Source of the DNA: Dendrobates tinctorius
Taxonomy: Eukaryota
Reading direction: 5' to 3'
Assembly: GCF_039654945.1 (NCBI RefSeq)
Contig: NW_027361761.1
Location: 22,134,001-22,198,000, forward strand
Length of the DNA stretch: 64,000 nucleotides
This document shows positions 1 to 64,000 of this stretch, in pieces. A program made the translations under genes and the position numbers. How positions within the stretch are numbered: the first letter of the stretch is position 1; each line of letters starts with the position of its first letter. Under the pieces are notes generated by a model that saw nothing but the letters and a program-made list of their open reading frames with translations, had not been told where the DNA came from and did no database searches.

Positions 1-651
1 TTTACAGTGCATGAATACTACTGGGCATTATACAAATAGGGGGACCAACATCATATATAATATTTAGTAGTGTTTTCAAGCCTTATCTAGCAAGTTTATG
101 GCCAAAAGCTACATATCACTAATTTTTTGGTATCACACTTCCCATACATTAAAAAGACATAAATAGTTAAAAACAAGCAAGATGGCAACACTTACATGTA
201 TAAAGAGTGAAACAGGTCCCCACCGCCCCAACGCACGTTTCGTATTAAAAACTTCTTTACACGCGTCCTATATTTTTATGGGTTATACATCTTAGTGGTT
301 ATTTTATAACCAATTTTTGTTTATTAGTTCTTTGAGTTAAATACCCATTTTATTTCATTGGGCTTATTTTGTGTTTAATAGCATATAGCTCTTCAGGTTG
401 GCTATTTTATATAATGTATCATACAAAGCTACACAATAAAGTCTTATGATATCATATTTTATGGTATTACCATATCAGAGTCCGGGCATTGTCAAAACCA
501 ATTGGCTGTGCTGGTATAGGGGAAAGGCCTCTTATCTCAGACTCTGGAATCCTATAAGTAAATTCTAAAAAAGGCATATAATAGAAAGAATAAGAAGGCA
601 GGCATTATGGAGAAAAAAAAATGTATTCGTACAATATATTTGGGTGCTTAA

Positions 652-915
652 AAGAGGAGCTGTCACCAGGTGACAAGTGTCCAGTTTGTGCTCTTATTTT
701 ATTCCCGCTGCTCCCCTGATAGTGGCCGATTTTGAATCTTTTTAATTCTGCCATAGGATTCCAGAGATATGGACATTTGTATTTAGTGCAAATCTTTGGG
801 ATCTTTATCAAGGGGGCAGTGTACACAGAGAAACAATGCGGAGCAGCCTAAAGACCCACCCACGAGGAGAATCCTGTGAGAATTGCCCCCATGTAAAGAC
901 CTTAAGAATTAGCAC

Positions 916-946
<31 letters not shown>

Positions 947-1382
947 GGTCCTTGTCTCTTGAACAGTATAATAAAATAAAAATTTTGGGATCTTTACAAG
1001 GGGGAGGTGTACTCAGAGTAAGAATGCAGAGCCAGCTGAAAAACCCACCCACGAGGAGAATCCTGTGAGCCCCAACGCCTTAAAAAGACCTTAAGAATTA
1101 GCACTAAAAAAGGTCCATATCTCTTCAACTGTAACCTACAATAAAAATGTTGGGATCTTTACAAGGGAGAGGTGCACTCAGTAATAAGGCAGAGTAACCT
1201 AAAGATCCACCCACGAGGAGAATTCTCTGAGCACCATCCCCTGTAAAGACCTTAAGAATTAGCACTGAAAAAAAAGTCCATGTCTCTTGCACAGTAACAT
1301 AAAGACTGAAATATTCAGGGGGGGGGCAGTATAAATGAAATAAGAGCAAAAACTGGAGACTTAACTTGATGACAGGTTTTCT
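652..1382. mobile_element. Non-autonomous TTAA-target DNA transposon (T2-MITE/Kolobok-like) with three internal copies of a ~160-190 bp unit
   Basis: TTAA at 648-651 and 1383-1386; degenerate TIRs AAGAGGAGCTGTCA / TGACAGGTTTTCT; CCACCCACGAGGAGAAT recurs at ~856, ~1045 and ~1207. Confidence 0.55.
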
Positions 1383-1422
1383 TTAAGAAGAAAATACTGT
1401 CATGGGTGTCCTTGGGAAACCT

Positions 1423-2735
1423 AGAATCATAGAGTCATAGAATTGTAGAGTTGGAAGGGACCTCCTGGGCCATCTGGTCCAACCCCCTGCTCAAAGCAGG
1501 ATTCTCTAAATCATCCCAGACAGATTTCTGTCCAGCCTCTGTTTGAAGACTTCTATTGAAGGAGAGCTCACCACTTCTCGTGGCAGCCTGTTCCACTCAT
1601 TGATCACTCTGTTAAAAAGTTTTTTCTAATATCTAATCTGTGTCTCCTCCCATTCAGTTTCATCCCATTGCTTCTAGTCTTTCCTTGTGCAAATGAGAAG
1701 AAAGATGGTCCTTCTACAATGTGACAGCCCTTGAGATATTTGTAGACAGCAATTAAGTCTCCTCTCAGTCTTCTCTTCTGCAAGCTAAGCATTCCCAAAT
1801 CCTGCAACCTTTCCTCATAAGACAGGGTTTGCAGACCGGTCACCATTCTGGTCGGTCTTTTCTGAACTTGCTCCAGTTTGTTGATGTCTTTTTTTAAAAT
1901 GTGGCGCCCAAAACTGGACACAGTATTCCAGATGAGGTCTGACCAAAGAGGAGTAGAGGGAAATAATGACTTCACGTGATCTAGACTGCATGCTTCTGTT
2001 AATACATCCTAGAATTGCTATTGCCTTTTTTGCTGCTGCATCACACTGTTGACTCATATTCAGTCTGTGATGTATTAGTATACCCAAGTCTTTTTCACAT
2101 GTGCTGTTGCTTAGTCCTATTCCTCCCACTCTGTATATACTTCTTTCATTTTTATTGCCCAGATATAGTACTTTGCATTTTTCCCTGTTAAAAACCATTC
2201 TGTTAGTTGCTGCCCACTTCTCCAGTTTATTTATATCTTTTTGAATCCTCTCTCTCTCTTCTCTAGTATTAGCTATCCCTCCTAGCTTTGTGTCATCAGC
2301 AAATTTAATCAGTTTACCCTCAATTCCTTCATCTAAATCATTGATAAAGATGTTGAACAATACAGGGCCCAGGACAGAGCCCTGTGGTACCCCACTTGAG
2401 ACATTCTTCCATCTGGATGTGCAGCCATTTACGACCACTCTTTGGGTCCGATCACTAAGCCAGTTATGAATCCACCTAACAGTTGCCTTGTCCATTCCAT
2501 ACTTAGCCATTTTCTCAATAAGGATTGTGTGAGATACTTTGTCAAATGCTTTGCTGAAGTCAAGACATACTATATCTTCAGCATTTCCCGGATCCACCCA
2601 ATCAGTGATTCCGTCACAGAAGGAAATTAAGTTAGTCTGACATGACTTATTAGTTACAAACCCATGCTGACTCTGTTTAATCACTTCATTCTTATCCAGG
2701 TACTGACATACATGTTGTTTAATAATTTGTTCAAT
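1423..2735 (-). mobile_element. 5'-truncated CR1 LINE (RT domain, 3' UTR and (ATTCTATG)n-type tail), frameshifted
   Basis: Peptides [37 protein letters not shown]; 3' tail reads AGAATCATAGAGTCATAGAAT on + strand from 1423; possible 4-bp TSD ACCT at 1419-1422 and 2736-2739. Confidence 0.93.
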
Positions 2736-2737
2736 AC

Positions 2738-2927
2738 CTTTAGCTGGATAGTAGGGAGTGAGTTGGTCTCCAAAATTTTCCTTGAATGAACCCCGTTCTA
2801 CACCAGATGGAGGCATATACCAGGAGTGGGGATAGGTTTCATTAGGATTGGACTTTCCATCATTTATATCTTTGGGATCAGTGTAAATGATCACTCCAAC
2901 AACTCCATATTTGGCAGCATTTATTGC
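2738..2927 (-). CDS. NAALADL1: NAALADL1 exon 5 ([18 protein letters not shown]...[11 protein letters not shown])
   Basis: Acceptor ttttcag; donor G|gtattg; 190 nt; PA-domain sequence. Confidence 0.88.
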
Positions 2928-3359
2928 CTGAAAATCCATTAATAAAATAATTATTTAAGATTTATAGAATAGGATTCACATTCCCAACCCGATCCATACT
3001 AGTAAAAGAGAGCCTAGAGATTGTTTCCTATCACCCCATTCATTTCCCTGTGGACGGAATACTGACGGAGATAAAAATTCTGCTCGAACAGAGGCTGATG
3101 CTGCTGTAATCACAGGACTTTATCTTCTATAATTCCCATACAGACAGCTAGTCGTTCAATATTGTGGTTATTTTATCTCTCCCAATCTTTATTCATTTTT
3201 CTCCTCCGACAGAACTGAGTATCTATAATAACTCAAATCGCTTCTTACTATGTCCTATATGAGTAATAATGGAGTATATAGATGGCGAGAGAGTCAGAGT
3301 CATCTTTGTATATTCTTAGATTAAAGTTATATTCTACGTAAACTTTAGATATAGCTCAC

Positions 3360-3479
3360 CTTATTAACTCTGCCTATCCCTCCGTATCGTACAATCGCAA
3401 TGGTGCCGTTCAGATTTGTTATATTAGCGAGGTGCTGAAAATCACTTATCCTGCCAAAATTTGCAAATACGAGGTTTCC
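3360..3479 (-). CDS. NAALADL1: NAALADL1 exon 4 (GNLVFANFG...RYGGIGRVNK)
   Basis: Acceptor ttcttcag; donor gtgagc; 120 nt, phase 0/0. Confidence 0.9.
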
Positions 3480-3653
3480 CTGAAGAATAAAAATTAAGAC
3501 ATAACTCAATGAAAAATGAAGAAATATTTGTACAGCTCTGTATCTCCATACAAATAAACCTTGTGTAGTCTGATCCTCTAACCATGCATTATTCTGCCAC
3601 CTTTTATAATGCATGTAAGATGCCCAATAGGTGAACGCTAATTCTAAGCATAC

Positions 3654-3775
3654 CTTAACGGTACCATTAGGTGCGTATGCAAGAAACGGCTGGAGGATGT
3701 TTGGGTCTTTTTGGTCGTCAGTGAGTTGAGCCTCAGTTTTGTTTGACTCAAACTTGATGTCACCTTCCGGACTCA
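3654..3775 (-). CDS. NAALADL1: NAALADL1 exon 3 (SPEGDIKF...QPFLAYAPNGTVK)
   Basis: Acceptor tttacag; donor gtatgc; 122 nt. Confidence 0.9.
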
Positions 3776-4298
3776 CTGTAAAAAAAAAATTAAAAAATAA
3801 GGGTAAAAGATACACCACAAACCTAACGAACACGTCTCTAACCCACATGATAAATATTTCATTAGGGTACCTCCATGTACTTTATCCCAAAAAACTACCC
3901 CCCCCCAAAAAAAAATCCAATACAAAAACCAATCCACCAAACAATTATCCCCTATCCAGCGCTGATCTAAAGCAAATGCTTACAATTATGCACAGAAATG
4001 TAGTATTATAGACACTAAAATATAAATAAATAAAAAATAAATATGTATAAAAAAATATATAGAAATATATAATAACAAAATATAAAATTATATAAGAGTA
4101 AATATATATAAAATTAAAATAAGTGGAAAAAAAAAAAACTATAAAAAGTTACGACCCTCGTCATGTGGAAAAAAAAAAAAACAGTAAAAAACCGTACTGT
4201 GTTTTGATGGCCAAAATTAGTCACGTTCATAAGAGACAATATCTATAGCAATCTTGAGTCTCCCTTTATGTGTCATACATATAAACGGTGTCACTTAC

Positions 4299-4471
4299 AC
4301 ACTCTGACGTTGTTTGGATTATTTTCATCTGGAAACGATAAGAAGACATTATATCGTTCTTCCTTGGCTTCATCCAGACCAAAAGTTGGGTCCTTCCAGC
4401 GAGACAGCAGGAGCTGCACCAACACATCATCCACCTCACTCGTGGCCACGTGGGGCTTATTAGACAGGGTT
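4299..4471 (-). CDS. NAALADL1: NAALADL1 exon 2 (TLSNKPHVATSEVDD...PNNVRV)
   Basis: Acceptor ttcttcag; donor gtaagt; 173 nt; translated by hand because it is not in the ORF track. Confidence 0.9.
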
Positions 4472-4499
4472 CTGAAGAATAAGAGGAGAAAATTGTGAT

Positions 4500-5182
4500 T
4501 GTAAGGGGAAATATAATATTAGGTTAAGTCTGACATTCATATGATTAACTCTGCACAAAGGGTCAAAGATCGATGAACTCTTACTTCAAGTCAGGACTCT
4601 AAGAGGAACTCAAAACCAAGGGCGATATCGCTGGGACTACCACAATGGTCATTCCCGATTCCTCGGTCCAGTGAGGTTGACCTTCAGAGGAAGGGCAGAT
4701 GGTCCTATGAAGCCAAGCTCATTTACTATAAGGGGGGGGGGTGGATTGAAGAAAATGACCTAGTCAATATCCAATGTGCTCGCCTCCTTATTGGCCCACA
4801 GTTACAGACCTACAATTTTCCTATTAAAATTTAACACCGACCAGGAAACTTGGGGGTCAGCCAAGCCAAGCCATAAACCTTCCCTACGCCCAAGGAAACA
4901 AAAGACCAACTTTAGATAGAAACGTTTCGATTTTTGTATTATTTCTCCTATTTTATAACTGTTTACACATTGGTGTTGCCTTATTTTCTGCCGTTTAGTC
5001 ATTTCTAACACTGTACTTTTATATTAAAGCTTAATCCGGGGTGTGTGGACGGGTTTAGGGTGTAATTTATACTCACTTTCCAGCCTATAACAGAAGTTGA
5101 GTGCATGACCCAGTGAAGGGAGATAAATTAACCCTTGTGGGGGCACCCAACGCCACGTCCTGAGAACTGTGTCTGTGACAAC
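4500..5182. mobile_element. Possible solo LTR in NAALADL1 intron 1
   Basis: TGTAAGG...GACAACA termini and an ATTAAA signal; only an imperfect GAT(T) flank duplication. Confidence 0.35.
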
Positions 5183-5367
5183 AGATTTATCCATATAACA
5201 CAACTACATAGCGTCACGTTAACACTTCAAAAAGACTTTTACCATAACTGTCAAGACTACACAATAGGGAATGCAAAAAGGTATATCTTTATAAAAGGAA
5301 GAGCTGGATGAGCAGCTGATATACTCCTGTAGAGACACATATTTTGGGTGTAACAATAGGATCGATC

Positions 5368-8300
5368 AACTACTATAATACTGCCTCCTATGTACAAGAA
5401 TATAACTACTATAATACTGCTCCCTATGTACAAGAATACAACTACTATAATACTGCCCCTATGTACAAGAATATAACTACTATAATACTGCCCCTATGTA
5501 CAAGAATATAACTACTATAATACTGCCCCTATGTACAAGAATATAACTACTATAATACTACCACTATGTACAAGAATATAACTACTATAATACTGCTCCT
5601 ATGTACAAGAATATACCTACTATAATACTGCTCCTATATGCAAGAATATAACTACTATAATACTGCTCCTATATACAAGAATATAACTACTATAATACTG
5701 CCCCTATGTACAGTAATATAGTTACTATAATACTGCCCCTATGTACAAGAAAATAACTACTATAATACTGCTCCTATGTACAAGAATATAGCTACAATAA
5801 TACTGCTCCTATGAACAAGAATATAACTACTATAATATTGCTCCTATGTACAAGACTATATCTACTATAATACTGCCCTTATGTACAAGAATATAACTAC
5901 TATGATACTGCCCCTATGTACAAGAATATAACTACTATAATACTGCCCCTATGTACAAGAATATAACGACTATAATACTGCTCCTATGTACAAGAATATA
6001 ACTACTATAATACTGCCCCTATGTACAAGAATATAACTAATATAATATTGCCCCTATGTACAAGAATATAACTACTATAATACTGTACCTATGTAAAAGA
6101 ACATAACTACTATAATACTGCCCCCTATGTACAAGAATATAACTACTATAATACTGCTCCCTATGTAGAATATAACTACTATAATACTGCCTCTATGTAC
6201 AAGAATATAACTACTATAATACTGCCCCTATGTACAAGAATATAACTACTATAATACTGCTCCCTATGTAGAAGAATATAACTACTATAATACTGCCTCT
6301 ATGTACAAGAATATAACTACTATAATACTGCTCCCTATGTAGAAGAATATAACTACTATAATACTGCCTCTATGTACAAGAATATAACTACTATAATACT
6401 GCCCCCTATGTACAAGAATATAACTACTATAATACTGCTCCCTATGTAGAAGAATATAACTACTATAATACTGCCTCTATGTACAAGAATATAACTACTA
6501 TAATACTGCCCCTATGTACAAGAATATAACTACTATAAAACTGCTCCTATGTACAAGAATAAAACTACTATAATACTGCCCCTTATATACAAGAATATAA
6601 CTACTATAATACTGCCACTATATACAAGAATATAACTACTATAATACTGCTCCTATGTACAAGAATATAACTATGATACTGCCCCTATATACAAGAATAT
6701 AACTACTATAATATTGCCCCATATACAAGAATATGACTACTATAATACTGCCCCCTATGTACAAGAATATAACTACTATAATACTGCTCCCTATGTAGAA
6801 GAATATAACTACTATAATACTGCCTCTATGTACAAGAATATAACTACTATAATACTGCTCCTATGTACAAGAATATAACTACTATAATACTGCCCCTATA
6901 TACAAGAATATAACTACTATAATACTGCCCCATATACAAGAAAATAACTACTATAATACTGCCCCTATGTACAAGATTATAACTACTATAATACTGCCCC
7001 TATGTACAAGAATATAACTACTAAAATACTGCTCCCATTTAAAAGAATATAACTACTATAATACTGCCCCCTATGTACAAGAATATAACTACTATAATAC
7101 TGCTCCCTATGTAGAAGAATATAACTACTATACTATTGCCTCTACGTACAAGAATATAACTACTATAATACTGCCCCTATGTACAAGAATATAACTACTA
7201 TAATACTGCTCCTATGTACAAGAATATAACTACCATAATACTGCCCCCTATATACAAGAATATAACTTAAAATATTGCTCCTATGTACAAGAATATAACT
7301 ACTATAATACTGACTCTATGTAAAAGAATATAACTACTATAACACTGCTCCTATATACAAGAATATAACTACTATAATACTGTCTCTATGTACAAGAATA
7401 TAATTACTATAATACTGCACCTATGTACAAGAATATAACTACTATAATACTGCTCCTATGTACAAGAATATAACTACTATAATACTGCTCCTATGTACAA
7501 GAATATAACTACTATAATACTGCCCCTATGTACAAGAATATAACTACTATAATACTGCACCTATGTACAAGAATATAACTACTATAATACTGCTCCTATG
7601 TACAAGAATAAAACTACTATAATACTGCCCCTTATAGACAAGAATATAACTACTATAATACTGCCCCTATGTACAAGAAAATAACTACTATAATACTGCC
7701 CCTATGTACAAGAATATAACTACTATAATACTGTTCCCAATGTAGAAGAATATAACTACTATAATACTGCCCCTATGTACAAGAATATAACTACTATAAT
7801 ACTGCTCCTATGTACAAGAATATAACTACTATAATACTGTCCCTTATATACAAGAATATAACTACTATAATACTGCTCCTATGTACAAGAATATAACTAC
7901 TATGATACTGCCCCTATATACAAGAATATGACTACTATAATACTGCCCCATATACAAGAATATGACTACTATAATACTGCTCCTATGTACAAGAATATAA
8001 CTACTATAATACTGCCCCTATATACAAGAATATAACTACTATAATACTGCCCCATATACAAGAATATAACTACTAAAATACTGCCCCCATTTAAAAGAAT
8101 ATAACTACTATAATACTGCCCCCTATGTACAAGAATATAACTACTATAATACTGCTCCCTATGTAGAAGAATATAACTACTATACTATTGCCTCTACGTA
8201 CAAGAATATAACTACTATAATACTGCCCCTATGTACAAGAATATAACTACTATAATACTGCTCCTATGTACAAGAATATAACTACTATAATACTGCCCCC

Positions 8301-9495
8301 TATATACAAGAATATAACTATTAAAATATTGCTCCTATGTACAAGAATATAACTACTATAATACTGACTCTATGTACAAGAATATAACTACTATAACATT
8401 GCTCCTATATACAAGAATATAACTACTATAATACTGCTCCTATGTACAAGAATATAACTACTATAATACTGCCCCTATGTACAAGAATATAACTACTGTA
8501 ATACTGCTCCTATGTACAAGAATATAACTACTATAATACTGCCCCTATGTACAAGAATATAACTACTATAATACTGCTCCCCATGTACAAGAATATAACT
8601 ACTATAATACTGCTCCCCATGTACAAGAATATAACTACTATAATACTGCTCCTATGTACAAGAATATAACTACTATAATATTGTCCTCTATGTACAAAAA
8701 TATAACTACTATAATACTGCTCCTATGTACAAGAATATAACTACTATAATACTGCCCCCTATGTACAAGAATATAACTACTATAATACTGCCCCTATGTA
8801 CAAGAATATAACTACTATAATACTGCTCCCCATGTACAAGAATATAACTACTATAATACTGCTCCTATGTACAAGAATATAACTACTATAATATTGTCCT
8901 CTATGCACAAGAATATAACTACTATAATATTGTCCTCTATGCACAAGAATATAACTACTATAATACTGCCCCTATGTACAAGAATATAACTACTATAATA
9001 CTGCTCCTATGTACAAGAATATAACTACTATAATACTGCCCCTATGTACAAGAATATAACTACTATAATACTGCTCCTATGTACAAGAATATAACTACTA
9101 TAATACTGCTCCTATGTACAAGAATATAACTACTATAATACTGCTCCTATGTACAAGAATATAACTACTATAATACTGCTCCTATGTACAAGAATATAAC
9201 TACTATAATACTGCCCCTATGTACAAGAATATAACTACTATAATACTGCACCTATGTACAAGAATATAACTACTATAATACTGCCCCTATGTACAAGAAT
9301 ATAACTACTATAATACTGCCTCTATGTACAAGAATATAACTACTATAATACTGCCTCTATGTACAAGAATATAACTACTATAATACTGCACCTATGTACA
9401 AGAATATAACTACTATAATGCTGCCCCCTGTGTACAAGAATATAACTACTCTAATGCTGCCCCCTATGTACAAGAATATAACTACTCTAATACTG
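5368..9495. repeat. 35-bp AT-rich minisatellite (AACTACTATAATACTGCYCCTATGTACAAGAATAT), roughly 115-120 copies
   Basis: Tandem periodicity is directly visible. Confidence 0.97.
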
Positions 9496-10113
9496 AAAAA
9501 CAATCTTGCTACTGTAGCAATGCTCCGGTTTTAATATAATATGTTTTGGGATTTACAGTATATAAGTTAAAGGAAATCTGTCAGCACAGAATTACTGTTT
9601 TACCCATGCTCAAGCGCTCAGTGCACCCTTGGTGTGTCAAACAGTTCAGAGCTCCTTCCCACCTACCCATTTTTTAACATAAAACAATAGTAATGACTAA
9701 AGCAACCTTGTAATATATCTTACTATTAATTCTCAATTCAAAGGTAAAATCTGTATTCAGTGAAGACAGCGTTTCCGAATACTGAGATTGGAGATGACAG
9801 TTGGTGATTATAATATTTTATGAAGAGGAAGGAGCTACAAGCAGAAACAGACATTCTGCTGCAAGTTCCATAGAACTTTATGAGAACCAACTGATATCTA
9901 TCTCAATAATGGGAGAATCTCACTGAAAACAAATTTGACCCATGAATTAAGAATTTTGAGAATCAATGATCAGTCCAGGAGGAGAAAGAAGCAGATTTCT
10001 CTGATAATATTAGTTTCTTATTTTTTGTTTTCTATTGATTTATGCTATGAAAAAAAATAAATACATACAACGGTTAATTGTGAAAGCGGATTTATAGCAT
10101 CTGTAGAATTAAT

Positions 10114-10318
10114 GGCTACATATATGCTAAAAACATCTGAGAAGGATGGTCCGAATATGGACTGCAATGTCTGCACCGGTCGTAGGTCTACTGACCTAAA
10201 CTCAAGAGCCTCATATATGCCCTATGAGGTCAAATTTGAGTCAGTTGGCCCATAGTCAGATAGGACATTGCAGTCCGTACTTGGACCATGAATGTCTGAT
10301 GTGTGAAGTCAGCCTTAA
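10114..10318. mobile_element. Small palindromic MITE
   Basis: Inverted arms TGGTCCGAATATGGACTGCAATGTC / GACATTGCAGTCCGTACTTGGACCA. Confidence 0.5.
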
Positions 10319-11351
10319 GCTATTTGTTCACAGTCATTTCGCTGAATTTCCAGAGCAGAATTTCACAGTTTTTGAAACATTTTGAGATTTGGAGAGTTTC
10401 CGTTCCAAAATCTTCTACTTGCGTTTTATTGGATGGGGGGGGGGCTTTTTTGGTGCTGTGTTACAAAACAAAAGTAGACTGCTGTAATTTAGGCAAATCA
10501 ATGCAAACCGTGGATAAACCACACGAGCACAACTGTCTACATTTAGGTTGTCGCCGTAAGGTGACGAGACTCGAAAGGACATATTCCAAAAAACAAATCA
10601 CAAAAAGAAGGTACCTGTTTTACCAGCTCCAACGCTCAACGTCAAAGCTCAGCAAAATGCAATCGGCCCTCACGATAAATGCAGAGGCAGCACAGGTGCA
10701 AGATACAGATGAAACAACCACTCGCATGCCAATCATTCATCAGTGTTTCGCACCTTGGCTACCACCGCCTTTTTCATGGGGGCTGGCCACATATTGCTGT
10801 GCTTTGGTAAATATGGCTGCCTTCTCTTTGTTATGTTTTTTTTTTATATGACGTGTCCTTCAGGATAAGAAAATTAATATAATGGAATTAAATTATATTT
10901 TTAGCTGCTGAAAGTATAGAAGACACCACGTTTGGGTAGTCAACAGATGCCCTTTGGCTTTGGCATTGTGCTCTTTGTTGGCCAAATCACATCCAACTCA
11001 AGGCCAAAGATCCAGGAGGTTCCAACATCTGGCAACAGTTCCTTTGCGGTCACAATTCATTGCCGTGTATAGATGTATATTTTTCTGCCATTCTTTTCAG
11101 CTTGAATGTCTGCAGATCAGTGTCACAAGATGACCAGCTTCATATGGAAATTGTTTCGCCTAACTGCACATGACACTCTTTTCTTGACATCTCAAGCTAA
11201 GAATGGAGGTAATGAAGGAGACATCAGTTGGCAGTCTGCAACTGCAATCTTCGTTTCACGATCAAAGTCACCTTAGAAACAAATACTTATTGTACAGAAT
11301 AGAAAAATATGGCTGATGTCTGCAAGATACAGTGCCACACTACAGTAAATG

Positions 11352-11980
11352 TATCACGCTTTTCGGTGGCACACGTGGTTTGTGGACCCACCGTGCCGGT
11401 TCTGCCTAGCAAGGGGCATATCTAAGCGGCTACCAGGTTTTCACTGGAGCCCCTGTTGGTTTAGACAGACTGGGCTGCAGGTATCTGCCAGGTACCACTC
11501 CCAGGGAGACCTGCAGCTACCAAACCCGAGTGGTCGGGTTCTCTGGACGGGAAGACATGGCCAGAGCCACAGCCAAGCCGGAATCAGAGACAGACCGTAC
11601 AGACAACTGGGATCTTGACGACAGGTTCTTGTTCACACAAGCAGTTATTAGGAATTAGTTCAGGAGCTGGCTGCACTAGGACCAAAGGTTCGGGTACAGG
11701 TACCGGTACCAACCACTCGGATTCAGGATTAAGATACGGATACCGCCGATTCGGCCAGAGGATAAAGAACACACTATACTATACTAATGGAATGACACAG
11801 GAAAGCCTCCAAGCTGCTGTGTTCGGGCATTTTACTATGCGAGTGTGCTTTTAAAGGGGGGGAGATGCACCACCGGAACACAGTGCCGGCGTGCACAGGA
11901 GAAGTAGGACCAACATGAGAACGCCACTGTGGCCGGAGTGGTGAGTATGTCGGTATCTCCTCATGGCCACGGACGTTATA
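11352..11980. mobile_element. Solo-LTR-like insert with TATCACG...CGTTATA termini
   Basis: Exact 5-bp TSD AAATG at 11347-11351 and 11981-11985; 7-bp imperfect terminal inverted repeat. Confidence 0.65.
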
Positions 11981-12340
11981 AAATGGAGCGTAGTTGCAAC
12001 GCAAAACACAGGCTTTGGACAGGAGTGGCCCTGTTTTTAGAAGTAGTTAAGTTCTTCCAATCCTGGGCTATCCATTTAAGCTTAGATACTTGTACATTGA
12101 AGTTCTCAGAATTGGAGGAATCAACTTCACCCAATGTCAACCACACAGGACCAAGCATTTACATTGTTACTCTTGGCTAAAAATTACTGCTCAGGGTTTC
12201 TTAAAAAAAAAAAAAAAAAAAAGACAAAACTCTGCTTATTTGCTTGTCTGATGGAGCAAACAATATAAAGGGGAGGTTAAGGGAAGTAAAAATTACAGAA
12301 CTATTTCCGTTCTATGCCAAGTGAGGCTAATGGGTCTCAC

Positions 12341-12537
12341 CTCAGGTTCTCCTTGATCTTCTCGTTATCCACCTCCTTCATGAATTGTTGGATAAACTCT
12401 TCATCGAGATCTTGAGCGAGATTCTTCACCCATTCTGGATCGGCACCACTCGATATACCAAAATGACCAATCAGCAGTCCGATGGCCAATATGGCCAAAG
12501 CCCCAAAAGAAAATCCCAACACCTTCCACCAATTCAT
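12341..12537 (-). CDS. NAALADL1: NAALADL1 exon 1 (MNWWKVLGFSFGALAILAIGLLIGHFGI...KIKENLR), with N-terminal signal anchor
   Basis: ATG in ACCATG context; hydrophobic TM ending LIGHFGI; donor AG|gtgag in phase with exon 2. Confidence 0.9.
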
Positions 12538-12589
12538 GGTCCCTCAGCACCCGAGATGCCTCAGAGATTGCGTTTCACTCAATGTGGTA

Positions 12590-12760
12590 ACCGTTACCCT
12601 TTACACTTGCACTTCACTCTTTATGGTTACTCTTTACACTTTAGATAAGACGACACTAATAACATGGTTAACGATTATCAGAATTAAATCATGGGTCACA
12701 ATCTAGCGGGATAATGGAAGAGATATTGAGCTAATTATTCCAAGAATCAAGTCCATAAAA
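12590..12760 (-). promoter_or_regulatory. Putative NAALADL1 proximal promoter with CDX, GATA, HNF1 and HNF4-like motifs
   Basis: TTTATGG 12620-12626; AGATAAG 12643-12649; GGTTAACGATTATC 12666-12679; CAAGTCCA 12748-12755; CCATAAA 12753-12759. Confidence 0.45.
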
Positions 12761-12959
12761 TAAGACTAAAAGAAATTAGAAAATAGAAAATGGCGCTGAC
12801 AAAGTACAGCACTCGGCTATCTCTCTCCGTCAGTCTAATAGACATTCCGTCAGTCTAATAGACATTGAATGGAACGCCAATACACAGATGATTTGAGGGA
12901 CCAGATTTTGGAAGTAAATTTAGCAAGAGAGAACAGGTAACAGTTATATTAGTGAAGTG

Positions 12960-13409
12960 ATAGGCCAGGCTAAAGAGGTGTGTTTTTAGAGCATGTTTTA
13001 AACTCTACAGACTGTAATGCTGCTCTACCCCAGACAATTTGGTTAATTCCATGAAAACTGGCATGGCTCGAAAGAATTCTTGAAGATGGAGAAGTGAAAA
13101 TCGGCTTACAGAGGAGGTTAGTCTTAGATAATAAGGGAAACTCAGAACACAACTAGGGTGGTGGACAGAGCTGAGGAAAGAGATGTAGAGTGGAGCACTT
13201 TGTGGGTGAAAGTGAAGAGATATTTTATTCTGTAGAATGGTAACCAGAGCAATGACTGGCACAGGATGGAGGCATCGGTGTAGAGGCTGGACAGAAATAG
13301 GACCATGGCTTCTGCACTGACAATAGATTGCAGAGGGGAGAGTTTAGTAAGAGGGAGACATTAGAAGAGAATTGCAGTAGTCCAGACAAGAATGAATCAC
13401 AGCAACAGA
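12960..13409 (-). mobile_element. Degenerate L2-clade LINE, 3' fragment split off by the DIRS insertion
   Basis: Decayed ORF2 C-terminal and 3' sequence that continues at 18649. Confidence 0.6.
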
Positions 13410-13710
13410 AAAGTATTAAGTTACGTACCGGTAACGGTATTTTTCGGAAGCCCATGACAGCACCACGAGAGAGGGGATCCGCCCTTCGGGAACAGGAAAC
13501 CTACAGATACAAAAAGGGCGGCACCTCTCCCATGCATCAGTTGGATTACAAAGCTTGAGAGGCTACCATGGTTAGTACACCGCATATACACAATATATAC
13601 AACCTATCCTATTTACAATTTTTTAAAACCATCTCCCACATAAGGTGAACTCGCGAAAACAATCCTCTAAAGGGGTGCACCCTTATATGTGAACAAGGGA
13701 GGGAACTAAG

Positions 13711-13797
13711 GGTGCTGTCATGGGCTTCCAAAAAATACCGTTACCGGTACGTAACTTAATACTTTATTCGGACTCCCATGACAGCACCACGAGAGAA
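13711..13797. other. DIRS internal complementary region (ICR)
   Basis: GGTGCTGTCATGGGCTTCC...CGTAACTTAATAC-TTT-ATTCGGACTCCCATGACAGCACCACGAGAG is the complement of the two outer termini joined across TTT. Confidence 0.9.
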
Positions 13798-13817
13798 TTA
13801 CAGAGATGTAAACTAAT

Positions 13818-14851
13818 TTAGGGAGGGACTACAGCCTGCAGCACCCTTAGCCCGAAGGTGAGATCTGAGGAGGCACCCATGTCTAACCGATAGTGGTTAA
13901 AAAAGGTGGAAGGAGATGACCAGGTGGCCGCCTTACATATGTGGTCAATTGATACTCCCGATCTCTCTGCCCAGGATGATGCCATGGCACGAGTGGAATG
14001 CGCCCTCAGGTTCTGTGGAGCCGGACCGCCACCTGCTGTGTAGGCAAGAGAGATAGCCTCCCTAATCCACCTTGCTAACGTGCGCTTTGATACTCTACAC
14101 CCTTTCCTGGGACCTTGGAAGGATAAAAATAATGCGTTCTCCTTCCTGCAAGGATCCGTGGCTGCTAAATATTTAAGTAGGCATCTCTTAACATCTAGAG
14201 CCTGAAGTTTTTGTTCTTTAGGATTGGTTGGATTAGGGGGAAGGAAGGCAGAACTATTTCTTGTGTCTTATGAAAATGAGATGCTACCTTGGGAAGGTAT
14301 GCCGGGTCTGGCCTTAGGATTACTCTATCCTGCAAGAATTCTGTGTAAGGGGGCAATCTGGAAAGTGCCTGTATGTCGCCTATTCTACGTGCAGATGTTA
14401 TTGCTACCAAAAAGGCTGTCTTAAGTGATATCATTTTTAGTGAAGCAGAATCCAGAGGTTCAAACGTTTTTTCTGTCATGGCTGTCAGGACTAAATTTAA
14501 GTCCCAAGGTATACACCTATCTTTGAGTATGGGTCTCGATCTAGTAACTGCCTTAATGAATCTCGCCACCCAATGGTTACCGGCAATGTCGCATGCAAAT
14601 AGGGCCCCTAAAGCTGAAACCTGTACTTTCAATGTACTAGTGGAAAGGCCCAACTCGAAACCCCTCTGGAGGAATTCTAGAATCTGTTTTACCGGTATTC
14701 CATCCCTGATATTAAACTCAAAGGTGCACAGGAATCGCCTCCAGGTTCTAGCATAGATACCTGTGGTGGTTTGTTTCCTACTTTTTAGGAGTGTATCGAT
14801 TACATTTTTTGAGAAACTTCTATCCCTCAATAGTGTCCTCTCAAACACCAT
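13818..14851 (-). pseudogene. DIRS tyrosine recombinase, frameshifted near 14200-14240
   Basis: TSARRIGD (R), RAHSTR (HxxR), KAATWSS and FFNHYRLD (Y); C-terminal part translated by hand. Confidence 0.88.
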
Positions 14852-16668
14852 GCCAGTCCCGCTACTTGTGGGTGGTTGACTGGCCCCTGGTAGAGGAGAT
14901 CTGGAAGGTTCGGCAGTACCCACGGATCTCTTACTGACATGGTCCTCAACCATGCAAACCAGGTCCTTCTGGGCCAGAAGGGGGCAATCAATATGACTCT
15001 TACCCCGTCTTCCCTGATCTTCCTCACTACCAGAGGTAGAAGGTTCAAAGGTGGTAAAGCATAAGCAAGCGAGAAGTCCCATTTTATTAGGAGGGCGTCC
15101 ACGGCCAGTGGATTTTCCCTGGGATTTAGGGAACAGAAAGGTTTTTCCTTCCTGTTTTCTTTGGTGGAATTTGCGGACAATCTGGTTGTAGATGTCTGAG
15201 TTTAAAGCCCATTCTCCCTGCTTTAGGGCCCTGCGGCTTAGAAAGTCTGCCTTCATGTTGTCTTTTCCGCTGATGTGGAGCGCGGTTAAAGATAGAAAAC
15301 TTTTCTCTGCTATGTGAAGGAGACGTTCCGTTATCCGCATCAGGGCGTTGGAGCAGGTTCCACATTGGTGGTTGACATAGGCTACCGCTACCTGGTTGTC
15401 TGAGAGTATCCTCACATGATGGCCCTGTAGATACATAATGAGTTTTTTAACGGCCAATTCAATCGCCAGCAGCTCCCTCTGGTTAGATGAGGTCTCAGCA
15501 TCGGAGTCCCACTGTCCCTGTACCACTATGTCCCCCATATGGGCGCCCCAACCCCAAGGACTAGCGTCTGTGGTTATTACGCGGGTTATCTGCATCACCC
15601 AGGGCACCCCCGAGGCTAAATTTCCGACATCGAGCCACCACCTAAGAGATGTAATAGTTGAGGGGTTTAGCAATACTTGACCCTGCAAGAAGCCCTCTAA
15701 GGTTCTGCTATTAACCAGGACGTCTTTCTGAAGGGCCCTAGTGTGGAATTGTGCCCACTTGACCGCTGGGATACATGAGGATAGGGAACCTAACAGGGAC
15801 ATGGCCTGCCTCAGGGTCATGGAGGGTCTATCGATTGCCCGAAGAACCTGCTGCTGTATCTGCTGTAATTTATCTAATGGTAACAGACACTGCTGAGTTT
15901 CTGAATTTAACAGCAAGCCTAGAAACTTCTGGACCTTTAAGGGCTGAAATCGGGATTTCTCGTAATTTATTATCCATCCGAGGTTCTCTAATCTGGACTT
16001 AGCTTTTTCTATCTGAGACAATGGTCCACTGAATTTCCCACAATCAAAAAATCATCTAAGTATGGGATAATTAAGATGTCAACTTCCCGTAAATGAGCCA
16101 TAACTTCGGCCACTATTTTTGTTAATACCCGGGGCGCTGCTGAGAGACCAAAGGGAAGGGCTCTATATTGATAATGACGGATTATACCGTCTATTGATAC
16201 CGCCACTCTCAGGAACTGCTGGAAATCTGCGTGGATGGGCACATGATAGTATGCGTCTTTCAAGTCCACGACCGCCATAAAACACCCTTCAAACAGCATC
16301 TTTATTGCAGAATTAATGGACTGCATTTTAAAGGTGCGTTTAACCAAAAATTCATTAAGGAAACGTAAATTAATAATTGTTCTGAATGTTTTATCCGGTT
16401 TTTGGATTAGGAATAAGGGAGAGTAGAACCCTCTTCCTCTCTCAGATTCTGGAACCTCTATCAGAACGTTTTTCAGGCACAGGTTCAAGACCTCTGCTTC
16501 TAAAGCCGCTTGCTCGAGGGGTGAAGACCTTAAGGGTGTTGGTTTAAAGGTATCCCGTGGGACTTGAGTGAACTCCAACCTGAGTCCGGTGGATATCACA
16601 TTCCGCACCCAGTCACTATTGGTGACCTGTAGCCATGCTGGGAGGAAGGATGACAGTCTACCCCCCAC
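14827..16668 (-). pseudogene. DIRS RT / RNase H / adenine-methyltransferase-like ORF, frameshifted
   Basis: DLKDAYYH, LPFGL, PYLDD (RT); TTDASPWGWGA, NQRELLA, ILSDN (RNase H); AYALPP...LIAPFWPRRTWF (MT-like). Confidence 0.9.
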
Positions 16669-16676
16669 GGGAATTG

Positions 16677-17878
16677 CTAGTCATTGGTTCTTTTTCGCTC
16701 TCTCGACGAGCGTCTGAACATAAAGCCCGTACCTCTTCTCCTTCTATCCTCCCATCTGGGACGGTCTCTATTAGGTGAAGGGTTACGCCTTCTCCCTTGA
16801 CCGAATCTTCTATTAAACGGACGTCGGTAAGATGCGGACCAAAGATTTGGGAATTTTTTCTTATCATCCCCGGTCTTCTCCAGCAGTTCGTCCAGGACTG
16901 CTCCGAATAAATATTCCCCCTCACACGGGATAGTACAGAGTTTCGCCCTGGACTGAATATCTCCCGGCCAGCACTTTAGCCACAGGGCTCTCCGAGCCGC
17001 ATTAGAGAGTCCTGCTGCCCTGGTGGCCATTCTGACTGCATCAGCCGAGGCATCTGCTAGGAAGGCTGCGCCATCCTGGATTATTGGTAGGGCCCCAAGG
17101 ATTGCCTGTCTAAATGTTCCTTGTTTTAACTGCGACTCTAACTGGTCCAACCAGACCATCATGGAACTGGCCGTGCGAGTTGATGCTACTGCTGGTCTTA
17201 AGGAACCGGCTGCCATCTCCCAGGTATTCTTAAGGAAAGTATCTGCCTTCCTGTCTAGAGGATCTTTAAGGGACCCCATGTCCTCAAAGGGTAGTGAGGA
17301 TCTTTTCGATGCTTTCGCAATAGCTGCATCTAATTTGGGGGCCTTGTTCCAAGTACTCATTGCTGAATCGTCAAAGGGATATCTCCGCTTGAGGGCTGGT
17401 GGTAGCGACCCTCTTTTATCTGGCTTTTTCCACTCTCTGCGGATGAGATCCTGAATCTTTTCGTCTAGTGGGAAGACTCTACGCTTCCTCTGCTCCAGCC
17501 ACCTCCATTGTCCCTCTGACTGCTTTTACTAACTTGTCTACTCAGTCAAGCGGCAGGCAAAACCGACCAGAGTCCTCTTCTTCTGAGGAGGACGAGGGAA
17601 ATGAAATATGGGAGTCCTTACTTCTCCTCCACTCTGTCGAGGAATCCGACTCCACCGGGTCCTCACCCCTTAAACTTTCTGGTTGGGACAGGGATTTTTA
17701 GGGTTTCCTTCATCTCTGCCCTTACTATATCCCTTAAAAACGCCGCTACTGCGGGCAACTCCTCCGCCACTATCTGCTGGATACAGGGGGGACACAACTT
17801 TTTGGGGCATGAGTCTGGTAACGGGCATGCACAGAGTGCGCATTCCCTGTGCTAGGTTTTAGTCGTAGCTTTCTTCCT
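16677..17878 (-). pseudogene. DIRS ORF1 (gag-like) with an N-terminal CxxC...CxxC motif, disrupted
   Basis: ECALCACPLPDSCPKKLCPPC; PKLDAAIA..LKDPLDRKAD..ARRALWLKCW..GEYLFG, typical of vertebrate DIRS ORF1. Confidence 0.8.
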
Positions 17879-18648
17879 CTAGAATAAAACACAGAAGGAG
17901 GCCCTGTCACTGAGTGAACATTCACGAAGATCACTTACCAGTGCCACAATCAAGTACCGGAGAATGAGGGGGATTTTTCTCAGTCGATGCTCCTGTCCGC
18001 CTAGAGGAGCCTTTATGACTGGACTGGTCACTTCATCCCAGACGCTCCTTACTGTCACGGGCCTCTTTCTTCTTCTGTTTGACCTGCCTAAGGTCATCCA
18101 GGGGCGGCAGTGAAGATTCCCCGCGCCTGCGCAGTGGCGCCGCCGACCCGGAAAAGCCCCAGGCTCCGCCCCCTGACGTCACCGGGACTCCGACGTGACC
18201 GGAAGTCACGCGGGACGCTCAGGCGCTCAACTATGGAGCGCTCCCCGGCCCCAGCACCCTGCGCTGGGCCCCCCCAACCTCCGCAATCGCGCCGCCGGAG
18301 CTGGGAGCCCCCAGGGGGCATACTTACCGGCGGCGGCTTCCACTCCTGGAGACAGACCTCCTCCGGACGCCGCTCCCTGCTGTATCCACCACCGCCGTGC
18401 CACCCATCCTGGGCCACCGTGGCGTCCTCCAGGAGCTCCGCACCAGGCCGAGGTAGGAGACCCCCTCGCTACCTGTACCGGCCGGCCGGCCTGGGATCCG
18501 GTATATCATCTGTAGGATCCCGTCCCCTCAGGAACAGGAAACCAACTTGATGCGTGGGAGAGGTGCCGCCCTTTTTGTATCTGTAGGTTTCCTGTTCCCG
18601 AAGGGCGGATCCCCTCTCTCGTGGTGCAGTCATGGGAGTCCGAATAAA

Positions 18649-19495
18649 CAGTTTTTGCAGAGTCAAAGGTAAGAAAAGGTTGTATTCTGGAGAGATGTTT
18701 GACGTGCAGGTGACATGAGCGGATGCAGAGAGTGAAGGAAAGATCTGTCAAATATAACTTAAAGACAGTGGGTGTGATGCTTTGGAGTTATGGTAGACCC
18801 ACACACGGAAATAGCTGCAATCGGGTTTAGACTGATTAGTAGGCGGAAACACAAGGAGTTCAGTATTGGAAAGATTCAGTCTGATATAGAGGGAGAACAT
18901 GATGTTACAGACAGCAATCACTTGTATTTTGCAGTAATTTTGTAATAATGCAGGTGTGATGTCAGGAGATGATGTGTATAATTGGATGTCATTAGCAAAG
19001 AGATAGTACTGAAAACTAAATCTACTGTGGGTTTGCCCAAGAGGGGCAGTGTATAAGAAGAGGAGGGGGACTAGGACTGAACCCTGAGGAACCCCAACAG
19101 TAAGGGGAAGAGGAGAGAAAGAGCCAGGAAAATATACAGTGAAGAAGAGGTCAGAGAGGTGGGAGGAGAACCAAGAACCAGGAAGGATCCTTGAGACCGA
19201 TAGAGCAGAGCAAAGTGAGGAGGAGCTGGTGATCCACAATGTCGAATGCTGCAGAGAGATCTAGAATTTGCAGGGAGTAGTGGTCATTAGATTTTGCGGT
19301 TAGATCATGAGAGACTTCAGTGAGGGATCTTTCTGTAGAAAGAAGTGGAAACCCGATTGTAAAGGGTCAAGAAGAGAGTTATCTAAGAGATAGCTGATTA
19401 GAGAGTAAACCGAGCATTCAAGGAGTTTAGCGATAAAGGCGAGATTAGAGACAGGTCTGCAGTTAGTGGCGCAGTTCTGGATGTCTTATTTTAGT
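18649..19495 (-). mobile_element. Degenerate L2-clade LINE, RT fragment
   Basis: [36 protein letters not shown] in ORF 18748-19239. Confidence 0.8.
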
Positions 19496-20281
19496 AAAGA
19501 CAGTGGCATAGCTACCAGAGAGGCAGAGGGAGCAGTTGCCCCAGAGCCCCGAGCTCAGAGGGTAGCACACATAGTTAAGTTGTGAAATTCAATACAAAAG
19601 AAGCGACCGGGTGACCCCTGGGAATCCTCGGACCATGTACGTGTACTATATAAATTGATGAGTGTCTTTGAATAATATTTGGTTAGGCATATGCACTTTA
19701 ATCGTGGTTAGTCTATTTAGACTGATAATTACGCTCACCCACAGCATTCAGAATAACAATGATTAAGTCATAAATTTAGCACATGCACTTTATTAGTTTG
19801 CAGCATTTCTCTTATTCTAGAGTGATGCGCACACCTTTTCTTTTTGCATAGACTTTTTTACAAGATTATATATTCTTACCGTCATTCTGGTGGCTTGCTC
19901 CACACCCAGCTTTTGATTCCCAGAGTGCTGATTAAGATTCCTCTTTCTATCTACCTTCTATACTTCTATTATTAAAGTATATTTTTTGTTTATATTATTG
20001 TGCAATACATTATCAATAAAACAATGCTTCTTTTTCACACTGATGAAGTCAGCACTCCATTTTTTCCTCAATTATATACTTAACTGGAGTTTCTTCTCTA
20101 ATAGTATCCATGATAATTAGACTTAAGAGGATTATGATTCTCTCATTACTATTTATTCGCCTAATTATTTGTTTTGTTGTGATCAGCTTGGGGACTAATG
20201 CAGGGGCCATTATACAGTGTGGGAGCTAATGCGGGGGGCCATTATACAGCTTTGGGAGTAATGCAGGGGGCCATTATACAG

Positions 20282-22265
20282 TGTAAGACAGCGCTTACTG
20301 AGTGTGTTGGAGGACACTCACTTAGCAACGGAATGAAAGCACACAGGTACGCCGGACTTCTCACTGTCCAGTTGTCGTGGGTGACCACATGCCAAACAGT
20401 CCAGTAACCTCCATGGAATATAACACGCACCAACAGTCTATGGAGTTACCTTACAGGAGCTCCTGCTCCACACGCTTACTCCTTGGTCAGTCCTCACTCC
20501 TGGGAAAGTTGCCTCCCTGGGATCACTGTCTTTGCGACCAGGGCACTCCCGACAGTACAGACCCCCACAAGGGCGATAGCTTCCCCCACACAGTGCCTTC
20601 AGACTCTGCAACGGCCTTCAGGTTCAAGGCCTCTCCATGAGCTATTCATGAAGTTAGGACCTTCCAACAAACAGGCCTCATGGGACCTTACACACTGACC
20701 ACTCAGGTCCATACACTCTCACCATGTGACCATACCTCAGTGGTGGGTGGTGTATGTGTGGTTAGTCTGTCCCGCCCAGCTCTCCGACTAACCCTATAAG
20801 CCCCCCTATTATAAACTAAGCGAAACTCATGGAACTACAAGTCCCAGCACAACATTATTTCGGGCTTACAGCGCAGAGGACCTCTGCAACACATACCGGC
20901 CATTTACAATCATGCTGGTCACTGTCTCACCATCATAATCACAGATACGCCTGTGACCTGTCACGATCCAGGTTGGATCTGACAGATTAAATGCACAAAG
21001 TAACCATTTTTTTTTTCATTTGACTGTGTGCCAAAGGTGGTTTTGCCCCCGGTGGCCATTAGGGTCATTGCACTGTGGTGATTTCAGTTGTAGCTTTCCC
21101 CCCAGTGGCCATTAGGGTCATTGCACTTTGGTTACCTTAGTTTGTGCACGTAATTATGTAACAGGTGTGGTAGCTCTATAAGAGAGTATCAGGTGTGTTA
21201 ATCACTGTTGGTGATAAGGTCTTCATTTGCAAGCAAGCCTGGGTGAAGGATGGAGCTAAAGGAGAGTCACGGGCAGCTCAGTGAGATTCCTGGAGTAGCA
21301 GCTATAGTGTCTGCAAGGAGGGCTGGCATGACATGGTGGAGTCGCAGCTATGGTGTCAGCAAGGAGTTTGTGCATGGATTGGAGTGGCAGCTATGGTGTA
21401 GAGCTGCACTCAAAATGCTGGACGTTATTGCTGAGAGATGGACTCAAGCATACTATACTTTTTGGCAGAAAAGCTGGACTCATTTGCGGGACTGTTTGCT
21501 CCAAGGCTGCACTATGGTGCTGAGAAGAGTCCAGGACAACAGTCAGAGTCCTGGAGTGGCAGCTATGGTGTCAGCGAGGAGTTCGTGGAAAGCTTGGTGG
21601 AGTGGCAGCTATGGTGTAAAGCTGCACTCCGTTGCTGGACTCTTTTGCTGAAGCTGCACTCAGGTGCTGAACCCTTTTGCTGGACAGTGCACCCAGATGT
21701 TGGACACGGTGGAGGAAAAGATGCACGCAGGTGGTGGGCTCTGTTGCTGGGAGCGTAGGCAACAGAGCAAAGCTAAGTGGTGTTCCCCTGTTTTGTCATT
21801 TTTCCTTATGTGTGTTTAGTGCAGTGGTGGGATTAGTTTCCGCACCAACCAATTCCCTAGTGAGGGTTTAGGTGCAGGGCGAGCTAGGGATATCAGGTAT
21901 CCAGATCGGCACCCGGTGCGGAACAGGCTTAGGGAACGGTAGGAGTGTAAAGACACTGACTCAGGGGAGTGCAGGAGGTCTCCACATCCCCGTTCCCTAT
22001 CGCAGGGCCACCATTGTTATTGTTACCCAGGTTTTCCCTATTCCCTTATCTTATTGTATTAGTTACCGGCCTGCGGGCCGCGTCACATACAACAGGACGC
22101 GGCACGTGTAATTGTCCTATCAGTTACCGGCCTGCTGGTCGTGTCACTCAGGACGGGGCACGTGACATGACCGCCATGCCGTCCTATGGCCTCAATACGC
22201 CTTTGTGCATATTCTGAGGAGCACATACAGCGCCCACTAGCTGTAACAGGGGTCACTGCCTCACA
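20282..22265. mobile_element. Solo LTR (outer), about 770 bp net
   Basis: TGTAAGA...TCACA termini; 4-bp TSD ACAG at 20278-20281 and 22266-22269. Confidence 0.7.
20959..22167. mobile_element. Solo LTR (inner, nested), 1209 bp
   Basis: Perfect TGTCACG...CGTGACA termini; 5-bp TSD TGACC at 20954-20958 and 22168-22172. Confidence 0.8.
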
Positions 22266-23829
22266 ACAGCTTGTGGATTAATGCAAGGGCCATTATACAG
22301 TTTGAGGACTAATGCAGGGGCCATTATACAGCTTGGGGACTACTGCAGGGGCCATTATACAGTGTGTGAGCTCCCTGCACTACTGCTCCACTTTCCTTAG
22401 ACCACAAGTTGCGTACGCCTGTGATCTACAAAGCGGCAGGTGATGCACTGGCACACCAAAGACAGGACTCCAGAGTCCTAACGCGGTTACATCATCGTGC
22501 CATTGCAGGAACCTGCCGTCTTGTGTGTGCGTCGGTGCTATGACAGCACATTGCCTTTCCAGTGGACTCGTCAAAATCCAAGATTAAGTGAGTATCTGAT
22601 TTTTTATTAAATCTTGTGTGATGTGGGGGCATCATAAGCAATTGGAGACCCTCATACTGTCTGGTGGTCCCTCATGCATTGGAAGGACTATTATGGGGGC
22701 CTGTATGCAGTGTGGGACTAATGCAGGGTTTTATACAGTGTTAGCGCTAATGTGGGTGCCACTATACAGTGTGGAGACTAATGCAAAGGCCATTATACAG
22801 CTAGGGGATTAATGCAGGGGCCATTATACAATGTGGGAGCTTGTGTGGGTGGTGCCATTATTGAGCTTAGGTGGCTAATATGGGGATCATTATACAACTT
22901 GGGGGATATTGTAAGGGTCATTATATAGCTAATGCTAAAAGTTATTATACAGCTTTGGAGTTAATTCAGGGGCCATTATACAGTGTTGAAGCTAATGTGG
23001 GGGCCATTATACTGTGTATAGGGGAGCTGTAGGCCCATCATACTCTTTATAGGTAGCTGTTGACCCATTATACTGTGTATAGGGGAGCCATGGGCCCATC
23101 ATAATGTGTATAGGGGAGCAGTGGGCTCATCATACTGTATACAGTGGAGCTGTGGGCCCACCATGCTGTACATAGGGGAGCTGTACATTGTGTGACTCAG
23201 GAGACATTAGATGTTAAGTGGGCACTTAAGCATTATTGTTATAGGGGAACCTCTGTGACCATCAAAGGTCCACCGGCGGCATTACTTTCTAGGGGCAAAA
23301 TGTGGACACTGTTTTCTAGGGCATTTGCACAGGGAATTAATATTTTTAGGGGGCAATTTTACCATGTAGAGGGCAGAGAGGAGGCATTATTACGATGTAA
23401 GGGGCACAGGGGTGGCTTTATTATGTGGGGCATTAAGAGGAGCCATTATAGTACCACACAGCAGGTGCAATAATAGGGACACATAAGGCAGCGGCTCAGT
23501 ATTGGGGTATCAGCAGGATAAGGAGTTTGTGCAGGTTGGGAAAAGATTGGGACAGTGCTGGAAACATTGAGAAGTTTGTTGTAAGGGCTACAGACGAGTC
23601 CTGGCTGGAAAAAAATGTTATATCATTCTGGGTGAGATGGAAAAGATGGGAAAAGTGAACGACTCCAATATAAAGAACATCAGCTGTAAGTCACTATCTC
23701 TTATATGGTCACCAGGACAGGTATTTACCACTGTATGTCACCATATAGCGGTAATATCAGTGTTGGTCTTTGTGTACAGATTTATGTTCAGTAACAGTGT
23801 GGTCATCTTCTGAGGTTCCCCTCTACCCT

Positions 23830-25280
23830 CAATTAGGGTGCGCCATCAAAGTTGTAACCGGTTAGGAGGAAGAAAAGATCAGATGAATGAGAGAGGTTAA
23901 ATATTTTAGTTAAGTTGATGGTGACAAGGATTGAAGGAGATGTGAGGAAATAGGATCCTTGGGTGAAAAGAAGCGAGAAGCCTGGTAGCCTCTTATTCCA
24001 TGACTGGTTCAAAGACCGAAGGTGAACTTGATGAAGTGCGGAGGGGGAAGGGGGATCAGTACCAGTAGGAGATTGGGAGATAATTTCCTATCGAATACGA
24101 TGACTTTTTTTTTTTTTTTTTTTTTTTTTTTCGAACTATGCGGCAAGGATGTCAGTGCCGAGATTGGCAGAAACTGCACTTTTAGACGGAGGAGGGAGTG
24201 AAACGTGTCAAAGAGTCATTTAGATTGTTGGATAGTGAGGTAATGAGGGAGCTGAAGTTGATTTTATTGCGAGATGAAGGGCACAGTTATTTGTTTTGCG
24301 CATAACCTTATACATCGATGACATCTTCAGCAGAAATATTTTCTCCACTGACGTTAGTAACACAGAGAATTGCTAGAGAAAAAGTTTCAGTGTCTGTGCT
24401 GGGGTGTTAAGCAAGTAGCGGGTGCAGCTTCATTAAAGGCATTTTCCAGTGTCTTATTGTAATGTACAAAAGTTAAGTCAGGACATGAGAGGGAAGAGAT
24501 TGGGGTCAATTATGACTGTACATTCTTCAAAAGTTACTGGGTATTGATGGCATGTAAATTTCTGTATGTATGGTACGTGGAGGAGTGTCCTGAGTGGGGA
24601 AATATAACAACTATTTACAAAGAAAGAAGGTTGTGGTCAGAGAGCGGGAGAAGAGAGTATTCCCATCTTCATTCATAGGATAATAAGCTGTGAAAGGCCT
24701 AGAGGAGGTCAGAGACAGAAGATGAGTGGCAAATATAGAGAGATCAGATGCTCAATGGGGAGATTAAAGTCTCCCATGATGAGAGTGGGAATATCAAAAG
24801 ATAAAAAAAAAAAAAAAGTGTGGAATTTAGGTGCCAAAGTGATCCGGGAACTGGTGAGACTTGGCGGAGGGCGGGACATCTGCCACTTGCAGGGAGAATG
24901 AGTGGAATAGTCTGACGATGTGGACCTCAAAGCAAGTGAAGATAAGTGAGGGTACTGGGGGGGGGGGGGTGGAGATGACCAGAAAAGCACAGATTCAATG
25001 AAAGACGCAGGCCATCGCCTCCACCATGTGTGTTCTCCATTCTAAGGCCGGGGTCAGACTTGCGAGAACCTTGCAGGAAAGGGGTTAATTTTACTGATGC
25101 AAGGAAGGCCAAAATTAGGGAAGATGTCTACTACAAATAAGAGGAGGATCGAAAGAGTGAGCAAATGGTCTATTGATACATGAGAGTGTTGCCAGTGTTA
25201 TATGGATCAGTGTTTTAAGAATAAGCATGTGAGCTGTTCATCGTAGAGGGGAGAAAGATACTGAAGATAAAGTTCCCACT
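23830..25280 (-). mobile_element. Degenerate L2-clade LINE, endonuclease fragment
   Basis: PTLIMGDFNLPI APE motif in ORF 24709-24990. Confidence 0.6.
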
Positions 25281-25287
25281 ATGTGTA

Positions 25288-25642
25288 AAGACCCCTTTAC
25301 ATTTAGCGATGCACCAGCGATCCGACCAGCAATCTGACCCGGTCAGGATTGCTGGTGCATCGCTAAATGATCGCTAGTGAGCTGTCACACAGGCATACCT
25401 CACAGCGATGCAGCAGCGACGCAGCGCACGATACTCACCTTTCACACACAGCGATCCTGACGTCCTCCCGCCTGCCTCCACACGTCGCTCGTCGGCGCCA
25501 GCAGGAAGCCCAGCAGGAATCGGACAACGAGAAATGGAACCGGACAGCGATGGACAGCGGGGGAGCCGGTCGGAGGTAAGTATCACACATAGCGATATCG
25601 CGTGACGTTATAGCGATATCGCTATGTGTAAAACCCCCTTAA
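25288..25642. mobile_element. Harbinger/Tourist-like MITE
   Basis: Inverted ends CCCCTTTACATTTAGCGAT / ATCGCTATGTGTAAAACCCC with TAA/TTA-type flanks. Confidence 0.5.
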
Positions 25643-26089
25643 GGGTGGTAGACTTGAAACAAAGCAGCAGAGAACAGCAAATAGATAAGAGATGGTGGTG
25701 GGACCCTCACTGATCATACAACTAATCACCTATTCTGTATGTACATAACTTTTAAAATGGAAATAACCCTAAAATGTGGAGCAGCTGAACAACATACAGC
25801 CTGTGTATAGTAAGCATATGTCACGGTTTGCAGAAAGGACGACACTCACTCCTCTTATACTTAAGCAACCTCATTATATGGAATCCCTCTATGGTGCAAT
25901 TACTGAATGCACTTTCACTGTCATTATGGGGCGTGTTCTATAGCTCGTGGCAAATATCTATTAGGTTAAATGCAAATTGACTCTTCAGAGAGAAAGAGGG
26001 TAGGACTCTAGTGAGACCTATTGGAAGTAGCAATCCTAAAAGTCAATGTCGACTCTTTAACGAGCCTTGTCACATAACTTAGGATAAAA

Positions 26090-26172
26090 GCCAAACCAGA
26101 ATCTCAGTTTGCAGACACTGTTTCGGGGGGTACTGCCCCCCATCAGTGCAAAAGTGTGAGATCTGGTTTGGC
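26090..26172 (-). ncRNA. Type I hammerhead ribozyme motif (Penelope/retrozyme type) with a core A9>G change
   Basis: Minus strand: GCCAAACCAGATCTCACACTTTTGCA-CTGATGG-GGGGCAGTACCCCCC-GAAA-CAGTGTC-TGCAAACTGAGATTCTGGTTTGGC. Confidence 0.7.
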
Positions 26173-27673
26173 TGAGTGACAGGCGTCTAACCGAGGTCCA
26201 AGAAGTATTGTTTAAGTTAGGCATGCACTGAATGAGCAGTGGTGGCGATACAGGATATCACCAATATAGTGCATCTTTTACCCTAGGGTGTTGCAGCATT
26301 TCAGAGAAAACATACTTTGAAGAGCCAGCCGAGGAAGAGGTGTCTCCAATGACTAGTCAGAGACCGTGCCCTACGGCTTCTCCTCTCCAGATCCCTTAGA
26401 CTGGAAGGTCTCTCCATATGGCAGTGTACAGATAGTAGACACAATTGTAAGGCAGCGGAGAAGCCCCCGAGACACATGGTGGTCAGTTGTCCAAGTCATG
26501 ATCTATCTGAAACACTACAGTGATAAAAAGGATTTGGCTATGAGGATAGTCCACCCAAAATTTAGAGAAAAGGTGTAATAAGCAGCATCTAAATATAAAT
26601 CTCCATATACATCGTCCATGCCACCTAGCACCGCTAACCTACTGTATTACAATCCCAAGTACAGCGCACAGATCCTTCATCTCCCTCCATCATAAAGACC
26701 AGGCCAATCACAAGAGATAAAATAACCAATTAAGGTGAAGGCTCCAGAATAATCCTACAATGCAGCCCGAAATACAGACTAAACCCAGAACCCAAAAGAA
26801 ACCCACCTCCCCACCCCCAAGATAATGCTTCCGCCACTTTGTAAGAACCTTTGCGGAACGGTGTGATGAACATGATGGATTCAAGAGGATGACCCGTTTC
26901 CAAATTCTTCAGATGTGAATCCGACCCCCCATGTCTGGGATGGCCTGGAAAACCAAGTCCAATCCATAGAGATAAAAAAGTACCACAACCTGGCGTCAGA
27001 CACCACAGCACACCTACACACATTTTTGTAAAGTTCAATAACAAAATACAATGCAAAAAAAACTTTTTTAAAAAACAAATATATTTCGTAAACTATAAAG
27101 TTCCAATAACATCATGTACAATAGACAGAAAAAGTTTAGGGTTTTATTCTGCATTTTTGCTTTAATTATAAAGAAAAAAATATATGAATGTACAGAAAAA
27201 AAAAAAAAGATAAAAACGTGGTGCTTTAAAAAAAAAAAATAATAATTTTTTTTTATGACTGCTGGGATGGGAAGAAAAACCACCCCACAATTTTGATTCT
27301 CAAGGTGTTAACAGGCACAGTCTACCTCAAATTTCTAACAGAAAGCGCTCACAGCCTAAACCCTGGTACTCGCAGCCAATAGGTCATCTGTCTGAGCGAC
27401 TGATCATTCACAGAAAAGGCTCGGGTACACTGCATTTCGATGGCGATCTTTTGTCCCACTTGAGAGCAGTTGACCTCAGTACTGCCTTGCAGCAGCTTAC
27501 TCCTCTCTCCCCATCGAAATCACAATGCAAATGGCGGATCCGAGCCATCATGTGTATGGAGGGAGAGATTGCGCTTGTCTGATTTCTCTGGAACGTATTG
27601 CTTACAACCTAGCCAGCGACCTACCCCATCTTTCACCTGGCTAACATATACAGAGTATTACTATGGCTGGATG

Positions 27674-27950
27674 CTACAAGGTAGCGGCTCTGGAGGACTT
27701 CTTACATTTGAAGATCACAGCTTCTGTCGACCCCAGGCTTACCGGATGAGACTCAACATGAATCAGAGTCGGAAAATCAAGAGTTCTCTCTGAAATTTGT
27801 TCTTCTGCCTTGGCGTTTTCACCACCACGTTGCGATCCGCCATCCTGCAGGTTTTCACTTTCCATAGACTTGAACTTGTAATTTGTTTTCAGACGATAGT
27901 AAAGCTTTTGGCTGAGTAGTAACACGAGGACGCCCCCGACGCGCAGGACC
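27674..27950 (-). CDS. THUMPD2: THUMPD2 exon 10 (last coding exon)
   Basis: Acceptor tgtgcag; VLRVGGVLVLLLS...HPVSLGSTEAVIFKCKK; TAG stop. Confidence 0.9.
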
Positions 27951-28793
27951 CTGCACATACAAGAGAGGACGATATGAACATGTCTGCAGACAACGCAACA
28001 TATGAGGCCTGGAAGTCACGCCATCCTTTGTATCGAGGCTCAGGAGCATTGTGCATTGAAGCCCCCCTGCAGAGGGATACTGTGTATATAGAGTCCATCG
28101 TTATCTACATGGCGGTGGCCACATAATTAACACACGTGACTGCTTCTCTCCTGTTCTTTGCAGGCACCCAACATTCAGCACGTGCAGAACCTCCTGTACC
28201 CATGCATGCACTCAATGTCCTTATAGCATGTACTCAACAGGGATGGCGGTCACTCAAGTGACTGAAAGGCTACCATGCTAACAGATTACACATAGTATAG
28301 ATTCACAGTAAGGGGGCTTTCATGGGGCTGCTGACTGCGGCTCACTATGTCGGTACATGTCTGACCCATGTGGACCAGAAACGACTCACTGTCCAGCATA
28401 TAGGAATGCTCAGGCCTCGTTATTGTCCCAGGGTAGGAACCCAAAACCCATGACTGGTCTCTATTCTGGTAGCCCCCATTGGGTATTATTAATCTCTAGA
28501 GTCAGTTTTCAGCACGATGGACATTCCTCATACACCTCAGTGCCTCCAGTATTCAGATTAGTGCCCATTTCTATTTTTCCTTTCCAAAACAATCGCATGG
28601 TGTAGTGCTGTCGAAAGTCTGAATCACGACTCCCCAGCGGAGAGATGGACACAGCACCGTCATCTTCATCAGCACTGGTCTACCAAAGCAAAGATGGGGG
28701 TGTGATTTAGACTATCCACAAAAAAAAAAATTTAATAATATGGGATAATACATTTCTAATCTGTACTCGCTGTCAGCCTTGGTTATAACTTAC

Positions 28794-28914
28794 CTTTCCA
28801 TTTGATGAATGATGTCCGGCAGAAGCTCGGTTATATCTTTGGAACAGGTGAACTTTCTCCCAAATGGTATATCCGAAACGACAACGTCCATGCTCTCGGG
28901 GATAACTGGAAGGT
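28794..28914 (-). CDS. THUMPD2: THUMPD2 exon 9
   Basis: LPVIPESMDVVVSDIPFGRKF...QME; donor gtaagt. Confidence 0.9.
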
Positions 28915-29039
28915 CTGTATGAGCGACAGAACAGGTGATTAGTGGTGGCTTCATGACAGATTAAAAAAAAACAAAAAAACAAAGCCTCACAACAAGCCAA
29001 TGGCGAAACCTTCCGTCCTAGAGTACAAGCTCAGGTTAT

Positions 29040-29205
29040 AGCAGGGCTAGCAAAGTGGCTTTGGGTCCTGGGATCAAATCCCACCAAGGAATTTTATGTT
29101 CTCCCCCATGTTTGCGAAGGTTTCCTCCCATACTCCCAATACATACTGATAGGGAATCTAGATTGTGATCCCCAATGGGGACAGAGATAATGATGGCTGT
29201 AAAGG
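29040..29205 (+). mobile_element. Decayed tRNA-derived SINE (V-SINE-like)
   Basis: B-box-like GGATCAAATCCC followed by ATGTTCTCCCCCATGTTTGCG..GGTTTCCTCC. Confidence 0.45.
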
Positions 29206-29468
29206 GAATCGGTCATGTTAAAAAAACAAAAAAAACTCTATTAACCTGCAGATATGGGAATAATCTGCAGATAATAGAGATGTGAAACTGCCTGGCGCTT
29301 GCAGCGAGAGCACCGCTGCCTGGAGAAAATGAACTTAATTTTCTCCCGTGAGGCTCAAGCATTCGGTCATTGGGGAGGGCCGGTGCGGCCTCAGTCCCCG
29401 CACCCCCGACACTGCCTGACAGCAGCTCTAATGCTCATTAGCTTGATCCCGTCTCAGCGAGGTCTTAC

Positions 29469-29583
29469 CCAGTACGGATCCTCTCAGGAAGGCTATGGAG
29501 CCCAACACGCCGGCTTTCGTCACATTCTTTAAAGCGATTTTTAATTGGGATTCACTTTTGTCAATGCCAAGGAAAATCGCGTG
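29469..29583 (-). CDS. THUMPD2: THUMPD2 exon 8
   Basis: HAIFLGIDKSESQLKIALKNVTKAG...; 115 nt; donor gtaaga. Confidence 0.88.
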
Positions 29584-30133
29584 CTGGGAAGAAAAAAAGG
29601 TCACATTATTATTATTATTATTTCAGCTCTCCATGGTGCCATATTTTAACCCTTCACCCATCAGGCAATTTTAGGTGTTTGTGCTCGTGTTTTTCATCCT
29701 CTTCTTCCAAGAGTCATAACTTATTTATCTTGCGTTCAACATGACAATAGTTTTGCAGAACAATGTTGTAGTTTTGAAGGCACCATTCATTATATCAAAT
29801 AATCTATGGAAAAATGGGAGGGGAAAAAAAAAAGCACTTCTGTCACTGTATTTTGCTTTAATGGCATTCATTGCAAGGTATCAACGACCCAGTAACACGA
29901 TTCTGCAGTTTAGGCTGGAGTCACACTTGCCGTATGAAAAATCGGTCCGATTTTGATGGCCGAGAATCGCACCAATGTTTTCCGTATGGTGATCCGTATG
30001 TAATCTGTTTGCAATGCGAGAATGAGATCTCGAGATCTCCTCGCATCTAGGTTCAGTGTGACATCCGTTTGCAACGTGATTTTAACCTGAGCTCTTACAT
30101 CCTTACATCCAGCAGTTCTCTGTCATTGACACA

Positions 30134-30304
30134 NNNNNNNNNNNNNNNNNNNNNNNNNNNNNNNNNNNNNNNNNNNNNNNNNNNNNNNNNNNNNNNNNNN
30201 NNNNNNNNNNNNNNNNNNNNNNNNNNNNNNNNNNNNNNNNNNNNNNNNNNNNNNNNNNNNNNNNNNNNNNNNNNNNNNNNNNNNNNNNNNNNNNNNNNNN
30301 NNNN
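30134..30304. other. Assembly gap (171 N) in THUMPD2 intron 7
   Basis: Run of N. Confidence 1.
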
Positions 30305-30645
30305 TTGGACACACCTTCTCATTCAAAGAGTTTTCTTTCTTTTCATGACTATGAAAAAAATTGTAGATTCACTCTGAAGGCATCAAAACTATGAATTAAC
30401 ACATGTGAAATTATATAATTAACAAAAAAGTGTGAAACAACTGAAAATATGTCTTATATTCTAGGTTCTTCAAAGTAGCCACCTTTTGCTTTGATTACTG
30501 CTTTGCACACTCTTGCATTCTCTTGATGAGCTTCAAGAGGTAGTCACCATAAATGGTCTTCCAACAGTCTTGAAGGAGTTCCCAGAGATGCTTAGCACTT
30601 GTTGGCCCTTTTGCCTTCACTATGCGATCCAGCTCACCCCAACTT
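30305..30645. mobile_element. Tc1-like terminal fragment
   Basis: TTGGACACACCTTCTCATTCAAAGAG...TTCTTCAAAGTAGCCACC, typical of fish/frog Tc1 ends. Confidence 0.6.
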
Positions 30646-30823
30646 GTTGCCTGTCCTTAGCAGTGGTTTCATCGACGATGTCCTTTTTATTTGGTCAGGG
30701 GGTCCAGATACATTGACACAGTTTTTAACGGACATAAATAAAAATCAATATTTTTTTAAATTTTAATGCGGTGACGAGTAGGGTGTCAATAAATTTTTTA
30801 GATCTTAATATTTTTATAGACAA

Positions 30824-31485
30824 ATAAGCCAACAACAGAGTGAAAATAACAAAGTTCACTAAATTACAAAACGTATATGGATATTCATAATAAATATATT
30901 AACCTACTCAAAAATGAATACACCAAAAAGAGTCCAAAAGAATGAGACTCAAATAAATTTATTGAAAAATTACAGGTATAAACAGAACCAAAATAACATA
31001 ATAAAAAAATATTACATAATGTGTAATCACAAAAAATACATATATATTAAACACAGTGACCACAAAAGATACAGAATCATACAGAAAATGATAAGGGTAG
31101 TAATACCAATAAAGTGCATAATGTAAGCTGAAAAAAACCAGCTACTATAAAAAGTGCATATTAATAATGTAAACCCAAATCAAAAATACCTGTAATAAGT
31201 GGCTCAGTGTGTAAAAGCTCCCTCCAACGTACGTTTCGCCCACTGTGGCTTTTTCACTCCTTACATTATGCACTTTATTGGTATTACTACCCTTATCATT
31301 TTCTGTATGATTCTGTATCTTTTGTGGTCACTGTGTTTAATATATATGTATTTTTTGTGATTACACATTATGTAATATTTTTTTATTATGTTATTTTGGT
31401 TCTGTTTATACCTGTAATTTTTCAATAAATTTATTTGAGTCTCATTCTTTTGGACTCTTTTTGGTGTATTCATTTTTGAGTAGGC
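30824..31485. mobile_element. Fold-back Penelope-derived non-autonomous insert
   Basis: 18-bp TSD TAATATTTTTATAGACAA at 30806-30823 and 31486-31503; ~225-bp inverted arms at 30903-31127 and 31260-31484; degenerate HHR-like GAAACGTACGTT in the loop. Confidence 0.7.
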
Positions 31486-32200
31486 TAATATTTTTATAGA
31501 CAATGGAACTATCCACACTAAAACATATCATAAACCAACTGACTAATAACTATATTTCGCAGAACAGTTGTCATTTACCCACTTGGCTCATCAATGTCCC
31601 AAAGAGTCAATTTATACGAGCACATAGAAATTGTTCACGAAAACAAGGTTTTCTAGATGAAACAAATACACTAATGGATAAATTTAAGGTGAAAGGATAG
31701 AGAGAGGATTTCCTTCTGGATAAAAGAGAAAACAATAAATAATATTCCTAGGGATAACTTACTCCAAGATAAACATAACCGTGACTCACAATATGATGAT
31801 TTCCCAATCATAACCCAGTACAGTGCAAATACTCATATTCTTTTCCAAAGATTTTATTTGGATTTTAAAATAACAGGCAAGAATAGGGAGTAAGGGCAGG
31901 AGAGGAAGGAGGGGGGGGGAGAGGATAGGGATGGGAAGGGAAAGAAAAAAAAGGAGGGACATAGGTAAAATAACAATGCAACAATATAACAATATAACAA
32001 GAGTGATATTACACTTATAGGGTATATAATGCCCAGGTCACTGGGGGTGTAAAAGGTATAAACAAAACAGCTGCGAACAAACGCATAACGAGAGATTGTA
32101 GCCAATTAAGGCCAATCATAAGTGAGCAAATATTTAACAAGGATTAGTAGACGAAATATACAATTAAATGGTAGCGCCTAGAAGTTGGTGGTGAGAGAAA

Positions 32201-35200
32201 TTAAGTTATAGGGGACGGAAAGGCCTTGTCCCATTTGTTCCATTTTTTATAAAATTTTCCAAACTGATTATTAATCAGAGCAAAATTCAGTTCATGTGCT
32301 CTATGTTGCTGGACTAGGTGGAAGATAACCTCTGGATTTGGGAGTATTTTGTTTTTCCAGTGGAAAGTGATGAAATTTTTTGCTACAAGACAAAGATGAA
32401 TGAATATGGGTTGGAGTGCCAAGTCTAGTTCGTCTAGGTTAAGGGAAAGAAGGGCCATTTGAGGGGTGAGGGTTAAAGTTTTGTTAGAGAGTTTATTGAG
32501 AGAGGTAGAGATCCAAGACCAGACTGTTTTGACTCTGGGACATTCCCAAAACATATGCAATAGGTCTCCCTTGAAGCCGCAGTCTCTCCAGCAAAGGGGT
32601 GAGGATGAGTTTGAAGGACCGAAGTGTGCTAATTTTGCCGGAGTAAGGTACCAATTACTAATAGTTTTAAAGTATGTCTCTTGAAGTGGAAATGAGATTG
32701 TGGAGTTGTACGTTTTGGAGAGAGCCTCTTCCCATTGTTCAGGAGAAAAGGTGGATTTTAGGGTTTTTTCCCAGGTAACCATATAAGGGCTTTTTGACAA
32801 ACTATCGTCGTTGTTGAAGGAGTCATAGAGAAAGCCATGACTCCAAAAGATTTTATGATGAGGATTGAGTAAGACTTTTATGGAAGCGTGAGTAAAGTTC
32901 ATTTTTGACTAAAGAAAAGCGAGGACATTATCTTTTAAGAGGATGAATTCTAAGAATAAGGAATGAGGGACGTTAAAGTTTTTTCTTAGCGATGCAAAGT
33001 CTACGAAATTGGAGCCGTTGTGGATATCTCCCAATTTTGTGATTTTTAATTCTGGCCAAATAGTAGGGAGGGTTACGTTAGAGAGGCTAAAAATAAGAGT
33101 AAGGGGTATGTTTTTTAGAATGGGGAATTTGTGTGTCCGTCTGCTTGGTTTGGAGAATTTACACCAAGCTTGAGCAATGGACAGGAATAGAGGGTGAGCG
33201 TTAAAGTTAGGAAGATGATTTGAGATTGCTTGAGTGATGATGTTGCTTAACTGTTTACCATTGTTTAAAAATAGTTCCAAGTCAAACCAGGCCGGAGGTT
33301 CATGTTGGGAAATCCAATGGACACTTTGTTTAATCAGAAGAGTTTGATAATGGGCGATAATGTTGGGAAGGCCCATCCCCCCATTCCCTTTTTTCCTGTG
33401 TAATGATGAGGAAGAAGTCCTAGATTTTTTTCCTCCCCACAGGAAGGTTTTGAACAAAGATTGGATGTTTGTCAGAAGTATGACCGGGATGGGCAGAGGG
33501 AGGCATCGGAGAACATATAGAATTTTTGGAAGGATGTGTGTTTTAAGGATATAATTTTTTCCCCACCAAGAGAGATTTTTCTCTTTAAAGATTAAGCAAT
33601 CTTTGCTTATTGAATCTGTCAAATTTCTCAGATTTATCTTCCCCATAAGGTGGAGATTATTACAGAGGGAAATACCTAGGTAAGGAATCTCTCTGTTGCA
33701 CCAGTTAAGGGATGTTTTTTCCTTTATTGCATCTGTTTGTTTAGTGTCAAGATTAAGGGGAAGGATGTTTGATTTTGACTGGTTGATTTTGTAGTTAGAT
33801 AGGTCCGAGAATTTGTCTAGTTCATTGAAAACCTCAGATGAAGAGTTTTGGGGGTCAGTTAAAGTCAAAATGATGTCATCTGCGAATAGGCTGATTTTGT
33901 GTTCCTTGTGTTGGGTATGGATTCCTTTAATTTTGGCATTGTTACGAATGTGTTCGGCTAAGGGTTCGAGAGCCAAGTTGAAAAGTAGGGGTGATAGAGG
34001 GCACCCCTGTCTGGTGCCGTTCGAGATAGCAAAGGGGTTTGAGATATGATTGTTGGAGGTTATTTTCGCGCTTGGGTTTGAGTATAGTGCCATAATAGTG
34101 GTCACTAATTTTTGATTGAATCCAAATTTGAAAAGAGTGTGTCTAAGGAAGTCCCAATTTATGCGGTCAAAGGCCTTCTCGGCATCTAGTGATATTAAAG
34201 TTGTTGGAGTTTTAGTTGAGTTGGCGTACCTAATAACGTTTATTAATCTCCTTGTGGCGTCTGCGGGTTGTCTCCCATGGGTGAATCCCATTTGGTCATT
34301 GGCCAGAAGATACGGGAGAAAGTTACTCAACCTATTGGCTATTATTTTGGAGAACAGTTTTATGTCTGTGTTGATGAGGGAAATGGGGCGATAATTGGTC
34401 ATTAGTTCAGGGTTACCTTTAGGTTTTGGAATCAGGACAATCGAGGCCTCAAGCATTTCCTTTGGAAATAGCCCCCGAACTGCGGCAAAGTTGAATACTT
34501 CTGCAAGGTGAGGAGATAAGAGTTTACTGAAGGTTTTGTAGTATGAATTGTTGAAGCCGTCGGGGCCTGGGGATTTGTGGAGGGGGAATTTGTTAATAGT
34601 ATCTTCTATTTCAATAGGGGAGAAAGGGGCAGACATAAAGGCCAGGTCGTCGGTTGATAAAGAGGGAAGATTGATTGAGTTGAGGTAGTCATTGATATCT
34701 TGCGAGTTAGGTTGGGAAGAGGAAGAAGTTGGTTTGAGGTTATATAATTTTTGGTAAAATTGGGCAAATTCGTTAACTATGTCTTGGGGGTGGGATAGAA
34801 TGCCGTTTTTGGAGGTGGCTACTATTCTGTTGTGAACTCTTTTATTCTTTACCCTATTTGACATGAAAGAAGTTGGTTTATTTAGTGCAGAATAATATTT
34901 AAATTTTGAGGATTTTACTACAGCATCATAAGGAGTGCTGATAAGTGATTTGAGCTTTTGTCTCAGAGTCAAGAGTTCAAGTTGGAGAGAGGAAGATTGG
35001 GAATGATGGGCTAATAATTCGGATTCTTTATTGTGGATTTTGGTTTGGACTTCCAAGATATTCCTTCTATTCTCTTTTTTAATTTTTGATGAAATATCAA
35101 TGAAAATACCTCTAAGTACAGCCTTGTGGGTGCACCAATTATTGAAAGGGTTGGTTGAGGAGGATTTGTTATCTAGGAAGAATTGGGAAATGGCCTTTTC

Positions 35201-35977
35201 TATTTTTTGCTTGTGAAAGGTGTCGTGAAGGATGTTGGAGTTACATCTCCACATATTAGCTTTCTTAAGAGGGGGACCTAATTGAATAAGACTGTGTACT
35301 GGTGAATGATCAGAGAAGGACTTTTTGCCTATAGAAACCTCCTGGAGTCTGGGGAGAGTGAACACGTCTGTAAGGATTAGATCAATCCGGGATGCGGACT
35401 GATGTACGTCTGAAAAGAAAGTGTACTCTCTTGACGACGTGTTTAGACACCTGAAGACGTCGAAAAGTTCGTTTTTAAAGATCCACTGATTTAGGTTATT
35501 TGAGGGACTACGGGTGTGTGAGGAAGAGTCAACAGTGCTATCCGGTGTAATGTTGAAATCTCCAGCAAGAATTAGTTCACCTTTTCTAACCTTGGAAATG
35601 ATTTTCAGGAGCTTGTTTAGAAAGCGAAGCTGGTGCCGGTTGGGGGCGTATAGGTTAACTAGGGTACAGATTTGTTCATTAATTTTGCAGATCAAGATGA
35701 GGTATCTACCGTTAGTATCTTTATGTTCATCTATGATTTCAAAGGGAGTTGAAGAACTTATCATAGTGATTACACCTGCTTTTTTCTGAGGGCCACAAGA
35801 TGTAAAAATGTGGGGGAACTTTTTGTGGTGGAGGTGTGGATGGTTGTTAATCATGAACTTAGACTCCTGAATACATGCAATGTCAAGGTGTGATCTTTCT
35901 AGTTCCCTCCAGAGGGAGAACCTCTTCCATGGGCTATTTAGGCCTTTCACATTGTAGGAGGTGAGTTTAAAACTCAT
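32201..35977 (-). pseudogene. L1 ORF2 (APE endonuclease, RT, CCHC) interrupted by one in-frame TAG at 32909-32911
   Basis: YNVKGLN, GDFN, SDH, PGPDG, QGCPLSP, FADD, CWRDC..HMFWEC; the 1022-aa and 233-aa ORFs share a frame. Confidence 0.93.
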
Positions 35978-36273
35978 GATAGATCTAATTTGGATTAGGT
36001 ATGGGGATGATCAGTAAGGAGCTATGTAGCTTGGAACCTGGAGCAAATGAATACAATGATAGAGAATAAACCAATACTCGAATACAATCGGTATGTATCG
36101 GCAAAAGAAACAACCTATAAAGAGAAAAGTAGATTGTGAACAATAAACAGTAAACATAAGCAGAACACTAAATAATGAACTGCTACTAAGCACTCGGGGT
36201 ATTACACATGGACGGGTAATAGTGAAACCCAATGTAAACGTGAAAAGAACCTAGTAGACATTAAAGTTATTTA

Positions 36274-37005
36274 TCATTTTCCAGTATTTTGTCTTGGTCT
36301 GGAGATGGATTTTAGAAAATTGGCGCCTTCCTCTGGGGTGAAGACAGGGATAACTTTGCCCTGGTGGCGGATTAGGAGCTTGAGGGGGAACCCCCAATTG
36401 TACGGGATTCCTTTATCTCTGAGGGCAGAGGTGACGCTGGAAAAGGAGCGTCTAGCGTCCAATGTGAATTTTGACAGGTCAGGAAAGACCTTCAGATCAC
36501 TGTACGGGTCCGGGAATGTTTTTTGGTCCTTTAGGTACTTTAGAATTTTTTCCTTCGTTTGGAAGAAGTGTACCCTCAGGATTGTATCCCTGGGGATATC
36601 AGCTGCTAGTTTTGATGGCCGTGGAAGTCTATGAGCCCTGTCTATCTCGAGATCGGAAGAAGAGAGGTTTGGGATAGCTGTTTTGAAGATATCTTTAATA
36701 TGGTCAGAGAGATGTTCTGGAGGAATGCTTTCCGGGATGCCACGTATCTTTAGATTGTTGCGGCGGCTTCTATCCTCCACGTCTGAGAGTTTGAGTTTGA
36801 GTTTGTAGACCTCAGCAGAAAGTTCCTTTAAGTCAAAGGACGAATCAGTTGATTTGCGTTCGAGTTTTTGTAGTCTCTCTTCATGATTGATAATTTTTTC
36901 AGAGAACTTTTCGAAGATTGAATTTAATTTGAGGTCAAGCTGTTTACTGTGGTCTTTGAAGTTTTTGTCCATATCCCTTCCCATTTTTTCAGATAGATTA
37001 ACCAA
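36274..37005 (-). CDS. L1 ORF1 (coiled coil, RRM, CTD); the N-terminal part is probably in the frameshifted ORF 37057-37518
   Basis: EDRSRRNNLKIRGIPE, IDRAHR, VFPDLS, WGFPLKL. Confidence 0.88.
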   Translation of the reverse strand: MVNLSEKMGRDMDKNFKDHSKQLDLKLNSIFEKFSEKIINHEERLQKLERKSTDSSFDLKELSAEVYKLKLKLSDVEDRSRRNNLKIRGIPESIPPEHLSDHIKDIFKTAIPNLSSSDLEIDRAHRLPRPSKLAADIPRDTILRVHFFQTKEKILKYLKDQKTFPDPYSDLKVFPDLSKFTLDARRSFSSVTSALRDKGIPYNWGFPLKLLIRHQGKVIPVFTPEEGANFLKSISRPRQNTGK

Positions 37006-38996
37006 GTATGAAAGTACGTCTCCCTGTAGCGATTCGAGACTTGCTTTGGAACCCTTTTAAGATGGAAATTCTTCTTCATAATTGTAACTTGGGAGATTTT
37101 TCTTGGCCTTGGATTTCGCGGGGGAGGAATTCGGAGAGATAACCTCTGACTCTTCGTCCGAGCCAGATTGTTCGTGTGAAGAGGTATGAACATTTCCCCA
37201 CACTCCTGGAGCACTTCTTTTAAGTCTCTGAGAAGTGTCCATCTCCACGAGGAACTGGTTATTTTTACCAGTATTTAGGGGTATGTGTTGGGGGTAGTAG
37301 GTTTGCTTTGTGGGAGAGTTAAGCCTGCGTGGTGAGCGGGATCTGCTTCTATTAGTAGTAGTAGCTCTATCGCTGTTAACTTGGCGTTGTGGGAGAGCTT
37401 TGTTGCCTCTTGGTAGGTTAGGGATTTTTGAGGCAGGAGAGGAACCTTTGTTTCTAGTGGCGCTCATTCTGGAGATAAGGAGAGATTTTATGGATGTGTA
37501 AAGCGTTGTCCGACTCACCCCCCTTGTTTGTTTTTATGTTTCCCCCTTTTTACTTGAGTAGTGGTGGCTGATTTAGAAGATATAGGTTCACAAAGAGTAT
37601 GGGAAAAAGAGCTTCACCTTTTAAGATATAAGCCACCAGGTGGTGCTATTGTGCTGAGTGTTCCCCAGACCAGTCTCTCTAATAGGAATTGTGTGCTTTG
37701 AGCTTGTTGTTATCACAACTTAGCTCTCTGACCATTTAAGGGAGTGAGATTAACCCTTGCTTTTATAGTAACACAACAGGGCTTCCCACTCAGGCAGTGT
37801 GATTAACCCCTCCTCAGATTTTAGTATTTCTTGGGGCAAGAGGGATGTGAGGGTCTGTTATCCTCAGTATATACAACCACAGCGGCTCCCTGCTAATAAA
37901 GTTTGTGGTAAGTATTAAGTATTATTACTAGTCCGCTTCTTAAGCTCCCAGCTGTTTATTAAGGAAAGACCTTTCCCTGATGTTGGCACAATTAGAACCA
38001 CAGCATTACTCCCTGGCTCGTAGTGAGCGGTGATCCTTGTCTCTATATCAGCGCTGGCTAGCTGATCTTTCAGAGCTTTTTCAGAGCCTGCTGTGCTCGT
38101 CAGCTCTAGGGGGATTCTGTGCCACTGCAGATGACCCACCTCTTTAGCTGCTGGCGTGGCAGTGTCCCGGTGACGAGAATTCGGCAGTGGCACCTGCTCC
38201 TCCCGGTCTTCCTCTCCTGGTCTGCGGCGTCTCCAGTGGTTGTAGATCTCCTAGGAGAGAGGGGAGGAGGAGCCAGGCCTCATGTAGAAAATTTAGTCCC
38301 TGGCTTCAGGTCTGCAATGAGGTATAGGCCGCAACATCTTCAATAAGGGCCAAAATTAGTCCAAAATGATCTTGAAAGATCCTGTAGATTTTGGGAAGCT
38401 AATAAAGAGGCATCTAAGCTTGGATGGTTCAAAACCGCCGCAGATTAAGTCGGATTTTGTGGGTTTCACTGGAGCACCCGGTTCCTATGTCCTCATGGTA
38501 CAAGGCATAGGCCACGCCACCGCAAATACTCATATTCTGAGACAAATTGTTAAAAAAAAAATACTGGGGGATTTTACGGGAAGATAAGACCATAGGGGAT
38601 CTATTACCAATGGAGCCAAAATTCATTTATAGAAAGGCAAGAAATTTGGGGAATCTAGAGGCATACAACAGTACCTATAGCCAATCCAAGAAAAGTACCC
38701 CAATCTGGTCCCTGTGGTCAGAGACCCGGCTATTACCCATGCCGCGGTTGCAGGATTTGTAAAACATTAAAAACAGAAAAACAGTTTATCATATAGAACA
38801 GAAATGAAATATTTAAAATCCGGGATTTCATTACGTGTAACACAGCAGGGGTTATCTATTCATTAAGAAGCCCCTGTGATAAACTATATATAGGACGCAC
38901 TAAGCGTCCATTACGAGTAAGGGTGAATGAGCACCTTAGGAATATAAATAAAAAAGGGTTGTACCAGAAGATATTTAAGGTGACCAAATCCTCCAT

Positions 38997-39059
38997 TGGA
39001 CCATCCCTGATGACGGAAACCGTGTTTTTTCCAAAACTAGTCGGAGAGGAATTGGTCCA
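38997..39059 (+). ncRNA. Degenerate minimal hammerhead ribozyme at the Penelope 3' end (GAAA>AAAA)
   Basis: TGGACCA-TCC-CTGATGA-(stem II)-AAAA-CTAGTC-GGA...TGGTCCA. Confidence 0.55.
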
Positions 39060-40457
39060 CTGCGCTCCCTGTAATCTATCACGTGACCGTTGACATCACC
39101 AAGGTCCTGTTGGCTCCTCCCACGCCACAGCTTCACATCGTGCACACTGCACGCCGCAGGAAGAGGGGAGCGTGGAGTGTGTCACCGGCCGGGACAGCAC
39201 ACCTGAAGAGCCGTGGTATTAACCCACGTTTATCTGGCAAACATCATTCAATCTGACTTCACATCAAGACACACAGCGCTCTTTACTGGTCCTCTGGAGT
39301 CCAGACATTCGCTCAGATTACACCTTAAGGTAATAACTACCTAACTTGGAGCAATCAAATTCATTTGTATGTATTTTTTAGGTCACTACAAGCTAAAGGG
39401 GTTCATTATTAAGCGCAAATTTTAATTATTTATTGAAATGTATTGGTTATTCTAAATTCAGAATAATATTGCACGCCCCACATTTCAGTTTTTGAATTTC
39501 CACAAAAATGTAAAATAACCAATAAATTTCGTTCAACTTCACAATTGTGTCCCACTTGTTGTTGATTCTTCACCAAAAATTTACATTTGGTATCTTTATG
39601 TTTGAAGCATGATATGTGGGAAAAGGTTGAAAAGTTCCAGGGAGCTGAATACTTTCACAATGCCCTGTATATATAATATATAGAAAAAGAAAACAAAGGG
39701 TGCAAAAAATCCTTCCAGGTATGTACCAAACCTCATGCTATAGTCCAAAAGAAGGAAGGCAGCACTCCAATAGAAAAAATAAGTGTGATTCATTTGCCCA
39801 TGTGCGACGTTTCGGGCCAAGATGTGGACCTTTCTCTATATTGGGTGTGAGGACGTTCTGACTGGTACAATCAAGGAGTCATACGTACCCCAAAATTGTA
39901 TGTTGTTTTTTTTTGGGGGGGGCACTGAGAGACCATTTCTGCTTACGGCTTTTAATTTATTTTAATAGATCGGACTTAACATTCTTTTTTCTTTGGAACT
40001 TAATTTTTTTGTCCCCTTAGGAAAAACTTTGACCTGCTGTTCTCTGACCGCTGTACTGTAGTAGAGATATCTAGATATATACAATTCAATTGTGTGTAAT
40101 AAATACAGTTAGGTCCATATATATTTGGACAGAGACAACATTTTTCTAATTTTGATTCTAGACATTACCACAATGAATTTTAAACAAAACAATTCAGATG
40201 CAGGTGAAGTTCAGACTTTCAGCTTTCATCTGAGGGTATCCACATTAAAACTGGATGAAGGGTTTAGGAGTTTCAGCTCCTTAACATGTGCCACCCTGTT
40301 TTTAAAGGGACCAAAAGTAATTGGACAATTGACTCCAATGCTATTTCATGGACAGGTGTGAGCAATCCCTTTGTTATGTCATTCTCAATTAAGCAGATAA
40401 AAGGCCTGGAGTTGAGGTATGGTGCTTGCATTTGGAAGGTTTTGCTGTGAAGGAAAC

Positions 40458-41480
40458 ATGCGGTCCAAGGAGCTCTCCATGCAGGTGAAACAAGCCATCC
40501 TTAAGCTGCAAAAACAGAAAAAACCCATCCGAGAAATTACTACATTAGGAGTGGCGAAATCTACAGTTTGGTACATCCTGAGAAAGAAAGCAAGCACTGG
40601 TGAACTCAAACGCAAAAAGACCTGGGCGCCCACGGAAGACAACAGTGGTGGATGATCGCAGAATAATCTCCATGGCGAAGAGAAACCCCTTCACAACAGC
40701 CAACCAAGTGACCAACACTCTCCAGGAGGTAGGCGTATCAATATCCAAATCTACCATAAAGAGAAGACTGCATGAAAGTAAATACAGAGGGTTCACTGCA
40801 TGGTGCAAGCCACTCAAACATCAAGAATCAAAAGGCTAGACTGGACTTTGCTAAAAAACATCTAAAAAAGCCAGCACAGTTCTGGAAGAACATTCTTTGG
40901 ACAGATGAAACCAAGATCAACCTCTACCAGAATGATGGAAAGAGAAAAGTATGGCGAAGGCGTGGTACAGCTCATGATTCAAAGCATGCCACATCATCTG
41001 TAAAACACGGTGGAGGCAGTGTGATGGCTTGGGCATGCATGGCTGCCAGTGGCACTGGGTCATTAGTGTTTATTGATGATGTGACAGGACAGAAGCAGCT
41101 GAATGAATTCTGAGGTATTCAGAGCCATACTGTGTGCTCAGATCCAGCCAAATGCAGCCAAACTGATTGGTCGTCGTTTCATACTACAGATGGACAATGA
41201 CCCAAAACATAAAGCCAAAGCAACCCAGGAGTTTATTAAAGCAAAGAAGTGGAATATTCTTGAATGGCCAAGTCAGTCACCTGATCTCAACCCAATTGAG
41301 CATGCATTTCACTTGTTAAAGACTAAACTTCAGACAGAAAGGCCCACAAACAAACAGCAACTGAAAACCACCGCAGTGAAGGCCTGGCAGAGCATCAAAA
41401 AGGAGGAAACAGCGTCTGGTGATGTCCATGAGTTCAAGACTTCAGGCAGTCATTGCCAACAAAGGGTTTTCAACCAAGTA
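40458..41480 (+). pseudogene. Tc1 transposase (DD34E), frameshifted
   Basis: GRPRKTT, WTDETK, QMDNDPKH...SPDLNPIE with 34 residues between D and E. Confidence 0.9.
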
Positions 41481-42341
41481 CCGTATTTTCCTGCGTATAA
41501 GACGACTTTTTAACCCCTGAAAATCTGCTTAAAAGACGTGTGTCGTCTTATACGCCGCGTGCATATGGCGGGGGAGTGGTCCCGATGAAGAAGGGAGGGT
41601 ATAGGTGGTGTTATCATCCCCTTTTACCTCATTGGTGGCAGCGGTGCGGCAGCTCCTGCTTCTGAAGTGTGGCGGCTATGTGCTGGGGGGGTCGGCGGCG
41701 GCGGCTCCTGTTTGTCCAGTGTGGGGGCGCTGTGCTGGGGGGCGGCTGCGGCGGCTCTCTGTCCAGCGTCGGGGCTCCTCTGGCATTTCCCCATAGCCCG
41801 GAGGCCCAGGCAGCTCCATTGCTGCGATGCGGTGGCCTCCGGGAAAATGGCCGCCGGAGCCTGCGTGAGCTCAGATTCAGATCTCGTCCCGAGATCTCGG
41901 GAGACGAGATCTGAATCTGAGCTCGCGCGGGCTCCGGCGGCCATTTTCCCGGAGGCCACCGCATTGCAGCAATGGAGCTGCCGGAGCCCTAACGCTGGAC
42001 AGAGAGCCGCCGCAGCCGCCCCCCAGCACAGCGCCCTCACGCTGGACAAAGAGGAGCCGCCGCCGACACCGAGAACAGAGCCGCCACACTGCAGATGGAG
42101 GAGCCGCCGAGGCCCACAGCAGAGAACCGCAGCACCGCTGCCACCAATGAGGTAAAAGGGGATGATAACTCCACTTACACCCTCCCTTCTTCATCGGGAC
42201 CACTCCCCCGCCATATGAAGATTGCTCCGCACCCAGCATATAAGATGACACAATCGTATAAGAAGATCCCCCGACTTTTAAGAAGATTTACTATTTTAAC
42301 TGGAAAAGTTGGGGGGTCGTCTTATACGCCTGAAAATACGG
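41481..42341. mobile_element. Fold-back Tc2/pogo-type MITE nested in the Tc1
   Basis: TA|CCGTATTTTC...GAAAATACGG|TA; GC-rich internal palindrome centred near 41895. Confidence 0.85.
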
Positions 42342-42849
42342 TACTAGAAATGAACATTTTATTTACAATTATTTAATCTGTCCAATTACTTTTGGTCCCT
42401 TTAAAAACAGTGTGACACATGTTAAGGAGCTGAAACTCCTAAACCCTTCATCCAATTTTAATGTGGATACCCTCAAATGAAAGCTGAAAGTCTGAACTTC
42501 AACTGCATCTGAATTGTTTTGCTTAAAATTCATTGTGGTAATGTCTAGAACCAAAATTAGAAAAATGTTGTCTCTGACCAAATATATATGGACCTATCTG
42601 TATATACTTAATTGCATATGTTTATGATTATAATATACATATACTTTAATTGTGCATAAAATATATATCAGCATCTCATACACACATGCAATTAGATTAT
42701 AAAGATTAGACACGAATATTATATATTATAATTTTATTTGCATGTGTGAATGTATGTGTGAATGTACATTTTTTCTCCCAATTCTGGAAAAGGGTTAATG
42801 CTAAATAGAGGCCTTCTTATTTTCTCAGTGATATTGACAGCTCACATAC

Positions 42850-42921
42850 CGGCCATTCCATGGCAGCCTCCAACAGAATCGTTCCAACACCGCACATTGG
42901 ATCCAGGACATATTTAGCTGT
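42850..42921 (-). CDS. THUMPD2: THUMPD2 exon 7 (SAM-binding motif I)
   Basis: TAKYVLDPMCGVGTILLEAAMEWP; 72 nt. Confidence 0.92.
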
Positions 42922-43223
42922 CTGAAAAAAGAAGAAATTGGCAAAAGGAAAATGAACCTGTCATGAAGACATTAAATATGCATGTAGCTGCAAAGATTTC
43001 TGGAGGGGTAAGAAGAGACTATATTGTCAGCTGTCAGAGGGTGAAGGAGACCAATTCTGTTCATAGCCTGCCCCTAACAGCACAAAATTATGAGCAGCAG
43101 CTCCTTTTCTGTGGTCGTACACATGGACGAGGCTCCGCATACAGACAGTACGACTATGGATGAGGCTCCGCATAAGAAAAAAAAAACAAAAAAACTATAC
43201 CCGGATAGAATTAGAAACATCTA

Positions 43224-43822
43224 CAGTTGTGGCCAAAAGTATTGACACCCCTGCAATTCTGTCAGATAATACTCAGTTTCTTCCTGAAAATGATTGCAAA
43301 CACAAATTCTTTGTTATTATTATCTTAATTTAACTTGTCTTAAATGAAAAAACACAAAAGAGAATGAAAAAACAGCAAAACATTGATCATTTCACACACA
43401 ACTCCAAAAATGAGCCAGACAAAAGTATTGGCACCCTCAGCCTAATACTTGGTTGCACAACCTTTAGCCAAAAAAAACTGCGGCGGTGATCCCACCTCAG
43501 AGCCGCGACATGTCAGCTGTTATGAACAGCTGACATGTGCCCGCAATAGGCGCGAGCAGAATCGCCGTCTGCCCACGCCTATTATGACTTTGAGCTCCGC
43601 CCGGTTGTCGGCGCTGAAAGCACAGGAGTAAATTTGCTACATATAGGTGATCTGCTCATCGCCCATATGTAGCAGAGCCAATGGTTTCGTTTAAAAGTAC
43701 AACTCGTCCCGCAAAAAATAAGCCCTCACACCGCCATATAGACAGAAAAATAAAAAAAGTTATGGCTTTGGAAAGAAGGGGAGCGAAAAAATGAAAACAG
43801 CTCCGGTAGTGAAGGGGTTAAA
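43224..43822. mobile_element. Tc1 end fragment joined to a piggyBac-like MITE fragment
   Basis: TA|CAGTTGTGGCCAAAAGTATTGACACCC start; ends GTGAAGGGG|TTAA; shares sequence with 58441-60218. Confidence 0.55.
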
Positions 43823-43846
43823 TGACCTTTAATAAATTTTACTTAC

Positions 43847-43934
43847 ACCGATTTCCGCCATTGAGGCCATTGCCCATGCGGTGGTGGCTCGCAGTCCTGC
43901 TCTCTGAATATAATCTCTATTTGCTAGAGACTGC
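43847..43934 (-). CDS. THUMPD2: THUMPD2 exon 6
   Basis: QSLANRDYIQRAGLRATTAWAMASMAEIG; 88 nt; donor gtaagt. Confidence 0.92.
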
Positions 43935-45327
43935 CTGACAACAGAAAAGAAAAAGAAAAAAAATTAAAAAAAAAAAAAAGGGAGGAAAACAACAGACTTT
44001 ATTCTAAAATAGGAGTAAGCAGCCTCCCAACATCCGTACACGTATGGAGTGACATGGATGCGGCTGTGTAGACTGGATATATTTGCCTGATGCATTATAC
44101 AGCCTACAACTGCCCCCAACAGCAGCGAATGGAGTCACCTCTGATCACTGCTGTTTCTCCGCCTAAATGCTGCTGCTAATAACGGACAAAGGGCATGTGT
44201 CTCAATCCCCCGATGCATCAATTCAGGCGACCATCACCCCTTCCCCTGCGTCTAACAGCCTCAACCGGAGCAGAGCTTTGATCATGGCTGTTAACCATTT
44301 ATAAGTCACTAATAGGCTATGTTCACACATTGCATTTTTGCTGCAGTTTTTTCTGCTGCAGTTTTTTCTGCAGGCAAAACCTGAGTCTTGGCAGTTAAGA
44401 AGCCGCTTACAAAAAAAAAAAAAAAAAAACAGCAGGTTTTGTTGGATTTTTTTTTCCAGGATGCCAAAGTTCAGCTTTGCTTTCACCACAGAAGCATGAA
44501 CACAGGTCACCAATGGAAGGCATAACGCCAGTTTTGGAAAATAGACCAATTAGATCAAATTATTTAGTGCAAAATGATTTGTGTCTGAAAAGAGTGACTA
44601 GTCTGAACAAAAAAAATTCATATGAGTTCAGGAGAAAAATACAGAATTATAAATCTAATAGCGGCGAGAGGTGAATTGGTCGGGAATAGTTTACCTAAGA
44701 CATTGGAAGCATTGAGTGTGTAGGACATTGTTTACTTTCACACTTTGGTCGGCCCTTGAGTTGGTCAGGTATTGTTCAATTTCACACCCTGGTCAGACAA
44801 TGTTTAATTTGTACACCATTAATTTAAACTGTACTAATCCTACCTGCCATTCTCAGGTGAGGAGAACAAGTATCTATGGTTTAAACTTGGGTATAAAAAA
44901 AAATAAATAAATAAGTGGGTTTCACAAACTGCTGTATGTGCTTTTTTTCACTAAAAATGCAGCAAAAACCTGATACTTGTGTTTTTTTTGCTGCGGTTTT
45001 GCACTTACTCAATGTTTTCTATGGGTGAAAAAACGCTGAAAGTAGTGGCATGCTGCAGTTTAAAAAAAAAAAAAAGAAAAAACTGCAGCAGTTTCCCAAT
45101 ACAATAAAAAAAAAGTGTGCATGAGATTTCTGAAGTCTCATCATAGCTCTTTGTTGGTACTGTGAAACGCAGCTTTCAATTTGCATTAAAAAAAAATAAA
45201 TAAAAATGCAACGTCACGTTGTGAATCCCTAGCAGCTTCATTTGAATGGCACAGTTGCCAGTTTGCCACGCAGCACAAGTGGTATCAGATATCACAGGCA
45301 TGACCACTGCAAATAATATAAAATTAC

Positions 45328-45380
45328 CTTAAAATTGGGAATCCCACCACAGAATACATGTCATTCAGGTGCACAAATAT
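45328..45380 (-). CDS. THUMPD2: THUMPD2 exon 5
   Basis: IFVHLNDMYSVVGFPIL; 53 nt. Confidence 0.9.
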
Positions 45381-45888
45381 CTAGCATAAAACAGTGAAGA
45401 AAAAAAAAAAGAAGTGAAAAAACTTAAAAATATTACCACAAAATACAAACCCTGCACAATAAAGTGAAATCATATGTTTTACCAAAAATTAATTATTTGA
45501 CCTTGAAATTTCCTGTCCAGAAATATAAATATACACACACACACACACACACTTCAGGTACAGTTTGCATTTAAAATGGTCTTGCTTATAATACATTTAG
45601 GAGGCCGTAATGGCACAGCGAATATAAAAAACGTAGAGTAGGACTGCCCCATATGAGAATGCGTGGCGGGGTGGCTCAAAATATTGATCAATTTTTTGCT
45701 AAATGTCTCATTTTGAAATACAGTTAGAAATCAATATGTGCATATGCACTTTATGTATTGCATTCTGACCACAAGCAGTGCTGGCTTCTCCCCTTTTTAA
45801 TTTTTGGGGGTGGATTTCTCTTATAATTGCAGCTGGTAGATTAGCCCCAGCTAGAGGGGGAACTTAAGCCTCCTGGCACTTAGTAGGC

Positions 45889-46785
45889 TGTTATGAATGG
45901 GCCCAAGCTAAGTCACAGAAAACCAGAGAGTTTGGTAACTAAGCAGATGCAGACCCCTGATCCTATCCCCACAACTAGCAGTAGCTGTGGAGCGTATCTA
46001 CGATGATCCTAGATGTCTCGGCACAGCCGGAGAGCTAACTAAGCCTAAAGCAAGAAAGGGGAAATCTAAACTGCCCCAGAGCAGACCCCAAGGGAATAGA
46101 CAGCCCTCAAACATATATTGTCAGTGAGACAAGATGAAAACACAAACACAGGCAGAAAAATAGGCTGAGAAAACGATGGGGCCCACACTGACTAGACAGG
46201 ACAGGAAAGGAAAGACACTGTCTGCAATCATGCAAAAAACCCTGCAAAAAGTCCAACACGTCTGATGCATAAAAAACACTGAAGTCGCACGACTTCGCCC
46301 CCCACTATATCAGCACTCTGGTATATTCTGAAAGCAAAGCAAAAAGAGACCAATATAACAGGGGATAAAACAAACTGGCGCATGCAGTAACATATGGGCG
46401 GTGATTCAGCACAGCCTCAGCCGGAGCTGACTGACCCACACAAAGCAGAGATAAACAAAACCAGATCAAATGCAAACAGAATAACAAATGAACCACTCAG
46501 CTGAACCATGCAGGGAAAGAGCAGGAGACATCAGACCTAGAAGGCACAGGAAGAAAATCACCAGCAGGGATAGAGGGAGTTAGCTGTCTTCAATCCCAAT
46601 CAGAAACCCCAGATCTCCAATCGTCTTCCTCATTATCAGGTGGCAAGCCTCTGTCAATCAAATCAGCTCCAGTAACCACCAGAGGGAGGAGTCCAGAAAG
46701 AGAACTCGCAACCCCTCTGTCAATCTGACCAGCTCCACTACCTTCAGTAATCACCAGAGGGAAGCCAGAGAGAGAATTCACAACA
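45889..46785. mobile_element. Solo LTR with a 6-bp TSD
   Basis: TGTTATGAAT...ATTCACAACA termini; GTAGGC at 45883-45888 and 46786-46791. Confidence 0.8.
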
Positions 46786-47191
46786 GTAGGCCATGTTGCC
46801 TCCCTGAACTAATATTTTAGAACGTCAACAAAGGAATATAAGTAGACTGCCTGAACGTTTATAATATATGAGCAGTCCAGAAATAGTTAAAAAAAAAAAA
46901 AAAAAAGACAAACTTTACGTGGGCATTTTGTAGGGTCTTGCCTGACATAGCATTGTGTCTATACCCAATGACCAGTAGTCGGATGCCCCATTAGGATCAC
47001 ACAATTTAAAATCTTACCGTCAGATTAAATAGCAGCAATTAAGTGGTTAACAGCAGCAATAAGGACACTAGATGCTGGCCATGTAATACAGCTGGCTCCT
47101 GTTCTGTGTGGAATGGACTCAGCTTCTGATCCCACTCCATACCCTAGCACCACGATGTATCCATATGTCATAGAGTAATGGAAAGCAGTAC

Positions 47192-47269
47192 CTCAAGCTG
47201 AGGGCGCTGCAGGTCAACTTTCCAACCGAACTGTTTTGAAAGTGAAACTCCAATAATGCGACTCATGTC
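47192..47269 (-). CDS. THUMPD2: THUMPD2 exon 4
   Basis: DMSRIIGVSLSKQFGWKVDLQRPQLE; 78 nt. Confidence 0.9.
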
Positions 47270-48281
47270 CTGAAGGAAAAAAAAAACCTTGTGGTTAGAG
47301 GGGACGTGATGTTGACTTTAAGTTAAAGATATCATCCATGTTCATATAAGGAAAGCCGCACTAGTACGGCTGGGAAGGGAGACCATCCCGGTGCCAGTCA
47401 CTTTGTATAGACACACCAGAAGATTTATTTAGCGAGGATCCGGTTAATGAAAGAGGCCAAGGAGGTTCTCCTCGGAGAGTAAAAGAGTGATGAATGGAGG
47501 TTGGTGGGGGAGCAGGAGGTCTCAGGATACCCAGTAATCAAGACTAGGGGTCACGAGTTTTACACAGTGAAAGATACTCAAACCAAAGACATAAGGCCAC
47601 CAAAGAGAAGGTTGCAAGAGCAGACCACTACCTGGACGACCCTTCCCTGAATGCAATAGTGCACCATGGGGAAAAAAAACCTTATAGTCACCTCCTGCAT
47701 CGGCACCATTAGAGGGGTCAGCGTGGGATCTACCGGCACTCAGGTAACATTGTTATGCTGCCATCCCACACCATTTTCTGCATTGTAAATCTAATTTACC
47801 TTAATGCCTTTACAAAAAAAAAAAAAAAAGAAAATGAATAAAATTTTATATTATGGAAAAAATAAAATAATAAAAATAGCTATTTTACACAGTGAGTGAG
47901 AAGAATTAAAAAAATTAGCATTTCCCTGGTCCAGCATCCAGAGTGGTCTTCACTTCTGTGGCAGGCGTCCTCGGTGATTACATTATGATTTTACATGATG
48001 CCTAGTGTATGGGGGTTTTGTAAATGCCAGGAGCACAGAGGATGCCGTCCACAAGTGCAGAGCGGTCCGGCTGCCGAGGAGAAAAGAACTGGACTCCGAT
48101 AACGATGAGGGAAGCGCAAATCTAAACCCCCCCATAAAATAATATTCATGTATTTTTGCATGTCACAAAAGTAGTAGAGAACATGCAAGACCCCCCCGCT
48201 CTGTTCACTGGAGCAGGTAGTGCACCATCCCAGAATGGAGCGAGAGGCAGAAGACATGACGACTGACCCCGGAGACGTTAC

Positions 48282-48613
48282 CTGTGCCGTCATCGTCTTT
48301 GTACAGACACCAGCACATCGACAGGAAACTCTAAAAGTGACCGGCTCGGCGCTGTGTCCAACAAGTGGATGTGTGATGGGGTCCGGCGGCGGCAGCTCCG
48401 GTGTGGCTGCTGCTTCTTCGGTCTCTCCTTTCCAGGTTTTTGGCTTCGGCTCCGTCTGATCATTATTGGATCTTCTCTTCAAGGCCTTCTCCTGCCCGTG
48501 GGACGTTCCCTGCGGCGGTAACTGCTCCTGAAACGTCTCCCACACCTGCAGGGTCTCCAGCCACAGGGACGCGTCTCCCTGGACCAAACTCCGCAGAGCC
48601 ACGAGTACATTCC
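48282..48613 (-). CDS. THUMPD2: THUMPD2 exon 3
   Basis: NVLVALRSLVQGD...TFRVSCRCAGVCTKTMTAQ; 332 nt. Confidence 0.88.
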
Positions 48614-48896
48614 CTACAGAAGAGTGAGAATATCATATTGTTACCGGGGTTCATGGCTCCTCTATGCCATCACTAACGATCGGTGGTGGTCCCAGAGGCG
48701 GGGGGCACGACTCCCACTGATCCTGACAATACAGCGTCTCGCTCGCTTATATTCTCTGTACAGATGCCACCAGTCTTATACAGACTAAGCCTGAGCTGCA
48801 GTACCAGACTCGGCCACCACCACATGGACGGCGCTGTACATTTGATGCGGAGGACGTGGCGCTCCCAGCCAGTGGCGCTCAGGAGTAAAGCCGCAC

Positions 48897-49023
48897 CTGT
48901 GCACTCGGTGATAGGAGGCCCTTTATGGAGGAGCAGGAACACGCGCTCCGCAGACTTCACTTTTCTCAATGCGCAAAGATCCGGATTTCCTTTGAAGAAA
49001 ACTTTTCCTGGCAGAGACTCAAC
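48897..49023 (-). CDS. THUMPD2: THUMPD2 exon 2
   Basis: VESLPGKVFF...KVKSAERVFLLL; 127 nt. Confidence 0.88.
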
Positions 49024-49254
49024 CTTGAAGAAAGAAGAAAGACGTTATTGTCGGCCTCCGATAGAGGCCGCGGCCTGCTCTCCTGCCGGAGACGTATGCA
49101 CCGCAGTCCCCTCAACACTCCGGGATTTTTTTTATTTTTTTTTGCTAATTTTTTCCAACATTTTAAAACAACATGCAACCTATCCACACACACAAAAATT
49201 AAGTGTAAAAATATTTTCTTAAAAAAATAAGGTAAAATAATAATAATGTCCTGT

Positions 49255-49830
49255 GGAGACTGGTGACGTCACAGCTCGTCAACCTCCCTTGGCAGGCGCT
49301 CGCCGGTGACGTCACCCGTGCGCCGGCCCTCACTCACCTCCACCGCCGAGAGCTTCGAGGATACCTCGTGCAGGACGAATCGCTCCATCCCTCGCCCCAC
49401 CGTGCAGAAGAAGGCGACATGTCCTCCCGTCATCCTCCGGGCGGAGGTGGGTTTTTTTTTGTTTTTTTTTAATCTCTAGGAGTCGAGTACATGACACGCG
49501 CGGGAGTCACGTGAGGAGGACGCAGTGACGTCATCGGCCGCATCACGTGTCCACAACAGTCGCGGGCGTCTCAGCCAATCAGATGCATGCACCTGACTAG
49601 CACCTCCTCCTCCCAGCTGGAGCCCCCGCCCAGTGAGGTCGCCGGTCACACAGTGTCAGTGAGGATTTCCGCGCTGGGGGTGAGTGCTCAGTACATGTAC
49701 GGGGGCCGACAGTGGCCGCGCTGAGGGGAGGCTGTGTGTCCGGGATGTTTGCCGCTGCCTCTCGGCTACATTCCTCTTTCGCTCTGTTATCGTCAGGGGT
49801 AAAGGTCACATTCGGCGCCGGCCTCTTGTG
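49255..49830. promoter_or_regulatory. CpG-island promoter of THUMPD2
   Basis: CpG-dense; three TGACGTCA (CRE) at ~49264, ~49307 and ~49526; GTCACGTGA ~49506; CACGTG ~49544; CCAAT ~49575. Confidence 0.75.
49338..49433 (-). CDS. THUMPD2: THUMPD2 exon 1 (coding part)
   Basis: MTGGHVAFFCTVGRGMERFVLHEVSSKLSAVE; donor gtgagt. Confidence 0.9.
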
Positions 49831-50098
49831 TACTGATTGTGGTTGTCTACCTTCAGCCATATAGATATTTATTTTTACTTAAATTGGACCTTTTACTACT
49901 TTTCGTACGTTACACCGGTCGCCTCATGGAATATTGTTATAGCCAAGTGGGCGTAACCAGAGATTTGTCCTTGGGGGCGTCTACTTCTATCTCTGCATGA
50001 GGTTGACCAATCATACCTACCTGGCAACACACACGAGGAAAAGAACACACCCCCAAAATAGCCAAGAGCCGGTTACACCTGTGTGAGACATATGTCTC

Positions 50099-51230
50099 TG
50101 CAGAGCCGTCAGGGTGGGGGCCAGTACAGCAGAGCCGTCAGGGTGGGGGCCAGTACAGCAGAGCCGTCAGGGTGGGGGCCAGTACAGCAGAGCCGTCAGG
50201 GTGGGGGCCAGTACAGCAGAGCCGTCAGGGTGGGGGCCAGTACAGCAGAGCCGTCAGGGTGGGGGCCAGTACAGCAGAGCCGTCAGGGTGAGGGGCAGTA
50301 CAGCAGAGCCGTCAGGGTGAGGGGCAGTACAGCAGAGCCGTCAGGGTGAGGGGCAGTACAGCAGAGCCGTCAGGGTGAGGGGCAGTACAGCAGAGCCGTC
50401 AGGGTGGGGGCCAATACAGCAGAGCCGTCAGGGTGGGGGCCAGTACAGCAGAGCCGTCAGGGTGGGGGCCAGTACAGCAGAGCCGTCAGGGTGGGGGCCA
50501 GTACAGCAGAGCCGTCAGGGTGGGGGCCAGTACAGCAGAGCCGTCAGGGTGAGGGGCAGTACAGCAGAGCCGTCAGGGTGAGGGGCAGTACAGCAGAGCC
50601 GTCAGGGTGAGGGGCAGTACAGCAGAGCCGTCAGGGTGGGGGCCAATACAGCAGAGCCGTCAGGGTGGGGGCCAGTACAGCAGAGCCGTCAGGGTGGGGG
50701 CCAGTACAGCAGAGCCGTCAGGGTGAGGGGCAGTACAGCAGAGCCGTCAGGGTGAGGGGCAGTACAGCAGAGCCGTCAGGGTGGGGGGCAGTACAGCAGA
50801 GCCGTCAGGGTGGGGGGCAGTACAGCAGAGCCATCAGGGTGGGGGCCAGTACAGCAGAGCCGTCAGGGTGAGGGGCCAGTACAGCAGAGCCGTCAGGGTG
50901 AGGGGCCAGTACAGCAGAGCCGTCAGGGTGGGGGCCAGTACAGCAGAGCCGTCAGGGTGGGGGCCAGTACAGCAGAGCCGTCAGGGTGGGGGCCAGTACA
51001 GCAGAGCCGTCAGGGTGGGGGCCAGTACAGCAGAGCTGACAGGGCGGAGGCAGTACAGCAGAGCCGTCAGGGTGAGGGGCCAGTACAGCAGAGCCATCAG
51101 GGTGAGGGGCAGTACAGCAGAGCTGACAGGGTGGGGGCCAGTACAGCAAAGCCGTCAGGGGGTCAGTACAGCAGAGCTGACAGGGTGGGGGCCAGTACAG
51201 CAGAGCTGACAGGGTGGTGGCAGTACTGTG
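50099..51230. repeat. 29-bp G-rich minisatellite (CAGTACAGCAGAGCCGTCAGGGTGGGGGC)
   Basis: Direct tandem periodicity. Confidence 0.95.
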
Positions 51231-51740
51231 CGCTGTGAGGATTCGCCAGTTTCTGACTCGCATCGGAGGGTATGTATGCGTTATACATATTCCCGGACAG
51301 ACCCTGTCCAGTAGGCGAGGTTGCGTCCTGTCTAGTGACTTGACTTTCTAGTGAGCATTGCCGACTAGAGAGCGCCGCCTCGCTCTTTACAAGTGTATGG
51401 GATGAGGCCACTGGTCAGGCTCTGGTTGAGAGTGTTTATACCACACACACACCCTCCTGTCCCAACTCAGAAACAGGTGAATCCCCAGTGCGTGGTCTGC
51501 AGTCACACAGACTCATCAGTGTGGACCGGTCATCCCCTCTGACTCATTCTGCAGCCGGCATCGTACAGCACAGGCGCTACAGAGTTGCAGAAATGTTTTT
51601 TAGCCGTAATGCACACATTTAAGTTAAAACAAAATAATTCACCCCAAAAGTGAATGACCCCTATAAACATAGCAAACCCAAGCAAGTAGTGGGTGATTCT
51701 CTGCCTAGGCTTCCATTGGTGACCTTTATTTCATAGATTT

Positions 51741-52295
51741 AAGGGGGGCTCGGGAGCTGCCGTGTACAGGGAAGGGGGGCTCGGGAGTTGCAGTGTACAG
51801 GGAAGGGGGGCTCGGGAGCTGCCGTGTACATGGAAGGGGGGCTCGGGAGCTGCCGTGTATATGGAAGGGGGGCTCGGGAGCTGCCGTGTACAGGGAAAGG
51901 GGGCTCGGGAGTTGCAGTGTACAGGGAAAGGGGGCTCGGGAGTTGCAGTGTACAGGGAAAGGGGGCTCGGGAGTTGCAGTGTACAGGGAAGGGGGGCTCG
52001 GGAGTTGCAGTGTACATGGAAGGGGGGCTCGGGAGCTGCCGTGTACATGGAAGGGGGGCTCGGGAGCTGCCGTGTATATGGAAGGGGGGCTCGGGAGCTG
52101 CCGTGTATATGGAAGGGGGGCTCGGGAGCTGCCGTGTACAGGGAAAGGGGGCTCGGGAGTTGCAGTGTACAGGGAAGGGGGGCTCGGGAGTTGCAGTGTA
52201 CAGGGAAGGGGGGCTCGGGAGCTGCCGTGTACAGGGAAGGGGGGCTCGGGAGTTGCAGTGTACAGGGAAGGGGGGCTCAGGAGCTACCATGTACG
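51741..52295. repeat. 31-bp G-rich minisatellite (GGGGGGCTCGGGAGCTGCCGTGTACAGGGAA)
   Basis: Direct tandem periodicity. Confidence 0.95.
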
Positions 52296-53578
52296 GCCAG
52301 CACTGCAGACTAGCTGCCATGATGGGGCACTTGCCCAGCACTGATCCTGTCCTCTGGGATTAAGCAATGAAGGTTTCTACTGAATGACAGCAAACAGATC
52401 TTGAAAACCGTACACAGTAATGATGTGTGCCTGGAGTTACAGGGATCATCTGTGGGCAGATTTGTGGCTATTTTTCTGTATTGTGTGGATATACTTTTTT
52501 TTGGAGACTCTGGATTATACCACGTCTCATTGATGCTGGAGTGAGGGAGAGTTCTCGGACCCGTTTCCGGTTTTCCTTGGTGCATGGACTGTGCCGCTCT
52601 GCACTGCAGTCAGATATAGAGAAGTCCAGAAATATTTGGACAGTGACCCAATCTCCGTGATTTCAGCTCTGCAGGCCACTATTTTGGATTTAAACTGAAA
52701 CAACTGATGTGCAATTGAAGTCTGGACATTCTGGATTAATTAAAGGGGTTTGATAAAAATCTCTGAAACGTTTAGGAATTGCTGTTGTTTTTCTACAAAG
52801 CCTCCTCATTTAAGGGGCTCAAAAGTAATTGGACAAATTAATTTTACCATAAATAAAAGGTTAATATTTAACAGAGAATTGTTTGCCGGCAATGACGGCC
52901 TGAAGTCTGGAGGCCATGGACGTCACCAGACACTGGGTTCCCTCCTTGTTGATTGTTTGTCGCCTTTACTGCTTCTGACTTCAGTTGTTTCTTGTATGTG
53001 GCTTTTTCTGCCTTGAGTTGTGTCTTAATCATGTGAGATGCAGCTCAATGGGGCTGAGATCTGGTGATGAGTCGGCCATTGCAGAATATTCCACTTTTTT
53101 GCTTTCGCACTATGTTTTGGGTCATTGTCCATCTGTCCTGTGAAGCGTTGCCCAATCAGCCTTGCTGCTCTTGGTTGAATCTGAGGAGACAGTCTCGCCC
53201 TGTACACACAGGATTCATCCAGCTGCTTCTCTCTTCTGTCACACCATCAATAACCGCTATTGACCCAGTAGCCATTGGAAGCCATGCATGCCCGGGCCAT
53301 CTCACCGCCTCCGCCATGTTTTACAGAGGACGTGGTGTGCTTTGGATCGTGAGCAATTCAATTCCAACCCTTCTCCATACTTTCTTCTTCCCATCATTCT
53401 GGTACAGGTTGATCTTCATTTTGCTTTTCCTGAAACGGGCTGGATTCGTTACATGTTTTTTTTTTGGGGGGGAAAGTCTAATCTAGCCTTTTTCTTTTTA
53501 AGGCTAATTAAATGTTTGCATCTCGTGGTGACCCCTCTGTATTTACTCTTGTGAAGTCTTCTCTTTAAGATAGACTTA

Positions 53579-53941
53579 GGCCTGTTTCATACCTCCATCA
53601 TCGGCGGTCAGTTGAAATCTGCCAAAGGTTGAAACCAGCGGATCTGTGACGGACGGATGTCAGCGAAGGAGAGAGAGAGATTTTATTGGCTCCTGGAGCG
53701 GCATTTATGGGTTAATGCTGAAATTAGCGGACCGTCAAAGCAAAAAAACGTTGCAGGGTCCGTTTCAATCTTGGCGGATCCGTAAACAAACGGGTGGGAC
53801 GGACGACCGTCAGTCAAGATCCGCCAATAATGTAAGTCTATGGGGGAAAAAACCGGATCCGCCACTTTTTTGGCGGATCCGTTTTTTTTTAAATTTGGCG
53901 GATTTTGACTGAAGGGAAAAAACGGATGTGTTAAACAGGCC
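53579..53941. mobile_element. Harbinger/Tourist-like MITE
   Basis: TTA|GGCCTGTTT...AAACAGGCC|TTA. Confidence 0.75.
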
Positions 53942-54681
53942 TTAGATACTGAAACACCAACTTCCCGGAAAGTGTTCTTCACTTGGGTGGATGTTGTGAA
54001 GAGGTTATCCTTCACCATGCATAGGATCCTGTGATGATCCACCAATATTGTCTTCCATGGACGTTCAGGCCTTCTTGAGTTCCCAAGCTCACCAGTGCGC
54101 TCTTTTTTTTTTTTTTTTTACAGAATATACGAAACTGTTGATGTGGCCACTCATAGCATTTTTGCTATCTCTCTGATTAATTTCATTTTTCCAGCCTAAT
54201 GATCTTCTGTTTCTCTTCCATTCAGAGGTCTTTTGACCGCACGTTGTGGATTCACAGCACCAGGTGCTGCATGCAAATACCACACTTGGAATCAGCTCCA
54301 GGCCTTTTACCTACTTAATTGATGATGGATTAAAGGAAACCTGTCAGCAGTTTTGGCCAATATAAGTTACAGCCATCACCTTTCAGGGCTGATATACAGC
54401 ATTCTATAATGCTGTATATCTGCCCCCAACCCGACCTGTAAGAGAAAAAAAATAACTTTCATTATACTCACCTGTGGGGCAGTCCGGTCCGATGGGTATC
54501 GCATTTCTTGGTGCGGCGCCTCCTGTGTTCTTGCGATGCCGCCCTCCTTGGTTCTTGTGGATGACGTGTCCCTCTCTGCATTATCCGCACGGTCTGCTCG
54601 GCATCGCGCTCCTGCACAGGCGCACTTTTCTGCCCTGTTCAGGGCAGACCAAAGTCCTGCAGTGCACAAGCGCTGGGCCTC

Positions 54682-57600
54682 TGTGACGGGGTCAGCTTCT
54701 GCTGAGCCCTTTTTTTGAGTGGACCCTCTGGGTCGTGGCACCCACCCACCGAGGGCGAGCTGACCTTGTGAGGAACCACCCCCTATACAGGGAGTGTCAG
54801 GGGCAAGACCAAGGGGGTGAGCCACCACGACTGCTGGGACCAGAGGGTTGGCTCAGGGGGACACTGTGAGTCTCTGACGACCAGGGACAAGCAGGAAATA
54901 AAACAAGACAAGACGTAAGTTCAAGGTATCTTCATTTAGACAACTGCAGGAACATTCAGTGCAGAAACGTGAGGGCAAGCAAACACGGCACGGTGCGTGC
55001 ATGGGCACGCCAAGGTCCATAGCATGGTACGTGCCAGGTGGCACGCCTAGGTACAGGTAAAGGCACAATGCCATTGGACTCCGGACAGTTGGCAACGATC
55101 GACATGATCAGGGCATCAGGCTGCGGACATCCGCTCCGGACATCAGGCCACAGTCATCAGGCTTACGATCTCTGGCAGCGATCGGCAGGTTCCGGGCATC
55201 CGGCAGGCAAACCAGGGTTCAGGCAAGGAGGCACGACTAGTGTTGAGCGATACCATCCGATATTGAGAAATATCGGATTGGATCGGCCGATATCCAAAAA
55301 GTATCGGGTATCACCGATTCCGATACCGGAAGTCCCATTCAAGTCAATGGGACAGAAATATCGGAATTAAAAAAAACCCTTTCTTTCCTTGTAGGTTAAT
55401 TCTACATGAAGAAAAACAACTAAGAATAATGTAGAATGTATTGGGGGAGGTGGAGGAGGCATTAAAGGCATAGAGGTTTAGCCCAATCAAATGGAATAGC
55501 AGGAATACATTTATTTTTTTTAAAGACGTTCGGAGTTACAAAGATATTGACAATGTTAACCTTTTTTATGTTTTGTCAGATATGTATGTTTCACTACTTC
55601 CATGCTCTTCACCTTCTTTTTTACTTCTCCCACACTTTCTCCTTCATGATCCTCAGCAGCAGCATCTTTTTCATCAACTTCTTCTTCACCTTATTTATCT
55701 TCTTCACCTTCTTCCTATTCTTTTTTTTTTACATTCTTCATATTCTTCTTATTCAACTATTATTATTCTTCATTTTCTACTTCTTCATCTTCTTCCTATT
55801 CTTCTTCTTCATCATATTCTTATTTGTGACAGGCATTCCTGTAGTTATTGATAAAAGTTTGAAGATTACACCTTCCGTTCTGCCTGTCACCAAAGATTTA
55901 CAACTGGATTTGTCCGTGTTCAGTTTGGCCTGCAGCAGCAGGCATTTTCCAGGGGCACCACGAGGAGGAACGGACTCACCCCTATACACTGCTTAGTCGT
56001 CTTCTGCTTATAATTTAGATAATATCTTTTGCTCTGATTTTTAGTCTTATGCTTAATGTTCTTCTGCTTTTTGTTCTGCAGCTTCTTGTTCTTCTGCTTC
56101 TTGGTCTTCTGTCTCTTGTTGTTCTGTATCTTGGTGGTCGTCTTCATGTTCTTTGTCCTCTTGGTCATCTTCTTCAGGGTCATCTTTTTGGTCTTCTTCG
56201 GGGTGGTCTTCAGGGTTGTCGTCTTCAGGGTTGTCGTCATGGAGATCCAGAGTGGTAATAAACAAAAACCATTTCCAAAAGCTTGAACTTGGAAATGTAG
56301 CAGAAGGTACAAAAAGGCAGAGGAACTGCCGAGAACCAGCTTACGGTGCTGGAACCCGGATGGTTAGCCGAAGCTGCAAGAGCCAATGGAACTAGCGAGG
56401 ACCAGCTGACGGTGCTGGAACCCGGAAGGGCAGCAGAAGGAACAAGAGCCAATGGCACTACCGAGGACCAGCTAACGGTGCTGGAACCCGGTTACTAAGC
56501 AGGAGGTACCCGTGCTAGAAAGCACTACCAAGGACCAGCAGACGTTGCTGGAACTCGGATACCGAGAAGGAGGCACCTAAGCCAAAGGCACTGCCGAGAA
56601 CCAGCTGACGGTGCTGGAACCCGGATGGGTAGCAGAAGGTACCCATGAAAAACTACCGAAACCCATAGTCCTTACAGGGGGTGCTTGTCCTATTGGCACT
56701 ACGGAACCAGCCTTTATTACCAGAACCCGCAGCCCACATAGGAAGCACCTAAACTGCAGGCACCATAGACTCGGCTAACCCGACCGCAACACGACAGGAG
56801 AACGTATTGGTGGCAAAGTGACGTTGACACTTCCCGGAAACAGCTGGCATGCTGGAACCAGGCTGGGCAGGAGGGAGTACCCGTGCCAAAGACACTGCCG
56901 AGAACCATCTGACAGTGCTGGAACCTGGAGGGGCAGCAGAAGGAACAAGAGCCAATGGCACAACCGTGGACCAGCTGACAGTGCTGGAACCCGGTTACTA
57001 AGCAGGAGGTACCTGTGCTAGAAAGCACTACCAAGGACCAGCAGACGTTGCTGGAACTCGGATACCGAGAAGGAGGCACTTAAGCCAAAGGCACTGCCGA
57101 GAACCAGCTGACGTTCTGGAACCCGAATGGGTAGCAGAAGCTGCAAGAGCAAATGGAACTAGCGAGGACCAGCTGACGGTGCTGGAACCCGGAGGGGCAG
57201 CAGAAGGAACAAGAGCCAATGGCACTACCGAGGACCAGCTGACGGTGCTGGAACCCGGTTACTAAGCAGGAGGTACCTGTGCTAGAAAGCACTACCAAAG
57301 ACCAGCAGACTTTGCTGGAACTCGGATACCAAGAAGGAGGCACCTCAGCCAAAGGCACTGCCAAGAACCAGCTGAAGGTGCTGGAACCCGGATGGGTAGC
57401 AGAAGGTACCCATGAAAAACAAAGTTGCAAGGCCGCGAGCTGGCCGCAGTTACCGAAACCCACAGTCCTTACAGGGGGTGCTTGTCCTATTTGCACTATG
57501 GAACCAGCCTTTATTACCAGAACCCGCAGCCCACATAGGAAGCACCTAAACTGCAGGCACCATAGACTCAGCTAACCCGACCGCAACATGACAGGACAAT

Positions 57601-58082
57601 GTATTGGTGGCAAAGTGACGTTGACACTACCCGGAAACAGCAGGCGTGCTGGAACCAGGCTGGGCAGGAGGGAGTACCTGTGCCGAAGACACTTCTGAGC
57701 AGCAACTGGCGGTGTTGGAGCCCAGGGTCAATCTGGGTGTAGGCTGAGGCCTAATTTCATCAAGTTTTATATCTGTTGTAGACTACTACTGATTTTAACT
57801 GTCCTCCAATTAGGCCTCTGGCTCCACTGTCTCTAGTATTTACCCTCTCCTCCAACACCGGCAGTTGCAGCTCAAAAGTGCCGTCTGCACAATCAACGCT
57901 TGTTCCTGTGTTACTGCGGCTCAGTAACGTCAGTTGATCCCCTGATGTGTGTCCGGCAATGTCTCCTGCCCTGTCCACATTCCCACTACTAGTACCCAGC
58001 AACAGCGTGCAGCCATGAGATAAGGCACGCGTGCACACTGCTCGAGGCAACTTGCAGCATAATAGACATGGCGGACATGACA
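54682..58082. mobile_element. Solo-LTR-like element interrupted by a hAT-like fragment (from 55238) and internal repeats
   Basis: TGTGACG...CATGACA termini; 5-bp TSD GCCTC at 54677-54681 and 58083-58087. Confidence 0.65.
55590..57720. repeat. CTT-rich low-complexity tract followed by a complex GCTGGAACCCGG tandem array with an ~775-bp higher-order duplication
   Basis: 56390-56930 closely resembles 57165-57700. Confidence 0.75.
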
Positions 58083-58440
58083 GCCTCTCTGACCTTTCCC
58101 GGCACCTGCGCACTGCAGTACTTTGCTCTTCCCTCAACAGGGCAGAGAAGTGCGCCTGTGCAGTCGATTCCGAGCAGACTGCGTGGATGATGCAGGGTCG
58201 TGTCATCCACACGAACCAAGTAGGAGGACTGCATTGCAAGAAGATGGGAGGTGCTGGACCAAGAAGAGTGACACCTCTTGGACCGGACCGCCCCACAGGT
58301 GAGTATAATAAAAGTTATTTTTCAGTTCTTCCAGTTTGGGTTGGGGGCCGATGTACAGCATTATAGAATGCTACATATCAGCCCTGAAAGGCGGTGGCCG
58401 CATCTTAAATCGGCCAAACCTGGTGACAGGTTCCCTTTAA

Positions 58441-60218
58441 CCCCTTCCTTACCGATGACGGAATAGTACGTCATCGGTAAGGATCCCCGCTTTGAGGTTG
58501 GCTCCGGCAGTGAGCTCGCCTCAAAGCCACGACATGTCAGCTGTTATGAACAGCTGACATGTGCCTGCAATAGGCGCAAGCAGAATCGTAATCCACCTGC
58601 ACTAGTTAAATCCCGCTGTCAAAGCTGACAGAGGGCATTTAAATTGCATTTCCGGCCGCCGGGCCGGAAATTAGCTCATCGCCGACCCCCGTCACGTGAT
58701 GGGGGGTCGGCGTCACATTGCCTGGACAACCACAGGTCTCATAGAGACCTCTATGTTCCAGACAGATGGCTTTGAGCTCAAAGCACAGCAATAAATCTGC
58801 TACATATGGGCGATCTGCTACATATGGGCGATCTGCTACATATGGGCGATCTGCTCATCGCCCATATGTATAAAAAAAACTGAAGTCTGACCTGAGAAAA
58901 TAAATTAATGTGTATGCACAATGTAAGTGCATATTAACATACGACCATTAACCAGAGAAAACAAAAAGCAAAAAACACAAGTAAAAAGTAATAAACTGCA
59001 AATAATGCATAAAGGTAATAATATAATAAGGGTATTTAGTAAACATAATTTTGATCAAAATAATGTACAAGCCATCCCGCCACGTCACGGCAACCCTTGT
59101 GGGACAGTCCTACTCTAGTATTTGAAACCTGGCCTATGCTTTTACTAGTGGGTCAGTCCCTCGATCCTTGTTCACATTCACGTCACTTGGCAAGTGAAAA
59201 GGTTTTAAATACTAGAGTAGGACTGTCCCACAAGGGTTGCCTTGACGTGGTGGGATGGCTTGTACATTATTTTGATCAAAATTATGTTTACTAAATACCC
59301 TTATTATTATTACCTTTATGCATTATTTGTAGTTTATTATTTTTTACTTTTTATTTGTGCTTTTTGTTTTCATCGCCCATATGTAGCAGAGCCGATCGGG
59401 TTGTGCATGCTTCTAGCCTCCTATGGAGGCTATTGAAGCATGCCAAAAGTAAAAAAAAAAAAAGTTTAAAAACAAAAAAACCTAAAAGTTCAAATCACCC
59501 CCCTTTCGCCCCAATCAAAATAAAATTAAAAAAAAATCCCACATACACATATTAGGTATCGTCACGTTCAGAATCACCTGATATATCAATAAAATAAAAA
59601 CATTAACCCGATCGCTAAACAGCGTAGCGAGAAAAAAATTCAAAACCCCAGAATTACGTTTTTTTGGTTGCCGTGACATTGCATTAAAATGCAATAACGG
59701 GCGATTAAAAGAACGTATCTGCACAAAAGTGGTATTATTACAAAATGTCAGCTCAGCACGCAAAAAATAAGCCCTCACCCGACCCCAGATCACGAAAAAT
59801 TGAGACGCTACGGGTCTCGGAAAATTGCGCAAATTTTTATTTTTTATAGCAAACTTTTGAATTTTTTTACCACTTAGATAAAAGAGGACATAGACATGTT
59901 TGGTGTCTATGAACTCGTAATGACCTGGAGAATCATAATGGCAGGTTAGATTTAGCATCTAGTGAACCTAGCAAAAAAGCCAAGCAAAAAACAAGTGTGG
60001 GATTGCACTTTTTTTGCAATTTCACCGCACTTGGAATTTTTTTCCCGTTTTCGAGTGCACGACATGGTAAAACCAATGATGTCGTTTAAAAGTACAACTC
60101 GTCCTGCAAAAAATAAGCCCTCACATGGCCATATAGATGGAAAAATAAAAAAGTTATGGCTTTGGAAAGAAGGGGAGTGAAAAACGAAAAATCGAAAAAA
60201 GCTCCTGGAGTGAAGGGG
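58441..60218. mobile_element. piggyBac-like non-autonomous element
   Basis: TTAA|CCCCTTC...GAAGGGG|TTAA. Confidence 0.8.
58871..59369. mobile_element. Fold-back insert with a 16-bp TSD (probably Penelope-derived)
   Basis: TSD TCATCGCCCATATGTA at 58855-58870 and 59370-59385; inverted arms ~58960-59128 and ~59201-59369. Confidence 0.65.
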
Positions 60219-60550
60219 TTAATGAGGGGAAAACCCATTAAAGAAGCTTTTGATCCAATTACTTTTGGTGCTTCGAGAAAGAATCAGCTACATATTAAAG
60301 GGCTGTAATTCCGAAACCCTTTCTCCAGTTAGCATGCGAATACCCTCAAATTAAAGCTGAGAGTCTGCACTTTAAACCCAGATTGTTATAACTATATCTT
60401 GCGAAAATACCCAAACTAGTGTCAATATCCAATTATTTCTGGACCTAACTGTAAATGCGGAGCGATCGCCTGTCATTCTCACCCTCACTTTACTGGACCT
60501 TGTACCTGAATAACAGCCTCGTATATTTGTCAGGTGTGGCATACACCAGG

Positions 60551-61465
60551 TGTGGAGGAACGCACACAGACCCGTTCCTCCCACGTCACCACCGTGACGT
60601 AACTACACAGGCACAGCTCTCCGACGCCCCCTTTGTCTCTCAGGTCAGTAAGGGAACTGCACCTAGAGCAAATGGTCGCCGGGGAGGAGGTCCTGTTACC
60701 CGCTGGGGGTTCAAAGATTCGTGATCAGAGTAAAAGCATCAGCCCAAGATTAAGTTTATAGTTTAATTGCCTTAAGGGCGCACTAGATAATTACAGAAAT
60801 ATACAGTAAATTTGCAGTCAGAGAAAAGATATAACAATAAGGGTACAAGACTTAAGATATTAAGCTGGAGGTCAATTTACCAGATTGTAGGGTCATGTGG
60901 GTGCTGGGGAGCTCTGCAGTCCACAGGTACAAGAATCTTAGTTGCCGGACAGACCCCCAAAGCATGGGCCGCTGCTCCCCTCGGCAGGTCTGTCCCCAGG
61001 TCCTTCTTAGATCGTCATCGTCTGGATCTTCTGTGTGAAAGACTGAATATCTGCCAGGGGCTGCTAGTTCTTAAACACGCTAGGTTCCTCCCCCTGTGTC
61101 AGAGGGTGGGCTAATCCATGCTCCTAGGATGGAGCCAAAGCGTCTGGGACACACAAAGGATGTATATTCCTGCGTCTGCTAGCAGGTACATTCTAATTGA
61201 AGCCCTAGGCTTTTTTCCGGCCCCCTGCTGGCACGGCTCCGTACCTGAGCTTTGAAGCTCTGTTTTGGGCCTATCCTCATTATCACACCAATGGCCCTGG
61301 CTATTTAGCATTGGAACACTAAATCCTGCTTGTATTTACTAAGTACACAGCACCTGGGGGTATAGAAGCCATTAGCTGCCTGTAATTCCTGAACTTAGAC
61401 CAAAATGGATGCCAAGCTCAGACATGTGGCCCCATATCTAAGATGGCGGCTGCTCCTTCATCACA
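60551..61465. mobile_element. Solo LTR
   Basis: TGTGGAG...CATCACA termini; 5-bp TSD CCAGG at 60546-60550 and 61466-61470. Confidence 0.7.
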
Positions 61466-63348
61466 CCAGGTATTCAGGGAGATGTGTATTCCAAGTGATT
61501 GTAAAGGCCCCGATGTGAAAGAATTAGGGAGTGTCGTTAGGCTTCTTTCACACGTCACACGCTGACCCATTCAAGCGTATACAGTAGGTCTGTGCGTATG
61601 TCAGTGTAGAGAAGTAGCTGTTTTATTGCAATCAAAGCAACTCCATAGACTTTTCAGCCCATCCTGGGCTTTTAGCAATAATTTATCATTATTGATCATC
61701 CAGACTGAGAACCACTGATGAATGAGCTGCTGATCAAAGATCTGCGGTGAACTCAGTGACTTTTTCTCATAGTGCTGAGTTCACTGCAGTTCAGCCCAGA
61801 GTAATTTTCTACTTCGTTCACATCTTGGCTAAATTCAGAATTCCGCCGGCTTCTTGGTGACCAGCGGTAACCTCAGTGATGTCACTGAGGCTGTGCTCAC
61901 AGAAGCTCATTCATCGGTGGTTCTCAGCCCGGACGGTCGCATCTTGGCACTGTCCAGGTTGAAAACTATTTATCCCCCAGACATAGATTACGGTGTGGGA
62001 CAGAATGACGGACAAGTGAGAGATATTGTTGTTTTTTATTTTTGTTTTATTACAGGAGATGTTGGCTTCAATGGAATTAGGCTTTAGGTGAGTATAACTG
62101 TGTTTGTTATTTTTAAGTAAAGATGAAAAAGTGTGTTTTGTTTTATTTCTAATAAAATACTTTACTATGGCTGTGTCTTTATTTACCATATAACTATAGG
62201 ATTAGTATAGATAGGTGTCTTATAGACACTTCTCCATTACTAAGCCGTGGGCTTGATGTCACCAGACAATACAAAGGTGACATCAACCCCACTTGCGTCC
62301 GCTACTGAGCAAGTGAGAAGAGCCCTGCAAAGATCAAGAATTGGCGCATGTAAGAGATGTGCTTTTTTGGGTGGCTGCGGGCTGCTATTTTGAGGCTGAG
62401 TGGGTCAATATCCATGACCCCTTACGAGCCTGAGAATACAAGCTGTCAGCTTTAGCAAGGCTGGTTGCCAAAAATGGGGTGGGACCCCACTCCATATTTT
62501 TTTATTAAAATATAGAGTGGGGACCCCTCTATTCTTGCTAGTGCTAACAGCTGTGGGTTGCAGCCCCCAGCTGTCAGTTTTGTCTGGTTGGTTATCAAAA
62601 ATACAGGGGAACCCACGCCGTTTTTATTTATTGATAGCACAGGCGGCAGGTGATGAATATACTCAGTTGAGTATAAATGTCATTATTCTCCCCTGATATT
62701 TCTGGCAGAGCAGGGGATAATGATGCGAGCAGTCTTCAGCACTCGGGAACAGCGCTAACTGTACCTCTGCATCCCTGGCGCCAGTACATGTGGTATTGAT
62801 GCGGTACACGGATGCCTCAAGTATTACACACGCGAGCACTGATACCTCCGGTACTGGTTTTTCTAGTACTGGAAATATCAGGACTTGTGAAACCGGCCTT
62901 ACAACCAGTTTCATGCTATTAGTCAGATCACTTCAGCTGGAGAATATAAATGAAATTTTACGGTTAATATCTGCATTAAATATTCTTTATTTGTGGCATT
63001 TTCTTCTCCAATCACATCTTGACTAAATTCAGTATTGCGCCAGCTTCCCTTTACCAAAAAGCAGTGCATTGTGGGGCGCATTGTTCCTACATCATATGGG
63101 GGATACTGTTCTTCCCTGCTGCATCACCACCGTCACCTTGTATATCCAGTGCTCAATATTCCCCCGTCTCTGTGTAATGCTCTGCTGACCTGAATTATTG
63201 TGGTAAAGCCTCTTCCTCTTTTCTAAATCTGAGCAAACGCTGTAATGAGACCTGAGTCCGGAAATAAACAGCAGGAAGTAGGTTGACGGCAGGAACGTTG
63301 CAGAGCCGTGTAACAGGTATAATAGTGTATGGCGGTGCTGTGTTCACC

Positions 63349-64000
63349 GCTTTCTGGTAGTTGGCACCTGATGTGTGGTCATTGCTTTCTGGTAGTTGGC
63401 ACCTGATGTGTGGTCATTGCTTTCTGGTAGTTGGCACCTGATGTGTGGTCATTGCTTTTTGGTAGTTGGCACCTGATGTGTGGTCATTGCTTTTTGGTAG
63501 TTGGCACCTGATGTGTGGTCATTGCTTTTTGGTAGTTGGCACCTGATGTGTGGTCATTGCTTTCTGGTAGTTGGCACCTGATGTGTGGTCACTGCTTTCT
63601 GGTAGTTGGCACCTGATGTGTGGTCACTGCTTTCTGATAGCTGGCACCTGATGTGTGGTCATTGCTTTCTGGTAGTTGGCACCTGATGTGTGGTCATTGC
63701 TTTCTGGTAGTTGGCACCTGATGTGTGGTCATTGCTTTCTGGTAGTTTGCACCTGATGTGTGGTCATTGCTTTCTGGTAGTTGGCACCTGATGTGTGGTC
63801 ACTGCTGTCTGGTAGTTTGCACCTGATGTGTGGTCACTGCTTTCTGATAGCTGGCACCTGATGTGTGGTCATTGCTTTCTGGTAGTTGGCACCTGATGTG
63901 TGGTCATTGCTTTCTGGTAGTTGGCACCTGATTTGTGGTCATTGCTTTCTGGTAGTTGGCACCTGATGTGTGGTCATTGCTTTCTGGTAGTTTGCACCTG
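63349..64000. repeat. 35-bp minisatellite (GCTTTCTGGTAGTTGGCACCTGATGTGTGGTCATT) running to the window edge
   Basis: Direct tandem periodicity. Confidence 0.95.

What the first reader, a model, noticed from the sequence alone, without database searches (positions are those of the whole stretch)
1419..2927. CR1 LINE inserted in the NAALADL1 exon-5 splice donor, with its RT in frame with the exon
Seen: exon 5 ends ...YYPAK G|GT, and CR1 sequence (ATTGAACAAATTATTAAAC = EQIIKQH) starts about 2 nt into the intron. The exon therefore reads without a stop through ~290 aa of RT, including FADD (the 374-aa ORF). AGGT flanks both CR1 ends (2736-2739 and 1419-1422). Inference: the target was the AG|GT donor itself, the old donor was G|GTTTCC, and CR1 now supplies positions +3 to +6 (G|GTATTG). 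Three outcomes are possible: normal splicing from the rebuilt donor, use of the displaced donor at 1420 (CR1 exonised), or read-through to a membrane-anchored PA-domain::RT chimera lacking the peptidase Zn ligands. In-frame fusion has a 1-in-3 chance prior, so it is not evidence of selection.
Basis: partly seen in the sequence, partly recalled or inferred. Interest (0 to 1): 0.7.

Follow-up and report, generated by a model that had tools for sequence, protein, structure and literature searches.

The report
Dead CR1 in NAALADL1 splice donor
A broken jumping-gene copy (CR1 LINE) landed three to four bases inside an intron of a poison frog's NAALADL1 peptidase gene, but the messenger RNA is still spliced normally, so the long exon-plus-reverse-transcriptase reading frame is most likely a chance by-product.

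Summary
On the minus strand, NAALADL1 exon 5 (2927-2738) ends ...YYPAK G|GT. A 5'-truncated CR1 copy (2734-1422, 1313 nt) follows almost at once. It carries an RT with FADD, a 3' hairpin and ATTCTATG octamers. The exon frame runs open through it, giving the 374-aa ORF.

- RNA-type contigs from two runs of the same species join exons 2-3-4-5-6 with no mismatches. They use the donor at 2738|2737 and the exon-6 acceptor at 565|564, so the whole CR1 is spliced out.
- No listed contig supports a chimera or use of the displaced donor copy. Contigs cannot exclude a rare isoform.
- Contigs of other CR1 copies stop matching at 2734. CR1 therefore supplies intron positions +4 to +6. The +3 A is not the CR1 letter.
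- The proposed old donor G|GTTTCC scores about 0 bits. Insertion without a duplication gives an old donor GTAGGT, GTAAGG or GTATGG (8-11 bits). That fits the GT[A/G]A donors of other vertebrates.
- The 4-nt AGGT "duplication" has about an 8% chance expectation.

A relative 1.7% diverged (organism B) shares the insertion. A relative about 5% diverged (organism C) departs from the window exactly at the CR1 edge, so its site is probably empty. This is an ordinary, tolerated intronic LINE insertion in an unusual position.

The parts
2738..2927 (-). NAALADL1 exon 5 (190 nt, ends in phase 1: ...YYPAK + G)
   Evidence: Peptide matches human NAALADL1 4TWE residues 205-266 at E 1.3e-27. RNA contigs of X6 and X8 cover it with 0 mismatches, with joints on both sides.
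2732..2740 (-). Present 5' splice site AAG|GTATTG. Positions -3 to +3 are not CR1-derived; +4 to +6 (TTG) are CR1 letters.
   Evidence: Joint 564->2738 with ends GT..AG on the minus strand. Weight-matrix score 4.6 bits. CR1 homology ends at 2734 (table 7).
1422..2734 (-). 5'-truncated CR1 LINE copy, 1313 nt, in the same orientation as the gene
   Evidence: Contig depth jumps to 1e3-1e6 between 1387 and 2796 in all four runs. Loose ends of other copies lie at 2734 (1, 31 and 56 contigs) and at 1422 (109 contigs). No second copy in the window.
2145..2734 (-). Reverse-transcriptase domain remnant; FADD at 2303-2292
   Evidence: Pfam RVT_1, E 3.1e-30, profile positions 20-194 of 205. FADD located.
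1815..2939 (-). 374-aa ORF: 4 codons of intron 4, then exon 5, then GTA, then the CR1 RT frame, ending at TGA 1817-1815
1886..1901 (-). First frame break of the CR1 ORF2 remnant, in a T4A7 run; the conserved C-terminal part continues in another frame (ORF 1975..1604)
   Evidence: ORF list. Length difference at 1889 in part of the other copies (table 4). Located.
1596..1612 (-). Second frame break of the ORF2 remnant
   Evidence: Other copies carry two more letters at 1606-1608, with loose ends at 1607 and 1609 (tables 4 and 7).
1448..1484 (-). CR1 3'-UTR hairpin (GGTTGGACC ... TCCAAC)
   Evidence: The helix is present in the minimum-free-energy and centroid folds. The whole 99-nt stretch is not more stable than its shuffles (z -0.08).
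1422..1443 (-). CR1 3' octamer microsatellite: ATTCTATG, ACTCTATG, ATTCTA
   Evidence: The motif ATTCTRTG is described as typical of CR1 in PMC8665684.
2736..2739 (-). Upstream AGGT (last two exon bases plus the donor GT)
1419..1422 (-). Downstream AGGT. Its A is also the last letter that matches other CR1 copies. TAG|GTTTCC is the displaced 'donor' copy.
   Evidence: Weight-matrix score -1.4 bits. No listed joint uses it.
471..564 (-). NAALADL1 exon 6 (94 nt: EFTYRIPESEIRGLSPIPAQPIGFDNARTLI)
   Evidence: RNA contigs join it to exon 5. A loose end at 471 runs on into downstream exons outside the window. Translation.
3360..3479 (-). Exon 4
   Evidence: Joints in RNA contigs.
3654..3775 (-). Exon 3
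   Evidence: Joints in RNA contigs.
4299..4473 (-). Exon 2
   Evidence: Joints in RNA contigs. The 29 loose letters beyond 4473 match the end of exon 1.
12340..12537 (-). Exon 1 (start codon and type-II membrane anchor)
   Evidence: ORF; translation.

Best explanation
A 5'-truncated, already defective CR1 LINE copy (2734-1422) integrated in sense orientation 3-4 nt into intron 5 of NAALADL1. It replaced the 3' half of the 5' splice-site hexamer. This probably happened in the common ancestor of organism A (the source of the window) and organism B, after their split from organism C. The exon side (AAG) and GTA survived, and CR1 now supplies TTG. The rebuilt donor AAG|GTATTG is weaker than the old one but is still the site used. 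The mRNA joins exon 5 to exon 6 and removes the CR1 with the rest of the 2.2-kb intron. The 374-aa exon::RT ORF exists only because the truncation point happened to fall in the exon's frame. It is a feature of the unspliced DNA, not a product for which there is evidence.

Shown: the position and limits of the CR1, the open frame, normal splicing as the assembled isoform, and presence of the insertion in B.
Inferred: an empty site in C, insertion without a real target-site duplication, and an old donor of the type GTA(A/G/T)GG.
For: Splicing. X6 contig of 2315 nt (depth 76.6) and X8 contig of 1672 nt (depth 33.3) have 0 mismatches. They cover 4299-4473, 3653-3775, 3359-3478, 2738-2926 and 564-471. 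The joint 564->2738 skips 2173 nt with GT..AG ends. The X6 contig runs about 1.6 kb beyond exon 6, as a full-length NAALADL1 mRNA would.

CR1 limits (table 7). Other copies stop matching at 2734 and at 1422.

CR1 identity. RVT_1 hit, hairpin, ATTCTRTG octamers, and very high copy number in A, B and C (table 2).

Relatives (table 8). The B contig (414 nt, 7 differences) runs from intron 4 through exon 5 and 26 nt into the CR1. The C contig (782 nt) matches 3122-2734 at about 94% and then continues for 398 letters that are not this CR1. Rows with the same contig depth (21.1) appear at 1268-1307 and 1036-1105, which is the geometry of an empty site.

Old donor. Weight-matrix scores, GT[A/G]A tails in other vertebrates, and GTAAGT in another frog. 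One-to-several-bp overlaps at CR1 3' junctions are reported in the literature (PMC6007223).
Against: The runs were laid as assembled contigs, which drop rare variants and give no quantitative levels, so a minor read-through or exonised isoform cannot be excluded. The kind and tissue of X6 and X8 are not on record; they are taken as RNA because their contigs lack four introns. The B contig reaches only 26-29 letters past the junction, below the tool's own 31-letter bridging rule. The joint of the C contig across the empty site was not among the rows shown, so its letters are unknown. The C piece ends at 2734, which fits GTAT.. better than GTAA.. or GTAG... The donor scores come from an approximate frequency table recalled from memory, not from MaxEntScan.
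Confidence: 0.85

Rival explanations
1. The CR1 integrated with a 4-bp AGGT target-site duplication centred on the donor. The old donor was AAG|GTTTCC, and CR1 (2735-1423) improved it by supplying A at +3.
For: AGGT is present at both edges. Staggered cuts and short duplications are known for LINEs, and short overlaps at the 3' junction are reported for CR1 (PMC6007223).
Against: The A at 2735 is not the CR1 letter; other copies stop matching at 2734, so an extra untemplated base or a later mutation must be assumed. GTTTCC scores 0.06 bits with T at +3 and no G at +5. Nearly all other vertebrate exon-5 donors seen have GT[A/G]A. The chance of such a 4-mer match is about 8%. The C contig matches the window down to 2734, not just to 2736.
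Confidence: 0.15
2. A share of transcripts fails to use the weakened donor and reads into the CR1. This would give a truncated membrane-anchored PA-domain::RT-remnant protein, or more likely a transcript ended at an internal poly(A) signal or removed by nonsense-mediated decay, lowering NAALADL1 output in A and B.
For: The donor lost its likely +5 G and scores 4.6 bits. The frame is open for 308 codons. AATAAA and ATTAAA signals lie in sense orientation at 2231, 2156, 2723, 2681 and 2309. A low-depth unspliced contig covers 561-874 (depth 2.84 against 76.6 for the mRNA), showing that some pre-mRNA is in the library.
Against: No contig reading from exon 5 into the CR1 is among the listed rows. 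The assembled mRNA is the normal one in both runs. The RT remnant lacks the endonuclease and the start of the RT, so an enzymatic role is implausible. The insertion survived a speciation event, which argues that it does little harm.
Confidence: 0.07
3. Assembly artefact: the CR1 was placed next to the exon by a mis-join through a repeat.
For: The CR1 family is extremely abundant and young. Many contigs are at least 99% alike, which makes mis-joins possible in principle.
Against: Four runs of the source sample hold 0.86-0.88 of the stretch's sampled words. A contig from a different organism (B) independently carries exon 5, GTA and 26 nt of CR1 in one piece. The spliced RNA joint places exon 6 downstream as assembled.
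Confidence: 0.02

Closest known systems
CR1 (chicken repeat 1) LINEs of tetrapods: 5'-truncated genomic copies
   Same: An RT with FADD, a 3'-UTR hairpin followed by ATTCTRTG-type octamers, severe 5' truncation, very high copy number, and no clear target-site duplication.
   Different: Nothing unusual in the element itself. Only its position is unusual: it lies inside a 5' splice-site hexamer, in sense orientation and in the exon's frame.
LINE and SINE insertions at or near splice sites (for example, disease-causing L1 or Alu insertions in human genes; from my own knowledge)
   Same: A retroelement lands within a few bases of an exon-intron border and alters the splice-site consensus.
   Different: Such insertions are usually found because they break splicing. 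Here the normal junction is still the assembled isoform, and the insertion is shared by two species.
Transposon-host gene fusions and exonised transposons (for example SETMAR; from my own knowledge)
   Same: A host exon and a transposon ORF lie in one open frame on the DNA.
   Different: There is no evidence that the fused frame is transcribed into mature mRNA or kept by selection. The transposon part is a broken fragment.
Human NAALADL1 (PDB 4TWE), an M28 or GCPII-family peptidase
   Same: The exon-5 peptide aligns along its full length with 4TWE residues 205-266 (E 1.3e-27). The type-II membrane-anchor exon and the PA-domain exons come in the same order.
   Different: Only exons 1-6 are in the window. 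The zinc ligands and the catalytic domain lie outside it and were not examined.

Membership tests
CR1 LINE | Reverse-transcriptase domain | tested here: met
   Pfam RVT_1, E 3.1e-30; FADD at 2303-2292.
CR1 LINE | 3' octamer microsatellite ATTCTRTG | tested here: met
   ATTCTATG, ACTCTATG, ATTCTA at 1443-1422. Other copies carry further ATTCTATG-type units beyond 1422 (table 7). Motif as described in PMC8665684.
CR1 LINE | Hairpin directly upstream of the microsatellite | tested here: met
   The helix GGUUGGACC/UCCAAC is in the minimum-free-energy and centroid folds. The fold of the whole 99-nt stretch is not more stable than its shuffles, so the support comes from position and sequence, not from energy.
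CR1 LINE | Apurinic-type endonuclease and ORF1 | tested here: not met
   Absent from this copy. Homology starts inside the RT at 2734. This is expected for a 5'-truncated copy and does not argue against family membership.
CR1 LINE | RT groups with the CR1 clade in a phylogeny | not tested
   No tree was built, and the word search was not spent on the RT.
NAALADL1 orthologue | Closer to NAALADL1 than to FOLH1 or NAALAD2 | tested here: met
   Exon 5: E 1.3e-27 to 4TWE against 4e-6 to 7e-6 for GCPIII and GCPII. An expressed paralogue also exists in this species, so one-to-one orthology was not established.
NAALADL1 orthologue | Intact, expressed, normally spliced gene | tested here: met
   A 2315-nt RNA contig with 0 mismatches over exons 1 (its end) to 6, running on beyond. 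Exons 7 onward lie outside the window.
LINE insertion with target-site duplication | Direct repeat of target sequence at both junctions, single in the empty site | tested here: inconclusive
   AGGT is present at both edges, but chance expectation is about 8%. The repeat needs a non-CR1 base at 2735, and the letters of the empty site were not obtained.
Expressed host-transposon chimera | Mature transcripts that continue from the exon into the transposon | tested here: not met
   The listed RNA contigs show only the exon 5-exon 6 joint. Contigs cannot exclude rare forms.

The most novel reading that the evidence does not exclude
By replacing positions +4 to +6 of a strong donor, the CR1 made exon 5 of NAALADL1 leaky in the A and B lineage. 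A minor read-through transcript would then encode a type-II membrane-anchored PA-domain protein with an RT-remnant tail, or feed nonsense-mediated decay. That would be a lineage-specific, transposon-made change in dosage of a gut peptidase, testable against the sister species with the empty site.
Probability: 0.06. Interest if true: 0.45.

Novelty: new member of a known kind. Interest (0 to 1): 0.2.

Why it matters
It is a clean natural experiment on 5' splice-site robustness. A LINE replaced half of the donor hexamer of a conserved gene, probably including its +5 G. The junction is nevertheless still the one assembled from RNA, and the insertion outlived a speciation event. With a sister species that seems to keep the empty site, the cost of the weakened donor could be measured directly. 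Beyond that it is an ordinary intronic CR1 insertion. The long exon::RT frame should not be annotated as a protein.

Tried and rejected
- A search for a second copy of this CR1 in the window, to fix its 5' edge, found none.
- The word search with the exon-5 ORF aimed to fetch empty-site contigs of close relatives. It returned only 21 short ORFs, the best 80% identical and mostly fish, with no poison-frog contig. One other frog contig was useful as an outgroup donor.
- An exact look-up of the 374-aa ORF found it is not on record.
- A tblastn search for a NAALADL1 paralogue in the window found none. The paralogue seen in RNA lies elsewhere.
- MaxEntScan and SpliceAI are not installed. An approximate weight matrix recalled from memory was used instead and is marked as such.
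- Look-ups in the scan's own notes by place, by sequence and by the gene name gave nothing for this locus.
- CR1 exonisation from the displaced donor copy was rejected: it scores -1.4 bits and no listed joint uses it.
- Misassembly was rejected because an independent contig from organism B carries the junction.
- The RT was not sent to the large protein searches, because the 3' hallmarks already identify the family.

Full report
**What is there.** All features lie on the minus strand. The sequence reads ...CCAGCTAAAG|GTA TTGAACAAATT.... The last exon base is G2738 and the donor GT is at 2737-2736. The ORF 2939..1815 (374 aa) is real. Pfam finds the end of a PA domain (aa 5-51) and RVT_1 (aa 67-265, E 3.1e-30) in it. 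FADD is at 2303-2292.

The 63-aa exon peptide matches human NAALADL1 (PDB 4TWE, residues 205-266) at E 1.3e-27. It matches GCPII and GCPIII only at about 1e-6, so the gene name is right. The exons were searched one by one.

**The element is a CR1.** It ends with ATTCTATG ACTCTATG ATTCTA (1443-1422). A GGTTGGACC...TCCAAC hairpin (1484-1448) precedes this and appears in the predicted fold. A hairpin plus an ATTCTRTG octamer microsatellite is the 3' structure described for CR1 (PMC8665684 and PMC4316615). The folding energy of the whole 99-nt stretch is no better than that of its shuffles, so the evidence is the motif and its position.

Earlier notes of this scan call the genome a poison frog rich in CR1. 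I did not test the species name.

The copy has no endonuclease and no ORF1. The ORF2 remnant changes frame in a T4A7 run (1901-1886) and again near 1607.

**Limits of the CR1.** I laid contigs of four public runs on 400-4600 at 85% likeness.
- Depth jumps from tens to 1e3-1e6 between about 1387 and 2796 in all runs, so this is a very abundant, young family.
- Contigs of other copies lose their match at 2734 on the 5' side: 1 contig in X6, 31 in X5 and 56 in X9.
- Beyond that point these contigs continue with the upstream RT coding sequence (...SLTSIPGKIF|EQII).
- On the 3' side they lose their match at 1422 (109 contigs in X5) and go on with more octamers.
- The CR1-derived part is therefore 2734-1422 (1313 nt).
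- The A at 2735, which is intron position +3, is not the CR1 letter.

**Splicing.** Two small runs of the same organism as the window (X6 and X8: same study, different samples, kind not on record) contain contigs of 2315 and 1672 nt. These lie on 4299-4473, 3653-3775, 3359-3478, 2738-2926 and 564-471 with 0 mismatches. All joints have GT..AG ends on the minus strand.
- The joint 564->2738 skips 2173 nt, which is the CR1 and the rest of intron 5.
- The 29 letters beyond 4473 are the end of exon 1.
- The X6 contig continues about 1.6 kb past exon 6.

These are therefore RNA-derived contigs of a normal NAALADL1 mRNA. The rebuilt donor AAG|GTATTG is the one used. No listed joint uses the displaced copy TAG|GTTTCC at 1421|1420, and no listed contig runs from exon 5 into the CR1.

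Contigs drop rare variants, so a minor isoform is not excluded. An unspliced contig at 561-874 (depth 2.84 against 76.6) shows that some pre-mRNA is present in the library.

**The old donor.** Several observations speak against this.
- On an approximate donor weight matrix (frequencies from my memory of published tables), that site scores 0.06 bits.
- The present donor scores 4.6 bits and the gene's other donors score 5.2-10.7 bits.
- If the CR1 went in without a duplication, the old donor was AAG|GTAGGT (10.0 bits), AAG|GTAAGG (11.2 bits) or AAG|GTATGG (about 8.4 bits, estimated from the exon-3 donor score). Which one depends on whether the bases at the edges are counted as CR1 or as target.
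- Short ORFs that read through exon 5 in 21 other vertebrates continue almost without exception with codons that imply GT[A/G]A.
- The one other frog contig has AAAA|GTAAGT.
- A 4-mer shared within 2 nt of both junctions arises by chance about 8% of the time. The donor consensus itself (AG|GTRAGT) resembles such a repeat.
- Overlaps of one to several bases at CR1 3' junctions are reported in the literature (PMC6007223).

I put the duplication model at about 15%.

**Relatives.**
- Organism B (X5). A 414-nt contig covers 3122-2709 with 7 differences and no gaps. It holds intron 4, exon 5, GTA and 26 nt of CR1 in one piece, then ends where the repeat begins. This is below the tool's 31-letter bridging rule. 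However, 26 matching CR1 letters at the same position are not a chance result, so B has the insertion.
- Organism C (X9). A 782-nt contig matches 3122-2734 (18 differences, 5 gaps). It then continues for 398 letters that do not match this CR1.
- Difference rows with the same contig depth (21.1) lie at 1268-1307 and 1036-1105. That fits a contig running from about 1023 to about 1420 and then jumping to 2734, which means an empty site.
- The joint itself was among the rows not shown, so this is inferred.
- In 2709-3122 the distances are A-B 7 and A-C 18 plus gaps. Three of B's differences are shared with C, which fits ((A,B),C).
- The insertion therefore dates to the A+B stem and survived their split.

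**Verdict.** The insertion really sits inside the donor hexamer and is in frame. The gene is nevertheless spliced normally, and the ORF is a chance read-through (prior 1 in 3; the other frames stop after 19 and 2 codons). The TSD-based reconstruction of the old donor is probably wrong. This is an ordinary kind of event in an unusual position. Its interest is as a natural test of donor robustness, not as a new gene.

**Limits of this work.**
- Organisms and runs are coded.
- The runs were laid as contigs, not raw reads.
- No tissue information was available.
- The N run at 30134-30304 was left alone.

Noticed in passing
window 2739-2774 (loose ends in run X6): A second RNA contig matches only this part of exon 5 and diverges on both sides (...GVERGAYVETFGD...PAK|NFTYRINQND against ours ...GSFKENFGD...PAK|EFTYRIPESE). 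An expressed NAALADL1 paralogue with the same exon 5/6 border therefore exists elsewhere in this genome. It is not in the window.
   Followed up: partly
window 5368-9495: A satellite of 35-bp units, about 117 copies, 91% matches, inside the 7.9-kb intron 1 of NAALADL1. It produces many short 'YNYYNTAP'-type ORFs on both strands.
   Followed up: partly
window 541-822: A high-copy repeat lies directly upstream of the exon-6 acceptor. Contig depth is 383-12,682 in runs X8, X5 and X9, against tens in the neighbouring intron (table 2). It was not classified.
   Followed up: no
window about 800-1340: By eye there are three copies of a unit of about 180 nt (each starting ...AGTGCTAATTCTTAAGGTC...) in intron 5 downstream of the CR1, one with a 30-nt T run. 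Tandem Repeats Finder at score 100 did not list it.
   Followed up: partly
window 32201-37005, minus strand: An apparently full-length L1-type LINE. It has an ORF1 with a weak Transposase_22 match (36274-37005) and an uninterrupted 1022-aa ORF2 with endonuclease and RT (32909-35977), followed by a further 233-aa ORF.
   Followed up: partly
window 13800-17360, minus strand: A retroelement with RT (16009-16668) and RNase H (14195-16021). An upstream ORF (16677-17360) matches the Pfam LAP2alpha domain at E 1.6e-12. A short ORF at 13818-13985 looks like the end of a tyrosine recombinase (my reading from memory, DIRS-like).
   Followed up: partly
window 561-874: A low-depth RNA contig (2.84 against 76.6 for the mRNA) with 0 mismatches covers the 3' end of intron 5 and the first 4 nt of exon 6. 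This shows unspliced pre-mRNA in run X6.
   Followed up: no
window 30134-30304: A run of 171 N (gap or masked).
   Followed up: no
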